In this document: piece after piece, positions 1 to 64,000 of the stretch
Position numbering within the stretch: position 1 is the stretch's first letter
Layout: each line of letters opens with the position of its first letter
NCBI GenBank assembly: GCA_963674735.2
Contig: CAXXQS010000001.1
Location: 480,001-544,000, forward strand
DNA: 64,000 nucleotides
Source: Myxococcota bacterium
Lineage (GTDB): Bacteria > Myxococcota_A > SURF-8
Reading direction: 5' to 3'
The notes under the pieces: model-generated
Told to the model about the DNA's origin: nothing
Database searches by the model: none
What the model saw: only the letters and a program-made list of their open reading frames with translations
Translations under genes and position numbers: made by a program

Positions 1-26
1 ATATCGTTCTGATATCGGACGTATTT

Positions 27-425
27 TCAGCTACTTCCCCACTTGGTGAGTTCCACGATCAGGAAATAAAGCATGCCGCCGCCCAGCGCGAACAGGTTGA
101 GTGTAGCCAGTTTCGCTTGGCCGATATGTGTGTGTATGGCTTGGGAAAGTTTTGGAAGTCTTGCCACAGCGTAGCCGATAAAGAACCCGGCAAAACCGTT
201 TAGCAGCAGTCCGAAATAGCCCATCTTGATGGCGTCGGGGGGAGGCGAAAAGGTGAAACGGGTTTCGACCGGCAGGTAGATCGGCTTGGGCGCGCCCAGC
301 CAGTCGGACAAGGTATAGACGAGCAGAAAACCGAAAAGTCCGGTCAACAGGGCGGTGTGATGCCGGTTGTCGGGTGGGGGCGTTTGGTTTGCGGGGGGTG
401 GCGAATCGGCTTGTTTCGGGGACAT
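27..425 (-). CDS. hypothetical membrane protein
   Basis: 132-aa ORF with about 3 hydrophobic segments; directly follows the 439-891 ORF on the same strand. Confidence 0.7.
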   Translation of the reverse strand: MSPKQADSPPPANQTPPPDNRHHTALLTGLFGFLLVYTLSDWLGAPKPIYLPVETRFTFSPPPDAIKMGYFGLLLNGFAGFFIGYAVARLPKLSQAIHTHIGQAKLATLNLFALGGGMLYFLIVELTKWGSS

Positions 426-438
426 CGATTTCTCTTTC

Positions 439-891
439 TCAAATGGATCTCAAGCTGACCAAAGCCAACCCGGTGACTGCTGCGAACCAGACGATCAGCA
501 TGAGCGCAACACCCGCGAGGTGGTAGAAGCGGTGAAAGGATTGGGGGGCTCGGATATCGATACGGCGGCTGGCCGGATAGTACCAGAGCAAAAGAGCCAG
601 TCCCAGCGCCAACCAGTGTTCCTTCACTTCAAAGAAGCCGGTTGCCAGCGGGATGGATGAATCGAAGTAAGCGGCGCGAACCGCGACGCGGAAGATGGGG
701 TAGATAGTCACCCCGCCGATGAACGCGATCCAATACAGCCAGAAAAGCACGGCGGCATACCGTTTTTGCAAAACCGGTCGGCGAAAATCGCCGAAAAGGT
801 GATAGAGAGCCAGGATTCCATTATGCGTGGCGACCCCCAACAGGGTGAGGGAGCAAATAGCGTGCGCGATCAGCAGGACTTTGACAAACAT
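439..891 (-). CDS. hypothetical membrane protein (about 4 TM)
   Basis: 150-aa hydrophobic ORF; GGAG SD-like sequence upstream. Confidence 0.75.
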   Translation of the reverse strand: MFVKVLLIAHAICSLTLLGVATHNGILALYHLFGDFRRPVLQKRYAAVLFWLYWIAFIGGVTIYPIFRVAVRAAYFDSSIPLATGFFEVKEHWLALGLALLLWYYPASRRIDIRAPQSFHRFYHLAGVALMLIVWFAAVTGLALVSLRSI

Positions 892-1025
892 ACGAACTCC
901 CGGTTGGCGGATGGGCGACGAGTCACAGGACTGTAAAATCAGCCGGGAAAAATGTCAAGCTTCCGCTGTCGTCTCTCAGGGCGATTCAATTCTGATTGAG
1001 TCTCGAATAATCTTCGATTGATTAT

Positions 1026-1101
1026 GGGTGGCACGGGCTAAACCGTCAGGTTTGCCCGTGAAAACAGCATGGGCAAGCCAAAGACTTGGCCCATGGCACC
1101 C
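1026..1101. repeat. REP-like multi-hairpin palindromic element
   Basis: CACGGGC-TAAACC..GGTTT-GCCCGTG hairpin, then CATGGGC-AAG..CTT-GGCCCATG hairpin, enclosed by GGGTG...CACCC. Confidence 0.55.
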
Positions 1102-1156
1102 CGTAAACCGAATTATCGTGGGTGGAAAACGGTGAAAAGCTTAGAATTGAAACGCC

Positions 1157-2023
1157 CTATGTCGTCTCTGCCGGAGCGAATTGGATCTCCCGCCCGACCT
1201 CGATGGTTTCGTAGTTGTCACCGAAGAATTCTTCGAAAACGTGCATGGCTTCGTCGGTCGAATCGTGTCCCGACAGCGCCAGCCGTTCAACGCCGCGTCG
1301 GCGCATCGTTTCCGCGCCGTGCCGGGCGTCGCTTAAGGTCAAGCTGGGGAAGGGCCGCGGGCCGATACCGAAGTACTTTTGCAAGGGAATCCCCAGCAGG
1401 TGCAGGCGGGAGCCGTTGACCGGATAATGCAACCCGCCCACGACGGTCGCCGGGGGTTCTCCACAGTATGCCTCAACCTGGTCGAGGATTGCCGGGATAC
1501 CCGGATGTCCGCATCCGACCATGGCCACCGGACCGCTGCCGATCGGTTTGGCCACCAGGATCATTTCCGCGCAATTGCCCATCAGCCATAATTTGCGTGT
1601 CAGCGGTGGCAAAGCCCAGAGTCCGGGGATGATTTCGGTCGGCTCGGTCACCACGACGGTTTCGCGGGTCGGAGACCGAAAGGGCTGTGGAGTGAAGACA
1701 CGCCAGTTCGGTTCTTGGGTCGGTTGTGAGGAAAGGCGGTAGGACTGTTGTTTCTGAGCTTTGAGGCCGCCGACGTGATCCAGATGATGATGCGAGATAA
1801 CCAACGCGTCGATTTCGGAGAGCGGTACGTCGAGAGCGGTCATATTGCGCAACAGCGGCGAGGGATGCTCACGGCGGCGATTCAATCCGAGATCGAAGAG
1901 CGCCTGTTTGCCGTTTACCCGGATCAGGTAGGAAACACCGGCTTCGCCGCACAGATCGGGGCGTGCCGTATGCCAGTCGATCAGGGGGAGAATGGAGAAT
2001 GATTCGAGTTCGGTCAGATGCAT
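1157..2023 (-). CDS. MBL-fold metallo-hydrolase
   Basis: LFDLG, SHHHLDHVGG (HxHxDH), GCGHPG and GGLH motifs. Confidence 0.9.
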   Translation of the reverse strand: MHLTELESFSILPLIDWHTARPDLCGEAGVSYLIRVNGKQALFDLGLNRRREHPSPLLRNMTALDVPLSEIDALVISHHHLDHVGGLKAQKQQSYRLSSQPTQEPNWRVFTPQPFRSPTRETVVVTEPTEIIPGLWALPPLTRKLWLMGNCAEMILVAKPIGSGPVAMVGCGHPGIPAILDQVEAYCGEPPATVVGGLHYPVNGSRLHLLGIPLQKYFGIGPRPFPSLTLSDARHGAETMRRRGVERLALSGHDSTDEAMHVFEEFFGDNYETIEVGREIQFAPAETT

Positions 2024-2116
2024 ATCATCCTCGATTCGCGTTGGTCGGCCAAACGCTACTTGAGTCGCGGCAAAAGCTCGTGGATCGTCTGCGCTTGCTC
2101 ACCGGACAAGCCGCGA

Positions 2117-3046
2117 TCAGTCGGCTTTTTCATCGGCCGGACAAAGTGAGGATGGAAACGCGCCGTGCGTGTAGAAGTGTTCGAGCAATCGATCCTTTTC
2201 TTCAAACCGGTCCGTGATCCAACGCGCCAGAGCTTCGCTCTCCTGGGGTAATTCTTCCATGGCGAAGCGACGGACGTGCAAGTGGGTTTTGTGCACGTAA
2301 CCTTTGATCCACTGCCAGAGTGTCGGAACGCCGTCTACGTAAGCGATCGTGACATCATACACGGCTTCCGCCCGTTCGCGCAGGCTTTCGATGGTGACGA
2401 CAAAGCCTTTGGTGCGTGGAATCAAGACATGTTGGAGCGGCTTGAGCCCGATTTTCTTGGCGAAGGCCTGGCTGCGGGTGATCTTCTCCGGCTTGACACG
2501 GGTGCCTTCGGCGAAGTTGATGACCCAGAACGGCATGCGATATTTCAACAGCGTTTCAAAGGTTCGGTGGATTTTTTTTCGGTCGGTGGTCCAGTCGCGC
2601 TTGATGAACAGGCTGTCCAAAAAGAGCAATCCCCAGCCGACTCCGGGGAAATATTTAATGATATCTTTGACATACCATTTCATGTCGCCGAGCCGTTTTT
2701 TGGCCCAGGCGAGGTTGAACAAAACCGGGATGTCGGCCATTTGCTGATGATTCAGAATCACCACGGCGTTTTCCTCTTCCGGGACAACGTCGCCGCTGAA
2801 CTGAACCTGGGAACCATTGATGTGCTTGGCATAGAGCGTACAAGCGCCCCACCAGCAGTTGGCCATGAAGCGGTTGATTTTTCTGAATCCTCGACCCGAA
2901 AAAGGGCGTGCGACCAACGATAGCGTTTGTGCGACGTTAGCCATGATCAGCGTGGAAAAGAATAATCCGGTGGTGATGGAACCGCGACAGAGTCCCACAA
3001 AACGTGCCCAGGCACTACCGGGTTCGGGCAGGGGAGGTAGGGGCAT
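2117..3046 (-). CDS. lysophospholipid / 1-acyl-G3P acyltransferase (PlsC family)
   Basis: NHQQMAD (HxxxxD), FIKRDW, FAEGTR and VLIPRTKGF motifs. Confidence 0.9.
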   Translation of the reverse strand: MPLPPLPEPGSAWARFVGLCRGSITTGLFFSTLIMANVAQTLSLVARPFSGRGFRKINRFMANCWWGACTLYAKHINGSQVQFSGDVVPEEENAVVILNHQQMADIPVLFNLAWAKKRLGDMKWYVKDIIKYFPGVGWGLLFLDSLFIKRDWTTDRKKIHRTFETLLKYRMPFWVINFAEGTRVKPEKITRSQAFAKKIGLKPLQHVLIPRTKGFVVTIESLRERAEAVYDVTIAYVDGVPTLWQWIKGYVHKTHLHVRRFAMEELPQESEALARWITDRFEEKDRLLEHFYTHGAFPSSLCPADEKAD

Positions 3047-3344
3047 AATGACGATACTCCTCGATTATCGATCTGCGTTCTTCGCGACTGCAATTGTCTT
3101 TCGTTTCGACCTAAGAAAGTTGAAAATAAACCGAAAACCGGGGTCTGTCAACGAAACAAAACGGAAAGTCGGGAGCGGTTGTTTGGCCGATAATCGCCCT
3201 TTGCCGAGTTGGGTTGGCTCTCTTTGCGTTTACACCGCGTGGTTTCTTTATATGTTGAGTCGTCATTTTGTCGGGTTACAATATAATGTTTTGCGGAAAA
3301 AGATCGTTTCGCTGGCATTTGAATGAAGAATTGATAAAAAAAGA

Positions 3345-3372
3345 TTGACAAATACCATTAAATAGATAATGT
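3345..3372 (+). promoter_or_regulatory. putative sigma70 promoter for the MATE leader
   Basis: TTGACA-16 nt-TAATGT in an AT-rich intergenic region. Confidence 0.45.
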
Positions 3373-3420
3373 AGTCGATGTTATTCAAGGGCATTGTTCC
3401 CGATAGATGGAGAGTGTTAG

Positions 3421-3483
3421 ATGAACTCTTGCAAATTCCAAATCCCGACCGTTGATGGAGGGAAAGGTATGAGTATGCTCTAG
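3421..3483 (+). CDS. putative 20-aa leader peptide MNSCKFQIPTVDGGKGMSML
   Basis: GGAGAG SD then an ATG...TAG reading frame, just before an intrinsic terminator upstream of the MATE gene. Confidence 0.4.
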   Translation: MNSCKFQIPTVDGGKGMSML

Positions 3484-3504
3484 CGCTTGACGAATATTGA
3501 CTCT

Positions 3505-3543
3505 AAAAGGCCGGTTCGCTAGCGCGAATCGGCCTTTTTTATT
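3505..3543 (+). terminator. intrinsic terminator / attenuator upstream of the MATE gene
   Basis: AAAAGGCCGGTTCGC-TAGC-GCGAATCGGCCTTTTTT hairpin followed by a U-tract. Confidence 0.75.
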
Positions 3544-3594
3544 GTCTTCGCACCGGTTTCGGACGGAGACAGATGCTTGATAGCGGAGTTTGAG

Positions 3595-4944
3595 ATGTTG
3601 GTAAAAGGTGGAAAACGGGAGGTGGCGCAGTTGGCCTGGCCCATGGCGGTGGGCATGCTGTCGTACACGTTGATGGGAGTGGTGGATACCCTGTTTATGG
3701 GTTATGTCGGAACGAACGCCCAGGCCGGGGTCGGCTTGGCCACCACATTTTTCTTTTTGTTCCTGGCTTTTTTCGGCGGAATCGTTCAAGGCGCGCAGAG
3801 CTTGGTTGCGGCTGCCGATGGCGCGCAGGATAACCGACGGATTCGTTTGGCGGGCGGGGCCGGAGTCGTGTTGGGTGTCGTTTGCGGTGTCGTGGCTGTG
3901 CTGCTGTTGGCCGTGGGGTATCGGCCGCTTTTAGACTTGACCGTCTCCGATCCGCAGATCGCCGCGGCCACTTCGCGTTATCTGCAGATGCGCCTGGGCG
4001 GCCTTCCCTTCACGTTGGTCGGGATGGGGTTGGTGGGCGTCTTGCAAGGTCTTGGTGATACGCGGACGCGCATGTGGGTGAGCCTGATTGGAAACGGCGT
4101 CAATATCATGCTCGACTCGGTGCTGATATTCGGTTTCTATCCCATTCCCGAGATGGGGGAGGCGGGAGCCGGTCTGGCGACGGCCATCAGCGCGTTTGTG
4201 ATGGCCTCACTATATTTGATGCGTTACGTCGAGCGGTTGAAATGGCCGATCAGGCCTACACGCGAAGTGGTTCGCAGCGCAATCAAGTTGGGGATGCCCA
4301 TGGGTGCCATGCATGCCATGAGCGTTCTGGCGTTCGTCGTGATGAGCCTCATTCTCGCTCGGATCGGTGCGGTGCACCTGGCCGCCAGCGAGATTGTGCT
4401 GCATGTCATTTCCCTGAGTTTTCTGCCCGGATTCGGGATCAGTGAAGCGGGTGGGATTCTGGTGGGGCGTTATCTCGGGGCCGGGGAACCGCAGACGGCG
4501 GGTCGCGCGTTGAACTCAGCCCGGTTGCTGGCCATGATTCTCATGGGTGCCTGTGGCGTACTGTTCGCCGTGAAAGGCGATTGGATCGTGATGATGTTTA
4601 CGCGCGATCCCGAGGTGGTGGCATTGGCCGCGAACCTGATGCTGTATGCCGCCGTTTTCCAGGTGTGCGACGCCATCGCCATGGTGCATATCTGTGCCCT
4701 GCGTGGCGCCGGTGACACCACCTATACCATGTGGGTGACATCGTTGTGCGCCTGGGTGTTCACGGTGCCTTGCGCCTGGTTTTTCGGCATGCATGCCGGA
4801 TGGGGCGCGCCGGGGGCCTACTTGGGATTGACGCTCGAAATCATCGTCTTGTCCTTCGTCACTTACTGGCGCGTTCGTCGAATCGGACAGGGAACGCTCG
4901 GGAGGCTCGATTTGCTTCTCGGTGAAAAAGAACCGGTCGTGTAA
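3595..4944 (+). CDS. MATE family efflux transporter
   Basis: LAWP, VDTLFMG, QGLGDTRT, GEAGAGLAT and LRGAGDT motifs; about 12 TM; GGAG SD before ATG 3595. Confidence 0.93.
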   Translation: MLVKGGKREVAQLAWPMAVGMLSYTLMGVVDTLFMGYVGTNAQAGVGLATTFFFLFLAFFGGIVQGAQSLVAAADGAQDNRRIRLAGGAGVVLGVVCGVVAVLLLAVGYRPLLDLTVSDPQIAAATSRYLQMRLGGLPFTLVGMGLVGVLQGLGDTRTRMWVSLIGNGVNIMLDSVLIFGFYPIPEMGEAGAGLATAISAFVMASLYLMRYVERLKWPIRPTREVVRSAIKLGMPMGAMHAMSVLAFVVMSLILARIGAVHLAASEIVLHVISLSFLPGFGISEAGGILVGRYLGAGEPQTAGRALNSARLLAMILMGACGVLFAVKGDWIVMMFTRDPEVVALAANLMLYAAVFQVCDAIAMVHICALRGAGDTTYTMWVTSLCAWVFTVPCAWFFGMHAGWGAPGAYLGLTLEIIVLSFVTYWRVRRIGQGTLGRLDLLLGEKEPVV

Positions 4945-4946
4945 CC

Positions 4947-4986
4947 CGGCGGATGATCCATGGAAAAAGCCATGGGTCGTCCGCCG
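4947..4986 (+). terminator. stem-loop downstream of the MATE gene
   Basis: CGGCGGATGATCCATGG-AAAAAG-CCATGGGTCGTCCGCCG. Confidence 0.5.
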
Positions 4987-5102
4987 TGCTTCGGCGGGTT
5001 GCTTTTTGCTGGCCTCGAAGCGATAGACCGCGCTAAGATTACCCGGCTTATATGATTTGGTTTGATGGGTCAGGCGATGCGGATTCGATAGGTGAAGACG
5101 AC

Positions 5103-6272
5103 ATGCAGATCTCGGCGATTACCACCTATTTTCTCAGTGGAACGGGCAACACCCGGCGCGTGGCGTCCTGGATGGCCGATGAAGCCGTGCGGGACGGAGT
5201 TCGAACAACGTTGGTTCCCATCGACAAGGTTCGTCCGCAGGATTGGCAAGCGCAAGCCACAGGTCGCGACCATTTGTTGCTTTTAGCCGCTCCCACCCAT
5301 GGTTTCACGACGCCTTGGGTCATGCTGCTGTTCGCACTGGCGCTTCCACGGGGACACGGGATGTCGGCGGCGGTTGTCGCCACACGCGCCGGAATGCGCT
5401 GGGGCTGGTTCGAGCCGATGGGAGTGGCGGGGAGCAATCCTTTCTTGTTGGCGTTGATTTTGTGGGTGAAGGGTTACCGCGTAAGGGGCGTTTTACCGGT
5501 CAATATGCCGTCGAACTGGTTGTCGCTGCACTGGGGCTTGCATCCCCGCAATATCGCGCGTTGCCTGTCCGTCAACGAACCGAAAACACGGCACTTTATG
5601 CGACGTTTACTTCAGGGAAAACGGACCTGGCTGACGGTCAGCAACCTGCTTGAGTTTTTCTTTGCCGTCGTCCTGTCGCCGGTATCGGCCCTGTATCTGA
5701 TTATCGGACGACGCTGGCTTGCCAAGCTGTTTTTCGCCAACTCCGATTGCATCGGTTGCGGTCTTTGCGCACGGACTTGCCCGGTCGGCGCGATTCGCAT
5801 GCTGGGACCGGAGAACAAGCGACGACCGTATTGGCGGTTGCATTGCGAGTCGTGTATGCGCTGCATGGCGTACTGTCCGCAGCAAGCTGTCGAGGCGGGG
5901 CATTCCTGGGCGTTGATTTCCTGGTATGGGATCGGCGCGCCCGTTGCGGCCTTTGCGGTTCCGTTTGTTTTGGCCTCCATTCCCGGTTTGGATCGGCTGA
6001 ATCTGCCGCTGCTTGTTTCGGCGCTTGAGATGTTGTTTTTCATTCCCCTGCTGGTGCTGGCATATTGGGGATTGCACTATTTGATCGCAATTCCTTTTTT
6101 CAATCGCCTGTTTACCTGGACCACCCTGACGCACTGGTGGCGACGTTATCAGGAACCGACCACTCGCCTGACCGAGTTGACGCGCATCTCGGAGCGGCTG
6201 CCGGACAGCCGTGTTTCGGAAGAACCCGGCGGCATTCGTTCGGCACCTGTATTGCTCTCTAAGAAAGAATAA
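5103..6272 (+). CDS. EFR1-family flavodoxin-like / 4Fe-4S ferredoxin protein
   Basis: YFLSGTGNT flavodoxin loop, MPSNW, and two CxxCxxCxxxCP motifs (CIGCGLCARTCP, CESCMRCMAYCP). Confidence 0.85.
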   Translation: MQISAITTYFLSGTGNTRRVASWMADEAVRDGVRTTLVPIDKVRPQDWQAQATGRDHLLLLAAPTHGFTTPWVMLLFALALPRGHGMSAAVVATRAGMRWGWFEPMGVAGSNPFLLALILWVKGYRVRGVLPVNMPSNWLSLHWGLHPRNIARCLSVNEPKTRHFMRRLLQGKRTWLTVSNLLEFFFAVVLSPVSALYLIIGRRWLAKLFFANSDCIGCGLCARTCPVGAIRMLGPENKRRPYWRLHCESCMRCMAYCPQQAVEAGHSWALISWYGIGAPVAAFAVPFVLASIPGLDRLNLPLLVSALEMLFFIPLLVLAYWGLHYLIAIPFFNRLFTWTTLTHWWRRYQEPTTRLTELTRISERLPDSRVSEEPGGIRSAPVLLSKKE

Positions 6273-6420
6273 ATAACGAGATAAGTATTATGCGTATGTA
6301 ATGTAAAGATCTGTAAAAACAAGGGAATATAACGATTGTGTAAATTAAATCGTTCTCTACGGAGAAATTAATGGTGAAAAAATACTTGCCTTGGCGAAAG
6401 GGTTCTGGCAGACTGGATTC

Positions 6421-7266
6421 ATGAAACGGACGGCACTGGACATCTATCAATATACCGACTATCGCGACTATCTAAAGGATCGTCTGGCCGAACTGAAAGC
6501 ACAGGACCGAAAGTATTCGCTCCGCTTTCTGGCCAAGAAGCTGGGGTTGTCGTCCAACAGCCATCTCAAGATGGTTATGGATGGCGATCACAACCTCTCG
6601 CTCGAACTCGGGCGCAAGCTGGCCGATTTTCTGAATCTGCGCAAGCAGGAAACCGATTTCTTCCTGATTTTGGTCCGGTATTGCCAGGCTAAAACGACCC
6701 GCGATAAAACCGAGGCCCTGGAGGATCTGCGCCGGGTGTCCCAGTTTGTCAAGATCCATCGGCTGGCTCTGGATCAGTTCGACTATTACAACGACCCGTT
6801 GACCCTGGTGTTGCGCGAGATGGTGGTGTTGCCCGGTTTCCAGGAAGATCCGGCTTGGATTGCCCAATATCTGCCGTTCAAAGCGACTGCCAAAGAGGTG
6901 AGAGAAGCGATTGACAAACTGTTGCGCCAGGGTTTGCTTGTGCGTAACGGAAACGGACGGCTGAAAGTCACCGAATCGCACATCACCACCGGGGATGGAT
7001 TTGGGGCCGTTACGTTGAAGGGATATTATCAAAACGCCTTCAACGGGGCGCTCGAAGCGCTCGATCTTTCCAGTGACAAACGCCACTTGGGCGGAATGTC
7101 GATGGCTGTTTCGGAAGAAACCTATGAAAAGATTGTGGATCATTTCAAGGATTTTCTCAATACGGTTCGAGCGGAAGTGGATGCGGATCACCAGCCGCGT
7201 CGGGTTTACCAGCTGGTGATGGGATGTTTCCCTTTGACAAAAGAAGTATTGCCCAACGGTGAATGA
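6421..7266 (+). CDS. TIGR02147-family protein (HTH + DUF4423)
   Basis: IYQYTDYRDYL..YSLRFLAKKLGLSS N-terminus; C-terminal VYQLVMGCFPLT. Confidence 0.85.
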   Translation: MKRTALDIYQYTDYRDYLKDRLAELKAQDRKYSLRFLAKKLGLSSNSHLKMVMDGDHNLSLELGRKLADFLNLRKQETDFFLILVRYCQAKTTRDKTEALEDLRRVSQFVKIHRLALDQFDYYNDPLTLVLREMVVLPGFQEDPAWIAQYLPFKATAKEVREAIDKLLRQGLLVRNGNGRLKVTESHITTGDGFGAVTLKGYYQNAFNGALEALDLSSDKRHLGGMSMAVSEETYEKIVDHFKDFLNTVRAEVDADHQPRRVYQLVMGCFPLTKEVLPNGE

Positions 7267-7318
7267 ACCGTTACAATCAGCTAGAGTGTCTGCAAGTACG
7301 AGCAGGAGAGGTGGTATC

Positions 7319-7471
7319 ATGAAATTGAAGATGTGGATTCTGGGAGCGGCGATTCTTGTCTTGTCGGGTGTGGCTTCGGTTGGTTGGATGTCTGTGGCCA
7401 CCGGCAACGATATCTGCACGCTTTCCAGCAACACCTCCACCGTCGGCAATCCGATTATCCGCCAAGGTTGA
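7319..7471 (+). CDS. small putatively secreted peptide (50 aa)
   Basis: strong SD AGGAGAGG; signal-peptide-like N-terminus; mature part ends TSTVGNPIIRQG. Confidence 0.5.
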   Translation: MKLKMWILGAAILVLSGVASVGWMSVATGNDICTLSSNTSTVGNPIIRQG

Positions 7472-7838
7472 GCGATCGGGTTGCAACCCTCGGCCGTTTT
7501 GGCCCGGCCGACGTCGGTCGGCGGGCTTATTTCGGTGAGGATAGCAGGACGGTACCGATCAAAATTCAAACCATATTATAAATAATAAAAAATATGAAAT
7601 AACGGCGGGGCGGGGGGTTGTTTCAGGAATGTGAAACCGGCCGTTCGTGGTTTCAGGCCACGTCATGAAAGACTGACTGGCGTCTGGGCGGCGTGCGAAA
7701 GAGGTGGACGCTCCGCCCAATGTGTGGCATGACTAAGTCGTGCAGTTTTGTCAACCGGATCGACGGTTGAGGGTGAAAGAAGGAAACAGACGGTCGCCTT
7801 GTAAGCGACGAAAACCGATAGCATAAAGGAGCGGGAAA

Positions 7839-9944
7839 ATGAAACGGCAATGGCTGTTGATTTGGGGACTGTTGACTGTGTTGCTGGTTGCGTGTACGCC
7901 CAAGGCGGTCGTGAAAGATGATGCCTCGGTCGCGGACCAGACGCTCGCCGCCGTTCCCGCCGAAGCCGATGTTCCCTTGATCGAACGGGATATGTTTTTC
8001 GGTAATCCCGATATCGTGGGGGTGCGGTTGAGCCCCGATGGCCGCTGGATCAGCTATGTCGCGCCGCACGAAGGAGTCTTGAACGTTTGGGTCGCACCGG
8101 CCGGGAACATGGCGGCGGCCCGAGTGGTGACGAATGACAAAGGGCGTGGAATTACCAGCTATCACTGGGCTTTCAGCAATCGACATATTGTCTACCTGCA
8201 GGATCAGGGCGGCGATGAAAACTGGCAGATTTTCGGTGTGGATCTGCAGACGCGCCAATCGACCCTGTTTACCCCGGCCGATAAAGTGCAGGCGAACATC
8301 GTAAAGGTGAGCCACAAATTCCCTGAAGAGATTTTGATCGGGTTGAACGACCGCAATCCGCAATACCACGACATCTACCGCCTCAATATCGTCAGTGGCG
8401 AAAAAACGCTGGTGATCAAAAACGACGGCTTCGGCTCCTTCGTTTTCGACGACGATTACAAGCTGCGTTTTGCTGACCGGCCTACGCCCGAGGGTGGATT
8501 CGAGCTGCTTGAATACAAGGAGGACGGCACCTGGGCGTCGTACATGGACGTGAGCATGGAAGACGCATTCAGCACCAGCTTGATCGATTTGACGCCGGAT
8601 GGCCAGGGTGCGTACATGATCAGCAGTATCGGACGCAACACGGCGGCGCTGGTCGAGCTGACACTGGCGGACAAATCCATGCGTGTTCTGGCCGAAGATC
8701 CGAAGGCCGATGTCACCTCCGTGATGATTCACCCCGTTACTAAAAAAGTCGAGGGTGTGCGGGTGGAATTCGAGCGCAACGAGTGGACGTTCATGGATGA
8801 AGCGGTAAAGGCCGATTTCGAAACCTTGAAGGCCGTGCGCTCGGGCGATCTGTGGATCACCAGCCGCACGCTGGATGATCGCCGTTGGATAGCGGTCTTC
8901 GATCAGGATAACGGCCCGGTGTTGTTCTACCTCTATGACCGCGACCGTCGGAAGGCCGATTTCTTGTTCGCCCATCGCCCCAAGCTGCAGACGCTGCCGC
9001 TCACACATATGTATCCCACCGTTATCAAATCACGCGACGGTCTCGATCTGGTCGCCTATTACTCCCTGCCGGCCTGGGAAGACCATAACGGTGCTCCCGC
9101 GAAGCCGTTGCCCTTGGTTCTGGTCGTGCATGGCGGTCCCTGGTATCGCGACAGTTGGGGCTACGATCCCTTCCATCAGTGGATGAGCAATCGCGGGTTT
9201 GCCGTTCTCAGCGTCAACTTCCGCGGCTCCACCGGCTTCGGCAAAGATTTCGTCAATGCCGCCAATCGGGAATGGGGTGGCAAGATGCATGACGATCTGA
9301 TCGATGCGGTAGACTGGGCGGTGGCACAGAAGATCGCCGATCCCGAACGGGTCGCTATTTTCGGAGGCAGTTACGGAGGCTACGCCACCTTGGTGGGGAT
9401 GACGTTCACTCCCGAGCGTTTTGCCTGCGGGGTGGACCTGGTCGGACCGTCCAACCTGGTTACCTTCCTCAATGCAATTCCGCCATATTGGACGCCCTAT
9501 CTGGAGATGTTCACCAAGCGGGTGGGCGATCACCGCACCGACGACGGCCGTCAGTTCCTGATGTCCCGCTCTCCCATCACGTTTGTCGATAAAATCGCGC
9601 GTCCCTTGTTGATCGGGCAGGGGGCCAATGATCCGCGCGTGGTCAAGAACGAGTCGGACCAGTTGGCCAAGGCCATGCAGGAGCGTAACATTCCGGTAAC
9701 CTATGTCTTGTATCCGGATGAGGGGCACGGCTTCAAACGGCCGGAGAATCGGCAGTCGTTTTTCGCGATTACGGAAGTGTTCCTGGCGGATTGCCTGGGG
9801 GGACGTTCCGAGCCGATCGGCGCTTCTTTCCCGGGATCATCCATACAGGTGCCGGTCGGGGCGTCGTCCATTCCCGGTCTTCTGGAGGCATTGGAACCCC
9901 CGGCGGCGGTGAAAACCGAATCCGAGAATCCCGTTCAGCCATAA
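7839..9944 (+). CDS. S9 family (prolyl oligopeptidase-like) peptidase, lipoprotein
   Basis: LVAC lipobox; HGGP, GGSYGG, GANDPRV and DEGHGF motifs give the Ser-Asp-His triad. Confidence 0.95.
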   Translation: MKRQWLLIWGLLTVLLVACTPKAVVKDDASVADQTLAAVPAEADVPLIERDMFFGNPDIVGVRLSPDGRWISYVAPHEGVLNVWVAPAGNMAAARVVTNDKGRGITSYHWAFSNRHIVYLQDQGGDENWQIFGVDLQTRQSTLFTPADKVQANIVKVSHKFPEEILIGLNDRNPQYHDIYRLNIVSGEKTLVIKNDGFGSFVFDDDYKLRFADRPTPEGGFELLEYKEDGTWASYMDVSMEDAFSTSLIDLTPDGQGAYMISSIGRNTAALVELTLADKSMRVLAEDPKADVTSVMIHPVTKKVEGVRVEFERNEWTFMDEAVKADFETLKAVRSGDLWITSRTLDDRRWIAVFDQDNGPVLFYLYDRDRRKADFLFAHRPKLQTLPLTHMYPTVIKSRDGLDLVAYYSLPAWEDHNGAPAKPLPLVLVVHGGPWYRDSWGYDPFHQWMSNRGFAVLSVNFRGSTGFGKDFVNAANREWGGKMHDDLIDAVDWAVAQKIADPERVAIFGGSYGGYATLVGMTFTPERFACGVDLVGPSNLVTFLNAIPPYWTPYLEMFTKRVGDHRTDDGRQFLMSRSPITFVDKIARPLLIGQGANDPRVVKNESDQLAKAMQERNIPVTYVLYPDEGHGFKRPENRQSFFAITEVFLADCLGGRSEPIGASFPGSSIQVPVGASSIPGLLEALEPPAAVKTESENPVQP

Positions 9945-9995
9945 TGATCCGAGGGGTTGTGCGACTTCTTTTTTAGGGTGAAAGCGGTAGACGAC

Positions 9996-10730
9996 ATGAA
10001 ACGACAGACGTCTTCTCTCGGACTGGCGACACGGGTTATCGCCTCCAATATCTGGCTGCTCAACGACGCACAAGGCCGCCGTTTTCTGATCGACAGTGGA
10101 CATGCCGCCGAACGGGGAAGCCTGAAGCGATCCTTGCGCAAAGCCGGAGTACGAACGCACGGTGATTTGCAGGCGGTGCTGCTCACCCATCGCCACAGCG
10201 ACCATGCCGGAAACGCCGCCTGGCTGCGAGACTACTTCGATTGCCCGGTTTTTTGTCATCCCAACGACGCCCCGGTTTTGTCGGGCTATGCCCCTGCGCC
10301 TCGGGTTTGGCGCGGCATCGGCAATCCCATCGATCATCTTTTCTGTTACATGGAGGATCACCACCCGGCGCGCTTGTGGGTGGACGATGTTTACGACGAA
10401 GGCCATTGGCGCTGGGGTTTCCACGTTTTCCCGGCCTTCGGCCATACGGAGGGATCGGTGCTGCTGTATCATGAACCCACGCAGGTTCTATTCACCGGGG
10501 ATGCGCTCCTGACCGGGATTCCGCCCATGCGGCGCTCGGAAGTCTTTCAACTCGCCTTCGCGCCCTACAGCATCGATCGTCCGCTCTGCCATCGTCTGAC
10601 CTTGGATCTGCTGGCCGATCCGCCGCCCCTGAATGGAATCGCGTCGGGGCACGGACCTTACGTGTTTGAGCGGATCGGTGAGAAACTGGCAGGTTTCGTT
10701 CAGGAACAACGTCAGGGCGTGCCTGCCTAG
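9996..10730 (+). CDS. MBL-fold metallo-hydrolase
   Basis: LIDSG, THRHSDHAG, GHTEGS, FTGD and SGHG motifs. Confidence 0.9.
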   Translation: MKRQTSSLGLATRVIASNIWLLNDAQGRRFLIDSGHAAERGSLKRSLRKAGVRTHGDLQAVLLTHRHSDHAGNAAWLRDYFDCPVFCHPNDAPVLSGYAPAPRVWRGIGNPIDHLFCYMEDHHPARLWVDDVYDEGHWRWGFHVFPAFGHTEGSVLLYHEPTQVLFTGDALLTGIPPMRRSEVFQLAFAPYSIDRPLCHRLTLDLLADPPPLNGIASGHGPYVFERIGEKLAGFVQEQRQGVPA

Positions 10731-12745
10731 TCGGCCAATACGGCGCGGTCGCGGCCGTCGGCTTTGGCACGGTACAAGGCCCGGTCTGCGGCTCCGATCA
10801 ACGCCTCGTTTTCTTCGCCGTGGGTGGGATACACCGCGACACCGACGGAAATCGTCACAGTGCCAAGCGGGTCGCCGCTGAAACGCAGGTCGAGCTTGCG
10901 CATGCGTTCGCACAATTCGTTGGCGCGTTGAAGCGCCACCTCTTCAGGCGCCCCCGGCAAAATCAAGGTGAATTCCTCGCCGCCATAGCGGCAGGCGACG
11001 TCCTCGCGACGGATGAAGCTGTTGAGTACCAAGCCGAGTTGCTTGAGCACGTAGTCGCCTGCTTCGTGGCCATGGTTGTCGTTGAACAGCTTGAAGTGGT
11101 CGATATCGATCATGAACACGGCCATCGGTTTTTCTTTCCGGCGAGCGCGGCTGAGTTCGCGCTCCAGCGACTCTTCCAGGAAGCGTCGGTTGTAGAGGCC
11201 GGTCAAGGGATCGCGAATGGCCTGGATACGCAGGGCTTCACGTAAACGCAGGTTGGAAAGCGCTAGGCTGGTATGTTCGGCCATCAACGCCACCAGGCGC
11301 ACTTTCGATGGATCGAGGGGCATGCCCGCGTGAGATTTGAGGTGCAAAACGCCGAGCGTGCTGCCGTGGGCCATCATCGGCAGGCAGATGGTCGGCGCGT
11401 CCAGATTGTCGGGTAGGTGGCGACAAATGGCGTTCGATTTATCGGGGCCCATGCGATGGGGTTGGCCGCGGCGAATGGCCCAGCAATCGTTGGGAGCGAA
11501 CACGCGTTCCCCCGGCCAGTCGTCGCCCCAGGTGGCGATGTGCTCGAACAGGTTTTGACTGTTGTTGATGATCGACACGGCTCCCGTCTCCGACTTGAAC
11601 AGGAAAGTGGCGATGCGAGTGATGACCTCGCCCGCCTCTTTCATGCTGTCGCAGGCACCCAGTAGATTGTCGAGATCGTCGAGCAGGGTGATTTCCCGGT
11701 TGCGATCTTCGTAATTTTGCAGAAGTTTCTCGAATTCCTTTGAGAGCAAGCCGATTTCGTCTTTTCGTTTGAGAGCGAAGAATTCGCTTCCCGTTTCGCC
11801 TGCCTGGCGCGCCGTGATATAGCGCGTCAGCTGCGCCATGGGACGAATCAGGATGGATTGCAGAATCAAGACCAGGAGTCCGAACAGTCCGAGTATGACG
11901 CCAATCAAGAATAACAGTTGAATCGTGATATCGTTGTAAACAAGCTTGTGAATCACCCGTGGGATCGGCGCCCGAATGCTTAACCGGTTGCTGTTGATCG
12001 ACTTGATTGGCAGGTAAGCGGTCATGGTTTCCGCGTTGTCGAAGTCGGCCAGAATGCGCGGGTTTCCGGGCTCCCCGGGAGAAATTAGAGGTTTGGCCGT
12101 ATGGGGGATCGGTTGGAGCGTCAGTTCGAATGGCAAGGTGATGAAGCGGCTGATCAGTCCAAGAGCTTCGGTCGTCAGGACGCGGCCACCGATAATGGTG
12201 CCTTGGATGACGGGCTGAGGTCCGGTATTTTCCTCGAAGATAACATGGGCCGAGATCATCCAAACGGATTTACCGCTGATGTAGAATCCCGCTTTATTGA
12301 ATTGAGCCATATCGGAAAGCAGTAAAGGATGATCGGCGGGGATCTGATCTTGATTGAACTCGGTTTGGTTTTGTATTTCATCCCGCTTGAGATTCATCAG
12401 CCCGCCATGCAGGCGGCGGCCTTGCTTGTCGTAAATGGCCAGCAAATTCAAACCGGTATGGCTGAATTCATTCTGGAGAAGATTGGGGAGGTTGGAGGAC
12501 ACTGGTGACGTGTCATTGCGGTTCAGCAGTTGGTTTAAATGTAGAGCTGAAAACACCAGAGTGTTCAAGTGCTGCTGCTCATTGTCCAGTAGACTGTGGC
12601 AGCGTTCGATTTCAAGCTCCAACTCCCGTTTCTCGACGGCTTCAGTAAACTCATCCAGCATGTAAAAGCTGTAAAGCAACTCGACTGCAAAATAAGCGCT
12701 CCAGACAAAGGCGAGGGCTAAAAGAATTTTAGTGCGGATCATCAT
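10727..12745 (-). CDS. membrane diguanylate cyclase (periplasmic CHASE4-like, HAMP, GAF, GGDEF)
   Basis: 2 TM; DEIGLL HAMP; DPLTGLYNRR; RRED I-site; RYGGEEF. Confidence 0.92.
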   Translation of the reverse strand: MMIRTKILLALAFVWSAYFAVELLYSFYMLDEFTEAVEKRELELEIERCHSLLDNEQQHLNTLVFSALHLNQLLNRNDTSPVSSNLPNLLQNEFSHTGLNLLAIYDKQGRRLHGGLMNLKRDEIQNQTEFNQDQIPADHPLLLSDMAQFNKAGFYISGKSVWMISAHVIFEENTGPQPVIQGTIIGGRVLTTEALGLISRFITLPFELTLQPIPHTAKPLISPGEPGNPRILADFDNAETMTAYLPIKSINSNRLSIRAPIPRVIHKLVYNDITIQLLFLIGVILGLFGLLVLILQSILIRPMAQLTRYITARQAGETGSEFFALKRKDEIGLLSKEFEKLLQNYEDRNREITLLDDLDNLLGACDSMKEAGEVITRIATFLFKSETGAVSIINNSQNLFEHIATWGDDWPGERVFAPNDCWAIRRGQPHRMGPDKSNAICRHLPDNLDAPTICLPMMAHGSTLGVLHLKSHAGMPLDPSKVRLVALMAEHTSLALSNLRLREALRIQAIRDPLTGLYNRRFLEESLERELSRARRKEKPMAVFMIDIDHFKLFNDNHGHEAGDYVLKQLGLVLNSFIRREDVACRYGGEEFTLILPGAPEEVALQRANELCERMRKLDLRFSGDPLGTVTISVGVAVYPTHGEENEALIGAADRALYRAKADGRDRAVLAD

Positions 12746-12977
12746 GATTGAGTCATTTCCCAATGCTGAGTGACAAAAACGTTGAAGCCGCTTGAATATA
12801 GGTGTAAATCTCACGGGTATCAAGCTTGAACCGAGAATCAAGCTCTGTTAGTATATTCGACAAGTTTTTTCGTAAGTTTACAAGCAATTGATAAATAGGA
12901 AATGCAACGTGTCCATTAATCGCGTGGCAGTGGGAGAGGCCGGGTCGCATCTGTTGATCGTGCGCAAGCGTCCGCTT

Positions 12978-15119
12978 ATGCCGGAAGCGCTAGATACTGC
13001 AGTGAAAACAATTACATATGATTCAGATCTCGACGCGTATCGCGTGCGACTCGCGCTGTTGGGGCAGGGTCTGGGTCTGGTGGCCGGTGGGGATGTGGCG
13101 ACGCTCTCCGAAAGCGGGGCGCGCTTGTCCGCCCTTGGTTTTCGCTGGGCCATTTCACCGCGTTCCGTGCCGCGTGCGCCTGTTATGGGGGTGCGCGGGT
13201 TCACGCTTGAGAAAGACCGCCTGTGCTTCGAAACCGCGACGGGTCCGATCGTGATGCCGAAGGGAGCGCGCGTTTTGGCCGTTTTAGGCGATCTCGGGGG
13301 GCGTCTGGTGGGGAAAGTTGCTCGCCAGGCGTCCATGCAATCGGCGCGGTCCGTTGCGGAGCAGGCCGGGCTGTCGGCGGCCGAAAAATACAAAACGATT
13401 TTCCAGGGCTTGCCGGTTGTGGATCTTTACATCCTGCCGAAGGGCTTTGCGGCACAACAGGCGGAAGCGGTGGGGCCGTTGCGTCTGCTGCCTGGAAAGT
13501 TTTCGCCTGATGGTCTGGGAGAAGCGAAAACGCCCAGCACCGTTCAGAATCTCGACCGCACCCTGCGCGCCGTGAAAGGTCTGGCCGGTTGGTTTCGCTT
13601 AGAGACGGATTTCGGCTTGTTCAGTCTTCCGGGTTGTGCGCTGGAGTCGGGGCGTGAACCGGCCGTGGTGCAGCGCAATCTGCGCGCTCTTCGCGAGTAT
13701 GGGCGTCACCTGCTGGCGATTTTGCAGCAGGGGTCGCAAAACGCCTCGGCCAAGACGCATACCGCAACTCAAACGGACGGCGCGAATCGAGCATCATCGC
13801 AAGCCCACTCACCCGGCGGATCTGAAGTGCAACCGGCAGCGGCGACGATTGCTACGGCGGCCGCGACTGCTACGGCTGGTATTGCGGCGCTGTCCGGGGC
13901 GGCGGTCGGAGTGGTTGCCGCTCCGCTTTCGGCTGGAAACGTTCCGCAAGCGTCGCCCGATAAGGCCGACGACTTGGGGCCGATGGAAACGGTCGAGCCC
14001 GAACGGGACGAAGCGGCGCTGCGCGAGGTGGGCGTCTTGCCGCCGCCTCCGGCTTTCGATGTCCAGGGTCATATCGTGCGCATCGGGGCCAAAACCATGC
14101 GGCTGACCGTTGGGTCGGCTTTCTTGGCGATTCTGATCGTCGGCGGGATTGTGGCGTTTGCGATCAGCGAACAGGTGCAGGCGTGGTTCTGGCTCTATGG
14201 CGTACAAAAGGGGATCGCCTTTTTCCTGGCGTCGGCGGGATGCTTTTATACGGCGTTTCGCTTCTTGTGGCTGAAGCGTTGGATGGATAACACCCCCACG
14301 TCGAAGATCCGGTCGCTGGCGATGGGGATGGTCGAGATCAAGGGCATGACCGAACGGGCGTACAACCTGATTTCGCCCATAACCATGGTCCCTTGCGTCT
14401 ATTACCGGCTGCGCAAGTATCGCCGTTCACGCAAGCACGGCCAGCAAACGATCGGCGGTTGGGATTTGATCGACGAGTACGATTGCGGACCGGTTCCCTT
14501 TTATCTGCGCGACGAAACGGGCAAGGTGACGGTGAACCCGGAGGGGGCGCGCGTGTCGCCGGCTCATACGGAAACGCGGGTTTACGGCGCCGATATGGGG
14601 CTTCCCTTCGGTTTGACGATCGGACGTGACGAAAAGGTGGTGGAGGAAATGATTCCCGAGGGCACGACCGCCTATGTTCTGGGTTCGGCTGCGCCCCGGA
14701 AATCGGAAGCGACCCCGTTGGCGCGGCGGGTGGCCGAGAAACTGCGCCTGTTGAAAAAGGACGAGGCCCGGCTGAAGCAGTATGACGTGAACGGTGATGG
14801 CCGCATCGATGAACACGAGTGGGATGCCGCTCGGCGGGGTATGGAAAAAGAGGCGCTGGAAGAGGCGTTGGCCGACGGAAAGGCCGCCACGAAACAGGAG
14901 GCGCAAGCCGTAATTCAACGCCCGGAACACACGCGCCTGCCTTTCGTCATTGCCGAATCGTCGGAGAAAAAGCTGACGACTCTTTACGGCATTTATAGCG
15001 GGTTGTTGTTTGTCGGCGCTCTGGTGACGGTGGCGGTGGGCGTTTTGCTTCTGACCGGGACGATCGGGGCCGAGTGGATCCCGGTGGAGTTGCGGGACAC
15101 GGCGGGAACGCGTTTGTGA
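12978..15119 (+). CDS. GIDE-domain membrane protein with EF-hand-like motif (start uncertain)
   Basis: NTPTSKIRSLAMGMVEIKG, PCVYY and PFYLRDETG GIDE-type motifs; DVNGDGRIDEHEW EF-hand; upstream of lemA. Confidence 0.75.
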   Translation: MPEALDTAVKTITYDSDLDAYRVRLALLGQGLGLVAGGDVATLSESGARLSALGFRWAISPRSVPRAPVMGVRGFTLEKDRLCFETATGPIVMPKGARVLAVLGDLGGRLVGKVARQASMQSARSVAEQAGLSAAEKYKTIFQGLPVVDLYILPKGFAAQQAEAVGPLRLLPGKFSPDGLGEAKTPSTVQNLDRTLRAVKGLAGWFRLETDFGLFSLPGCALESGREPAVVQRNLRALREYGRHLLAILQQGSQNASAKTHTATQTDGANRASSQAHSPGGSEVQPAAATIATAAATATAGIAALSGAAVGVVAAPLSAGNVPQASPDKADDLGPMETVEPERDEAALREVGVLPPPPAFDVQGHIVRIGAKTMRLTVGSAFLAILIVGGIVAFAISEQVQAWFWLYGVQKGIAFFLASAGCFYTAFRFLWLKRWMDNTPTSKIRSLAMGMVEIKGMTERAYNLISPITMVPCVYYRLRKYRRSRKHGQQTIGGWDLIDEYDCGPVPFYLRDETGKVTVNPEGARVSPAHTETRVYGADMGLPFGLTIGRDEKVVEEMIPEGTTAYVLGSAAPRKSEATPLARRVAEKLRLLKKDEARLKQYDVNGDGRIDEHEWDAARRGMEKEALEEALADGKAATKQEAQAVIQRPEHTRLPFVIAESSEKKLTTLYGIYSGLLFVGALVTVAVGVLLLTGTIGAEWIPVELRDTAGTRL

Positions 15120-15144
15120 GTGGCGAAATGAAAGGATACCCGCG

Positions 15145-15714
15145 ATGATGGGTTTATGGATTGTGCTGGCGGTGTTGGGGCTTCTGTTTGTGGGCGTACT
15201 GGTTTACGCCGTCTTGATTTACAACGGTCTGGTGAGTTTGAAAAACAACATCGACAAAGCCTGGAGCAACATCGACGTCGTGCTGAAACAGCGTTTCGAT
15301 GAATTGCCCAAGCTGGTGAATGTGTGCAAGGGCTACATGCAGCACGAGCGGGCGACGCTCGAAGCGGTGGTCAAGGCGCGCAATCTTTCGATGCAGGTTT
15401 CGTCCGAAGGCGATGTCATGCGTTCGCAAAATGCGATCAGCCAGGCCTTGAAGTCGCTGTTCGCCGTTTCCGAAAACTATCCGAACCTCAAGGCCGATCA
15501 GTCCTTTCGGCAGCTTCAATCACGCATCAGCGAACTGGAGAACATCATCGCCGACCGGCGCGAGTTGTTCAACGAATCGGTTAACCTGTTCAACATTCGC
15601 ATCGAGCAGATTCCGGATGTGCTGATTGCGCGCCCGCTCAATTTCAATCGGCGGCAGCTCTGGCAGATCGATCCGGCGCAGCGAGCCGATCCCGGGATCG
15701 ATCTCGATCTGTAA
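15145..15714 (+). CDS. lemA: LemA family protein
   Basis: N-terminal TM; YNGLV..AWSNIDVVLKQR, ENYPNLKA and IADRRELFN motifs. Confidence 0.93.
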   Translation: MMGLWIVLAVLGLLFVGVLVYAVLIYNGLVSLKNNIDKAWSNIDVVLKQRFDELPKLVNVCKGYMQHERATLEAVVKARNLSMQVSSEGDVMRSQNAISQALKSLFAVSENYPNLKADQSFRQLQSRISELENIIADRRELFNESVNLFNIRIEQIPDVLIARPLNFNRRQLWQIDPAQRADPGIDLDL

Positions 15715-15771
15715 GCGCGGGGTGTGTCGTTTTTCGGTTGCGGTCGCCGGTTCGATCGATACCTAAAAAGA

Positions 15772-15800
15772 AAAAGGACGGGTTCGACGCCCGTCCTTTT
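15772..15800. terminator. bidirectional intrinsic terminator between lemA and thrS
   Basis: AAAAGGACGGG-TTCGACG-CCCGTCCTTTT between convergent genes. Confidence 0.8.
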
Positions 15801-15819
15801 GCGTTTGTGAGAGAATCAC

Positions 15820-17775
<1,956 letters not shown>

Positions 17776-17897
17776 GAAATCACTCCGTTATACAAGGTCC
17801 GCAGCGGACCGGTGTGCTTAAAACGAACCCTATCATTATCATGAGGGCGGGGTGTGGACAAGGGAAAAAGAAGGTTCTTGCACTCACGTCGCAGCGC

Positions 17898-19937
17898 TTA
17901 CGGCAGTTTCAGTTCGCCGAGATCGAGGGGCGTGTCGGTTTGCACGCGCAGACCTTTCATCTCCAGGCGGCGGCCGTCCGACGCGGTGAGGATGAGGGTG
18001 TAGATGCCGGGCGGAACCAGGGGGAAATGGAAGCCGTCCTCCACCAGTTCGGACGAAATGACGCCGATATAGGATAGTTCCACCTTGGTCAGACCGCCGG
18101 GGAAATCGGCACTCAGCCGACCCGAGACGGCGCTGCCGTCCCCGATAATCACGACCGGCGCGTCGGTTCCGCTGCTGCGGCCGTTCCAGCGGCCCATGCG
18201 ACCATCCTCCAGGGTGATCCACAGGGGGGGGAAATCCATCGTCATTTCACCGAAACGGTTTTCCCAGTGGCCGTCGCTATCGGGGCTGCGCCAGGACTGG
18301 CAGACGCCCCAGCAGTAGCGAAAATCGGTGATCAGGGTGCCGTCTTGTTCCGCAACCGTCCCCTGTGCGGGGAATTTGGAGGTGCGTGCAAAATCGGTTA
18401 GGACCAGTTTCAGGTCGCGGGCGGGAGCCTCCAGCTTGTTCAATGAACCATGTCGCTGTGGCTGATGGGTGAACGCGATGATCGAGTAAGTCTGTCCGGT
18501 GTGGGCACCCAGGGAGAAATGGCCGTCGGTTTCGGAGCGAGTCTCCCGAAATCCGCCCATCCCTTCTTGGTTGCCGCCGAGCGGTCGTAAAATAAGAGTC
18601 GCGCCTTCCACCGGATGCTCCTCGCTGTCCAATACCACTCCTTCGATGCGGCTGTCGTCGGCCGATTCGACCTGCACGATCAACGGTTCGTCCAAAGGAC
18701 AACGCGTTTTGACCCGCTGAAAACGCCGGTTGCCGTTGTCGTGATGGGTGACCAGCAGGGAAAAGTCACCGGGGTTGCGGTCGGTGAGCGTGAATCGTCC
18801 GTCGGCATCGGAGATGGCTCCGGCGAGTTGACCGCCGCCGCCCATGTTTTGCAGGACGACATTGGCCACCGGGTTGTCCTGCTCGTCGAGCACCCGGCCT
18901 TCCAGGCGGCATTCGGGCTGCATGACCACGACGACATCCGGGGGCGTGGCGGCGTTGACCGACAAGCTGCGGGAGGCGTAGCCGTCCTTGTAAAAGAAGA
19001 TGAGTTCGTTGGTGGTGGGTAAGCCGCGCAGGGTGAAACGTCCTTCGCCGTCGGTGAGAACGCGCAGCAGGTTTTGCGGGGATGGATTGCTTTCGCCGCG
19101 CGGATAGTCCTCCACCGCCACTCCGCTCAGGGGTTCGCCCTGGGTATCTTCCACCCGGCCCGTGAGCGTCCAATCGGCGGTAAGGGCGATATCGCCCAAC
19201 TCGGCGCTGCCGCCGTTGCAGCCGAAGGGGATTTCCTGGGGGGCGTGTCCGGTGGCTTTGACGTACAGCGACCCGCCGTTCATCAACCCGGTGGGGACTT
19301 CGAAACGGCCTTCGGAGTCGGTGAGAGCTGGGGAGAAATCCTCATAGCGATGCGGATGGACGTGAACGCCAGCGAGCGGCTGTCCGTTTGCGGCATCGAG
19401 CACGCGCCCCCGCGCCAGACAGGCGGGACTCAGCTCGACCAGCAGTTCCTGGTGGTCGTCGGGACCGAGTTGGAGGCGGGTGAAGGACTGCTCGGGAGGT
19501 TGTGCGAAGCGGTCGTGGGTGATCTGGTAGTAATAGGTGCCCGGCGGCAGTTGCAGATAGCGCGCGTTGCCGTCGGCGTCGGTCCAGGCGGGGGGCAATT
19601 CGATGGGGCCGTTGACGGTGATCTTCGCGCCTGTGACTGGCCGCTGCAGAACGCGGTCGATGACCAGAAAAGCCAGGGAGGCGTTCCAGTCGGGGCGCGG
19701 GGCCAGGGGACGGCTCGACACCCAGTCGAGACCGGCGGGCGAGGGCATGCCGACGGATCCGCTCGGGTCTTGTAACGCGGGCATGGATGGACGCAGGTCG
19801 CCGAGTTCACGGGTGTCGATTAGGGATGGTTTCGTGGATTCCGATTCGAGGGGAGGCGGCCAGAGGAACCACAGGACCAGTCCGCCGATGACAAACACCA
19901 GCAGGAACAGACTCATAAACAGTCGGCGCTGTGACAT
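17898..19937 (-). CDS. membrane-anchored protein with repeated carboxypeptidase-regulatory-like (prealbumin-fold) domains
   Basis: repeated GRVLD..G.P.AGV...TD.EGRF units; N-terminal TM. Confidence 0.8.
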   Translation of the reverse strand: MSQRRLFMSLFLLVFVIGGLVLWFLWPPPLESESTKPSLIDTRELGDLRPSMPALQDPSGSVGMPSPAGLDWVSSRPLAPRPDWNASLAFLVIDRVLQRPVTGAKITVNGPIELPPAWTDADGNARYLQLPPGTYYYQITHDRFAQPPEQSFTRLQLGPDDHQELLVELSPACLARGRVLDAANGQPLAGVHVHPHRYEDFSPALTDSEGRFEVPTGLMNGGSLYVKATGHAPQEIPFGCNGGSAELGDIALTADWTLTGRVEDTQGEPLSGVAVEDYPRGESNPSPQNLLRVLTDGEGRFTLRGLPTTNELIFFYKDGYASRSLSVNAATPPDVVVVMQPECRLEGRVLDEQDNPVANVVLQNMGGGGQLAGAISDADGRFTLTDRNPGDFSLLVTHHDNGNRRFQRVKTRCPLDEPLIVQVESADDSRIEGVVLDSEEHPVEGATLILRPLGGNQEGMGGFRETRSETDGHFSLGAHTGQTYSIIAFTHQPQRHGSLNKLEAPARDLKLVLTDFARTSKFPAQGTVAEQDGTLITDFRYCWGVCQSWRSPDSDGHWENRFGEMTMDFPPLWITLEDGRMGRWNGRSSGTDAPVVIIGDGSAVSGRLSADFPGGLTKVELSYIGVISSELVEDGFHFPLVPPGIYTLILTASDGRRLEMKGLRVQTDTPLDLGELKLP

Positions 19938-20050
19938 GCGGCAACGTCCTCCTTCACTTCCATCGGTACCGATCGATACCTATAGATACCATAAATAACC
20001 GTTGGTATTCGGAAAATATTTCCGGAATGGGAAGCAGAAGGGGAGGGTGC

Positions 20051-20971
20051 TCACGCGAAGCGGAAATGGCCTTCCTGGGTGTAGCCGTTTTCCAGGCCGA
20101 ATCGCTCCAGGGCGTCGAGGGCGTCGCGATATTCGGCTTCGGTGATGGCGCGGTCCATGCCGGGCGTCTCGGCGGCGATATGGGCCGGGAAATACTGGGC
20201 CATAAGTGAAATGCTCACTTGCGGGGAGAGGTCTTCGGCGATGAAGCGCAAAACCGCCGGTGTTCCGGCGCGTCCCTCGGGTAATACCAGGTGGCGGATG
20301 AGCAGGCCGCGCGTGGCGATGCCGTCGGCGTCCAGTTCGAGCGTTCCCACCTGGCGGAACATCTCCCGGACGGCAGCGGTGGCGCGTTGCCAGTACTGCG
20401 GAGCCTGGCTCAACTCGCGGGCGGGCTGTTCATCGGCGTATTTGATGTCGGGCAGGTAGATGTCCACGACCCCTTCGAGCAGCGCCAAAGTGGTGACGCG
20501 CTCGTAGGCGTTGGAGTTCCACACCACCGGCAGGGTCAAGCCGCTTTCGGCGGCCAGACGCAGGGCGCGTAGAATGGCGGCGCTGTAATGGGTGGGCGAA
20601 ACGAAGTTGATGTTATGTGCGCCGCGCTTCTGTAGGTCGAGCATCGCCTGCGCCAGTTCGCTCTCACTGACATCGCGGCCGTTGCCCAAGTGGCTGATGG
20701 GGTAATTTTGGCAAAATATGCAGCGTAGATTGCAGTGGGTGAGAAACACGGTGCCCGACCCGCCCGAGCCTGAAATCGGCGGTTCTTCGCCGTAGTGCAG
20801 GTTCATCGAGGAAATGCGCGGATGGCGCGGGGCGCGGCAGATGCCGAGGTCCACGGCGCGGTCCACCTCGCAGAGACGCGGACACAGGCGGCAAGGCGTT
20901 TCGAGCGCATCGATCCGGCTGATTTTGTCGTCCCATTGGCTGGGGGAGAGGCTCAGATAGCTAGCCGGCAT
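20051..20971 (-). CDS. radical SAM protein (PflX-like)
   Basis: CRLCPRLC, GEEPPISG, CNLRCIFCQN (CxxxCxxC), YLPDIKY and RHLVLP motifs. Confidence 0.9.
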   Translation of the reverse strand: MPASYLSLSPSQWDDKISRIDALETPCRLCPRLCEVDRAVDLGICRAPRHPRISSMNLHYGEEPPISGSGGSGTVFLTHCNLRCIFCQNYPISHLGNGRDVSESELAQAMLDLQKRGAHNINFVSPTHYSAAILRALRLAAESGLTLPVVWNSNAYERVTTLALLEGVVDIYLPDIKYADEQPARELSQAPQYWQRATAAVREMFRQVGTLELDADGIATRGLLIRHLVLPEGRAGTPAVLRFIAEDLSPQVSISLMAQYFPAHIAAETPGMDRAITEAEYRDALDALERFGLENGYTQEGHFRFA

Positions 20972-21608
20972 GGAGGAATTCGACCTCGTCGTCGGTGTAG
21001 AATTTCATGGGATCGACGTGCGCGTAACGCTGGCACTTCATCCATACTTTCTGCAAGTCCATGAAATACGGGCGAAAATCTTCAATTCCGGCTTTGCGCA
21101 TGCGTTTCATCTGTTTTTTGAGAAATCCACGCGTTTCATCCGGGAACATCACGAAAGCCCGCATGAAATGCCATTGATCGTCGCGCATGACCAAACGCGC
21201 CTCGAACAGGCCGTTTTTGTTGAGTCCGGCCAGCGTGCGGCGTTCGGTGATTTCATACGTGGCATGATCGCGCAGATCGCGCAGGACCACCCGATGTTTT
21301 TTGGGTAGCAGGCGGCGGACTTCGAACAGGCCGTGGACCGGTTGGCACAGGGCATCGAGGGTTTCGAGATCTTCCGGCGATAATCCGTCGTTGAGCCGTC
21401 GATAATGATGGGCGGCCGAGGTGTCTTCGCCGAAGGGACGATCGAACACGAACCATTCCAGGAAGTTGGAAACCCGGTCCTCGTAGAAGGGGTCGTCGTC
21501 GTAGACTTCGCCGGTTTGCGAAAAGAAGTCCTGGCGCGCGCGGGTCAGCTCGTCGGGGTGGTGTTCATTGAAATAGCGGATGATGTCTTCGAAATGGCGT
21601 TGATACAC
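20961..21608 (-). CDS. conserved hypothetical protein
   Basis: 215-aa ORF (FLEWFVFDR, GLFEVR) overlapping the radical SAM start. Confidence 0.75.
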   Translation of the reverse strand: MYQRHFEDIIRYFNEHHPDELTRARQDFFSQTGEVYDDDPFYEDRVSNFLEWFVFDRPFGEDTSAAHHYRRLNDGLSPEDLETLDALCQPVHGLFEVRRLLPKKHRVVLRDLRDHATYEITERRTLAGLNKNGLFEARLVMRDDQWHFMRAFVMFPDETRGFLKKQMKRMRKAGIEDFRPYFMDLQKVWMKCQRYAHVDPMKFYTDDEVEFLHAG

Positions 21609-21676
21609 GATAGCCCTCGATGCTCGTTTTCGAGAGGGGATCTTATGTAAAGCCTACCCGAAATGCAAGCGAAAAG

Positions 21677-21713
21677 ACAACCCCGCGATATAGTGAGTAG
21701 CGCGGGGTTGTTT
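21677..21713 (-). terminator. intrinsic terminator after cheW
   Basis: ACAACCCCGCG...CGCGGGGTTGT stem, with a T-rich tail on the minus strand. Confidence 0.65.
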
Positions 21714-21733
21714 GATGCAGGACGAAGGGGTAT

Positions 21734-22282
21734 TTAACGCTTATCGGTTGTTTGCACCATCCGTGTGACTTCCGCCGCCGAAAGCACCTTGGCGATATTG
21801 AGCAAAAAGATCACTCGTTCGGCATGTTTACCGATGCCCAGGATAAATTCGGTGTCGATGGAAATGCCGCCGAAGGCGGGTGGCGGTTCGATGTTCTGAG
21901 GCTTGATGTCGAGCACTTCCAGCACTTCGTCGACCATGATCCCCATCGTGATGTCTTGTTCGCCTTGGGTGAATTGCACCACGATGATGACGGTCTGGTC
22001 GGTGGTTTCGGTGCGTTCGATTTCGAATTTCAACTTCAGGTCGATAACCGGAATCACTTTGCCGCGCAGGTTGATGACACCGCGGACAAAGGGCGCCACT
22101 CGCGGAACGCGCGTGACCTCCATCAACCCGATGATTTCGCGTACCGTTAGAATCTCGATGCCGTATTCTTCATCGGCGAGTTTGAAGGTCATGTATTTAC
22201 CCGCCAACTCCTTACCAAGCACTAGGCCGGACTCGTTTTCTTTTCCGCTCTCGTCGGGATTGATCTTCTGCTTTTCACTCAT
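21734..22282 (-). CDS. cheW: chemotaxis adaptor CheW
   Basis: EEYGIEI..VREII, GVINLRGKVIPVIDL and GIMVDEV motifs. Confidence 0.95.
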   Translation of the reverse strand: MSEKQKINPDESGKENESGLVLGKELAGKYMTFKLADEEYGIEILTVREIIGLMEVTRVPRVAPFVRGVINLRGKVIPVIDLKLKFEIERTETTDQTVIIVVQFTQGEQDITMGIMVDEVLEVLDIKPQNIEPPPAFGGISIDTEFILGIGKHAERVIFLLNIAKVLSAAEVTRMVQTTDKR

Positions 22283-22297
22283 GGAAACCTCCGGAAA

Positions 22298-25135
22298 TCA
22301 TGCTTCGTTTATCGGTTCGTCAGGGCTATTTTCTTTTTTAGACGGTGGCGGCGTTTGCGGAAGCGTCGAAGCGGCTGCCGTTTCGGCGAGGAACGTTTTG
22401 TCATCGATCAAGCTGCTGATCTCTTCGACATTGAGAATCAATCCGACGCGGCCGTCGGACAGGATCGCCGCACCGGATGCATACTTCATCGACTCCATGC
22501 CGGAACCGAGGCTTTTAATCACCACCTGCTGTTGGGTGACCACGTCATCGACCAGAATGCCGATGGTGCGTCCCACGCTTTCCACCAATACCACCAGGGC
22601 GTCGCTGGCGTCGCTTTTGGCGTCTGAAACGTTGAACAAGCGGTTAAGCCGCAACAAAGGATAGTTATCGCCGCGCACATTCACAAGCTCGCCTTTTCCG
22701 GTGAACGAATACAGCATGGACGGCTCGGGCTTGAGCGATTCGACGATGGATAGAGTGGGCAGGATGTAGGTTTCCGTCCCGCACTTCACCAGCATGCCGT
22801 CGATAATGGCCAAGGTCAGAGGCAGGACCATTTTGAAAACGGTTCCATGGCCGGGGGTGGAATCGATGGATACGCGCCCACGCATGGCTTCGATATTACG
22901 TCTGACCACATCCATTCCCACTCCGCGTCCGGAAATTTCGGTCACTTTTTCCGCCGTGGAGAAGCCGGGATGGAAAATCATGTTGTAGATTTCGGAATCC
23001 TTGAGCTTTTCGCCTTCTTTCATCAGACCTTGCTTCAGCGCTTTGGCCAGAATCCGATCGCGGCTGAGCCCGCGCCCGTCATCGGAAATTTCGATGACGA
23101 TGCTGCCGCCTTCGTGATACGCGGATAGCGAAACGGTACCGTTTTTCGGTTTGCCGGTCGCCTGACGTTCATCGGCATCTTCGATGCCATGATCGACGGC
23201 GTTGCGGATCATGTGAACGAGCGGATCGCCGATCTGTTCGGCCATGCTGCGGTCCATCTCGGTCCATTCTCCGTTTTGCACAAGGCTGATATTCTTATGG
23301 TTTTTTCGCGAAAGATCGCGGACCATGCGCGCCATTTTCTGGAACAGACCATGTACCGGGACCATGCGCATGCGCATGGCGACGCTTTGCAGGTCGCGGG
23401 TAATTTTGGTTAGTTGTCCCAACGAATTGCGCACGTGCGGGGAGGTCAACGAGACGATTTCGGGGGTATTGACCACCATCGATTCCACAATGGATAGCTC
23501 GCCGATCATCTCCACCAGGCTGTCCACGCGCTCCAGATCGACCTTGACGGTTTCACGGATTTTGGTTCCCTGGGTTTGGGAACGCAGGGCCTGGGCAACC
23601 TTTTTAGCCGAGACGGCTTTTTCCGCGACCAGTTCTTCACCCAGTCTACGGCCGCTTTGACGTTGACTTTCCAGGGCCTCCGCCAGTTTCTGTTCATCCA
23701 GGTCGCCTTCGTCCACCAGGATTTCACCCAGCTTTTTGGTGCGTTGGCTGTCGGGAAGTGTTTCTTCCGGCAGGGCTTCGCCCTTGATGGCTGCTTGCAG
23801 GCGTCGAATCAAATAGGGCAGGTTGTCCATGGATGCGATCGGCTGGCCGCTTTCGACGGCCGTCTTGACCGCGCCGAGCATGTTGCGCATCATTTCGGTC
23901 GCGTCGAAAACCAGATCCAGAACCGCGCCTGCGAGGGGCAGGTTGCCCTGGCGCACCAGGTTCATCATGGTTTCGGTGGTATGCGCCAGCGATTCGATCT
24001 GCTTGAGTTCGAGGAAGCCGGCCACGCCTTTGATGGTGTGGAAAACGCGGAAGAGGTTGTTGATCTTCTCATCGTCGGGACCGCTGTTTTCGATCTCCAT
24101 CAGCACCTGATCCGCATTGGACAGGCCTTCTTCGCTTTCCTGTAAAAATTCCCCCGCCATGGCGATGGTTTCGTCGTCGAAGGATTCCGGGCCGGGACGC
24201 GGCAGAACATAGTCGGCGTCCGGATCCGGTTCGTCGTCGTCGCCCCCGACTTCGATAAAGCGGGCGGGCTTGGGCTCGGGTTTCTCCACCGGTTTTTCTT
24301 CCGCCGGGGCGTTTTTTTTCGTTTGCGCCTTTTTGGTTTTGGCGGAAGCGGCTTTCTTGGCCTTTTTCTTGGGCTTGGACTTTTTCGTGTCTTGACTATC
24401 CGCCGCGTCCTGCTTGAGTTGCGCCATGAAATCGGCGGCGCTCTGTGCAGGTTGCAGACCATCGACATAGGCCAGTACCGCCTGGCCCACCCAGTCCGTC
24501 ATTTGCAGGAGGCGGTCGGCGGTTTGAGAGGGCGGCAGGTCGAGATCCATGAAATCTTCGATGGCGTGGCAGAGGTTTTCCATGTCTTCAAGACCCAGAA
24601 CGCCCGCTTCGCCTTTCATGGTGTGAATGACGCGCCGAATGGCTCCGGCTTTTTCGGTATCCCCTTTTTCGAGATCCAGGATGTCGGATTCCAGGTCTTC
24701 CAGCACGGCTTTCTGGTTGGAAAGAAAGTCGTTGAAGGTTGCTTGATCCACCCAATCGGGCAGAATAAAAGCTCCTTCCGCCGCCGCGGCCGCGGCCATT
24801 TCGGCGTTTTCGCCCTCCGCGTCCGGGATGTCCGCTTCTTCCTCGTCTTCGGAGGCCGGTTCGCGTTGAGCGTGCTGAATCTGGCTGAGCAGGCTGGAGA
24901 CGCGCTCGAAGTCGGCGGATGGATCTTTCGTGTCGTCCATCACGATGTTCTGAAGCAGTTTGGTGGCTTCGCGTGCCGGTTCTCCCAGGCTTTGAGCGAC
25001 CTCGGCGGGTAAGGCGTCGACGAACTGCTCGAACCCCATCATGAGTTGAGCGAGCGCCGGTTTGTCATCCACATCGGCCATGACCAGCGAGGATGCGAGA
25101 TCTTCAAGCAGGTCGAACGGGTTCGGTGTCCCCAT
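22298..25135 (-). CDS. cheA: chemotaxis histidine kinase CheA (2 HPt, MshEN-like motif, dimerisation, HATPase, CheW)
   Basis: HTMKG and HTIKG HPt motifs; HMIRNAVDHG, DDGRG, SGRGVGMDVV and LPLTLAI motifs. Confidence 0.95.
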   Translation of the reverse strand: MGTPNPFDLLEDLASSLVMADVDDKPALAQLMMGFEQFVDALPAEVAQSLGEPAREATKLLQNIVMDDTKDPSADFERVSSLLSQIQHAQREPASEDEEEADIPDAEGENAEMAAAAAAEGAFILPDWVDQATFNDFLSNQKAVLEDLESDILDLEKGDTEKAGAIRRVIHTMKGEAGVLGLEDMENLCHAIEDFMDLDLPPSQTADRLLQMTDWVGQAVLAYVDGLQPAQSAADFMAQLKQDAADSQDTKKSKPKKKAKKAASAKTKKAQTKKNAPAEEKPVEKPEPKPARFIEVGGDDDEPDPDADYVLPRPGPESFDDETIAMAGEFLQESEEGLSNADQVLMEIENSGPDDEKINNLFRVFHTIKGVAGFLELKQIESLAHTTETMMNLVRQGNLPLAGAVLDLVFDATEMMRNMLGAVKTAVESGQPIASMDNLPYLIRRLQAAIKGEALPEETLPDSQRTKKLGEILVDEGDLDEQKLAEALESQRQSGRRLGEELVAEKAVSAKKVAQALRSQTQGTKIRETVKVDLERVDSLVEMIGELSIVESMVVNTPEIVSLTSPHVRNSLGQLTKITRDLQSVAMRMRMVPVHGLFQKMARMVRDLSRKNHKNISLVQNGEWTEMDRSMAEQIGDPLVHMIRNAVDHGIEDADERQATGKPKNGTVSLSAYHEGGSIVIEISDDGRGLSRDRILAKALKQGLMKEGEKLKDSEIYNMIFHPGFSTAEKVTEISGRGVGMDVVRRNIEAMRGRVSIDSTPGHGTVFKMVLPLTLAIIDGMLVKCGTETYILPTLSIVESLKPEPSMLYSFTGKGELVNVRGDNYPLLRLNRLFNVSDAKSDASDALVVLVESVGRTIGILVDDVVTQQQVVIKSLGSGMESMKYASGAAILSDGRVGLILNVEEISSLIDDKTFLAETAAASTLPQTPPPSKKENSPDEPINEA

Positions 25136-25221
25136 CTTCCATTCCCCTAAATGTAAATATCCGTTCCGATTTATAAGAAACGGTCGCGGCCCATACTAAC
25201 CGGGCCGGCGACCCTGACAAA

Positions 25222-25803
25222 CTAGTTATGCTGGTTTTTAATCCCTTTTGTCAAAAGCGTGTACGCGATGTCGAGCAATTCTTCGGGCTTGAACGGCTTG
25301 GCCAGCGCCTGATCGGCGCCCAAAGCCAACATGTCTTCGAGATCCTGCGGGAACCCACTGATCACCAGGATGCGGGCATCGTGCGTACGTGTATTTTTTC
25401 TAATCGCTTCAAGGACTTGGCGACCATCCGTGCCCGGCATCCGGGAGTCGAGGACCACCAGGTGCGGGGTCATGTTGCCCAGCATGATCAGGGCATCGTA
25501 GCCGTTGGTGCTGCTTTCAATGGCGACGTTGAGATCCGATCGTTGCAGTGTGCGGGTTACCAGCGTGACGATGCTCGGCTCGTCGTCTACGACCATCACA
25601 CGGTAGGCCTCGTCCAGCGATGATGTGTCGAGATTATGCGCCTTCATGAATTCAAGAAGGACGTCGTGATGGATGGTCCAGGTGCCGGTTATAGGATTTT
25701 GCTGCGCCGGGATCTTTCCATCAGCGAGGTAGCGGCGGGCTGTACGTGCCGGAATCCCAAGGAGATCGGCTACTTCGCCACTTGTGTAGGTCTTCTTTTG
25801 CAT
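25222..25803 (-). CDS. excisionase-type HTH + receiver domain response regulator
   Basis: YTSGEVADLLG HTH; VVDDE, LDSRMP and KPF receiver motifs. Confidence 0.88.
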   Translation of the reverse strand: MQKKTYTSGEVADLLGIPARTARRYLADGKIPAQQNPITGTWTIHHDVLLEFMKAHNLDTSSLDEAYRVMVVDDEPSIVTLVTRTLQRSDLNVAIESSTNGYDALIMLGNMTPHLVVLDSRMPGTDGRQVLEAIRKNTRTHDARILVISGFPQDLEDMLALGADQALAKPFKPEELLDIAYTLLTKGIKNQHN

Positions 25804-26055
25804 GCTGGTTCCACCTCTTGGGTCTCACGTACACAGAGCTTGCGTTCGAGGTTGGATCGAACCGGCCAAAATATTACCGTTTGGCCGTTTGACCCTTTTT
25901 CCATTAAAACTATTCGGCATACCGACTTCGGATCTTGAGTGATTTCGATCTAAAAGCGGTTAGAATCCGGTGTGAGAGCAGAGGGGCTTTGAAAAACAGG
26001 ATGAATTGTGCTACATCCAAAGCAGGAGAGAACGCGCAACAGGCTGGAGGTGAAC

Positions 26056-26850
26056 GTGAAAAAGCGGGTACAGGTTGTGGAAAACCGTGAGCAGGTGCAA
26101 TACCACATCGAGCTGTCTCGGGCGTTGACCCAGGATGCCCGGGTGGCGATTATTCCCGGAGCGCCCGAACGCGCCGAGTTGATCGCGTCGCATCTTGACG
26201 CGCCGCGCAAGTTGGCCTCTCATCGCGGTTTGGATTCCTGGTTGGGCGAGTTGGCGGGTGAAAAAGTGTTGGTCACCAACACCGGCATGGGCGGTCCGAC
26301 CACCGAAATCGTGGTGCAGGAACTGGCCCAGTTGGGCGTCGAAACCTTTTTGCGCATCGGCACCACCGGCGCGATTCAGGAAGACATTCCGGTCGGGGCG
26401 CTGATCGTCAGCGAAGCCTCCATTCGCCTAGACGGTTCGTCGGATCACTATGCGCCGCCGCGTTATCCGGCGGTGGCGGACGTGGAATTCACCTTGCGGC
26501 TGCGCGAAGCGGCGGCCCAAACCGGTGCACAGTGTTTTTCGGGCATTACCGTGTCGTCGGCCACTTTTTACCCCGGCCAGGAACGTTACGATTCGGCCTC
26601 GGGCTACGTGCGCCAGGCCTTTCAGGGCTCGGTGGATGAGTGGCGCGCACTGGGAGCCTTGAATTTCGAGATGGAATCCGGCACGCTGTTCACGATGTGC
26701 CGCACTATGGGACTGCGGGCCGGTTGCATTTGCGCGGTCGTGGCCAACCGCACGCAGTCGGAAAAGGTGGTGCGCGAGGAAATCCGCCAGGCCGAGGAGC
26801 GCGCCACGGCGGCGGGACTCAAGGCCTTGGAGTTGCTGTTTCACAGCTGA
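26056..26850 (+). CDS. udp: uridine phosphorylase
   Basis: PGAPER, TGMGGP, RIGTTG, FYPGQER and NFEMES motifs; SD GGAGGTGA before GTG. Confidence 0.9.
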   Translation: MKKRVQVVENREQVQYHIELSRALTQDARVAIIPGAPERAELIASHLDAPRKLASHRGLDSWLGELAGEKVLVTNTGMGGPTTEIVVQELAQLGVETFLRIGTTGAIQEDIPVGALIVSEASIRLDGSSDHYAPPRYPAVADVEFTLRLREAAAQTGAQCFSGITVSSATFYPGQERYDSASGYVRQAFQGSVDEWRALGALNFEMESGTLFTMCRTMGLRAGCICAVVANRTQSEKVVREEIRQAEERATAAGLKALELLFHS

Positions 26851-26875
26851 TATCAATTGATTAGCTGAGGGTGTC

Positions 26876-27235
26876 ATGTCGGTCGACGCAAGCTTTTCCA
26901 TTCGGAGCAGGGCCTTTTGGCTGTTTTGGCTTCTAGGCGGAATTCTTCTGTTTGCGGCCTGCATGGACCCCAACGAACTCGAAGCCGACGCGGTGTTGGT
27001 CGATTTTCGTATCACCCCCGCCGAGGCGGCCGCCGGAACGCAAAAAGACGTTCGCGCCCCGGACGGCAAGGTCTACACGCTCGTTGTCCCCAAGGGCGTG
27101 CGCGATCGAACCCCACTCAAACTGCCGCCCAAAGTGGCCGCAACCTATCCCTATCCTTTGTACTTCCGCGTGCGTGTTCTGCGGGCAGACCAGAACACCA
27201 CCGGGGATCTGTTGAATCGCAAGAAAGACAATTAG
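26876..27235 (+). CDS. hypothetical lipoprotein
   Basis: hydrophobic stretch followed by an FAAC lipobox. Confidence 0.65.
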   Translation: MSVDASFSIRSRAFWLFWLLGGILLFAACMDPNELEADAVLVDFRITPAEAAAGTQKDVRAPDGKVYTLVVPKGVRDRTPLKLPPKVAATYPYPLYFRVRVLRADQNTTGDLLNRKKDN

Positions 27236-28103
27236 GGCTTTTCCGCTTGGCGTCGCTTGGATGACGATTGCCGGCGAGGAGGTTTTTCGCGCATTGCGCT
27301 CGTTGCGCGGTTGGGTCGATTGACCATGGCTGCGCCGCAAGGACGATGCGGGAACTGCATTTGAGCTTCGGCGGGGCCGCTCGGCCAGCTCTCGCCCGGC
27401 GCGTTATTCGCTCGTTGCGCTCTTGGTCCGTTTTGCCGATCCCTTGAAATGACACAGAAATTCGGCGTACCGTTGTTTCCTCCGGATGCAATCATAGGGG
27501 AAAGCTAGGAATGCCCTAATATGTCACACATTCCGAGGCGCTTTCAAAGCAGAGGCCCGGATGGGAGGCGGGCGCAAATGCGTGTCGAGCGGTGGCCCGC
27601 TGCGTTTGTCCTTTAACGATGGGCTTTCACCGGATTTCGTTTCGGACGCGCTTGCGGCTGAGATGAATACAATAAGAGAAACGAGATGTAAATATAACTC
27701 AATGGATAGTATACTAAATATATTATAGTTATTGTAGATATTAGGCATACCTATTATGCAGTCGTAAGTGCTTGAAAATAAAGAGAAAGGGGCGAAACGT
27801 GAAAATGCCCCCGAGATACGCAGTGAAAACGGGACGAAATTCGGCAAAAACGAGGTGAAAGCAAGGAGATAGAAACTCCAGCGGGCCGTATTGGGGGCGA
27901 TTGGCTGCGAATTTCAGTTTTCGCGGCTTTCGGGTCACTATTAATCTTGCAATGACGGATACAATTTCTTAAAATGCATATAACGTAAATATAAGTTATG
28001 GTGACCGTCGCTTCACGACGTTTTTCGTCGGTGTTCGACGGTTGCCGAATGCTGGTGCCATCACTTAAAAACAGAGGTATTTCTCTGGTGAAAGGGGGTT
28101 GCG

Positions 28104-28925
28104 ATGACGCAATGGAAGACAGCCGCTTGGCCGGGAGTGAAAACCTTCAGTATCGGCGCCGTGGCCGGAGTTGCTCCCTTCCTTTTCATGTGCATCGTTC
28201 CCTGTTTGATACAGCCCGATCTAAAAAATCCGACGATTCCCACCCTGGCGCTGTGCCTGGCCGGTTTGCTCGTCGGGGCCATCACCATGATTCTGTTCGT
28301 TAAAGACGCGGCTATGGAAACGCCCAAACACACCAATAAAGATATATTCTTCTACGCGCTGGGCATTCCGGCCCTGTTGATCGGCATGATCAACAGTATC
28401 AGCAAGGATCTCGACCTGCAGAGTGAAAAGACCAAGGCTTCGGAAGTCATCAATGAGCAAGTGGCGGAGAAAACGACTGAAGGTGAAGCCAATCCGTTGG
28501 ATGCCAATGCGATTCTGGGGGGCGAGGCTTTCAATCTGCATGAATGGCTGGGCATCGGGACCGCCTATGCCGCCGGCGATGCGGATGAGATCAGCGAACC
28601 CGATTCGCGTCAGTCGACAAGGTCTAAGCTGATACGCCCTAAAATAAAGGTAAAATCGGATTACCGCTATCTCGTGTCGATTGCTCAGTTCGACAGTAAA
28701 AGCGATCCGGTTCTGCGCGAGAAATTGAAACAATATCTAGGGCAGACTTTCAATACGGCCAAGTATACGCCCCAAAACATCCAAGTTTACGAGATCGACG
28801 GCAAATACCACATCGTCTATTCCGAGCATTCAAAGTCCGAAGAAGCCGAAAAAGCCTATAAACTGCTGCGCATCAACGACCCGGACGTTTCGCCGCTGGT
28901 TTTAAAAGTGCCGATTAAGAAATGA
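28104..28925 (+). CDS. hypothetical membrane protein, possible C-terminal SPOR-like domain
   Basis: 3 N-terminal TM segments; C-terminal alpha/beta segment (YLVSIAQF..YHIVY..SEEAEKAY). Confidence 0.65.
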   Translation: MTQWKTAAWPGVKTFSIGAVAGVAPFLFMCIVPCLIQPDLKNPTIPTLALCLAGLLVGAITMILFVKDAAMETPKHTNKDIFFYALGIPALLIGMINSISKDLDLQSEKTKASEVINEQVAEKTTEGEANPLDANAILGGEAFNLHEWLGIGTAYAAGDADEISEPDSRQSTRSKLIRPKIKVKSDYRYLVSIAQFDSKSDPVLREKLKQYLGQTFNTAKYTPQNIQVYEIDGKYHIVYSEHSKSEEAEKAYKLLRINDPDVSPLVLKVPIKK

Positions 28926-28988
28926 GTGGCGGCGGCGCTGTTTCGATTATAGAAAATTCACTCAAACGGTCGGAGTCATAAGTCAATT

Positions 28989-29468
28989 ATGTTGGATTAT
29001 CGAAAGTTTGATTCCCATCAGAAACTCAGCGTCTTGTTGAATTTGATCGGACAATTGTTCGACGAGGTAGGTCGTCTCAAAAAACTCAGATGGAATATCT
29101 GTGTTTTGGTTGTTTCCATGTTGTTGGGAATCGACACGTTTATCATAATGGGAAAAATCCCCTTGGAAAAGGTCCTAAGCTTGGCTGTCGTGCTGATTTC
29201 GTTGTTGATTTTCGTCTATGGTATGGTTTGTGTGCACATGGTGGAAAGAAAGCTTTGTGAAGAAATAAGCACTCTCAAAAAGTGTCGCCATATGCTTGGA
29301 CTGATGAGTGAAGGCGTTTATTGTGAGGAGTCGCTGATCAAGGGTGAATTCGAAAAACTCGAACATCTGCATCGCCGTAGGCTGTTCATGACGCTTGGTC
29401 TATACATGGCCATGGCCCTTTCTTTCTTGGCCAATATTGTTTTTGTCCTGTCACATGGCTCTCTTTGA
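28989..29468 (+). CDS. hypothetical membrane protein (AT-richer)
   Basis: 159-aa ORF with 3 hydrophobic segments. Confidence 0.6.
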   Translation: MLDYRKFDSHQKLSVLLNLIGQLFDEVGRLKKLRWNICVLVVSMLLGIDTFIIMGKIPLEKVLSLAVVLISLLIFVYGMVCVHMVERKLCEEISTLKKCRHMLGLMSEGVYCEESLIKGEFEKLEHLHRRRLFMTLGLYMAMALSFLANIVFVLSHGSL

Positions 29469-29557
29469 TACAGACGAGTCGGGAAAATTCCTTTTTCTCA
29501 TCTCGTTCTGAACGGAGCGAGCCACGGATCGAGAACTCTGCCAGCCGTATCAAAACG

Positions 29558-29597
29558 AAAAAAAGCCGGAAACCGTTTGAAAACGGCCTCCGGCTCT
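29558..29597 (-). terminator. intrinsic terminator after the Asp-rich lipoprotein
   Basis: AAAAAAAGCCGGA..AACCGTTT..AAACGG..TCCGGCT; U-tract on the minus strand. Confidence 0.55.
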
Positions 29598-29621
29598 GTT
29601 GGGATGCGGATCAGGTGTCGG

Positions 29622-30572
29622 TTACGGGCAGTGGATCGTGATGGTGCAGCCGTAGCCCGTGAAGCTGCTTCCGTCCGTGAAAGACGGCGGGGTGTTGCCG
29701 TGCACGTTGTCTTCGCAATCCATGAAACAGTTGTTGTCGTCCCCGCAAATCGAGGCGCAATAAACCGAGAACCAGCCCGAGCATTGGGTGTCGTCGTCCC
29801 AACCGTCGCAGCCCTCACTGCTGAAGGTCGTTCCCGGCGGGGTGCCCGAACAATTGTTGCTGCTTTCGCAGAAGCAACCGCAAGTGGAAGGATCATCGCC
29901 ATCGGGATCATCGCCGTCGGGGTCGTCGCCGTCGGGATCGTCGCCGTCGGGATCGTCGCCGTCGGGATCGTCGCCATCGGGGTCGTCGCCGTCCGGGTCG
30001 TCGCCGTCGGGGTCGTCGCCGTCCGGGTCGTCGCCGTCGGGGTCGTCGCCGTCCGGGTCGTCGCAGTAGGTACAGGAAATACGTGCTTCGAAGTTGCCCT
30101 TGGCCCCGTTGCGGCCATCGACAACCAGGTAATACACGGCCGGATCGAGGCACATGGAAGCCTCTTTATCGCCATAAGCGAGCAGGGATGCGGCTTCGTC
30201 GCATTTACGTAAAATGAAATAATCCGCCTCGAAATCCGCGCTGATTTCCTCGATTTTCACAATGACGGGTTCGGCGTCATTTTGCGGGACTTCGTAAATG
30301 ATTTCGGGGCCCGACTCATCCCAACTCACGCCGCTGTAATTGTCGAGCGTGCTGTCCGTCAAGTCGCTCGTGGAACCGCTGACGACGTCGCCGCATTTCT
30401 TCTTGATCACCGTGCATTCGTTGGTGTCGTCGCCATCGGCATCATCGCCATCATCCGAACTCATGCACCCGAATGACAGGATCAGTATCAGTGTGCAAAG
30501 CGTCAACAGGCCCCCAAAGCATCGTTTGTTCATGATTGCCCTCCGATTGTCGTTTGTTTCCCCATCATTCAA
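29622..30572 (-). CDS. acidic Cys-rich lipoprotein with a PPC-like domain and DGDDP tandem repeats
   Basis: SFGC lipobox; SGPEIIY..YYLVVDG PPC-like domain; (DGDDP)11; Cys-rich C-terminus; true start may be the internal MNKR. Confidence 0.8.
   Translation of the reverse strand: MNDGETNDNRRAIMNKRCFGGLLTLCTLILILSFGCMSSDDGDDADGDDTNECTVIKKKCGDVVSGSTSDLTDSTLDNYSGVSWDESGPEIIYEVPQNDAEPVIVKIEEISADFEADYFILRKCDEAASLLAYGDKEASMCLDPAVYYLVVDGRNGAKGNFEARISCTYCDDPDGDDPDGDDPDGDDPDGDDPDGDDPDGDDPDGDDPDGDDPDGDDPDGDDPDGDDPSTCGCFCESSNNCSGTPPGTTFSSEGCDGWDDDTQCSGWFSVYCASICGDDNNCFMDCEDNVHGNTPPSFTDGSSFTGYGCTITIHCP
29889..30062 (-). repeat. 15-bp coding tandem repeat (about 11.6 units, DGDDP)
   Basis: (GGG[A/G]TCGTCGCCGTC)n with synonymous variation. 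Confidence 0.95.
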
Positions 30573-31094
30573 TCTCTCGATTGAAACCGAATTTACGACC
30601 GCCGGCGCCGAATCTCGGCACGCTTCGCACCCTATCGGGACGGTCGCTTACAAATCATAATTGTTGAATTCCCGTGATTATTATACGAAGAAAGTGCAGG
30701 GTGTCAATCTCCATCAAAAGCGTTTTGCGACGGGTTTCGATGCCGGAGCTTTCCCTTTAAGATTATTTTAGGAATCGCGTGTCGGCTCTTTCGAGGATGT
30801 CGACAGCCGCGCTCGGACAGTGCCGCATTTTATGTGGCGGACGCCCGATGATGTCAAGGCTGCTTAAGGAAAACACCGAGAACATCTTGACTGGCGGTCA
30901 TTGTATTCGTAGTTGAGGCGGGCGGAGACGTGACTTCGCGGTTGTCGTGTTCGGCTTGCATGTGATGCTGTTATTCTGTAGGTGTCTTGTTTCATCTGCT
31001 GGGGATCTACTCACTCGGGGGAAGATCATTTTTTCTTTCAGGTGATATCTCGATCACAGATAATGCGACTGGTATCCGGCGGTGTAGCCGGATT

Positions 31095-31970
31095 TTACGT
31101 TGTTGCCTTGGAACCCATTCGCGCCGGTAGAGCATTGGGATCACTGAGAAAAGCCAACAGATCAGTTGCAAATGCGTCGGGTGCATCGAGGTGGGGATAG
31201 TGCCCGCATTTCGTGTAGGTGGTGAGGGCGATATTCCCTGAGCGTTTGGCCATCTCTCGGCCATGGCGGATCGGGATGATAGGATCCTTCTCACCCCAAA
31301 ACAGGGCGACCGGCGGCATGTCGGCGATTTCTTCAGAGCGCTGGGAGGTCTGCATGTACTGGCCGAAGACGTTGATGACGCCCGCCAGCGTTCTCTGGAA
31401 GGCCATCTCCGTGCCGGGAATGCGACTCATTTCAATGAAGCGCTCCTGCTCGACCGGCTCCATGTTTCCGAACGTGCCGGAGATATATTTCAGAATACGC
31501 GGCATCACGTAACGAAGTGCATGCGGCGTGATCTTGGGGCCGAAGAACGGAAACGCCGCCAATCGCATCCCCAGCGCAACCCCTCGGCCCAGTCCCCCGG
31601 CCGACACCAGCGCCAGGCGGTCGGTCCGCTCCCGATGCTTGAGCAACATCCACTGTGCGACGCCACCGCCGTAAGAATGCCCGCAGACATGAGCCTTATC
31701 GACCCCAATGGCCGCCATCCAATCCGACACGATGTCAGCATTCCAATCCAGGGTGTAGGAGGCAGACGGACGGCCCGAATAGCCGTTACCCGGCAGATCG
31801 ACCATCAGGACCCGGTAATTCGGTGCCAGTAACGGAGCCACCCGCCGCCAGGTGCGGTGCGAGTCGAATAGCCCATGCAATAGCACCAGGGGCGGGCCGT
31901 CGCCCATCTCGCCCCACGCGATGGTGGTATCCTGCACGTGGGTTTCGTGTGGGTTTCCGATCATGTCCAT
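31095..31970 (-). CDS. alpha/beta fold hydrolase
   Basis: LLHG, DLPGNGYS, GHSYGG, WGEKDP and CGHYPH motifs. Confidence 0.92.
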   Translation of the reverse strand: MDMIGNPHETHVQDTTIAWGEMGDGPPLVLLHGLFDSHRTWRRVAPLLAPNYRVLMVDLPGNGYSGRPSASYTLDWNADIVSDWMAAIGVDKAHVCGHSYGGGVAQWMLLKHRERTDRLALVSAGGLGRGVALGMRLAAFPFFGPKITPHALRYVMPRILKYISGTFGNMEPVEQERFIEMSRIPGTEMAFQRTLAGVINVFGQYMQTSQRSEEIADMPPVALFWGEKDPIIPIRHGREMAKRSGNIALTTYTKCGHYPHLDAPDAFATDLLAFLSDPNALPARMGSKATT

Positions 31971-32268
31971 GCAAAGGCTCCGTTCCCGGAAGGAATTAAG
32001 TAGTTGAATTGAGCTTACCACACACTTAGCCGGAAAGATAACGCCCGGCGATACTCCGTGACTTCGTCATCGTCGCTGATGCCGTCCTCGTTTGTGATAC
32101 TACACTTGTCGTCCGGCTCCATTATTGGAAGCATCAGGTCATAGAGGACTTGGATATTTTGCTTGAAGTGCCTATTCGAATAAATTATAGTCGAGATAAC
32201 AATGTACAAACAGCAGTGGTCATCATCGACATATCTATGTGAGATTAAATCATTTCATGGAGACGTGT

Positions 32269-32352
32269 ATGCTGAAACTTAGTACGAAAAAAACCTTGGG
32301 TATCTGGGTGGCCATTTCATTATTGATACTGAGCGCTTGCTCTTCCGGTGCT
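32269..32352 (+). pseudogene. lipoprotein N-terminal fragment truncated by the IS
   Basis: GGAG SD, then MLKLSTKKTLGIWVAISLLILSAC-SSGA, ending exactly at the transposase stop. Confidence 0.5.
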
Positions 32353-33474
32353 TCACTGATTAAGTGTTGTTAATGTACTCCAACCCATTCTGCCGGTCAA
32401 TTTTTTCCGCTGAATCTCGCGCCGAATCAGCATCCAAATAATCAGGCATAAAAAGAGAACTTCACTGCTCGTGAAAATGTCCCGGAAGCTCAACTTCTTC
32501 GAGACTATTCCGGCTTGCATCGCCGGTGTCCTGATCTCTTTACCAAACTTCAATGCCAGATGTGGACGGATGAAATTGTAATGGCACATCAGCAAGGCCA
32601 TATGGCCGTCGAGGTATTCCGGATTCCTGGCATGGCACGCGGTTCGGCGGCCCAAATACGAACTTCCCTGGCGAATCGTCAGGTTATGTCGCTCAACAAA
32701 CGACGTGTTGATGGTCCAGGAATCCTCGGAATTCAGCAAGGCTTCTTCAAGCTGTTCCTGCGTTCCGGAAATCAGTTTCCGAGTCACTTGGGTCACACGG
32801 TTCTTGCGCCGTTTCTTGATCACCTGAGCGTAGACACAAACCAGAGAAAGCTTGGACGCCGCCACCCAGGCGTAGGGCTCGAAACCATCAGTGGTAAACA
32901 GGAAGCGACCGTTGAATTTACCACGTGCAATCGCTGTCTCGATGACCTCCTTCACGTTACGGTAGCTGCGCCGCCCAACAACGTAGGACACCCACAGCCG
33001 CGACCAGACCTCAAGTAGGGTGAGAATCCATATAGGCCTCAATTTCGTGTCCACGAAGCTTCGAATCTCATCGGCCTGGAACTCGATCAAGTCAAAGCCT
33101 TCAAGCCTTTTGTCATTGAAGCGCCGGGATTGTTCTGCTGCCGACTCCCTCCAGCGCGCTACTGTGTCCGGAGCAAGTTTCTTGATCCTCGCTGTTGCCG
33201 AAATGCCAACGCCCTCCACGGCCATCGTGGCTACCTCGTCGAAAGAGGATCTTGCTTTGTGCAATCGGTAATACGGTGTACCAGCCGTTGAGGCGAAGGT
33301 CTTCTTGCAAGCCTTGCAAAGATAACGACGTCGTCGACCCTGGCTGGTTTTGTAGAACAAATGGCGGATGATATTGTCGTTTCCGAACGTGCCACGCAGT
33401 GGACAATCCGGGTTCATGCAGCAGCGATCTTTTACAGGCTTACGCTTCATCAAACATGTCTCCAGCGTTGACAA
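32353..33474 (-). mobile_element. IS1-family-like DDE transposase (single ORF)
   Basis: N-terminal Zn ribbon (CMNPDC..YLCKAC), HTH, ADEIRSFV, TTDG, INTSFVERHNLTIRQ, YNFIRPH and RTPAM motifs. Confidence 0.85.
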
Positions 33475-33639
33475 TCGGAGAATTGCTTGTAAGATTCATA
33501 GCCTGGATGGATAATAAGGGCAAGTAACAACACTTGGGTAGGGAAGCACCAGAATTGCGGCACGTACGCAAGATCCAATTCCGCCAGTGTCCAGATGTCA
33601 TACTCCGGGTCGATGGCTGTAAAAAGGACGTTGATGCGC

Positions 33640-33790
33640 CAGCCCTCTCTTCTACATTGTAGGGTATCCCGCAGGCTTCATACGAAGCGTCTTCCCCATT
33701 CTCAAGCGCCACCACCTTGAAATCGGGACGATGACGCTTGGCCTGGCTGGCGGCGGACATACCCGCCGCTACGCCGCCGATTACCACAAG
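33640..33790 (-). pseudogene. N-terminal remnant of a CoA-disulfide/persulfide reductase (NADH oxidase family)
   Basis: VIGGVAAGMSAASQAKR...SYEACGIPY (FAD-binding motif plus redox Cys), then similarity is lost next to the IS. Confidence 0.7.
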
Positions 33791-33933
33791 TCTTCCACTC
33801 TCTTCGGGATGGCCTCAGGCCTCATCGTCATCGTATCCCTCCTTTGCCATCCTTTTCTGCCCGCGAGATCCCTAAAATGTTGAGAGCAATTATTTATACT
33901 CGTTAAGACATTTGTCCCTGATCCACGAGTATG

Positions 33934-36900
33934 CTATTTCGCACCCGGCAACGTGTAATGATGGAAGCGACCGCCCCGTTCTGCCGGATCGCCCTTGTAT
34001 CCCATCGCCTCGAAATCCGAGCGCTTGAGTTTGGCCTTGCTTTCCGGATAGCGAGGGCCGATGAGATGGGCGCTGTCGAAGCCGGGTTCCTGGCCATGGC
34101 AGCGCGAACACGTCACCGCCTGCGACTGATGACAATCGGCGCAGTGCAGCGCCTGCTCGGCTGGAACCACTTCGTGGTTGATCGCCCAGAACATATCCGC
34201 CTTGCCGAATCCGACCTTGCCGGAGAAAGGCTCACCGTATAGCTCCATGCCCTCAGCCAGACTTTTTTGCCAGTCGAAGTCCTTCCAGAATCCCATCCAC
34301 AGATTCGGTACGGCGAACACTTTCCGGTCGGCATCCATCGGGATCACGGCCGAATAGCATTTGAATGGATACAACTTCGCCTGTGGATCTGCCACCGAGC
34401 CGACCGGAGCGTTCAACAGCGTCGGTTCGTCCGGGTTTTCGACGACATCACCCAGCAGGTAACGGGTGTGGGTGCCACCGTACCAAGTGATACAGGGATC
34501 GACGAACATTCCCCATCGGAAATGACCCTTTTTGTTATCGTAGGACGGCATACCATACTCGTCCTTTTCAACCGGCAGATCTTTGCCCGCCGTAGACCAG
34601 TCCCAGAATACCTTGGTCGGCGTTTTCTTCGCGAAGTTCGGAATGTGACAGGTCTGGCAGGCAATGCTTCGGCCGTGCTTGTCGAGATGATATCCGATCT
34701 CATGATTCATAGTGTGCGGCGTACTACCGTGGCATTGTTCGCAACTTACCCGGCCCTCGCTTGCGGGAATGGCGAGACATTGACCGGCAATGCGGTGTTC
34801 TTTCGTCTGATGGCAATCCTGGCAGTCCATTCCGGCCCGTCCCATGTGTACGTCGAAATCGTCCGGCGGGTCCGCAAGCGCGGGCTCCAGATCTCCGTGC
34901 TTGACGTTCGGGCCTCCGCCTCCGTTGAAATGGCACTTTCCGCAGGTCTGTCGGGACGTTTTTCCGACGTGCTGCGCTACCTGGACGGTGTTGACTTCCT
35001 GCTTCGGCATACCGCCATTGGGGGCATCCTTGGCATACGTGCCGGTCGTATCGTGGCAGACCAGGCAATCGATATTGGTTGGATCGTTGAAATCGAATGT
35101 ATCATCCTTCCAGCCGTAACCGATGTGGCACTGGGAGCAGCGGGCCTCGTTCGAACGCACGTGAATACAGTAATTGTTGAGGACGTTCTTCTTTCCAAGA
35201 TCCGTCCGATGCTCGTAACCTTCGGTGTTCGGAGACGGTCCTTCCCATTTCCAGTGTACGGATGTGAGGATATCCTTCCCGACATGCTCGTGGCATTCGA
35301 GGCATCGGGCGGTGATTTCCTGCGGCTCCGGCTTCCCGGCGAAATGAATGAAGACATCGTGATTCGGGGTGCGTTTGGCATGACAACCGGTGCAATCGGT
35401 GGGAGCATTCGCGGAAGATTCCTTTTCGTGACAGCCGATACATTGCGCATGATAGGCACCCTTCAACCCCGGTCGCGTGGGGGCGTCCGCTTCGTTTGGA
35501 TACTGGTGACAGGCTACGCAGGATGCGGGCTTGCGCTTGTCCATGTCGGTGAAGTCGAGTTCTTCGCCTATGCGATCGTCCGAATTGCTTTGAACCCTGT
35601 GGTGACAGACGCTGCAATTTCCATCCAGACGCGAGGCATGCGCCTTGTGCATGAAACGCACCGGATCGTAATCGTTGATACTTTCATTCGTCTGGCGACG
35701 GTCGATCAGAAGACTTTTCGGCATCGTCTCCGCCGAGAAGGAAAGCGGCTCTGGAATTGCGATGGGGTCCGGGCGCATGTCGGGAGTCGAAGCGGCTTCT
35801 GCGTACACGGTTCGCCCAGATCCGACGACGGATGTCTTGATTCCGTATTCGTGAGCCACGACGTATAGAATCACGAAAGAAAGCATGAGCAGAACGGCGA
35901 GTCCGCGCGCTATCCAGGCCAGCACGGGCGCACGTCGCCGACGGGTCTCGCATTCTTCCTCGCGTACGGCAAACTCCTTTTGATCGAAAACGGGGAAATA
36001 ATAGGCGAAGAATCGATACAACAGAACGATGGTTGCTACAAGCCCAATCGTGACTGCGATTTCACCGATGGATGGAAAGTAACCAGCCTCGCCGAAGGGG
36101 GGATGGAACCCTACGATGAATACGTTGATACGGTTTAAGAGAACGCCCAGGATGATCGCCGTCACGGCGATGAACAACCAGAATGGCGAGCGCCGCACGG
36201 ATTTTTGCAACAGCATGACAAAGGGTATCAAAACGCCGATGCCGATTTCGACGAACAGGGCGGCGGTATCGGATGGATGCGCATAGAAGTCGAGTTGTTC
36301 CCATCGCAGGATCAGATCTCCGGTCTTGACCAAGGCATACACGCCGACGAACCATGGAATCATACGTGACAAGGGAGTCAGAAGTTCCATTTCCGGTTTG
36401 CGACCGAAGGATTTGGCGGCGATGATCGATTCGAAAATGACCATGGGAAAGCCAACCATGATGGCCGACAAAAGGAAGAGGATCGGCAGGATCGGCGTCC
36501 ACCACAGGCTGCTCAATTTCGTAGGAGCGATCAACATCAACGAGCCGAGCGAGGACTGGTGCATGAACGACAAAACGACACCGGCGATGATGAAAAGCGG
36601 CAAGACGCGGCAAATCATAAGATGGAGGATCTGTAGCGGTTTTTGAAATCCCTGAGCGAAGCGACCGAGAAAACTTTTCTCCCCGGCGCGCTTGATGATC
36701 CCTTCCAGAATGGTCGGCGAAAATTCGACGGTCAGTACGGTGATATAGAACATCACGCACATGCCGACCTCGAAAAGCACGGAGTTGCCCTGCCAGTATA
36801 TCGCCGGATGCCAGATGTTGTAGTAGCGGCCCAGGTCGAACATCAACCCGACGCCGACGAAGGTATAGCCCAGCCAAGCCGTCAAGAGCGCCGGTCGTTC

Positions 36901-37152
36901 GAGGGCATGGTATTTTTTCCGTCCGAAGATATTGATCAGCGCCGCCGTTGTGAAGCCTCCGGCGGCCAGAGCGACACCCGATGCTACATCGATGCCGATC
37001 CAGATGCCCCACGGGTACTGGTCGGACAGGTTGGTGACGGGACCGAGGCCGGTAATGAGACGCGCCAACCCGAACAGGTATCCCACGGCCATGACGGCCA
37101 GCAAAACAAACGCACCCGGCGTCCAGAATCGAAGCGTTTTTATATTCTGCAT
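33934..37152 (-). CDS. NrfD/HybB-type membrane anchor fused to cytochrome c3-like and octaheme tetrathionate-reductase-like domains (13 CxxCH)
   Basis: PWGIWIGIDV, DLGRYY, SVLFEV and HQSSLG (NrfD/HybB); 13 CxxCH motifs counted; GKKNVLNNYCI, CHIGYGW and CHFNGGGG (OTR-like). Confidence 0.88.
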   Translation of the reverse strand: MQNIKTLRFWTPGAFVLLAVMAVGYLFGLARLITGLGPVTNLSDQYPWGIWIGIDVASGVALAAGGFTTAALINIFGRKKYHALERPALLTAWLGYTFVGVGLMFDLGRYYNIWHPAIYWQGNSVLFEVGMCVMFYITVLTVEFSPTILEGIIKRAGEKSFLGRFAQGFQKPLQILHLMICRVLPLFIIAGVVLSFMHQSSLGSLMLIAPTKLSSLWWTPILPILFLLSAIMVGFPMVIFESIIAAKSFGRKPEMELLTPLSRMIPWFVGVYALVKTGDLILRWEQLDFYAHPSDTAALFVEIGIGVLIPFVMLLQKSVRRSPFWLFIAVTAIILGVLLNRINVFIVGFHPPFGEAGYFPSIGEIAVTIGLVATIVLLYRFFAYYFPVFDQKEFAVREEECETRRRRAPVLAWIARGLAVLLMLSFVILYVVAHEYGIKTSVVGSGRTVYAEAASTPDMRPDPIAIPEPLSFSAETMPKSLLIDRRQTNESINDYDPVRFMHKAHASRLDGNCSVCHHRVQSNSDDRIGEELDFTDMDKRKPASCVACHQYPNEADAPTRPGLKGAYHAQCIGCHEKESSANAPTDCTGCHAKRTPNHDVFIHFAGKPEPQEITARCLECHEHVGKDILTSVHWKWEGPSPNTEGYEHRTDLGKKNVLNNYCIHVRSNEARCSQCHIGYGWKDDTFDFNDPTNIDCLVCHDTTGTYAKDAPNGGMPKQEVNTVQVAQHVGKTSRQTCGKCHFNGGGGPNVKHGDLEPALADPPDDFDVHMGRAGMDCQDCHQTKEHRIAGQCLAIPASEGRVSCEQCHGSTPHTMNHEIGYHLDKHGRSIACQTCHIPNFAKKTPTKVFWDWSTAGKDLPVEKDEYGMPSYDNKKGHFRWGMFVDPCITWYGGTHTRYLLGDVVENPDEPTLLNAPVGSVADPQAKLYPFKCYSAVIPMDADRKVFAVPNLWMGFWKDFDWQKSLAEGMELYGEPFSGKVGFGKADMFWAINHEVVPAEQALHCADCHQSQAVTCSRCHGQEPGFDSAHLIGPRYPESKAKLKRSDFEAMGYKGDPAERGGRFHHYTLPGAK

Positions 37153-37189
37153 GATCGTTTACTCTTCATGTGTTCGTTTAGGCGTAGGC

Positions 37190-38140
37190 TTATTGCTCGT
37201 TGTCCGATTCAGAAGAAGCCTTGTGGCTTTTCCGATTGCTCATCCACATCACGCCTGCCAGACTTCCGTAAAAAATGAGCGGGATAGCGCCGTAGTTGAA
37301 GATACCGTGTTGAATGGACTCGGACAGCCGGGGCGGGGCCACTTCGGGTAGACGAGGAAGATCGAGTTCTTCGGCCGGTCGACCGGTGAGATACAGCCAA
37401 CTCGTACCGCCGACTTCCTTTTCGCCGTAGATGTGATCTTCATAGCGGTCGGATTCGGCTTCGATTCGCGTGCGCCCCAATTGGAGCAGTTCAGATCGTT
37501 TGCCGAACACGATGGCTTCCATCGGGCATGCAGCTGCACAGGCCGGCGAAGCGCCCGTCTTTTGCTGCTCGTCCACGCAGTACGTGCATTTCATAACCCG
37601 CGGCACGGTGGGATTGTTGTATTCATAGGCCGGAATTTCGAACGGACAGGCCACCATGCAGTAGCGACAACCGATGCATTTGTCCGCATCATACATCACC
37701 GGGCCGGTTTTCGATTTGGTCAAAGCTCCAACAATGCAGGCGGATACGCAGGCCGGATCCAGGCAATGCATGCACTGAACCTTGATATTGGTCCGATCGC
37801 GATCCTGCTGGACCGGCGAGGGTTTCCCCGGATAACTGTTCACGACCGTGAAGCGAGTTGCATCCGGCCGGCGGCGCTCGCGCAACACCCAAAGATCGTC
37901 AAACAGCTTGTCGGGCATGGGCAACCGGTTCGCCCGGTTACAGGCTTCCTCGCACTTGCGGCAACCGATACATTTCGTGGTATCGACTAGGCAGCCGACA
38001 TGGTCAGGATCAGGTGCTCTCGACTCATCGGCTTGCGCCGATCGTGATGGCAGACTCGCCGCAACCGTCGCCCCGGTGACTTTCAGAAATGTCCTCCGAT
38101 TCATTCCCATCGCATTCTCCGCTTCAGTTCTCGATTTCAC
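37190..38140 (-). CDS. Tat-exported 4Fe-4S protein (HybA/NrfC/HmcB type)
   Basis: NRRTFLK Tat motif; CIGCRKCEEAC, CMHCLDPACVSAC, CIGCRYCMVACP and KCTYC..PACAAACP; C-terminal TM. Confidence 0.9.
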   Translation of the reverse strand: MKSRTEAENAMGMNRRTFLKVTGATVAASLPSRSAQADESRAPDPDHVGCLVDTTKCIGCRKCEEACNRANRLPMPDKLFDDLWVLRERRRPDATRFTVVNSYPGKPSPVQQDRDRTNIKVQCMHCLDPACVSACIVGALTKSKTGPVMYDADKCIGCRYCMVACPFEIPAYEYNNPTVPRVMKCTYCVDEQQKTGASPACAAACPMEAIVFGKRSELLQLGRTRIEAESDRYEDHIYGEKEVGGTSWLYLTGRPAEELDLPRLPEVAPPRLSESIQHGIFNYGAIPLIFYGSLAGVMWMSNRKSHKASSESDNEQ

Positions 38141-38493
38141 ATGGATTGTGGGGCGAAAGCGGCCTGATTTCTGCTATACAACTGCTCCAGCAGGCCTTCC
38201 CTGATCTTCAAGCATCCCTGAACGAACTTGTCGTTCGAAATGCGGTATAGAATGGTTTTTCCCTCACGGCGATACGTCACGGCGCCGCGGTCGTACATCA
38301 TGCGCAGATGCTGGGAGGTATTCGACAGCGTGAGTCCGAGTTCGTCCGCCAGATCGCCGACGGACCGTTCCCCACCCTGTAGTGACCACATGATGCGCAA
38401 GCGCTTGGGATCGCTGAAGACTTTGCAGAATTCCGCGTGAAGATCGAAGATGTCGTGGGTGGCCAGTTCATCTGTTTGTTTGCGGTCGCCCAT
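38137..38493 (-). CDS. ArsR/SmtB family transcriptional regulator
   Basis: FSDPKRLRI, SVGDLA, SQHLR and RREGKTILY motifs. Confidence 0.92.
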   Translation of the reverse strand: MGDRKQTDELATHDIFDLHAEFCKVFSDPKRLRIMWSLQGGERSVGDLADELGLTLSNTSQHLRMMYDRGAVTYRREGKTILYRISNDKFVQGCLKIREGLLEQLYSRNQAAFAPQSM

Positions 38494-38599
38494 GGTTCAC
38501 ATCCTTTTCCAAGAGAAAACGAAGCAATAACGGTCCTACAATCGCACGATCATGCGAGTGTGTCAATATCATTTTTCCCGACCGACGCTTTTTTAAGCC

Positions 38600-39965
38600 T
38601 GTGGTTCGCCATAAACCAGTAAGCCAACAATATCTGCTACTTGACGGTTTTTCAAAATTGTGCGTCAATGCTGCGTCATGATGCTGAAACCACTATTTTC
38701 AAGAATAAAAGCGGCCTTCCAAACGATCCGATCTCTCTTTCGGTCTCGTGAAGATCTGGCACTGGAGAATCTGGCTCTTCGTCAGCAGGTTGCCGTGCTG
38801 AAAAGAGAAAATCCAAAGCCGAAGATCCGCTGGTTTGACCGGGCTTTCTGGGTAGGATTACGGAGTTTCTGGTTGAATTGGATCAATGCTCTCATTATCG
38901 TGAAGCCGGAAACCGTGGTCGGCTGGCATAAACAAGGCTACAAACTCTATTGGAATGCCATTTCAAAAAGGGGAAAGCGAAGAGGAAGACCTTGCAAGGA
39001 AAAGGAAATCCGCGATTTGATCCGTAAGATGGCCATGGAGAATAACTGGCGTGCGCCGAAAATACATGCTGAGTTGCTCAAGCTTGGCTTCGATGTCTCC
39101 GAGCGAACGGTTTCACGTCACTTGCCGAGGCGAGAATCGAATCCAGATAACATCGCCAAATGGAAAGCGTTCTGGGAAAACCACAAGAACGAAATCGCCG
39201 CGATGGACTTCTTCACCGTTCCCAACGTAACGTTCAGGCAACTTTACGGATTCTTCATCATTCGCCACGAACGCCGGCAGATCGTTCATTTTGCAGCAAC
39301 CTATCATCCGACCGCCATGTGGGTCGCACAGCAGCTGCGAAACGCTTTTCCGTACGACACCGCACCGAAATATTTGATCTTCGACCGGGATTCGATCTTC
39401 AGTAAATACGTCGTGCATGTCATCAAATCGTTTGGCATCAAACCTGTTCGTACGTCCTACCGCAGCCCCTGGCAGAACGGCATCGCCGAACGCTGGGTGG
39501 GAAATTGCCGGAGAGAATTGCTGGACCATGTGATCGTGTTCAGCGATAGGCATTTACACCAATTGCTGAAAAGCTATGTTGCGTATTACAACAAAGACCG
39601 TTGTCATTGCAGCCTTGGCAAAGATGCGCCTGAGCATCGATTGGTTCAGAACAGGCCGGAAGGAAAAGCCAAGGTGATCGCGATTCCGCGTGTCGGCGGA
39701 TTGCATCATCGCTATGAATGGCGACATGCTGCGTAAGCAACAGGTTGTTGCGGAAACTCGACCTGGAGAAAAAGGATTGATGGATTCGTGTGTCGTTGGC
39801 TGTAGAAATTGCAAAACCCTGCCGCGATTCAGGCGGATTCCCGGCGTCCACAGATGACCGGATGCCCTGTTTTTGATTTTTCAAAGAGCTCGAATCCATG
39901 AAATGGAGATGTCAGATCGCAAAACAATCCGAAAATATCCTGCTTTTTATTTTTGACGAGCGACA
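38600..39965 (+). mobile_element. insertion sequence with rve/integrase-core transposase (IS481-like)
   Basis: imperfect terminal IRs: TGTGGTTCGCCATAAA (38600) vs reverse complement TGTCGCTCGTCAAAAA (ends 39965), 12/16 identical; no TSD seen. Confidence 0.7.
38678..39736 (+). CDS. integrase core (rve) domain transposase
   Basis: ENLALRQQ, AMDFFTV, LIFDRD, SPWQNGIAERW and GGLHHRY motifs. Confidence 0.92.
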   Translation: MMLKPLFSRIKAAFQTIRSLFRSREDLALENLALRQQVAVLKRENPKPKIRWFDRAFWVGLRSFWLNWINALIIVKPETVVGWHKQGYKLYWNAISKRGKRRGRPCKEKEIRDLIRKMAMENNWRAPKIHAELLKLGFDVSERTVSRHLPRRESNPDNIAKWKAFWENHKNEIAAMDFFTVPNVTFRQLYGFFIIRHERRQIVHFAATYHPTAMWVAQQLRNAFPYDTAPKYLIFDRDSIFSKYVVHVIKSFGIKPVRTSYRSPWQNGIAERWVGNCRRELLDHVIVFSDRHLHQLLKSYVAYYNKDRCHCSLGKDAPEHRLVQNRPEGKAKVIAIPRVGGLHHRYEWRHAA

Positions 39966-39987
39966 GGAGGCGGGGGGAATCGAACCC
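39966..39987 (-). other. tmRNA/tRNA-like 3'-end fragment (putative att site)
   Basis: minus strand reads GGGTTCGATTCCCCCCGCCTCC (T-arm plus acceptor 3' strand, typical of ssrA ends); no 5' half present. Confidence 0.6.
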
Positions 39988-40156
39988 TTACCACCATAAA
40001 ATCAAAATCCAAGCGAAATCGCGATCTTGCACCTTATCCGTTTGATATTGCTCACGTTCTTAGATCCGTTAAGACCCGTCTCGTTCCGTTATGTGCCGCC
40101 TCGTGGTGCAGAGTTACGGCACAATAGCGGCACAATTTTACGACAGAAAGAGGAGT

Positions 40157-40453
40157 TCAATCTTGCTCGTTTTCCACACGAAATTGGCGATGACCTTCGA
40201 AAATCGTAACTACGATGATCTGGCCTTTTTCCAACCGATAAACGATTCGATAATTTCCTTCAATCACTTCCCGTAGACTTTCGTCGCCTGCCTCAGGGAC
40301 AATTCTTCCAAGCCGAGAATGTTTTTTCAATGTCGCTGCACGCTTCCAAAGGCGAGATACGAAGCGAGTAGCCGCCCTAGGGTCGTCCTCACCTATATAT
40401 TCGCCGATACGTTCCAATTCGTTCAACGCCTTGCCAGACCAGATGAGTTTCAT
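40157..40453 (-). CDS. RelE/ParE family type II toxin
   Basis: WSGKALNEL..I.EYI..D.P.AA..GRIVPE..LREVI.GNYRIVY pattern. Confidence 0.9.
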   Translation of the reverse strand: MKLIWSGKALNELERIGEYIGEDDPRAATRFVSRLWKRAATLKKHSRLGRIVPEAGDESLREVIEGNYRIVYRLEKGQIIVVTIFEGHRQFRVENEQD

Positions 40454-40740
40454 GATTCGAGCGGACCGAATCGTTTCTCAAGTCTCTCCTTTGCCTCTTT
40501 TTCGCTTAAAACCCGTCCGGCCGCGACATCGGCCAGTCCGGCCTCAACCGAGGCGATGAAATGATCCCGCTCCATCATCCGGTCGTATTCATCGGGTGAA
40601 ACAACGACACCGACAGGTGAGCCATTTTGAGTGACGATGACAGGGCGTTTTTCCTCGCGTACACGGCGAAAAAGTCTGGAGGCGTGTTTTTTGAATTCCC
40701 CAATTGGGAAAATATCCTCGGATATGAGTGGGGTTCGCAT
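40450..40740 (-). CDS. Phd/YefM family antitoxin
   Basis: PIGEFK..PVIVTQNG.P.GVVVS..EY; ATGA overlap with the toxin. Confidence 0.9.
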   Translation of the reverse strand: MRTPLISEDIFPIGEFKKHASRLFRRVREEKRPVIVTQNGSPVGVVVSPDEYDRMMERDHFIASVEAGLADVAAGRVLSEKEAKERLEKRFGPLES

Positions 40741-40980
40741 GATCAGCTATCCTTTCCAAACTCTTAATACAAAGCTAAATATAGATCATAATACCACTGT
40801 TGTCAACAGGCTTAAATACAGGAGTGGTTGGTCCGCTAAACGTATGCAATTCAACGGCACAATGGCGGCACATCATGGATCTAGTCTATGCGTGACGACG
40901 ATCCGGATACGTGGGGCGACGGAAGGGGCATAAGTGAGCACTTCCGCGATGGCACGGGCACGCACTGGGGCACGAAGACT

Positions 40981-42444
40981 TACCCAGTCTGACTGACCAT
41001 AGCTGTGACTCGCCGCCGCCGTGGCCGCCGTACCTTCAGCCAAGTTTCCATACCCAGTCTGACTGACCATAGCTGTGACAACATCAGTACCAATGAAAAT
41101 CTGCATGGCTGCGAATCGTTTCCATACCCAGTCTGACTGACCATAGCTGTGTCGGTCAGGACGGCACCGACGGTGTCAGCTGCAACGGCGTTTCCATACC
41201 CAGTCTGACTGACCATAGCTGTGACGGTAAGGTGTGCTCATTCGGTGAGTGGTGCTCATTCGGTGTTTCCATACCCAGTCTGACTGACCATAGCTGTGAC
41301 TCGCCGCCGCCGTGGCCGCCGTACCTTCAGCCAAGTTTCCATACCCAGTCTGACTGACCACAGCTGTGACTCCGGTGGACGACGGCTGCTTCGAGGGCTA
41401 CAAAAGTTTCCATACCCAGTCTGACTGACCATAGCTGTGACCGAATCCGTATTCCACCGCTTCGAGGGGTATGAGTTTCCATACCCAGTCTGACTGACCA
41501 TAGCTGTGACCCTGCCCGTTCTACAGCCGTTCGCAACTGCGCTGGCCTTCGGGTTTCCATACCCAGTCTGACTGACCATAGCTGTGACTTTACCACCCGA
41601 TTATCAAATCGGCCTAGCCGCTGTGTTTCCATACCCAGTCTGACTGACCACAGCTGTGACGGAGTCTGATAATCAAACAGGTAACTTAGGATAGTTTCCA
41701 TACCCAGTCTGACTGACCATAGCTGTGACAGTGATGAAGGCCGTTGCATATCGGATTGCTTGCAAGGTTTCCATACCCAGTCTGACTGACCATAGCTGTG
41801 ACGATTTTCATGTTTCACCCGCTCGGACAAGGATTCGCGTTTCCATACCCAGTCTGACTGACCATAGCTGTGACGAGTACAATCAGGTTCAGATGTGGGC
41901 CTGTATGTTTCCATACCCAGTCTGACTGACCATAGCTGTGACCATAAACCACATGGTGTGGGAGGAATACCCGTAGTTTCCATACCCAGTCTGACTGACC
42001 CCATAGCTGTGACAATTTCTTCGGTTACGGCCCACATGACGATGACTGGTTTCCATACCCAGTCTGACTGACCATAGCTGTGACAAAATCCCTGCCGAAC
42101 TCTTGGAGTCCCAAGCGGGATTGTTTCCATACCCAGTCTGACTGACCATAGCTGTGACGTATGCTCCAGGTGTGGAGCAATGATGGCGGAGGCAAGTTTC
42201 CATACCCAGTCTGACTGACCATAGCTGTGACTTCTTCGCCTCCGATTGCCGGTGAAGTCGTGTTGAGTTTCCATACCCAGTCTGACTGACCATAGCTGTG
42301 ACACCAGAATATGGTCACTATCATCAACAAGGTCCGTTTCCATACCCAGTCTGACTGACCATAGCTGTGACGAAAACGCTAGTTTGCCAGTGGATAAAAG
42401 GGAGGAGGGTTTCCATACCCAGTCTGACTGACCATAGCTGTGAC
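40981..42444 (-). CRISPR. CRISPR array 1: 21 repeats (trailer one truncated), 20 spacers
   Basis: 36-nt repeat GTCACAGCTATGGTCAGTCAGACTGGGTATGGAAAC on the minus strand (GAAAC 3' end); spacers 32-42 nt; leader on the high-coordinate side. Confidence 0.98.
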
Positions 42445-42811
42445 TCTGGCCTTGTAAAGACTGGGAACCGTTGGGCTTTCAGACCGGGTTTGACAAGTCA
42501 CCCCTCAAAATCCACTCACTATAGCCGTCAGACCGGAAAAAATGGGGTGCAGCAAAACTTTGGCACAAGCTAATCTCTTGTTTTCAAAGAGCTTTTCCAA
42601 TTTGACAAGTCTCCAGCATGAAAACGAGCCGCCAAAGATGCTTTATCTAGTGAAGATTATAGGAGATTATGCCTGTTGCACGACTTTTGCAAGCGAAATA
42701 TTCCGCAGACTTGTCAAATTATTAGCGAATATTTTATAATCCTGAATGATATCAATGGGTCGCACGACAGCTTATAGTCATTCTACATCAGAGCTATTTC
42801 TGTTGCACCCC
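42445..42811 (-). promoter_or_regulatory. CRISPR leader copy 1 (about 367 bp)
   Basis: near-identical to 47082-47449 and 58264-58630; abuts the first repeat. Confidence 0.9.
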
Positions 42812-42844
42812 CCCTTGGCATGTCCTGTTTTTTGAGATGATAAA

Positions 42845-43135
42845 CTAAATGATAATGGCTGTCGGTGGTCCGGGAAGCTGCGTATCTCCGAATAAACTCG
42901 TATTCTCGCGACAATCCTGACAGAGGCGATAGACCTTGACCGTGTCCGTCTCATCCAAAATGAACGACAACTCATCCAGCAGGCGCTTCAGGTTTGCGGA
43001 TGAACAAACAAGCTCATACACGCAGTCCTGGACCCGATTGCCTTTGAATTTCAAGGTCTCACGAATCATCCTTTGACGTGCATGGCTTTTCACGTCGTAC
43101 ACCACCACCCAAAGGAAAAACTTGGAATCAGGCAT
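42845..43135 (-). CDS. cas2: CRISPR-associated endonuclease Cas2
   Basis: VVYDV, GNRVQDCVYE, D.VKVY.LC..C motifs; directly after the cas1 fusion. Confidence 0.93.
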   Translation of the reverse strand: MPDSKFFLWVVVYDVKSHARQRMIRETLKFKGNRVQDCVYELVCSSANLKRLLDELSFILDETDTVKVYRLCQDCRENTSLFGDTQLPGPPTAIII

Positions 43136-43144
43136 CTCATACTC

Positions 43145-46033
43145 CTACCATTTCATTTGAAAAGCATCGAAGGACAGCTCCGAACCATCGATATACCGCC
43201 GCAGCGACATGGCCTGTCGATAGAGGTGGCCTCGCAAGGTATCTGTTTTGTTCGTGGTATCCGAAACCTCGCGGGCTAGCTGATCCTCGAAGCGAAGCAG
43301 CAATAGTTTAACCGTTTTCGCGGTCATCATCACTCTGTATGGGCCTTTTTGCTTCCTGACAAAATCCGAATTTTTGACTTCACCATGATTGACCGCATTG
43401 ATTGCAACCCTGTCAACGACAAAGCGAAACGGCTCCATCAGGTCGGCCGCCAAGGCGGCGTAGCGGCCTTTGCCCTGGTGCAGTACGCCAAGGTACGGGT
43501 CCAGACCGACCGAAAATATTGTGGTGTGCGTAAGTCTGAACAATTGCGTATACAGGAAATTCAGCATCACATTGACTGGATCTTCAGCACCGCGCGTGGT
43601 TCGTCCAGTAAAAGCGGGTAGGTTGCCTTTGAGCCATTGCGGCCATTGGGAGAAATAGGCGTGCGCAGCTTGCCCTTCGATGCCTCTTAGCATGTCCGGA
43701 TCGGCAGCCTTTTCGGCGCGTGAAATCATCGCGCTCAATTGTTCCAACAATCTCGGAACATTATCTTCCTTGCGGCGACGAGCCAGCATGCGCGTGTTGC
43801 GTATTTTGGCGGACACGAGCTTTCTCGACACATTTAAACTCCCCGCTGAATCCTCCGACCATTTCCATTGCAGCAAAGTAATCGGCGATGGCGAGCGCAC
43901 CTTGTCGGGCAAAACCAGTCCGAGAGGCGTTCCGTCCCATTTGTGCAAGGCTATCGGAATTCGGTGACGCAAGGCTCTCTGCATGACGGAACTACCGATG
44001 TATTTACCACCAAGCAGAACCAGTTCCGAGATTTCGGACCAGGCGACCATAAGCGGCGGATTGTCCTTGCGTTCGATATAAAGCCCGCGCTTTTTACCGA
44101 TCAGTTTTGCGTCTCCGCTGACCACGTAGATGGGCTTGCGCTCGATGCTCGGAGGAGCGATGGGCGCGTGCCAGCGATGATGTGATGCACGGTCTTCTTC
44201 TTTACGCTCCGGATCCTTACCCTTGCTTTCCACAAAATCAGACAACCACCCCGACAGTTTGACGGAATCGCCTGTCTGCATCGCATTGACCGGCATACTC
44301 TTCAACACTTCGCTGGTCTTGCCTGATTTCTCCACGTCCAACACCACGCTTCGGCAAAACAGGGAACCCAGAAATCGAAACCCCCTGTCGAATGCCGTCT
44401 CGGCTGTTTTATCATCATTCAAAGCCAAGCCGAGCTTGTGCAATTCCTCGGTCACCGTCTTTCTTGCAAGCTCAAGGTCGGATTCGTTTTTGCCCATGAT
44501 AATAAAGTCGTCGGCAAATCGAACCAGCCGAAACCCCTTGGCCTCGATGACTTCGTCGAACCGGTCGAGATAAAGATTGGCCAGGATAGGAGCGATGACC
44601 GCACCTTGAGGCAGTCCTTTGATACGCTCGATGTTTCGGCCTTCAAACGCCACGGGCGCTTTGCACCAGCAAAGCAGAGCCGCGACAACCGGATCGTCTC
44701 CGAAATAAGCTTCGAGGCGCAGCAGGAGTTTGTCCCAATCCACCTCGTCGAAAAAAGCTCGGATGTCGGCATCGAGAATATACTTATATCCCTGCTCACG
44801 AGCTTGTAGAACGCTGCGCTTGGCGTGGCGATGGCTCAACCCCTTGCGATAGGCGAAGCTCGAATCTTCCAACAGTTGCTCGATGGCGGGCTGCATTTCC
44901 TGCAAAACGGCACGCTGCAAAAAACGGTCGCGCATGGTGGGAATGGCCAAGGGGCGCAGTTTAACCTTACCGGTTTCCTCCTGTTGCTCGCGAATGACGA
45001 GACCCCGCAAGGGATTCGGGGCTACCTTGTTTTTTCGCAGAGCCGAGGTCAGCTTCGGCATGTCGGTGGTCAGGCTGTCCAGAAATTCTTCACGGCCGAC
45101 ATCGTCGATGCCCGGAGCGGGACCGGCTTCGGTCAGCGCCTGGCGTGCCAAGACGATATTGTCCATATCCGCCGAGCGCTCCAGGATCGTTCGTGCCGGT
45201 TTGGGCGGCCAGTCGCCGTGCGGCGCGTGACCGGCAACCTCGAAACGCCCCTGTCCCATATTGCGGCCTTTGCCGATACCGACGATACCCGCCAGCAGAA
45301 TCGGCAAGGCCCATTCGCCTACAGCCCGGTCGAAGTGCAACGTTATCGATCCCGATGAGCCCAGCAGCCGTTTTTTGGGATAGGCCACGTCCGTGCGGAT
45401 CAAGCGATTTTCGGTCAGCAGCACCGAATAACTTGCGGGCACCTGCAAATTTTTGGAGAAGAGCGCAGGCCACCACTCACGAACCCTTTGGGCGACCCGC
45501 TCGAAAAATTTGCCCGGTAAGAAGACATCCCCATCCATGAGAAACGTCTTGCTCGCAACCGGTGAACGCAGAATCAGCAAGGGGGAGAGAAAGCGGATGG
45601 TGATGTCCCGCTTTTTCGAGAGCGCATCGGCTTTGTCCTGAACCATGTTCAATGTCAGGGATTGGGGATGCGACTTGGATAGAGGGCGATTCGCGATGAT
45701 GTCGGTGACGCGTTCCACTTCGTAGTTGTTGCTAAAGGGAGCTTTGTCCGTTCGCCCGAAATCGGAGCTTGGCGGCGACGCGATCAGCCGCGCGAACCTC
45801 TGCGGTGAGATCGGCCCGCCGGGCGCAAGCGCGACGCCCAGATGATAAGGCTCGTTTCGCCGATAAACAACACGGCCCCGCTCGGGCGTATAGATGGCGA
45901 CACCCGAAGGGAAGTCTCTGGGCGTACCGAGACGATCCATCAAGGCGGCATAGAGCGCCGGATGGTGAAAGAAATGCAACTGTGTTTCGCGCGTAAAGCG
46001 CAAACGCAGCTTAAGGAGATGGAGAAGCTCCAT
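43145..46033 (-). CDS. cas1: Cas6-reverse transcriptase-Cas1 fusion
   Basis: Cas6 G-loop GIGKGRNMGQG; RT motifs PGID, RPLAIPTMRDR, DADIRAFFD, GLPQG, RFADD, FLG; Cas1 motifs GIEGQAA, DPVNVMLN, LGVLH, DLMEPFR. Confidence 0.93.
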   Translation of the reverse strand: MELLHLLKLRLRFTRETQLHFFHHPALYAALMDRLGTPRDFPSGVAIYTPERGRVVYRRNEPYHLGVALAPGGPISPQRFARLIASPPSSDFGRTDKAPFSNNYEVERVTDIIANRPLSKSHPQSLTLNMVQDKADALSKKRDITIRFLSPLLILRSPVASKTFLMDGDVFLPGKFFERVAQRVREWWPALFSKNLQVPASYSVLLTENRLIRTDVAYPKKRLLGSSGSITLHFDRAVGEWALPILLAGIVGIGKGRNMGQGRFEVAGHAPHGDWPPKPARTILERSADMDNIVLARQALTEAGPAPGIDDVGREEFLDSLTTDMPKLTSALRKNKVAPNPLRGLVIREQQEETGKVKLRPLAIPTMRDRFLQRAVLQEMQPAIEQLLEDSSFAYRKGLSHRHAKRSVLQAREQGYKYILDADIRAFFDEVDWDKLLLRLEAYFGDDPVVAALLCWCKAPVAFEGRNIERIKGLPQGAVIAPILANLYLDRFDEVIEAKGFRLVRFADDFIIMGKNESDLELARKTVTEELHKLGLALNDDKTAETAFDRGFRFLGSLFCRSVVLDVEKSGKTSEVLKSMPVNAMQTGDSVKLSGWLSDFVESKGKDPERKEEDRASHHRWHAPIAPPSIERKPIYVVSGDAKLIGKKRGLYIERKDNPPLMVAWSEISELVLLGGKYIGSSVMQRALRHRIPIALHKWDGTPLGLVLPDKVRSPSPITLLQWKWSEDSAGSLNVSRKLVSAKIRNTRMLARRRKEDNVPRLLEQLSAMISRAEKAADPDMLRGIEGQAAHAYFSQWPQWLKGNLPAFTGRTTRGAEDPVNVMLNFLYTQLFRLTHTTIFSVGLDPYLGVLHQGKGRYAALAADLMEPFRFVVDRVAINAVNHGEVKNSDFVRKQKGPYRVMMTAKTVKLLLLRFEDQLAREVSDTTNKTDTLRGHLYRQAMSLRRYIDGSELSFDAFQMKW

Positions 46034-46069
46034 ACCCAACTCCTTTCAGCGGTTCAAGAGATCAGTGGG

Positions 46070-47081
46070 CAGTCTGACTGACCATAGCTGTGACGATCAA
46101 CCCCCAGTGGGTGATAACGGTCGGAACGAGAGTTTCCATACCCAGTCTGACTGACCATAGCTGTGACTTTGAAGAGCTGGTTTACGCTCCTCCTCAGCAG
46201 GTTGTGTTTCCATACCCAGTCTGACTGACCATAGCTGTGACCTCTGGTGGTTTGGCCTAATTGTGCTGGTACTGTTTCCATACCCAGTCTGACTGACCAT
46301 AGCTGTGACATGGTCATCTTGTTGCTGCTGTGCGCCACGTAGTTTCCATACCCAGTCTGACTGACCATAGCTGTGACTCTGGCCGATGAGGACAAAAGCA
46401 CCCTGTCGAAGTTTCCATACCCAGTCTGACTGACCATAGCTGTGACAGATCACAACTACGATATCGTCAAGCGTGAATTGTTTCCATACCCAGTCTGACT
46501 GACCATAGCTGTGACGCGGCAAGGGACTTTTTACTCACACCGGCGACATGAGTTTCCATACCCAGTCTGACTGACCATAGCTGTGACCATAAACCACATG
46601 GTGTGGGAGGAATACCCGTAGTTTCCATACCCAGTCTGACTGACCCCATAGCTGTGACAATTTCTTCGGTTACGGCCCACATGACGATGACTGGTTTCCA
46701 TACCCAGTCTGACTGACCATAGCTGTGACCTCTGAAGCCGAAACCACCTAAAAGGAGGTGAAGTTTCCATACCCAGTCTGACCGACCATAGCTGTGACGA
46801 GGAATGCCAGATCGAAGAATGGGGGGTGGAAGTTTCCATACCCAGTCTGACTGACCATAGCTGTGACTAGGAGTAGGACTTGGACTTTTGGCACTTGGTG
46901 GGTTTCCATACCCAGTCTGACTGACCATAGCTGTGACTTGATTGTATATCTAGCATCTTCTAGTATGATAATGTTTCCATACCCAGTCTGACTGACCATA
47001 GCTGTGACGCTGGACGGCTCGAACACCTTGTGTGTTCCGGACTATGTTTCCATACCCAGTCTGACTGACCATAGCTGTGAC
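46070..47081 (-). CRISPR. CRISPR array 2: 15 repeats (trailer one truncated), 14 spacers
   Basis: same 36-nt repeat as array 1. Confidence 0.98.
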
Positions 47082-47449
47082 TCTGGCCTTGTAAAGACTG
47101 GGAACCGTTGGGCTTTCAGACCGGGTTTGACAAGTCACCCTTCAAAATCCATTCACTATAGCCGTCAGACCGGAAAAAATGGGGTGCAGCAAAACTTTGG
47201 CACAAGCTAATCTCTTGTTTTCAAAGAGCTTTTCCAATTTGACAAGTCTCCAGCATGAAAACGAGCCGCCAAAGATGCTTTATCTAGTGAAGATTATAGG
47301 AGATTATGCCTGTTGCACGACTTTTGCAAGCGAAATATTCCGCAGACTTGTCAAATAATTATCGAACATTCAATTATTCTCAATGATATCATGGGGTCGC
47401 ACGACAATTTATAGTCATTCCACATCAGAGCTATTTCTGTTGCACCCCC
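47082..47449 (-). promoter_or_regulatory. CRISPR leader copy 2
   Basis: near-identical to the other two leaders. Confidence 0.9.
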
Positions 47450-47483
47450 TTTAAAACAGAGAATCGGTGTAGATGGTGAAGCC

Positions 47484-49247
47484 CTAATTCTTGGGTAGCA
47501 ATCCTTTCTCGGTCTTGCATTTATCGTGGCAACTGACGATGCCGGAAATGCAATCGATGATGTCCGATCCTGTCCATATCAAGAACAAGGTAAGAGCTGA
47601 GAAAATGGGAATGCTGTATAATCCGATCGTCAGCAATAATTCTCCTTCGCTGCCTTCTCCCATTATCTCTTTGAGGTTCATGCCGAAGATCGAGGCGATC
47701 AGCGCCGGACCGGCCAGACCCAACATCGCAATATTCAGATAAGCGATGGAACCGAGCCTTCGCCCAACGGTTGCGTTGCTGAAATCGTGCAGGGCTTTGA
47801 TTTCTTTTTCGACCTCATCGAACAGCCGTTTGTTGCCCAAGTTGCGGCTCCACAGGTCAAACATTTCGATTCCCTGCTCCTGGCCGGTGACTTCGGAAAA
47901 CCAATATTTGTTGTGGAACTTCAGGAAGTCGGATCGCAAATCTTCCAATTCTCGGTGCAGCTTTTTGTTCTCCAACTTCCCTGGAGAGGTTGCTTGTTGC
48001 GCCAGTCGTGCCGCTCGATGGGAAAGATTCAGCAAAATCGCCCGCTGACCGATCAACAGATTTGCCATCTGGAAATACATCGAGTTGAAATGCTCCGGGA
48101 TCAATGTGCAGTTTGCATAACCGTTGCCGTGCAGCAAATACGTCCCGCTGTATCTTGTAAATCCATAATACGATCCCCAATCTCGAAAACGCAGATACAA
48201 GGACTGTTCCAGGCAATGGTCCCTGAATTCAGGATTAGAGGTATATTCCGTTGTGGAAGGATCGATAAAAATATATTGATAGAGCCGTTTTCTGAATTTT
48301 TCGCTTTGTGTCGTCAATTCGCCGAGGGGATTTCGAGTTTCACCGAACCGACACGGTCTGAACTCGCGTTCCCCAAAACCGGTGTCTGCATCATCAACAA
48401 TGGCTAACGAGCATACGAAGTTTCGCTCATCGAGGATCGGATTGAGGTTTTCGACCCTCAACGACTTTTTCAAATCCTTTGACTCTCCCGCACCGACAAG
48501 ATCTGCAAACAATTTTTCAATCCAGAATGTATAATGCTCGCCGATATAAGAGTTGGATTGCAGATCGTCTTCCTTGTCGGAATCGGGCTTTTGAGTGATG
48601 AATTCATCGAAATGCCTGCCAAACATTTCGGTACTGGCCGAATTTCCATCGGCCTTGACAATCTTGATCGAGAGAGGCAGTTCGTTTGCCCCTTTCTGCG
48701 CTTCGGACCAGTCTTTAACGGGATGTCCGGATACGTGGTCATAAACCTGATCGTATCCAATAAACGAAGGCCCTGAACGGCGTAATAGATTATTGATATC
48801 CAGAGCATCATCCAAACTCAATTGATTCGGGCTAGTGGCGTCATCACGAACATAAGATACGCCAAAGATAAGTGCGCCTACATCGAGATCGTAAAAATAG
48901 CCCATCACCCAATCGAGATTGACGAAGCGCGTTTTCTCTTTTTGAGATCTGCGCCACGATATTTCTATTTTCCAATTCTTGATTTTCTCTTCATAAACCT
49001 CGAAAGCCATCAGGCAAGGTCGATCCGACATACCGGTGCCAAACAATAGTTCTCTGGTATGAGGATGGAAATACTGATACTCGGCGAAAGTTTCAGGGTT
49101 ATGCGGTGAGATTTCAGGGGTGCGGAAAAACCACTCCCCCACAAAGTCTTTACGGCTAGTGGGATTATTTGAATCTTTCAGGGCGTTAAACGTACCCTGC
49201 TTCAATGAAAACGGAAAGTAGAACTGGGCTTTATAGAGGTGTAGCAT
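47484..49247 (-). CDS. corA: CRISPR-associated CorA-family membrane effector
   Basis: large soluble N-domain (FYFPF, YYGFTRYS, QRAILL, WFSEVTGQEQGIEMF); C-terminal 2 TM with SIFGMN (CorA GMN motif); follows cmr6. Confidence 0.85.
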   Translation of the reverse strand: MLHLYKAQFYFPFSLKQGTFNALKDSNNPTSRKDFVGEWFFRTPEISPHNPETFAEYQYFHPHTRELLFGTGMSDRPCLMAFEVYEEKIKNWKIEISWRRSQKEKTRFVNLDWVMGYFYDLDVGALIFGVSYVRDDATSPNQLSLDDALDINNLLRRSGPSFIGYDQVYDHVSGHPVKDWSEAQKGANELPLSIKIVKADGNSASTEMFGRHFDEFITQKPDSDKEDDLQSNSYIGEHYTFWIEKLFADLVGAGESKDLKKSLRVENLNPILDERNFVCSLAIVDDADTGFGEREFRPCRFGETRNPLGELTTQSEKFRKRLYQYIFIDPSTTEYTSNPEFRDHCLEQSLYLRFRDWGSYYGFTRYSGTYLLHGNGYANCTLIPEHFNSMYFQMANLLIGQRAILLNLSHRAARLAQQATSPGKLENKKLHRELEDLRSDFLKFHNKYWFSEVTGQEQGIEMFDLWSRNLGNKRLFDEVEKEIKALHDFSNATVGRRLGSIAYLNIAMLGLAGPALIASIFGMNLKEIMGEGSEGELLLTIGLYSIPIFSALTLFLIWTGSDIIDCISGIVSCHDKCKTEKGLLPKN

Positions 49248-49271
49248 ATTCCGATATCCCGATAATGAGAA

Positions 49272-50507
49272 TCACGAGTCCAGCTTCGACCATTGTTTCA
49301 AATTGCTGATGCAATCTTTGTATCGCTTGGATATGCGTTTAAGCACGCTATTTTTCTTAAGCAGCCTTGATGAAAGAACACTTCTAAATTCAGCTCGATC
49401 CGGGTCGGTCATGTTCAATATGGCTTCGTATACCTCGGCATTGCTTAACTCTTTCTCGAAAGCCTGAGCCTCTAGAGCCAGTTTGTCGGACTGTGCCTTT
49501 TGAGCCGGATCGGAAGTTAGGATACGCCTGACAGCGTCGTTGTTTTTCCACTCATTCGTTGGTAATTCCCGCATACGTCCATAACCAATGGCTGTTTTCG
49601 CTCCGATACCTTCTTTCTCCAAAGCCATACAAAGAATATCTTTCGCCCAGGAGCGCCAACCGGGTGCACCTTCCAATGCAACAAAGAAGCAGACATCGCT
49701 CCCCAAAGTGATGAACGGTATCGGATTTGGGCTGTCGTAGTCGGCGGGCGGAGGGACATCGCCTTTTGTCGCATCCGCCTGATAGTAATCCTGATGATGA
49801 ACGGTCATGACATCCGGCAAAAAGGGGCTTTTGTCGGTCGGGATCCACCATGCGTCATGAAAGACGATGCACCCGGCAGCATCCTGTCTGCCGAAAAGAT
49901 TGTCATAATACGTATACCCGTTTGAATCCACAAACCCCATATTTTCGTATTTCTTGATTTCCTTTTCGGTCTTTTCCTTATCCGGTCCAGATTTGTGCTT
50001 CGCTTCGTGCCAGCTTTCAGGACTCGGCAGAAAAGCGGATCGATTATCATCGGGCTCTAAATCGGTACACACGTTGATTGCGTCTTGCCCTTTGCCTTCA
50101 GCCTGCCAGCCTCCATAATACGTTTTACAGAAGTGCGACGCCAGCCCCTTTAGGGCGGAGCCGGGAATCATCGGTGCGCCGTAGGTACGGTTCAAGGTGA
50201 TACTGTTTTCCAAAACGCTATCCGCTCCAAGGCCGACAGCAGCCCTGGATTTGGATTCGATAATGACAACATCGGTATCATTCTTCAGTGAACGGCAATG
50301 ACGCATAAGCGCTAAGTTATAACAATCTGGTGCGCCGTAGCTATTCATAAGAAACTCGTACAGTTTCTTCTCAGCTGCATGCTCGTCTTTGAAAGCTTCA
50401 ACATACTTATCCAACAACAAACCTGCGTTGATACCTTCTTTCGGTTTTGGGTACCTAAGCTTGCTTAGAGCATCGCGTCTGGCATTCAGTCCGTTTTTCA
50501 TGGCCAA
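49272..50507 (-). CDS. cmr6: type III-B RAMP protein Cmr6
   Basis: VGLGADSVLENSITL, PMIPGSALKG, DVMTVHH, PNPIPF and GIGAKTAIGYG motifs. Confidence 0.93.
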   Translation of the reverse strand: MAMKNGLNARRDALSKLRYPKPKEGINAGLLLDKYVEAFKDEHAAEKKLYEFLMNSYGAPDCYNLALMRHCRSLKNDTDVVIIESKSRAAVGLGADSVLENSITLNRTYGAPMIPGSALKGLASHFCKTYYGGWQAEGKGQDAINVCTDLEPDDNRSAFLPSPESWHEAKHKSGPDKEKTEKEIKKYENMGFVDSNGYTYYDNLFGRQDAAGCIVFHDAWWIPTDKSPFLPDVMTVHHQDYYQADATKGDVPPPADYDSPNPIPFITLGSDVCFFVALEGAPGWRSWAKDILCMALEKEGIGAKTAIGYGRMRELPTNEWKNNDAVRRILTSDPAQKAQSDKLALEAQAFEKELSNAEVYEAILNMTDPDRAEFRSVLSSRLLKKNSVLKRISKRYKDCISNLKQWSKLDS

Positions 50508-50511
50508 CTCT

Positions 50512-50913
50512 CTAATCCGTGATCAGAATTTCCGCATAGCGTTTGTACCAAAGTCCGACATCCAAAGCTTTTTTTGTAAGCAGCATGTAATTCTCGCTTG
50601 AACAGTCATTACTGCTTAAATAACCATGAATAGTGTCGGTCGAAGACGCATTTGGCAATTCCAGGACCTCTTTAAGCTTTTCCAGGAAAACTTCGAAAGC
50701 TTTCGATTGCTCGGATTTCTTGTCGCTGGAGCCGCTGGCTTTGCTGTGGAAGAAGGCTACGGTCTGCATCAGGCCATTGGTTTTGACCAATATAGGAAAG
50801 CGCTTGCATACTCGGGAAAACTCGCCTTTCGGAAAGCCGCTCTTTTTGAGTAACTGGGTAAACTGGCCGTATATTTTCTGCGCATATACTTGGGATCGAA
50901 TCGTAAAAGCCAT
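50512..50913 (-). CDS. cmr5: type III-B small subunit Cmr5 (Cas11)
   Basis: FPILVKTNGLMQTVAF and WYKRYAE motifs; position in operon. Confidence 0.9.
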   Translation of the reverse strand: MAFTIRSQVYAQKIYGQFTQLLKKSGFPKGEFSRVCKRFPILVKTNGLMQTVAFFHSKASGSSDKKSEQSKAFEVFLEKLKEVLELPNASSTDTIHGYLSSNDCSSENYMLLTKKALDVGLWYKRYAEILITD

Positions 50914-50918
50914 GTCCG

Positions 50919-51845
50919 TTATCCTTTCGAAACCAGCCGCACACGACCGCGTCCTACTGTCGCTTTGCCACCCAATTGAATAGGGCGATCAGTAACAGTG
51001 GAATCGAATACGTAATCCAGTATTTGTTCGGGGCTATTCATGTCATTCAAGGGAGAGCCACCATCTTTGCCGCGCTCGAAGGAGTTGAAATGGGATCTTC
51101 CGGCAAGAGCCAGTCCCCATAATATACTCTCCGCCGGAAGCGCTTCTTCATACCAGAGAGCGCCTTTTTCCACGGTTTTCTTTTCGTCATCGATACGAAT
51201 ACGCGCGGCCACTTCTACGGCGTTTTGATAGAAGAATGAAAACACGTCATCACCGACAATAATGAACCGTTGTTTGAAATGATCCTGATATTCCTGGTCA
51301 TCCGGAAAAACAGAGGCTGCTATCGCCGCCGCCCAGTTGTCAACCAGTTCACAATATTGCGATCCGGTATCCACGCTCAGATCTAAATCCTCCAAATACA
51401 CCACCTCATTTCGGCAAGCGGCATTTTGATCGCCAACAAGGGCTTGCTTGCTTTCTGGAATTTTAGGAATTTCGAGGCTTGCATGATTAGAATCCCGTTT
51501 GTATCTTTGCAAGACTATCGGAGAAGATACCCAGGTAAAAACTCCATAGAATGAACGTACGGGAAGACATAGCAATCGTGCATCTCCGAATACTGTTGCA
51601 CCTGCATAGTCGGAGGCATTATCCGTGTCCGGGCCAAAGGCATTCATCACCCTATCCTTGACTCCGCCGTTCTTCTCCTTAGCCCAATGGCAATCTCGAA
51701 GTGCGCCCTTGATGGAGCTTCCAGGTACTATGGGTAAAGCCGTCGCCACCTCTCTTGCTATCGGGAGATCGAGGACACCCGATCCTTGCCCCGTTCCTGC
51801 GTGAAGAGCGGACAAAGCGTGTATATAATAAACGCGTTCAACCAT
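50919..51845 (-). CDS. cmr4: type III-B backbone / RNase Cmr4 (Cas7)
   Basis: LHAGTG..VLDLPIARE (catalytic Asp), PGSSIKG, LWYEE and QLGGKATVGRG motifs. Confidence 0.95.
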   Translation of the reverse strand: MVERVYYIHALSALHAGTGQGSGVLDLPIAREVATALPIVPGSSIKGALRDCHWAKEKNGGVKDRVMNAFGPDTDNASDYAGATVFGDARLLCLPVRSFYGVFTWVSSPIVLQRYKRDSNHASLEIPKIPESKQALVGDQNAACRNEVVYLEDLDLSVDTGSQYCELVDNWAAAIAASVFPDDQEYQDHFKQRFIIVGDDVFSFFYQNAVEVAARIRIDDEKKTVEKGALWYEEALPAESILWGLALAGRSHFNSFERGKDGGSPLNDMNSPEQILDYVFDSTVTDRPIQLGGKATVGRGRVRLVSKG

Positions 51846-51862
51846 AATTCGTTCTCCCGTTT

Positions 51863-52978
51863 CTAAGACCAAATTCCCCAAAGCGCAAGACCGAAACCAT
51901 TCTTACGATCCATCTCATTGTCGCTGATTGGCTTCATCCAGGCCTTGTTCAGAATCTTTTCGCAATCAGCTTCGTTTTCCATTTCGAGAAAGTAAATGCT
52001 TCCGGCAGGAACTAGCCGTCGAAGCGGCTTCTGACCGGTCTGCATATCCCAACCGGCTATGGGTGTCCATCTTGGAACAGCAGCGGATACAAGGCGAAGA
52101 GAAACGCCGACTACATCCCAGTGGACATATACTGATTTATCCTTGCCGGTAAAAACTTTAGGTAGGAAACCACCATTAAACAGGGCGGGGGTTACAAGTT
52201 GAAGCTTGATTTTTAACGACTCCCTCGCCTTGACTAAAAGCTCATCAGGAGAATCGCTTGGCCAGCTATCTGAATTCAGTTCTGTAAAACCCGCAAAGCC
52301 GCCTTCTCCTCCTATACGGTGAAAGATAGGTCCGGAAAACGCATTCAAGTCGGAGGCTGATACCGAAACCAGATACCCTCCTTCGAGTAGTTCATCTCCC
52401 CGCATTACTTGAGGATAAATGGATTCGCTCTGGAATAAGTGACTATCCTTGGCAGTATTGTTGTCGCCAATCGTGACATGCGTACGGTGTTCTGTTTCGG
52501 GTGAGTAGCCGTTTTCAAGAACATCCGACAAGGAAACTTGCTCACAGGCCAGCCACTTATATAGCTCCTTATCTCTCCAAAATAACGGAGGGTCACTCAT
52601 CGGCTTTCCGCCAGTCTGATTACTGCCTATTGGCAGTAACCCATCCGGCAAATTCATGCCTTCGCCATCTTTCAGCTCGAAGGGAGAAAGCCTCTTTATA
52701 GCAGTAGCCGGTAATATGGCATCAGCAGGTGCGGGAAAATAGTTGTGATCGCCGAGACGCAACACCGGGCCGTAAATCGACCAGTCCAGTACTCGTGCGA
52801 CTTCTACATCTGTGAACGAATAACCGAGCTGTTTTCCAAGCAAGGTTCTGATCGTACCGGTGGTAACGGAAGGATGAGGAAAAAGCTGAGTGCGCGCCGC
52901 GTCTCCAGTGTTGAAAGGTCGCGTATCCCTGAAAAGAAGTGGGCCGTTGGGTTGAATATGCAGGATAGCGTCCATCAT
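51863..52978 (-). CDS. cmr3: type III-B Cmr3 (Cas5)
   Basis: PLLFRDTRPF, PAPAD, IGGEG, LVTPALF, GWDM, VPAGSIY and GFG motifs. Confidence 0.93.
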   Translation of the reverse strand: MMDAILHIQPNGPLLFRDTRPFNTGDAARTQLFPHPSVTTGTIRTLLGKQLGYSFTDVEVARVLDWSIYGPVLRLGDHNYFPAPADAILPATAIKRLSPFELKDGEGMNLPDGLLPIGSNQTGGKPMSDPPLFWRDKELYKWLACEQVSLSDVLENGYSPETEHRTHVTIGDNNTAKDSHLFQSESIYPQVMRGDELLEGGYLVSVSASDLNAFSGPIFHRIGGEGGFAGFTELNSDSWPSDSPDELLVKARESLKIKLQLVTPALFNGGFLPKVFTGKDKSVYVHWDVVGVSLRLVSAAVPRWTPIAGWDMQTGQKPLRRLVPAGSIYFLEMENEADCEKILNKAWMKPISDNEMDRKNGFGLALWGIWS

Positions 52979-54696
52979 CAGTCTCCCTGCGCACTTTTTA
53001 TTGCTGCGTTTATTTGTGAAGCAATCTGTAAACTGCTGGATAGCTGATATAGATCCTCCACATTGTTTATCCGAGATAGAAACTTACGAGCCACCTCTTC
53101 TCGAAAATCTTTTTCAATGACTTTCATCTCCAGCAGCCTTACAACCTCCTTGTGTAACAAATCAGATGTCACCCATGGCAGTTGCTCGTGCTTGACCGGA
53201 TCCACGTATGTATGAGCAAGATTCTTAAACCCATAGAGGGTACGGTGAGAAATGAGACCCTTTCCGATCCATTCCAGTTGCTTTTTCATCTGCGCGGCGG
53301 GATCGTTCGTCCACGGGCATGTCCAGATCGTAGGTGCTCCGGAACGCTTGTAAAGAGCAACTGTTATTTTCCCTCTTTTGGCTGTTCGCTCGGCATCGTG
53401 GGCGAGCCGCAACATATCTCCAGCCATGGGCGTGAGGGCGTGCACAATGGCGATGCCAACCGACAATGTTGCTCCCGATAGATGCTTCTCGAATTCTGCT
53501 TGAAGTTGTTTCGCACAGTCAAAGGCGTAATCGAGGGGCAGGTAAGCGACCACATCATCACCACCGGCGTATATCAGACTACCCAGGCAATTGGTTTCAA
53601 CGATAGTTCTTGCTTCGGCGGCAAACCTTGACAGGGCGATTGAGAAATCACGATGCTCTTTCAGCGACATGTTCTGCGCTCGTGCAGTCATGTTGTCGCC
53701 ATCGCAGGCGAGAAAGGCAAGATAAGGAGAGGGCTCTTGCCCAAGCTTTATTAACTCACTTTTGATTTTATCGAAAACACCATCAACCGGAATTTCCTTG
53801 TTAATCGTATCAAGTCGCTGCTTCATCAAGAGTTCGCCATCGAATGGAAATGCCTCAAAACGCGGTTTAAGTTGATCCGAAACCTCGACAAGCGATTTCC
53901 ACTTCGAGAGCTTATCATCAAGGTTGCTTTTTATTATGCTGGCGATCTTTTCCCGTGTTTTTTTTCGCTTATCGTTGTCCCTGCTTCCTCTAACCCAAGG
54001 ATCGACGGCAATGCGCGAAACCGATGGGTAACGCGTCTGCTCTCCTGCTCCAAGGCGCTTCACGACACCGGGCATATCCAAGTGCTCCCCCGGTTTGATG
54101 CCCCGCCAAAGTCTGTTGTTGATGATTTTTTTGTTACCCTTTTCAAGCACTGTCTCCCGGCATCCATCGAGCGAAGACTTCTGAACCTTGGATGGACCGA
54201 ACCATTGCTCGAACTCACTGGTGGCTTCACGCGCATTCAAAAGGCGCTCCACTTTTGCACGAGCAACCGGGTAGGCGGCAATATCGCCGTTACCGTCGAA
54301 TCGAACCCATGCAGAAAAAAACTCAACGAGGTTTTCGTCTTCGAGTTGTTTCTTCCATGTTTCCTGTTTGATGCCGATTGAATCACCATGCTTCTGTAGG
54401 ATATTCCTTGCGAATTCACGCCAACAGGTAACGGCGACATTGCAGCCGATAGCAGAAGCATCGGCGGGGTCGACACCATCGTTGAGATGCAGTAATATTC
54501 TATCGGAAACCGGTGAGTCATCTTCGAAGCTGGCAGGCACAACGGGCTCAGCCCCTAAATCGATGATGGCTTTGGCCGCCTTGCGCGCCATTTGTGCCAC
54601 GAACCATGAACTGAAATGCAAATCGCGCGTACGCCTGGAGGCCTTGATAAAATCGAACACGGGACCCACAGAAAACATGAAAAGGTGACGGCTCAT
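52978..54696 (-). CDS. cas10: type III-B Cas10/Cmr2, HD-less, intact Palm2 GGDD
   Basis: begins at SVGPV.DFI..SRRTRDL (no HD domain); DGDNM, IYAGGDDV and TLSVGIAIVH motifs. Confidence 0.95.
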   Translation of the reverse strand: MSRHLFMFSVGPVFDFIKASRRTRDLHFSSWFVAQMARKAAKAIIDLGAEPVVPASFEDDSPVSDRILLHLNDGVDPADASAIGCNVAVTCWREFARNILQKHGDSIGIKQETWKKQLEDENLVEFFSAWVRFDGNGDIAAYPVARAKVERLLNAREATSEFEQWFGPSKVQKSSLDGCRETVLEKGNKKIINNRLWRGIKPGEHLDMPGVVKRLGAGEQTRYPSVSRIAVDPWVRGSRDNDKRKKTREKIASIIKSNLDDKLSKWKSLVEVSDQLKPRFEAFPFDGELLMKQRLDTINKEIPVDGVFDKIKSELIKLGQEPSPYLAFLACDGDNMTARAQNMSLKEHRDFSIALSRFAAEARTIVETNCLGSLIYAGGDDVVAYLPLDYAFDCAKQLQAEFEKHLSGATLSVGIAIVHALTPMAGDMLRLAHDAERTAKRGKITVALYKRSGAPTIWTCPWTNDPAAQMKKQLEWIGKGLISHRTLYGFKNLAHTYVDPVKHEQLPWVTSDLLHKEVVRLLEMKVIEKDFREEVARKFLSRINNVEDLYQLSSSLQIASQINAAIKSAQGD

Positions 54697-56114
54697 AACG
54701 ACACCTTCTTACCATCTGTTTTTGATTTGAAATAATGGCAGAATGCCTCGGAAGCGGTCAATGCCTTCTGTTCATTCATCAATATTATTTTTTCTGCGGA
54801 ATCGGCATTCTCCATTTCTCGCCTTTTCAATGTATAATCGTGTCGATCATCGAATTCAAGTTTGACCGATCCGGGAAGATTCCAAACATGCGAAACATTA
54901 AGATTCAAGACAATGGGCAAATATGTTTGTTTGCCACCGATTTTGATGCTCATTACTTTGATTATCAATCGTGAGGCATATCGGTCTGTACCTGCAAAAG
55001 TCAGCTTTGCATTTGCTAGTTCATCCGGTCTGCCGATAAAGCGAAATTGAATAGGCAAGCCGAAATCCGCCCTAGGAAAATAGATGCGACCTGGATGGCT
55101 CGGTGTATGTCTTCCCCAATTCACCGTTGAAAATCCTTGTCGAATTTCTCTCAGTGAATCAGGTTCTGGCCAGCGGCTTCTACCCAATTTAAACCTGTTA
55201 CGCGGGTCGCTTCCCTTGTTGCGACCAACTTCTTCCCCCTGCCTGAATTCTTGAAAGAGATTGATCGCCTTTTTCCAGGCATCCTTGGCGGAATTGCAGG
55301 ATGCGCCGACATACAGATGGCTTCCGCTCAGTCGGGGCCATGGGCTTGTTTCTGAGTTGTCCGGTTTTGTAAATGCTTCGGATAGCTGATCGCAATTTTC
55401 TACGGAAAGTGCATCAAGAATTCCAGGAGGTTCGATGGATTCGAGTTCCAAGCTCCCCAATCCTCGGCGCGTTCTCGACCCATATCCTCCAAATAGAATC
55501 CATGCCTTGAGTGCTTGCGAGATCTGCTCACTCAGCCCGCTCTCGTTCGGAAAGGAAATGATCAATTTAAATCGAGCATCCTTGCGCACAAATTTCGTAG
55601 CCAACTCGTTGCCTAAATTGTCAGCCTTTCCGCGTTCTTCATTGGGTTGCTGTAATGTCCATAATGCGTAGGCCGGCCCTTCTTCAAACCTTGCAAACGC
55701 CTTGGGCGGCCCGCCACTATAATTTTGCGGATGAACGCCCGACCTTACGTATTCTCCCTCGGAAAGTACTTCCGTTTGCACGATAACTTTCGACGGCTCT
55801 CCTTCATCGTCGCCACTCGCACCGCCGAAAAGCTCACGTTCACGCACCAACAGCGCCTTATCATCTTTTTGGGTCGCTCCTGCCGTGGCGCGCCACCAAA
55901 ACCGAAGATGGCCTTTAACGGTTGAAGAACGAATCTCCGCAATCTCGGGTGTTGATCCCGCTTCGAACCCGCCGCCGAATATCGGAGTGATGACCTTAAG
56001 GTTGGCCGCGATTTCATGGTGCTTCCCGGAATATCGCTGGTCCACGTCATTGGCAATTGCGCTAGGATCCAACTGTAGGCCGGGACCGTTGACCGGAGTT
56101 CGGAAAGGCGACAT
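54693..56114 (-). CDS. cmr1: type III-B RAMP protein Cmr1
   Basis: ITPIFGGG, KGHLRFWWRA, FGGYGSRTRRGLG, SRWPEPD and FGLPI motifs; start could be 56165. Confidence 0.93.
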   Translation of the reverse strand: MSPFRTPVNGPGLQLDPSAIANDVDQRYSGKHHEIAANLKVITPIFGGGFEAGSTPEIAEIRSSTVKGHLRFWWRATAGATQKDDKALLVRERELFGGASGDDEGEPSKVIVQTEVLSEGEYVRSGVHPQNYSGGPPKAFARFEEGPAYALWTLQQPNEERGKADNLGNELATKFVRKDARFKLIISFPNESGLSEQISQALKAWILFGGYGSRTRRGLGSLELESIEPPGILDALSVENCDQLSEAFTKPDNSETSPWPRLSGSHLYVGASCNSAKDAWKKAINLFQEFRQGEEVGRNKGSDPRNRFKLGRSRWPEPDSLREIRQGFSTVNWGRHTPSHPGRIYFPRADFGLPIQFRFIGRPDELANAKLTFAGTDRYASRLIIKVMSIKIGGKQTYLPIVLNLNVSHVWNLPGSVKLEFDDRHDYTLKRREMENADSAEKIILMNEQKALTASEAFCHYFKSKTDGKKVSL

Positions 56115-56292
56115 AACTAACCCCAACGATAGGTTTTGGAAAGCTGGAATTGATTGACTTCTCAACTGTACATTCTATTTATCATATTCAAAATGGCGTT
56201 TGCAAGATTATTCTTATGCATTTTAATCCAATTGCTTTAGTCTGCAAAACAACAAACCACTAGAGTCACGCAACAAGTCACCTACCGGGCGA

Positions 56293-57795
56293 TTAAATAT
56301 CATCATTTTTCAATATCATTCCCGCTTCTCTCGGATCGAAATCTTCAGGAAAGATTGTAGCACGAATTTCAGATTCGGTGTTTGGGTATATGATTTCAGA
56401 GTTATAAATCGCACCCTTTAGTTGAGCAGACTTAAAGTGCACCACACCTGAAAGATTTGCACCCCTTAAGTCCGCTTTCTCCAGATACGAATTGGTGAGT
56501 TCCGCCCCTTCCATATTGGCGTCTGATAAATCAGCACCATTCAGTAGCGCTCTCTGTAATTTACAGCCTTTCATGATGGCTCCTTGCAGAATGGCATTCT
56601 CAAGTTGAGCCTCTTGTAGGTTCGCCCTATCCAAACAAGACCCGCTAAGATCAGTATTCATTAGTTTGGCATTTACCAGCTTCGCATCTTCGAGGTGTAT
56701 GCGCTCCAGTTTCGCACTTTGGAGGTCTTTTCCCGAGAGATCAACACCTTTGAAATGAGCATCACGAAAATCTACCTCTTTAAATACAGCTTCTTTTAAA
56801 TCTACATTTTCCAGGGTTGCCTTGTTAAAGAAAGCATTTTCTAAGTTAGCTCCTCTGAAATCTACGTTTTTAAACTTTGCCCCAATTAGTTCGGCTCTTT
56901 GCAAGTGTGTTTTTTGCAATTCTACGTTTTCTAAAACAGCATTTATAAAAAACGCCCTTTCCAAGTGGGCATCATTCATTGTTGACTCTCTCACGTTCGC
57001 ATTATTGAATGAAGCACTTTCTAAACGGGCACGGTCCAAATACGATTTGTGCAAACAAGCCGAATGAAAACTTGCTCCTCCAAGGTTGGAATCTCCAAAA
57101 TCAACGCTACTGAAACTTGAATTTGATAAGTTAGCATTTCGTAAATAAGTACCGCGCAAGTCAACAATTTGCTTGTTTCTATCAGCAAATTTTAAACTCT
57201 TATCTCCAAGAAGAGTCAAAGCCGCTTGCACCTCTGCTTTAGGCGGCATACTTGATTCTTCATCTATTAAGCCAGACAGTCCATTGATGGCATCTTGCCA
57301 AGGCACAGTCGCTCGGATAAATGCCGATAGATATTCAACGATTATCTTACTATCACCAGGTGAGTCTTTTGCTATTCGCTCAAATTGTAGGATAGCCCCG
57401 ATTTTAGTTATAGGCTCTTGGTCTCCCAATAGCTCAAACGTTTTTGCCAAACGTTCTATAATAAGTCTTTTCTTCTCTTGCTCTACAGTATGCTTGTGCT
57501 TTTCCGCTGCAAGATTTGCGTTCGTTTGGGCGATATCTATTTCTTCATCCTTGTGCTTCACCCTCCAGATCCAAGTCAGAATTAGAGAGGGTGAAGCGGC
57601 AATGCCCGAAATCAGCACCCAAGCTTTCGCGTCAATCAGAAAACAGTACAGTGAGTCAAAGTTGACAACGTAGCTATATACTATGCAAGGAGCAACAACG
57701 AGAATGGCTCCAGTCACAGCCATGCAGATGATCCAACATGTCCTAGATTGTCCATTTCGTGTTTTAGATTCTGAAGATTCTAGATTCTCTTGCAT
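56293..57795 (-). CDS. membrane-anchored pentapeptide-repeat protein
   Basis: 2 N-terminal TM, coiled coil, helical IGAILQFERIAKDS..LSAFIR domain, then a long A(D/N)Lxx repeat tract; AT-rich; alternative start TTG 57825. Confidence 0.88.
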   Translation of the reverse strand: MQENLESSESKTRNGQSRTCWIICMAVTGAILVVAPCIVYSYVVNFDSLYCFLIDAKAWVLISGIAASPSLILTWIWRVKHKDEEIDIAQTNANLAAEKHKHTVEQEKKRLIIERLAKTFELLGDQEPITKIGAILQFERIAKDSPGDSKIIVEYLSAFIRATVPWQDAINGLSGLIDEESSMPPKAEVQAALTLLGDKSLKFADRNKQIVDLRGTYLRNANLSNSSFSSVDFGDSNLGGASFHSACLHKSYLDRARLESASFNNANVRESTMNDAHLERAFFINAVLENVELQKTHLQRAELIGAKFKNVDFRGANLENAFFNKATLENVDLKEAVFKEVDFRDAHFKGVDLSGKDLQSAKLERIHLEDAKLVNAKLMNTDLSGSCLDRANLQEAQLENAILQGAIMKGCKLQRALLNGADLSDANMEGAELTNSYLEKADLRGANLSGVVHFKSAQLKGAIYNSEIIYPNTESEIRATIFPEDFDPREAGMILKNDDI

Positions 57796-57867
57796 CGTAT
57801 TCTTATCCTTTAGAATATCACCCAATCACATAGTCTGTTACATATGCTTGCTTGGTGCTGTCTTGTT

Positions 57868-58263
57868 ATTTCCATACCCAGTCTGACTGACCATAGCTAT
57901 GACTGCCGAATTTGTTGCTGTATAAGCAGTACTCCTTGGTTTCCATACCCAGTCTGACTGACCATAGCTATGACGATACTCCGCTTGGAGGTACCGACTA
58001 TTCGCGTTGGTTTCCATACCCAGTCTGACTGACCATAGCTATGACACTTCTACGGATAGAGGGTGCGACGGCACCATCGAAGTTTCCATACCCAGTCTGA
58101 CTGACCATAGCTATGACTTTGGTAGTAGTATTAATCGTCATCGGGCTTTAAGAGTTTCCATACCCAGTCTGACTGACCATAGCTATGACGTCTTTGCCGC
58201 TGTTCCTTCCTGGGATGGCGCTACCTGGTTTCCATACCCAGTCTGACTGACCATAGCTATGAC
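57868..58263 (-). CRISPR. CRISPR array 3: 6 repeats, 5 spacers (plus a degenerate repeat at about 57820-57841)
   Basis: variant repeat GTCATAGCTATGG... (C5>T) in all six copies. Confidence 0.97.
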
Positions 58264-58630
58264 TCTGGCTTTGTAAAGACTGGGAACCGTTGGGCTTTCA
58301 GACCGGGTTTGACAAGTCACCCCTCAAAATCCACTCACTATAGCCGTCAGACCGGAAAAAATGGGGTGCAGCAAAACTTTGGCACAAGCTAATCTCTTGT
58401 TTTCAAAGAGCTTTTCCAATTTGACAAGTCTCCAGCATGAAAACGAGCCGCCAAAGATGCTTTATCTAGTGAAGATTATAGGAGATTATGCCTGTTGCAC
58501 GACTTTTGCAAGCGAAATATTCCGCAGACTTGTCAAATAATTATCGAACATTCAATAATGCTCAATGATATCAAGGGGTCGCACGACAGCTTAAAGTTAT
58601 TCCATATAAGATCTATTTCTGTTGCACCCC
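58264..58630 (-). promoter_or_regulatory. CRISPR leader copy 3
   Basis: near-identical to the other leaders; distal end overlaps the DMT gene stop codon. Confidence 0.9.
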
Positions 58631-59539
58631 TAATTTGCTGAGCACCGCGCCAAGTATCAGCAGAGTGCATCCTGTAATCACGGGCCAGGTCAGAGTGACA
58701 TTCAGGTACCATCCCGTAAAAATGGTGGAGCTTGCCGGGAGTAAATAGCTTAGCGCTGCTAAAAGGATGTGGTTGCCTCTGCTCATCCCTCTTTGCCAGA
58801 ACATGTAACCGAGCAGTGTCGGTCCAATCGCGATATAGAGCGTTAGACAGATCGCTTCGATGTTCCATACCGGACACGGGCCGATTCCAAGCTGAACCAG
58901 GAACAACACGCCGCTTGTCAGGAGCATGAACAGCGGCAGACCTCCGAAAAGCCCGTAAACAGGCAGAGCTCTGACAAAATTGGAATACAAGGCCCAAGAA
59001 ATAGCGGCAACGAACATAAGGCCGAAAGCAAGCGGCGCTTGCAAAAAGCCACTAAGTATGCCGGTGCTGTCAACACCTTTCATGGTTGCAAGTGCCGATC
59101 CGGATATACCCAAAATGACCCCGGGCAGCAACAACCGCCATCGCGCCCGGTTGTGTTGGAGAGGAATGGAGAAGAGCAATAGGAGAGAAGGCCAGAGATA
59201 GTTGATCAAACCCAGCAAAACGTCCGTTTCGTGGGAGGGGGAGACGGAAAATGCAAGGTTGAGGAAGGCAAAATAGGTCAGAAAGCAAAGCCCGCCTTTA
59301 AGAAGGAACGATTTCGGGAGCAAAAACGGCTTGGAGAAGGAACGCGTGTAAAAAGCCTCGATTAAAAAGAGAACGATGCCGGATATGCAACACGGGATCG
59401 CTACCGATAAAAAGGGGCCGATTTTTCCAACAAGAGAAGAATTAATCGCTATCGTCGTGGACCAGAGCAGCAATCCGACCAGCCCCCACAAAGTGGCGCT
59501 GATAGAGGGCTTTTTTCCGATTCCCCATTGTTCGGTCAT
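58613..59539 (-). CDS. DMT/EamA family transporter (YddG-like)
   Basis: ATLWGLVGLLLWST, LINYLWP, WALYS and LSYLLP motifs; about 10 TM. Confidence 0.88.
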   Translation of the reverse strand: MTEQWGIGKKPSISATLWGLVGLLLWSTTIAINSSLVGKIGPFLSVAIPCCISGIVLFLIEAFYTRSFSKPFLLPKSFLLKGGLCFLTYFAFLNLAFSVSPSHETDVLLGLINYLWPSLLLLFSIPLQHNRARWRLLLPGVILGISGSALATMKGVDSTGILSGFLQAPLAFGLMFVAAISWALYSNFVRALPVYGLFGGLPLFMLLTSGVLFLVQLGIGPCPVWNIEAICLTLYIAIGPTLLGYMFWQRGMSRGNHILLAALSYLLPASSTIFTGWYLNVTLTWPVITGCTLLILGAVLSKLGVQQK

Positions 59540-59798
59540 TGCATCCTGCTCAGAACCGTTTTCTCGGACATTGCATGTTTATCCTTCGGCGCAGCATGTT
59601 TCCGTACAAAAGAAAAATAGCCTTCGTTGTCGCTATTATGAGAGAACGTATACTGAATAGCCTGTCGGGATCATTCCGCCATTTGTAAACGATTCTGCCT
59701 ATTTCCTGCCCTGTGATCCTATTTGAGGGAACCTTTTTCGTCAAGCAATCTTCTTTTGGGCGGCTTTCCAACTTCCAAGCTAAAGAGCTTAATCGAGT

Positions 59799-60260
59799 CT
59801 ACAACAACCCATTCCCATCCACCTCCACTCCCGCTGCTCTCAATTCACGAATCAGGTTGATTTTCCACGCCCCTTCAGGCGTGTATTTGGCGAAGAGCAC
59901 GCCCCGATAATTTGATGGTATCTCAACATTTCCCTTGAATAGCGCCACCACCCGGTTTCGCCCGAGTTTGCCGATAAAGTAGCCAAGCTCAAAAAGCACG
60001 TTCTGGCGTGCCCTTGGGAACAGCTCGCCCTCCTGCCCTTTCAAGCAGGCCAGATCGTCAGGCGTCAGCAGGATCACGGCGAAATCGACATCGGCGTGTC
60101 GTTCAAACTTTTCGATGATCGTTTTCCCTTCGTTCGGAAGCTCCTGCAAGATAATCGGCGACAGCTTCATCTTTTCGAGAAAGCGGGCTACGGATTCCAA
60201 AATCTCGTTGTCTTTGCCGTGGGAAATGAAAACGCGGTGGTTTATTTGGGGTTGATTCAT
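59799..60260 (-). CDS. stand-alone TIR-like nucleotide-binding protein (CAP12/Pycsar TIR type)
   Basis: VFISHG, TIIEKFE, FAVILLTPDD and RARQNVLFELGYF (catalytic Glu) motifs. Confidence 0.88.
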   Translation of the reverse strand: MNQPQINHRVFISHGKDNEILESVARFLEKMKLSPIILQELPNEGKTIIEKFERHADVDFAVILLTPDDLACLKGQEGELFPRARQNVLFELGYFIGKLGRNRVVALFKGNVEIPSNYRGVLFAKYTPEGAWKINLIRELRAAGVEVDGNGLL

Positions 60261-60296
60261 TGGCGATGATTGACGATCTCATTTTAGCAGGCGTTC

Positions 60297-61160
60297 TCAA
60301 TCCAGCAAGCCCCGCTTGCTTCCGCTCGGAAGGCTCCAGACTGGATCTGCGAAGAGATTGCCTTCGGCGACTTCCTTCATGGTCGCAAAGTAGAACATTT
60401 TTCGGAATCCCTGCCCCTTGGCGCAGGCGAGCAGGTTGTGCTTGTTTTCCTCGCCTTTTGTTGTAACCACCAGCACGCGGAAGCCTTTGAAGCGGCATTG
60501 GTAGCTTCGTTCGATACTTCGGATGATATGGTGGCCGCGAAAGACCTTCTGAAGCGCTTTGTATTTCGACATTTTGAAGCGAAACGAGCGGGTCACGGAC
60601 TGGGAAGCGAGTGGGTTGATGATCGCCGTGTGGTTCACGATCTCCACGAAGAACAGGTTAGCCTCTCCATCGAAGCGAACGACCTGCGTGTAATCGGGTT
60701 CGATAGCGACGATTTCCAGTCCGTTCGGTCCGTCCACCTGCACCTTGGCTCGGAAATAGCGTGGGCGGATGGGAACCACAACGCGAACACGGTCTTTCAG
60801 TTCTCCGGCGCTTCGCTCGAAATGGCTCATGAAGTCGGAGGTCGCTAGCGTGTGCCAGGGCGATTCGGTAAAGCCGCGAAAGACGGCGCTTCTAGGCGCG
60901 ATCTCGGCGACTTCGGGCAGGATCAGGCGCGCTTTTCGTTTTAGAAAATAGTAATACTGCTTTTGCCCGCGAGTAGTGGACGGAATCGGTTCGCGGTTGA
61001 GGATTCCTCTGCGAAACAGGTCAAGCAGATCTGCCTTTAATTGTGTTGCGTTCGTATAGGGTCTTTCGAAGCTCAGGGACGCGCGCAGGAGTTGCTCCGC
61101 CGTGAGTGGATAGCGGATCAACATGCGGATGATGTCGCGGTCGCGCGTTCCGATTTTCAT
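60297..61160 (-). CDS. replication-relaxation family-like protein
   Basis: N-terminal wHTH (RDRDII..LTAEQL); HTLATSDF, EPD and FFVE PD-(D/E)xK-like core; RVLVVT. Confidence 0.65.
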   Translation of the reverse strand: MKIGTRDRDIIRMLIRYPLTAEQLLRASLSFERPYTNATQLKADLLDLFRRGILNREPIPSTTRGQKQYYYFLKRKARLILPEVAEIAPRSAVFRGFTESPWHTLATSDFMSHFERSAGELKDRVRVVVPIRPRYFRAKVQVDGPNGLEIVAIEPDYTQVVRFDGEANLFFVEIVNHTAIINPLASQSVTRSFRFKMSKYKALQKVFRGHHIIRSIERSYQCRFKGFRVLVVTTKGEENKHNLLACAKGQGFRKMFYFATMKEVAEGNLFADPVWSLPSGSKRGLLD

Positions 61161-61181
61161 AGGTTCGGATTATGTGCTATA

Positions 61182-62309
61182 GTGCAATCAGTATATCGCT
61201 TTACCCATCCGCCATTCAACAAGAAGAACGAAAACAGCCCCGGCAAAGACTCTCCTTGGCTTGATGTCAACGATATCAAGCAGAGGGTAAGTGTCGAAAT
61301 GGTTTTGAGCCGCTATGGCATTTTGGGGGCATTGAAGCGCAAGGGGCCGCGATTGTCGGGACGCTCGCCGTTTCGGGAGGAGCAGAAGGCGTCGTTTTTC
61401 GTCGATACCGAAAAAGGCATCTGGAACGACTTCGGCGGGCGACCGGAGATCGATGGGAGGGAAGTGCCCGGCAATGTGATCGGTCTCGTGCAGGCGCTGG
61501 AAGTCTGCTCGTTTCGGGAAGCGTTGCTCACGATAAATCGCGATTTCATCGAAAGCCAGAGTCAGCAGGATTCGAAATCGACTGGCGATCAGGAAAAGCC
61601 TTCCGATCCTCAACCGATGGATGAATCGCCAAAGAATTCCGATGCGGAAAAGACTCTACCGACCACCAACGCCCCTTTTGGGAAGGAGCTTGGCGGGCTT
61701 CGGTTTGATGTACCCTACCTGCTAAACAAGGGTATCACGGAGGAGACGGCCAAAGCCTTCGGCGTGGGTTACTGCTCTCGGGGTTTGATGAAGAGCCGAG
61801 TGGTGTTTCCGGTGCGGAATCGCAACGGCGCAATCATGGCCTATGCCGGTCGCTCGCTGAAAGAAGGCGCAGACGACAAGTACCGTTTTCCGGCTGGCTT
61901 CAATAAGAGTCTGGAGCTTTTTAACATCGACCGGATAGCCAATGACGCCGAGGCGAAAAAGGCCACCCGCGACTTCGGGATCATCCTCGTGGAAGGCTTC
62001 ACCGATGCGATGAAGCTCAGTCAGGAGGGGTTTCCGAACGTCGTGGCGCTGATGGGAACGGATTTTCACGAGGCGCAGAAGAATCTATTGCTCGACCCTG
62101 ATATCAACCCTACACGGCGCTTGACGCTGTTTTTGGACGACAATGAAGCGGGACATCGCGGCAAGCGCAAGATCGCGCAGCAGTGCATTCACGATGCCTT
62201 CATTCGCTATGTCGACTATACCCGCGCAGGTGATGCGGCTAAAACCGAGCCGGAGCACTTTATCAAAGACGAATTCACCGCAATATTAGGCTTTCATTTA
62301 TCTCATTAA
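61182..62309 (+). CDS. MGE DnaG-like primase (degenerate zinc-binding domain + TOPRIM); start uncertain
   Basis: SPFREE..SF, WNDFG, YLLNKGI, RVVFP, AYAGR, LVEGFTD, VALMG and DDNEAG motifs. Confidence 0.82.
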   Translation: MQSVYRFTHPPFNKKNENSPGKDSPWLDVNDIKQRVSVEMVLSRYGILGALKRKGPRLSGRSPFREEQKASFFVDTEKGIWNDFGGRPEIDGREVPGNVIGLVQALEVCSFREALLTINRDFIESQSQQDSKSTGDQEKPSDPQPMDESPKNSDAEKTLPTTNAPFGKELGGLRFDVPYLLNKGITEETAKAFGVGYCSRGLMKSRVVFPVRNRNGAIMAYAGRSLKEGADDKYRFPAGFNKSLELFNIDRIANDAEAKKATRDFGIILVEGFTDAMKLSQEGFPNVVALMGTDFHEAQKNLLLDPDINPTRRLTLFLDDNEAGHRGKRKIAQQCIHDAFIRYVDYTRAGDAAKTEPEHFIKDEFTAILGFHLSH

Positions 62310-62328
62310 CCCCCAAACCCCCAAACCT

Positions 62329-62640
62329 ATGAAAAAACATCTATGCAATTGCGATAAGGGCGACTGTCCGCTCGATTGGGACGGGCAGGAGATCGCCTTC
62401 GACCATCCCGACAGCAACAACTTTTTCGATCCGACGCGGAAAATGTTCGTCGCTACCCGAAACGCTCTGCACGAATTCGAGCGTGACGTCATCATGGCGG
62501 CGCACGTGCTGCTATTCCGCGAGGCGATCACTCACGGCGGTCTCGATTATCTGCAAACCTTCCGCGACAAGGACGGCAGGCGGCTGTGGTTTATTGAGGA
62601 CGGGCAGGCGATCACGGCGCTCCTGCCGGAGGATTATTAG
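62329..62640 (+). CDS. hypothetical plasmid/ICE-type small protein
   Basis: 103-aa ORF ending LWFIED..ITALLPEDY; follows the primase. Confidence 0.65.
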   Translation: MKKHLCNCDKGDCPLDWDGQEIAFDHPDSNNFFDPTRKMFVATRNALHEFERDVIMAAHVLLFREAITHGGLDYLQTFRDKDGRRLWFIEDGQAITALLPEDY

Positions 62641-62875
62641 CGGTCTGACAAGCGTCGAGGTATCGGAGACCTTCAACCAGAATCTCTTGTCCAACCTGTT
62701 TTTTTCAGATCAACGGATTGTTTTTGAAAAACATTGGCGTGAGCGATGTGCCGCGCATGGACTTGATAGATATTTGGGGAATTATCGGGGACTGAAATTG
62801 ATCTTGCCCCCGATGAGGACCAGACGTATGATCCAAGTTTTCAACAAGCATACTAAAAAAACGAAAGGTATGATC

Positions 62876-63403
62876 ATGTCACTTTTGAAAATAGTGAAGC
62901 CTGAAAAAGCCACAGGTGACGTAAAAAATGCGTACGATCAAATGCAGGCAGCGGCAGGCATGGTGCCCTTGCCGTTGCAGATGTACTCCATCAGCCCGCC
63001 ACACTTGAATGGCGTGATGCAGAGCATGGAGTATTACATGAACCACCCCACCTTGAATCCAGTTCTACTTGCGCAGATTCGCTTGATGGCCGCCGACCGC
63101 TGTGATCATCCCTACTGCGTGGAATTCAATTCATCCATGCTTAAAAATTTCGCCGGGTTGAATGAGCAACAGATCGCGGACTTCATGGGCGACCCAACCA
63201 GCATTTCCACGACGGAAAAAGACAAAGCACTTCTGGCTTTCGTGAGCAAAGCCATGAAAGACCCGGATTCCACCGAAGCGGGTGAGATCGAACAACTGAA
63301 GGGTCTCGGATGGACCGACCAGGATATTTACGATGCGATGTCCATGGCGGCGAACATGGTGACCAGCAGCATCCTCTTCCGTGCCTTCAAAATCGGCGAA
63401 TAG
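62876..63403 (+). CDS. AhpD / carboxymuconolactone decarboxylase family protein
   Basis: PEKATGDVKNAY, CDHPYC, KDKALLAF and LKGLGWTDQDI motifs; GAAAGG SD. Confidence 0.8.
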   Translation: MSLLKIVKPEKATGDVKNAYDQMQAAAGMVPLPLQMYSISPPHLNGVMQSMEYYMNHPTLNPVLLAQIRLMAADRCDHPYCVEFNSSMLKNFAGLNEQQIADFMGDPTSISTTEKDKALLAFVSKAMKDPDSTEAGEIEQLKGLGWTDQDIYDAMSMAANMVTSSILFRAFKIGE

Positions 63404-63435
63404 GAAGGACACACTATTCATTCAATCACTCTTCC

Positions 63436-63469
63436 ACCGCTCCCGGCGAAATGCTGGGGGCGGTTTTTG
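63436..63469 (+). terminator. intrinsic terminator after the AhpD-like gene
   Basis: ACCGCTCCCGGC-GAAAT-GCTGGGGCGGT-TTTT. Confidence 0.65.
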
Positions 63470-63575
63470 TGTGTTATGGGGACATCCTTCCCGAAAACGC
63501 CATCCAAGTCAATCCGGCGTTGATCGCTCGGTGAGAAGCGACTTCATGAGCTTGGAGAAGATGGAAAATGACGAA

Positions 63576-64000
63576 TCAGGCACCTGCATTCATTCCCTCG
63601 CTTAAGCGGCTTACCGTATCAACGAGATCCAGCCAATCCTTTGTAAGGCTATAATAGCGGATTCGGTTTCCTGCCTTGTAAGGCTGTACGAATTTGTCCG
63701 AGACCCACTCCTTTAGCCAATCGTAGGCGGTCTGCTTGGAAATGTCGAACCAGTCCATGACATCGCCGGGAACGAAGATCAGTTCGTCGTCGGGGGCATT
63801 GGCGCGACGAGCCGTTAAGCGCATGAGCAACTGTTGCTGACGCTTGGACAAGGTCGTCCAGGGGGCGTCATCGGGACGCTGTTTCTGATACAACCCCACC
63901 GCCTTCTCGCGAATCTCCTCGGCAGCTCGTCCGAGGATAGCGATGAAATACTCCAGCCAGGGCGTATGATCCGGATCGTGGCGGCCATCATAGAAATCCA
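63576..64000 (-). CDS. Fic-family protein, C-terminal part (gene starts beyond the window)
   Basis: frame is open to the window edge: DHTPWLEYF..., then LSKRQ..L wHTH tail, typical of Fic C-termini; Fic motif itself not in window. Confidence 0.6.
   Translation of the reverse strand, partial: DFYDGRHDPDHTPWLEYFIAILGRAAEEIREKAVGLYQKQRPDDAPWTTLSKRQQQLLMRLTARRANAPDDELIFVPGDVMDWFDISKQTAYDWLKEWVSDKFVQPYKAGNRIRYYSLTKDWLDLVDTVSRLSEGMNAGA

Follow-up and report, generated by a model that had tools for sequence, protein, structure and literature searches.

The window (the whole 64,000-nucleotide stretch of DNA analysed) contains what is likely a complete and probably active type III-B (Cmr) CRISPR–Cas locus of the CorA-associated class, for which a SAM-AMP mechanism is proposed. 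From its sequence, the locus would work like the Bacteroides fragilis system, as a variant that lacks any known degrader of the signal. The gene order, strand and content given in the preliminary description agree with the open reading frame (ORF) calls and with Pfam, NCBIfam and PADLOC searches: the minus strand carries three CRISPR arrays, cas2, a Cas6-RT-Cas1 fusion, corA, cmr6-cmr5-cmr4-cmr3-cas10-cmr1 and a gene for a pentapeptide-repeat membrane protein (Table 1). The range it assigned to the locus, 42845–58630, encloses all of these parts except leader 1 and array 1, which lie outside it at 40974–42844. The functional reading offered there also holds as far as sequence can carry it, apart from the novelty of the module combination and a defence acting on the membrane only, both of which are taken up below. 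The Cas10 and Cas1 of this locus are the only ones in the genome, which contains no other CRISPR system.

Table 1. Components of the CRISPR–Cas locus, in window coordinates
Feature	Position	Strand	Description and evidence
CRISPR array 1	40974..42444	-	21 repeats, 20 spacers; degenerate terminal repeat at 40974
Leader 1	42445..42844	-	about 365 nt common to leaders 2 and 3
cas2	42845..43135	-	96 aa; Pfam PF09827 E 4e-13, TIGR01573 E 6e-11
Cas6-RT-Cas1 fusion	43145..46039	-	964 aa, single ORF; domain and 7kft matches
CRISPR array 2	46059..47081	-	15 repeats, 14 spacers
Leader 2	47082..47483	-	leader alignment
CRISPR-type CorA effector	47484..49247	-	587 aa; PADLOC CorA
cmr6	49272..50507	-	411 aa, helical C-terminal extension; TIGR01898 E 6e-39
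cmr5	50512..50913	-	133 aa; PF09701 E 4e-21
cmr4	50919..51881	-	320 aa from first start, Met13 possible true start; TIGR02580 E 2e-68
cmr3	51863..52978	-	371 aa; PF09700 E 5e-54
cas10/cmr2	52978..54696	-	572 aa, no HD; DGD 332-334, GGDD 378-381, D65, E157
cmr1	54693..56165	-	490 aa; TIGR01894 E 1e-13; PADLOC Cmr1 E 4e-33
Membrane-anchored pentapeptide-repeat protein	56293..57825	-	510 aa; PF00805 E 4e-59
CRISPR array 3	57868..58263	-	6 repeats, 5 spacers
Leader 3	58264..58630	-	leader alignment

The six cmr genes are contiguous and form one operon, and each of their products exceeds NCBIfam or Pfam cut-offs. The NCBIfam equivalog scores are 231 bits for Cmr4 (cut-off 87), 134 for Cmr6 (51), 57 for Cmr5 (28), 107 for Cmr3 (100), 147 for Cmr2 (79) and 52 for Cmr1 (29). 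The same set of modules recurs in three other loci (L086, L087 and L002). Every non-overlapping ORF of at least 90 aa between 40.9 and 58.6 kb was assigned, and none of them is a CARF, SAVED, Csx1 or NucC gene, as had been noted before; apart from the CRISPR-type CorA, no effector was seen at the locus. The earlier suggestion that the system defends only through membrane disruption is overstated, because Cmr4 is full length and has an Asp-containing motif, ...GSGVLDLPIARE..., near its N-terminus, so that cleavage of target RNA is probably retained. The Asp in this motif is presumably the catalytic Asp of characterised Cmr4 proteins.

The arrays are built on a 36-nt repeat that has 38 matches at no more than three mismatches, compared with 0 in 100 shuffles. 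Counting degenerate and 38-nt variants brings the total to 42 repeats, which enclose 39 spacers of 32–42 nt, 36 of them unique. Arrays 1 and 2 share a pair of adjacent spacers and also a variant repeat of 38 nt, and the repeats of array 3 carry a G>A variant near the 5′ end (minus strand). When aligned, the three stretches of ~400 nt upstream of the arrays are on average 94% identical per column and hardly vary from column 35 onwards. In each array the degenerate repeat lies farthest from the leader, and on the minus strand the repeat terminates in ATGGAAAC; both features fit transcription of the minus strand. The Cas6 domain would process these transcripts into crRNAs with an 8-nt tag derived from the ...ATGGAAAC repeat end. 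Outside the arrays, no spacer matches its own genome over more than 20 nt, and no protospacer for those of arrays 1 and 2 was found in 50,697 phage records.

The adaptation module is a Cas6-RT-Cas1 protein with cas2 starting 10 nt downstream. Its Cas6-like domain spans residues 1 to about 280, the RT about 285–600, with an FADD motif, and Cas1 about 630–964. Pfam identifies Cas1 (E 5e-65) and RVT_1 (E 1.5e-33), the Cas6 portion matches weakly (E 3e-4, below cut-off), and PADLOC Cas1_IIIb matches the fusion at E 1e-92. The solved chain 7kft, the same three-domain fusion, is a remote match to the window protein (whole chain E 1e-87; aligned residues 9–147 and 222–954). Its rfaddfii segment aligns to the RT motif RFADDFII, an xADD motif, and the Cas1 ‘EG’, ‘H’ and ‘E’ catalytic positions are aligned and identical; neither the RT nor the Cas1 catalytic motif is disrupted. 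The Marinomonas mediterranea RT-Cas1 also belongs among the Cas6-RT-Cas1/Cas2 integrase complexes. Cas6-RT-Cas1 and Cas2 would insert spacers at the three near-identical leaders and, by analogy with characterised RT-Cas1 enzymes, may draw them from RNA as well as from DNA.

The preliminary description regarded this adaptation module and the CorA effector as not having been characterised together, but their pairing is published and was found repeatedly here. The legend to Fig. 1b of Chi et al. 2023 (PMC10600005) includes CorA type III-B loci with fused RT-Cas1. Of two later papers, one discusses RT-Cas1 in B. fragilis adaptation (PMC11346440) and the other traces both RT-Cas1/Cas2 and CorA in type VI-B1 back to type III systems (PMC11662929). 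Of the 145 non-identical CorA loci that we sampled, 22 place corA no more than 10 kb from an RT. The preliminary description had itself named such an outcome as one that would refute it. That corA and RT-cas1 often occur together is already known, and the locus therefore opens no new category.

The absence of an HD domain from Cas10, as first described, is confirmed: Pfam, NCBIfam and PADLOC searches found none, and the Cmr2 N-terminal domain begins at residue 6. The sampled CorA-linked Cas10s are too short to accommodate this domain, since all 104 ORFs of at least 400 aa in the sampled loci measure 431–645 aa. The palm domains are recognised by PF22335 (E 5.5e-27) and the GGDD motif aligns to that of solved Cmr2 chains. 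Two acidic residues of B. fragilis Cas10, D70 and E151, have been tied to SAM-AMP synthesis by Chi et al. (PMC10600005). A profile built from 30 CorA-linked Cas10 sequences matches the solved chain 9lq5_B (E 4e-120), where, counted on the printed alignment, the columns of D65 and E157 hold D70 and E151 and the GGDD ends in D328/D329, in agreement with the residue numbering of B. fragilis Cas10 used by Chi et al. Among 76 non-identical CorA-linked Cas10s of at least 500 aa, the D65 column is Asp in all 76 and the E157 column is Glu in 71, Asp in four and Tyr in one. In 9arw, another Cmr2 that lacks HD, Asn and Lys occupy these columns. Judged from these two acceptor-site residues, the window Cas10 most likely makes SAM-AMP rather than cyclic oligoadenylate. 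In the mechanism we propose, the Cmr1-6/crRNA complex would bind complementary foreign RNA, which Cmr4 would cut, and target binding would activate the HD-less Cas10 to make what is most likely SAM-AMP from S-adenosylmethionine and ATP.

The candidate receptor for this messenger is encoded straight after cmr6. The window CorA matches the PADLOC CRISPR CorA models (E 7e-70 and 3e-64) and has no Pfam or NCBIfam match; the canonical CorA model PF01544, which three of 17 listed homologues carry, does not match at E 0.01. Two C-terminal hydrophobic helices flank a GMN motif. A structure model of moderate confidence (pLDDT 64) has CorA 8tmb_A as its top Foldseek match in the PDB, at a level that is not significant (E 0.05, TM 0.14/0.21). 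As suggested by the B. fragilis and type III-D2 systems, SAM-AMP would bind the cytoplasmic domain of CorA and disturb the membrane, so that the infected cell is arrested or killed. CorA could instead move ions and modulate interference rather than kill in response to a messenger, as reported for type VI-B1, where the CorA linked to CRISPR carries divalent cations and reduces interference by Cas13b (PMC11662929). We consider this very improbable: the GMN motif that recommends it occurs in just two of 10 clade CorA proteins, the canonical family model fails to match, and no effector at all would remain for a Cas10 that lacks HD but has an intact GGDD.

In a tree of 140 CorA proteins, the window CorA belongs to a small clade on a long branch, made up of five loci (the window, L002, L086, L087 and G006), with a stem branch of 1.74 and support of 1.0. 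RT-Cas1 adjoins the locus in four of the five and is fused to Cas6 in three. None of the five loci encodes NrN or DEDD as judged by our own HMMs, which were positive in 82 (NrN) and 25 (DEDD) of the fetched loci, and neither was found in a six-frame translation of the window's own genome. A lyase-like family that adjoins corA in Clostridial loci is also absent at all five. Genome-wide, each of the three profiles matched neither of two clade genomes (G000 and G006), and for each profile three of three positive-control genomes were matched, one lyase control weakly (E 0.008). The missing NrN-type degrader, on which the preliminary description did not comment, is more unusual than the missing CARF, SAVED, Csx1 and NucC effectors. 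The five loci may represent a distinct III-B CorA clade with a SAM-type Cas10 acceptor site and no SAM-AMP degrader of a known family, in which CorA might work without degradation, or an unrecognised off-switch or a modified messenger might operate.

The Cas10s of the clade have a feature that may be related to this difference in off-switch or messenger. A palm-2 Lys, present in 93% of 71 other CorA-linked Cas10s, is Leu in all five, and further clade-specific substitutions affect otherwise conserved positions; these changes raise the possibility of a different product. The divergent clade could accordingly use another messenger (cOA, SAM-AMP2 or other) sensed by its CorA, which would explain the absence of known SAM-AMP degraders and suit the long clade stem. 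Published work also speaks for it: a CorA clade that senses cA6 has been proposed by Hoikkala et al., type III-D2 produces SAM-AMP2 besides SAM-AMP (PMC13294483), and Makarova et al. 2025 (PMC12669027) suggest that exceptions to the degrader rule may signal new messengers, as well as being places to find new sensors and nucleases. We nonetheless think a different messenger unlikely, as both SAM-linked acidic residues of the acceptor site are kept in all five members and the locus shows neither a CARF nor a SAVED sensor. SAM-AMP is the messenger we favour. Counting against the mechanism proposed above are the Cas10 changes of the clade, the absence of a degrader, the non-significant fold match of the CorA model and the scarcity of GMN among clade CorA proteins.

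The surroundings of the locus bear on whether it functions. GC content is 0.42–0.50 across the effector part vs about 0.55–0.63 in most of the window, and the flanks contain transposases, a TA pair (ParE/Phd) that is not common to the clade relatives, and a primase/relaxase-like element. The pentapeptide gene is absent from all four clade relatives, and homologues of its product occur in CorA-less relatives; though in operon position, it is a host-lineage gene and not a cas accessory. Base composition and mobile flanks speak for a horizontally acquired, non-functional or crippled copy, in which CorA signalling without a degrader fails to protect the cell; when the B. fragilis system was reconstituted in E. 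coli, immunity likewise needed a SAM-AMP-degrading enzyme (PMC10600005, PMC12255297). We consider this reading very improbable as well. Every gene is intact with its catalytic motifs present, the three arrays hold 36 different spacers behind conserved leaders, and five loci distant from one another keep the degrader-less arrangement, a sign of selection.

[quoted passage not shown] 1b legend; PMC11346440). The window differs in several respects: NrN, DEDD and lyase genes are missing from both locus and genome, an NYN gene was not seen, corA follows cmr6, and Cas6 is joined to RT-Cas1 rather than being a separate protein. Sequence distances are large: the window Cas10 is 14–19% identical to 25 aligned Cas10s outside the clade, and its CorA is 22–34% identical to that of non-clade loci over most of its length, with a highest best-segment identity of 42% in a partial match to L023. 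As to gene placement, 93 of the 163 sampled loci have a Cas10 ORF no more than 3 kb from corA. The type III-D2 CorA system, which makes SAM-AMP and SAM-AMP2 (PMC13294483), also has CorA without NrN, DEDD or lyase and a TA pair beside the locus, but that pair is of another family (VapBC-like rather than ParE/Phd), and fused Cas7s take the place of six separate Cmr genes. Type VI-B1 encodes RT-Cas1/Cas2 and CorA together, as in the window, but with Cas13b as effector, no Cas10 and no messenger, and its CorA is reported to dampen interference (PMC11662929).

The need for a SAM-AMP-degrading enzyme in the B. fragilis reconstitution has been termed ‘enigmatic’ (PMC12255297). If the reading of the clade given above is true, a natural degrader-less system would bear directly on this unexplained requirement. 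The compact III-B/CorA locus in the window, with no known degrader and no other CRISPR system in its genome, may provide a natural test case for whether degradation is needed.

The 64-kb window contains a real type III-B CorA system, complete and equipped with a Cas6-RT-Cas1 adaptation module. Open reading frames, family matches, repeats and leaders confirm the gene content and order set out in the preliminary description, and the feature lies where that description placed it, except that array 1 and leader 1 fall below its proposed start at 42845. The Cas10 and Cas1 of the locus are the only ones in the 5.26-Mb genome, and all 42 repeat cores found genome-wide lie within the locus. Searches of the same genome for SAVED and Cas_APE2256 are uninformative, since their positive controls matched nowhere.

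Features of the locus and its surroundings (window coordinates; minus-strand CRISPR features are given 5' to 3')
Feature	Position	Strand	Remarks
IS1-like transposase	32353-33474	minus	array-1 side
rve-type integrase	38660-39736	plus	array-1 side
ParE toxin (98 aa) and Phd/YefM antitoxin (96 aa)	40157-40740	minus	E 2e-17 and E 3e-17
leader 1 and array 1	42844-40974	minus	
cas2	43135-42845	minus	
Cas6-RT-Cas1 fusion, 964 aa	46039-43145	minus	7kft match
leader 2 and array 2	47483-46059	minus	
corA	49247-47484	minus	PADLOC CRISPR CorA models, E 7e-70
cmr1, cas10/cmr2, cmr3, cmr4, cmr5, cmr6	56165-49272	minus	all above curated NCBIfam or Pfam cut-offs
pentapeptide-repeat membrane protein, 510 aa	57825-56293	minus	
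leader 3 and array 3	58630-57868	minus	
EamA/DMT-family transporter	58613-59539	minus	ends where leader 3 starts
stand-alone CAP12/Pycsar-type TIR domain protein, 153 aa	59799-60260	minus	PF10137, E 1e-37
Replic_Relax-like gene (weak)	60297-61160		beside TIR gene
DnaG-like primase	61041-62309		near TIR gene

With three mismatches or fewer, the 36-nt repeat is matched at 38 sites, compared with none in 100 shuffles. Once degenerate and 38-nt variants are counted, the three arrays total 42 repeats with 39 spacers of 32–42 nt, of which 36 are unique, and the leader-distal end of every array is formed by a degenerate repeat. The leaders are near-identical 365-nt segments in direct orientation (94% identity over 402 aligned columns). 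Arrays 1 and 2 have in common two consecutive spacers together with the intervening 38-nt repeat variant, which carries a CC insertion (41943-42048 and 46588-46693), and one spacer is present twice within array 1 (41010-41043 and 41301-41334). Together, the common spacers, the duplicate and the direct leaders point to exchange or copying of segments between arrays by recombination or segmental duplication. No spacer matches the rest of the genome over more than 20 nt, and a search of 50,697 phage records with the spacers of arrays 1 and 2 was also negative. An Rfam scan of the 40–60 kb region yielded no family reaching its gathering score, and a promoter scan of leader 2 gave three sites compared with 1.4 ± 1.1 in shuffled sequences.

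The fusion protein aligns with the solved Cas6-RT-Cas1 chain 7kft in two stretches (residues 9–147 and 222–954; E 1e-87), and in this alignment both the FADD motif of the RT and the catalytic positions of Cas1 are conserved. The CorA protein has no match in Pfam or NCBIfam, and comparison of its sequence with the PDB gave nothing significant. At its C-terminal end are two hydrophobic helices separated by a GMN motif, which is kept in just 2 of the 10 members of the window's CorA clade. A structure predicted from 10 sequences (pLDDT 64, pTM 0.68) has no fold match at E ≤0.001; the best match in the PDB is a CorA (8tmb_A), and it is weak (E 0.05, TM 0.14/0.21).

The combination of corA with RT-Cas1 is already described and frequent. 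RT is among the gene labels in a figure of membrane-linked type III loci in Shmakov et al. 2018 (bioRxiv 270033), where panel A depicts CorA loci. Our sample of 160 CorA loci comprises the 80 best matches from genomes (out of 199) and the 80 best from metagenomes (out of 167). To locate RT and Cas1, the corresponding domains of the window served as tblastn queries (one query each, E 1e-5, up to 10 kb of flank); RT was detected in 26 of the 160 loci, 15 of which have it adjacent to a Cas1 of the same strand, counts that are lower bounds because many contigs are cut and each domain was represented by a single query. After removal of rows with identical CorA sequences, 22 of 145 loci have RT, a total that also drops 3 of 165 ORF sources lacking a CorA ORF and leaves out the window, L085 (the other locus of genome G006) and L084 (a second copy of the G006 locus). 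Where any adaptation gene was detected the fraction is 22/32, and with at least 5 kb on each side it is 10/48. The novelty proposed for the pairing in the preliminary description, to be given up if such loci were already common and described, therefore fails: the pairing is published and recurs across non-identical loci.

The window Cas10 is a 572-residue protein that opens with the Cmr2 N-terminal domain, so an HD domain is absent, as the preliminary description had noted. Cas10 ORFs were pulled from the CorA loci with an iterated HMM; those of at least 400 residues, found in 104 loci, all span 431–645 residues. In an alignment of 76 non-identical Cas10s of at least 500 residues, conservation of acidic residues in the N-terminal part is confined to two columns. 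The column of window residue D65 is Asp in all 76, and that of E157 is Glu in 71, Asp in four and Tyr in one. A profile of 30 CorA-linked Cas10s matches the solved chain 9lq5_B (E 4e-120), which has D70 and E151 at these columns and a GGDD motif ending in D328/D329, as counted along the printed alignment. These are exactly the residue numbers used by Chi et al. (PMC10600005), who found that D70N/E151R abolished SAM-AMP synthesis and favoured pppApA. By this agreement of residue numbers 9lq5 would be the Bacteroides fragilis Cas10; a literature search for 9LQ5 and 9ARW returned nothing relevant. In 9arw, a further Cmr2 without an HD domain, the two columns are Asn and Lys. The window Cas10 thus carries the sequence signature of a SAM-type acceptor site. 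The earlier assignment to the SAM-AMP type stands as far as these conserved columns go, with the product itself inferred, and the locus probably functions as the SAM-AMP system of B. fragilis does.

When 140 CorA proteins were placed in a tree, the window protein grouped with those of four other loci (L086, L085 of genome G006, L002 and L087) with support of 1.0 and on a long stem (1.74); a word-index search found only nine other proteins at least 38% identical to it. The gene order cmr1-cas10-cmr3-cmr4-cmr5-cmr6-corA is the same in all five loci. RT-Cas1 adjoins the system in four, being fused to Cas6 in the window, L086 and L087, while the fusion gene of L002 is interrupted by the locus edge; G006 has no RT-Cas1 within 20 kb. 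This clade may already appear in the supplementary figures of PMC11662929 or in the trees published by Chi et al. and by Hoikkala et al.

The clade Cas10s keep all catalytic motifs, and in all five the palm-2 Lys of a YYKxP-like motif is replaced by Leu (window residue 421). This Lys is kept in 93% of the other 71 CorA-linked Cas10s and is also found at the corresponding position of Pyrococcus furiosus Cmr2 and 9arw. Other substitutions in the clade include His for Tyr two residues before this Leu (window 419), a non-Gly residue four positions ahead of D65 (window 61) and His or Phe in place of a conserved Trp (window 27).

A hidden accessory gene conserved in the clade was ruled out by all-against-all comparison of ORFs of at least 80 residues, in which only cas genes and shadow frames were common to the five loci. 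Among the unassigned neighbour ORFs of L002, L084/L085, L086 and L087, Pfam identified no nuclease or phosphodiesterase; these ORFs matched VWA, tubulin-like, transposase, IstB, AAA or PAS kinase families, or nothing. The pentapeptide-repeat protein was likewise considered as a new CRISPR accessory and rejected, and its gene is not part of the CRISPR system. The loci of the four clade relatives gave no match to its N-terminal part or to its repeats, and homologues of the N-terminal domain (31–46% identical) occur in four of five same-family genomes, none of the five having CorA, and, across the phylum, in 10 of 301 genomes. The G006 homologue is on a different contig from the cmr-corA locus. 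Matches of this protein to the NCBIfam models for Qnr, PipB2, HetL and HalA are far below cut-offs and appear to be driven by the repeats.

GC content is 0.42–0.50 over corA, the cmr genes, the pentapeptide gene and array 3 (46000-60000), compared with 0.567 at RT-Cas1 (44–46 kb) and about 0.55–0.63 over most of the window; the effector and adaptation modules may not share a common history. The locus is flanked by transposases and a primase/relaxase-like element, and this setting, together with the GC contrast, is consistent with a locus that was put together from modules and acquired horizontally. The TIR domain accounts for nearly the whole of its protein, and the TIR, Replic_Relax-like and primase genes probably represent either a mobile element adjoining the CRISPR locus or a second defence gene there. 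In G006 the EamA/DMT gene was not found at the equivalent position; there the gene upstream of cmr1 encodes an acyl-CoA dehydrogenase.

One of the usual neighbours of corA in other loci is a 230–300-residue protein encoded just upstream, with an invariant D85-H86-H87 (a cluster of 61 loci); the same domain is fused to the CorA N-terminus in 26 of 27 CorA ORFs of at least 700 residues. Pfam did not recognise the CRISPR NrN, and we identify this family as NrN because its residue numbers agree with those mutated in NrN by Chi et al. (PMC10600005). A DEDD exonuclease (Pfam Rv2179c-like) neighbours corA in 21 loci, and three Clostridial-type loci encode a 125-residue lyase-like protein with Glu72 in a GGER motif, which we would guess to be the C. 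botulinum-type lyase. With family HMMs, 82 loci were positive for NrN and 25 for DEDD; neither family was detected in the five clade loci or in a six-frame translation of the window's own genome. Profiles for NrN, DEDD and the lyase-like family, searched at E up to 1, also found nothing in that genome or in G006 (94% and 96% complete, respectively); positive controls were matched in three of three genomes per profile, one lyase control weakly (E 0.008).

The clade is not alone in lacking NrN and DEDD: among 76 non-identical loci flanked by 1.5 kb or more on each side, 22 have neither, and some of these carry a lyase-like gene and some a Card1-like gene instead. In several Campylobacterota-type loci, a gene just upstream of corA (L015:8762-9850, with similar genes in L037, L038 and L113) encodes a 362–385-residue protein that is not NrN; it matches a Card1-like endonuclease domain (E 3e-11) and, weakly, the CARF domain of Card1. 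A CARF nuclease adjoining CorA would be odd for a pathway using only SAM-AMP.

CorA is called 'obligately associated' with degraders by Chi et al. (PMC10600005). A degrading enzyme is a feature of the characterised CorA family, whereas the window locus and its small divergent clade are without a known one. The type III-D2 CorA system (PMC13294483) likewise lacks NrN, DEDD and the lyase, and its authors suggest that a neighbouring toxin–antitoxin module degrades the messenger. The ParE/Phd pair directly past the distal end of array 1 belongs to another family than the III-D2 module and is not common to the clade. The need for SAM-AMP degradation has been called 'enigmatic' (PMC12255297), and exceptions to the degrader rule have been flagged as leads by Makarova et al. 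2025 (PMC12669027).

Follow-up and report, generated by a model that had tools for sequence, protein, structure and literature searches.

The window, a 64,000-nucleotide stretch of DNA from a member of the Myxococcota, encodes a Cas10 (Cmr2) protein that looks like an ordinary short Cmr2 but carries two acidic residues, D65 and E157, among the variant positions of its acceptor pocket. Does this enzyme make cyclic oligoadenylates (cOA), as its family resemblance suggests, or does it conjugate ATP with S-adenosylmethionine (SAM), as the Cas10 of B. fragilis does? A sequence-only reading had proposed the latter from motifs aligned by eye. Our alignments and the gene neighborhood point the same way, and SAM-AMP is the probable product of this Cas10.

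The gene is part of a complete type III-B (Cmr1-6) system: all six Cmr subunits scored above cutoff in NCBIfam and Pfam, three CRISPR arrays are present, and a CorA protein is the only linked effector. The features of the locus are as follows.

57868..58263, minus strand: CRISPR array C; a variant of the array A/B repeat, differing by one to two mismatches, in 6 copies
56293..57825, minus strand: membrane-anchored pentapeptide-repeat protein, 510 aa (Pfam Pentapeptide, 4e-59), between cmr1 and array C
54693..56165, minus strand: cmr1, 490 aa (TIGR01894, 1.1e-13; Pfam RAMPs)
52978..54696, minus strand: cas10/cmr2, 572 aa, no HD domain (NCBIfam TIGR02577, 1e-42; Pfam Cmr2_N and palm2)
51863..52978, minus strand: cmr3, 371 aa (Pfam Cas_Cmr3, 5.3e-54)
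50919..51881, minus strand: cmr4, 320 aa (TIGR02580, 2.2e-68)
50512..50913, minus strand: cmr5, 133 aa (Pfam Cas_Cmr5, 4.1e-21)
49272..50507, minus strand: cmr6, 411 aa (TIGR01898, 5.8e-39)
47484..49247, minus strand: CRISPR-associated CorA-family membrane effector (predicted), 587 aa (PADLOC CorA PDLC01174, 6.9e-70)
46059..47081, probably minus strand: CRISPR array B, lying between corA and the adaptation genes; a 36-nt repeat in about 15 copies
43145..46039, minus strand: cas6-reverse transcriptase-cas1 fusion, 964 aa (Pfam Cas1, 5e-65; RVT_1, 1.5e-33; a weak Cas6 match; also NCBIfam)
42845..43135, minus strand: cas2, 96 aa (TIGR01573, 5.5e-11)
41044..42444, minus strand: CRISPR array A, in which the array B repeat occurs about 20 times

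The orientation of array B is taken from its reverse complement, which ends GGAAAC, and from the cas genes, which lie on the same strand. Arrays A and B have several spacers in common. ORFs at 46054-47138 and 41327-42343 (338 aa), considered as accessory genes, proved to be translations of CRISPR repeats.

The coordinates given for cas10 in the sequence-only reading were correct, and the gene is a single 572-aa ORF of the minus strand; the plus-strand reading of the same interval, which has stops throughout, was rejected. Its product is the sole Cas10 of the genome. The motifs previously singled out are all in the translation: GPVF at residues 11 to 14, SPVSDRIL containing D65, and LNAREATSEF containing E157 and E161. 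The cOA-type motifs with which they had been compared are genuine, since the solved short Cmr2 9arw_A has IPNRF and LMGAIKSVRAF. The pocket variants are F14, D65, E157, and S160. The cyclase palm motifs are intact (DGD at 332-334, GGDD at 378-381) and invariant across the clade of Cas10s that share the Asp/Glu pair. An AF2 model (pLDDT 92.3) gave Foldseek TM scores of 0.70-0.74 to Pfu Cmr2 and 0.54-0.59 to B. fragilis Cas10; PDB profile scores were 171 bits for 9arw_A, 112 for Pfu Cmr2, and 58 bits for 9lq5_B. Two motifs of ordinary Cmr2, KSSLDG and LDxxGxVKR, are retained, and the full-length identity of the protein is 33-40% to Cmr2s with Asn and Lys at the two positions (Asn/Lys Cmr2s) versus about 18% to Cas10s of the B. 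fragilis type, bearing out its description as an ordinary short Cmr2 framework.

Chi et al. (2023; PMC10600005) describe D70 and E151 as absolutely conserved in CorA-linked Cas10 and equate them with Pfu N300 and R436, which contact the acceptor-ATP phosphates; in their work, the D70N/E151R double change abolished SAM-AMP synthesis and increased pppApA. E151R by itself had little effect in B. fragilis, which makes the second residue the weaker marker. By alignment, D65 and E157 occupy the columns of these two residues. In hhalign, the Asp/Glu clade (A1) matched 51 CorA-linked Cas10s (A3) with probability 99.9, pairing D65 with their invariant Asp and E157 with a near-invariant (96%-conserved) Glu, and HMMER against 9lq5_B identified those columns as B. 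fragilis D70 (GLFPDRYIF) and E151 (KYLNIIENQETF). Against 9arw_A, D65 pairs with its Asn and E157 with its Lys. A MAFFT alignment of 100 Cas10s placed D65 with D70 and E157 with E151 in the same way: D and E occur in 10 of 10 clade rows (nine labeled D/E plus L179) and 30 of 30 CorA-1 (B. fragilis-type) rows, and the remaining Cmr2 rows have N with K (n = 57) or N with R (n = 2). The family Asn column aligns with the Asn of Pfu LPNK. The by-eye assignment of D65 is thus upheld by all three methods; of the two candidates offered for the Glu, E157 or E161, hhalign and MAFFT select E157, and E161 pairs instead with a family Asp.

The Asp/Glu pattern is not due to chance. In an alignment of 263 Cas10s of the closest family to a single HMM, the two columns hold N/K in 239 sequences, D/E in 15, D/T in 7, D/N in 1, and S/K in 1. 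In a separate alignment of the query with 120 homologues, 113 of 121 proteins have N(V/I)AN with LLAGRKNCRDF, and the other eight (the query and seven relatives) have PVSD with LLxARE. In a tree built without the two columns, the D/E rows group as a single clade (support 100/99), which is rare (7 clusters among 1.84 billion representatives). Relative to Asn/Lys proteins, its members also have Ser, Thr, Met, or Val in place of Arg at position 160, and Gln14 is lost in eight of nine clade representatives. Another, separate clade of this Cas10 family, reading Asp/Thr, carries the Asn-to-Asp change too.

CorA, encoded directly downstream of cmr6 and not mentioned in the sequence-only reading, lends independent support to SAM-AMP signaling. 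Judged from its sequence, the 47484..49247 product is a CRISPR-associated CorA effector, the only one in the genome, whose ligand would be SAM-AMP. RR (156-157) and DER (273-275) lie in its soluble N-terminal domain; its C-terminal hydrophobic helices, with FGMN, are recognized from the translation. RR and D[D/E]R are conserved across both CorA subfamilies, and Chi et al. (2023) report that R152A/R153A and D219A/D220A abolish B. fragilis CorA function. The protein had no match in Pfam or NCBIfam, is 22-32% identical to B. fragilis-type CorA, and belongs to a distinct, rare subfamily (only 17 homologues in a search of 5.8 billion proteins). GMN was discarded as a hallmark, being present in only 2 of 10 subfamily members. 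This subfamily is found on the same contig in seven of nine Asp/Glu cluster representatives, and the contigs of the other two are ≤4.3 kb. Gene order cmr1-cas10-cmr3-6-corA is common to the window and four other loci (L001, L081, L082, and G018). Both types occur within one genus: G018 has the Asp/Glu pair and CorA, and G048 has an Asn/Lys-type Cmr2 (PNYF, ARK) and a CARF protein after cmr6. Four further genomes from the phylum gave CorA-like matches that were set aside: G005 resembles type III-D2, and the short contigs of the others carry no Cas10.

NCBIfam, Pfam, and PADLOC searches of the locus found no CARF, SAVED, or ring nuclease. The translation of the pentapeptide-repeat protein shows two N-terminal hydrophobic segments, and none of the four further Asp/Glu loci inspected encodes a homologue. 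ORFs adjacent to corA in L001 (142 aa) and G018 (559 aa), considered as a conserved extra gene, have neither family matches nor counterparts elsewhere, and nothing else that could serve as sensor or enzyme is conserved among the Asp/Glu loci.

Known type III-B SAM-AMP systems nearly always include NrN, DEDD, or SAM-AMP lyase, and in E. coli the B. fragilis system is reported to confer immunity only with a degrading enzyme, NrN or lyase (Chi et al., 2023). None of the three was found in five Asp/Glu loci, versus 41 of 51 CorA-1-like loci, and a whole-genome scan at E ≤ 0.1 with HMMs for these families, which PDB NrN and SAM-AMP lyase had served to validate, gave no match. The lyase and NrN control families carry no PHROGs or NCBIfam label; a PDB search confirmed them. 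Three housekeeping DHH proteins in the genome, the nearest about 100 kb away, do not match the NrN HMM.

In the mechanism we propose, target-RNA binding by the Cmr complex would activate the GGDD palm domains, with ATP held in the donor site. At the usual acceptor site, the triphosphate of a second ATP is gripped by Asn, Lys, and Arg; here the site appears recharged, with Asp65 for Asn, Glu157 for Lys, Ser160 for Arg, and Phe14 for the Gln of GPVQ, so that it should prefer the positively charged methionine end of SAM. The predicted product, SAM-AMP, would be a dead-end conjugate unable to cyclize; it may bind the CorA cytoplasmic domain at the conserved RR/D-E-R site, and CorA would then cause membrane damage or growth arrest. 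The ligand could differ, because Cas10 is only about 18%, and CorA 22-32%, identical to the B. fragilis-type proteins.

One such difference would be that Cas10 joins ATP to a different acceptor or forms a longer SAM product such as SAM-AMP2, which the divergent CorA subfamily would sense. This would account for no known SAM-AMP-degrading enzyme being kept in the loci or the genome; it also fits the rarity of the CorA subfamily and the type III-D2 system, which also yields SAM-AMP2 and likewise lacks NrN, DEDD, and lyase. From the absence of a degrading enzyme, Hoikkala et al. argued that certain CorA proteins respond to a different molecule, and Makarova et al. (2025) mark such exceptions as a hunting ground for new messengers. 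We nevertheless consider another messenger unlikely: both marker residues are exactly as in SAM-AMP makers, the CorA ligand-site motifs are kept, and the loci share no additional sensor or enzyme candidate. Less probable still is an ordinary cOA synthase that uses its acidic residues otherwise and whose product opens CorA, as proposed for Actinomyces CorA, even though fold and sequence are nearest cOA-type Cmr2, the SAM-AMP off-switch is absent, and cOA-sensing CorA clades have been proposed by Hoikkala et al. Three phosphate-contacting positions have been lost, two of them now acidic, a net shift of about four charges; the reverse double change in B. fragilis Cas10 is reported to switch ATP/SAM preference (Chi et al., 2023); and the locus searches showed no CARF, SAVED, or ring nuclease protein.

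If SAM-AMP is the product, did the Asp/Glu pair arise once or twice? The sequence-only reading had suggested an independent origin, which the Cas10 trees favor under the better model and leave undecided under the other. The Asp/Glu clade and CorA-1 are separate in both free trees, with the former nested among Asn/Lys Cmr2s. Under LG+C20+F+G4 (51 rows, careful search, trait columns removed), backbone branches supported at 100/99, 99/96, and 93/93 lie between them, and joining them costs 22.95 log-likelihood units (p-AU 0.034). Under LG+G4 (99 rows), the joined tree scored 4.35 log-likelihood units above the free quick tree and was not rejected (p-AU 0.55). We lean, in a model-dependent way, toward an origin of the pair within the Asn/Lys lineage, apart from the B. 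fragilis-type cluster. A single SAM-AMP-making, CorA-linked ancestor, from which CorA-1 evolved fast while the Asp/Glu clade stayed Cmr2-like, is a serious contender that we rate somewhat below an even chance: it gains from the LG+G4 result, from homologous CorA proteins with the same motifs in both groups, from the two Cas10 residue positions that the groups share, and from the very long CorA-1 branch (1.6-2.7 changes per column), which by its nature is hard to place with confidence. Against it stand the three intervening branches and the cost of joining under the mixture model, and the position of corA, downstream of cmr6 here versus upstream of cmr1 in CorA-1-like loci. Repeated origins also have precedent, since the Asp/Thr clade made its own Asn-to-Asp change and the type III-D2 Cas10 gained SAM specificity via different residues. 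More tentatively, the Asp/Glu clade may represent a second, convergent invention of SAM-AMP synthesis inside an otherwise cOA-type Cmr2 family, via three or four pocket substitutions at the sites also used in B. fragilis, that operates with CorA only. A degrading partner would then be dispensable in the native host or replaced by an unrecognized enzyme.

Two systems have so far been shown to signal by SAM-AMP: the III-B system of B. fragilis and a single III-D2 system. The 33-40% identity of the Asp/Glu clade to Asn/Lys Cmr2s means that residues 14, 65, 157, and 160 could be swapped both ways between natural relatives, which would show what is necessary and sufficient for SAM over ATP. The five natural loci with CorA and without a degrading enzyme bear on the unexplained need of B. 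fragilis CorA for NrN or lyase. An independent origin would make the pair a clear instance of molecular evolution in parallel, with the same two sites changed.

As for known systems, the type III-B system of B. fragilis (CorA-1; Chi et al., 2023; PDB 9LQ5-9LQ8) is, as described there, similar in having Cmr1-6 and a short, HD-less Cas10; the two also share Asp and Glu at the aligned D70/E151 positions and a homologous CorA with RR and D[D/E]R, and some members of its cluster reportedly have RT-Cas1. It differs in having corA upstream of cmr1 rather than downstream of cmr6, and in having NrN where the present locus has no NrN, DEDD, or lyase. Unlike it, our Cas10 keeps KSSLDG and LDxxGxVKR, and the CorA-1 cluster motifs TIGPI(Y) and G-x3-DR-x-I read SVGPVF and PVSDRIL here. 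The Asn/Lys short Cmr2 family, with DtCmr (9ARW) as solved relative, has the same domain layout, no HD, and 33-40% identity, but Asn, Lys, and Arg in place of Asp65, Glu157, and Ser160; its same-genus representative is accompanied by a CARF protein rather than CorA. The type III-D2 Cas10 of Gammaproteobacteria bacterium HyVt-522 (PMC13294483), which makes SAM-AMP and also SAM-AMP2 and needs a toxin-antitoxin module, is likewise CorA-linked without NrN, DEDD, or lyase; in contrast, its effector complex contains Cas7x3 and Cas7-5, and its recognition of SAM relies on E8 and Q186, not on the D70/E151 pair.

The window Cas10 gene (52978-54696) is a single 572-amino-acid open reading frame (ORF) on the minus strand, according to the ORF listing and its translation. 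The coordinates of the sequence-only reading are thus correct as an ORF, but on this strand only; a plus-strand reading was ruled out, as it has stops throughout. The product is a Cas10/Cmr2 protein (NCBIfam TIGR02577, 1e-42; Pfam Cmr2_N and Cas10-Cmr2_palm2) without an HD domain. Its N terminus begins at the Cmr2_N motif SVGPVF (residues 9 to 14), and its catalytic motifs are intact (DGD, 332 to 334; GGDD, 378 to 381). Translation also confirmed the residues named earlier: D65 in SPVSDRIL, E157 and E161 in LNAREATSEF, and GPVF replacing GPVQ. The gene lies in the following locus.

CRISPR locus of the window (coordinates, strand, feature).
57868-58263, minus, third CRISPR array (six repeats), upstream of cmr1
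54693-56165, minus, cmr1 (NCBIfam/Pfam)
52978-54696, minus, cas10, between cmr1 and cmr3
51863-52978, minus, cmr3 (NCBIfam/Pfam)
50919-51881, minus, cmr4 (NCBIfam/Pfam)
50512-50913, minus, cmr5 (NCBIfam/Pfam)
49272-50507, minus, cmr6 (NCBIfam/Pfam)
47484-49247, minus, corA, 587 aa, directly after cmr6 (PADLOC CorA model, 6.9e-70)
46059-47081, presumed minus, CRISPR array, next after corA
43145-46039, minus, Cas6-reverse transcriptase-Cas1 fusion (NCBIfam/Pfam)
42845-43135, minus, cas2
41044-42444, minus, second CRISPR array

The genome (three contigs, 5.26 Mb) encodes one Cas10 and one CRISPR-type CorA; this locus is its sole type III system and CorA the sole linked effector. Pfam, NCBIfam, and PADLOC showed no CARF, SAVED, or ring-nuclease families in the locus. 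The CRISPR repeat pattern matched the window 38 times, versus 0 expected, and several ORFs of the mechanical list were rejected as genes because they are translated repeats. The arrays on either side of the adaptation genes (41044-42444 and 46059-47081) have several spacers in common and both hold a repeat variant containing two inserted bases, which suggests partial duplication of an array. Between cmr1 and the third array, inside the locus, lies a gene (56293-57825, minus) for a 510-amino-acid protein that combines a long pentapeptide-repeat domain with two hydrophobic segments at its N terminus; none of the other four examined loci with the same Asp/Glu pair has a homolog. A stand-alone 153-amino-acid CAP12/Pycsar-type TIR domain protein (59799-60260, minus) matches the C-terminal half of PADLOC candidate system PDC-S35 (4e-65). 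Beside these defense genes (60297-62309) are a Replic_Relax-like protein (weak match) and a DnaG-type primase (zinc ribbon, Toprim), and IS-type transposases lie at 32353-33474 and 38660-39736; together, these hint at a mobile or island context.

According to the portion of Chi et al. (2023; PMC10600005) available to us, Cas10s of the CorA-1 cluster invariably have D70 and E151, which replace P. furiosus N300 and R436, residues that contact the acceptor ATP phosphates; the D70N/E151R substitutions abolished SAM-AMP synthesis and increased pppApA. We extracted Cas10s from 80 genome loci with CorA relatives. Among 52 full-length proteins (from loci other than L001, an Asp/Glu locus), the Asp of G-x3-D-R-x-I was present in 100% and the Glu of L-D-x-x-E in 96%. 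A profile of 51 of these matched B. fragilis Cas10 (PDB 9lq5_B; 6e-121), whose chain has D70 (GLFPDRYIF) and E151 (KYLNIIENQETF) at the same two positions. When the clade of Cas10s sharing the window's acidic pair (the Asp/Glu clade) was aligned to this profile with hhalign (probability 99.9, 408 columns, 18% identity), SPVSDRIL paired with GIFPDRLI and LLNAREATSEF with ILANCELQDKY; therefore, D65 corresponds to D70, and the counterpart of E151 is E157 rather than E161. A single MAFFT alignment of 100 Cas10s agreed: the two columns read D/E in all 10 Asp/Glu clade rows (nine labeled rows plus locus L179) and all 30 CorA-1-like rows, while the 59 other Cmr2s read N/K (57) or N/R (2). The proposed equivalence of D65 to D70 is thus borne out, and of the two glutamates offered as counterparts of E151, E157 stands and E161 does not.

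The Asn of the usual Asn/Lys family aligns with that of LPNK in P. furiosus Cmr2, which is probably N300, going by index arithmetic between PDB chains and the protein length. Two more pocket residues differ together with the acidic pair: the CRDF Arg is replaced by Ser, Thr, Met, or Val in the Asp/Glu clade, and the GPVQ Gln is missing from 8 of its 9 representatives and from 30 of 30 CorA-1-like rows (MAFFT); the net pocket change in the clade is about four charge units toward negative. An AlphaFold2 model of the window Cas10 (120 sequences; mean pLDDT, 92.3) places D65 just before predicted strand 66-71 and E157 at the end of predicted helix 141-158. Foldseek ranked this fold closer to P. 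furiosus Cmr2 (TM, 0.70 to 0.74) and the short Cmr2 DtCmr (9arw; 0.72) than to B. fragilis Cas10 (0.54 to 0.59).

The acidic pair is rare among close relatives: the query and its 120 closest homologs comprised 8 Asp/Glu and 113 Asn/Lys proteins. When 1.84 billion cluster representatives were searched with a profile, six Asp/Glu proteins scored 776 to 880 bits and one (P0151) 540 bits, with Asn/Lys proteins from 484 bits downward. In an alignment of 263 Cas10s to a single HMM, 239 were N/K, 15 D/E, 7 D/T, 1 D/N, and 1 S/K. Neither literature searches nor the available text portions of PMC10600005, PMC11229360, PMC13294483, PMC12255297, and PMC12669027 yielded a description of the Asp/Glu clade, which a published Cas10 tree may already contain without comment. 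A second variant clade of the same short Cmr2 family, from outside the window (P0156, P0174, P0189, P0198, P0209, P0242, P0275, and P0257), has Asp for Asn (AVAD) and Thr or Asn for Lys (LLAGRT), keeps the Arg, and has mostly lost the GPVQ Gln. A quick tree recovered these proteins as a monophyletic group (SH-aLRT, 99) that is not sister to the Asp/Glu clade.

Every tree bearing on an independent origin left out the alignment columns near residues 12 to 16, 62 to 68, and 153 to 162. A quick LG+G4 tree (99 rows) placed the Asp/Glu clade within the Asn/Lys Cmr2s and CorA-1 elsewhere on a long branch, but the best tree joining the two acidic groups beat it by 4.35 log-likelihood units (p-AU, 0.55). 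A careful LG+C20+F+G4 search (51 rows) recovered the same free topology (backbone supports, 100/99, 99/96, and 93/93; Asp/Glu, 100/99; CorA-1, 100/100), and joining the groups cost 22.95 log-likelihood units (p-AU, 0.034). Separate versus joint placement varies with the model used, and CorA-1, on its long branch, is difficult to position. Two side observations argue for repeated origins: the same Cmr2 family contains a separate Asp/Thr clade, and type III-D2 Cas10 recognizes SAM with residues other than the D70/E151 pair (PMC13294483, portion available). On balance, we lean toward the suggestion that the window pair arose independently of CorA-1: the free trees and the LG+C20+F+G4 test favor it, but LG+G4 does not reject a joint tree.

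The 587-amino-acid CorA had no Pfam or NCBIfam match and only 17 homologs in a large search. For seven of the nine Asp/Glu cluster representatives, a member of this CorA subfamily sits on the same contig, as judged from equal-sized contigs and, for one pair, from accession numbers five apart; the remaining two are on contigs of ≤4.3 kb. The order cmr1-cas10-cmr3-4-5-6-corA holds in all five readable Asp/Glu loci (window, L001, L081, L082, and G018/L197), whereas cas10 lies downstream of corA in CorA-1-like loci. Two genomes of one genus differ in parallel: G018 has an Asp/Glu Cas10 with CorA, and G048 has an Asn/Lys-type Cmr2 (PNYF, ARK) and the CARF protein Cas_APE2256 after cmr6, with no CRISPR-type CorA found in its genome. 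In 401 sampled genomes of the phylum, Cmr2 matched in 48 and CRISPR-type CorA in 6. The soluble domain of the window CorA has the RR and D[D/E]R motifs common to CorA-1-type proteins. Judging by position, these are probably the motifs mutated in B. fragilis CorA, where R152A/R153A and D219A/D220A are inactivating (Chi et al. 2023, PMC10600005, portion available). In a genome of the same order as that of the window, corA (locus L204, G005:C73) lies beside a 471-amino-acid Cas10 and large fused RAMP proteins, in what looks like a type III-D2 locus.

NrN, DEDD, or SAM-AMP lyase typically accompanies III-B CorA (available portions of PMC10600005 and Makarova et al. 2025), and in E. coli the B. fragilis system confers immunity only with a SAM-AMP-degrading enzyme (PMC10600005, same portion). 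Three control families defined from CorA-1-like loci correspond to SAM-AMP lyase (124 to 131 amino acids; PDB match, 6e-71), NrN (DHH, ∼250 amino acids; 6e-60), and an RNase AS-like DEDD protein (∼185 amino acids). In the 54 loci whose flanking DNA sufficed for a count, the 51 CorA-1-like ones had NrN in 31, DEDD in 8, lyase in 2, and none in 10; the three Asp/Glu loci had no NrN, DEDD, or lyase. Adding the window and G018, these enzymes were found in 0 of 5 Asp/Glu loci, whose only common genes are the cmr genes, corA, RT-cas1, and cas2. HMMs of the three families had no match at E ≤ 0.1 among six-frame ORFs of ≥70 amino acids from the whole window genome and the G018 locus. The Asp/Glu clade is therefore an exception among III-B CorA systems. 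Immediately upstream of corA, one CorA-1-like locus lacking all three enzymes (L021, Sulfurovum MAG, 7832-9850) encodes an NYN-domain protein and a protein with a Card1-like endonuclease domain.

The observation of acidic residues in this Cas10 is confirmed, and SAM-AMP synthesis is a well-supported prediction from sequence, context, and co-occurrence. The window system is a variant of the known SAM-AMP/CorA kind, distinctive in its ordinary Cmr2 background and in having no known SAM-AMP-degrading partner.
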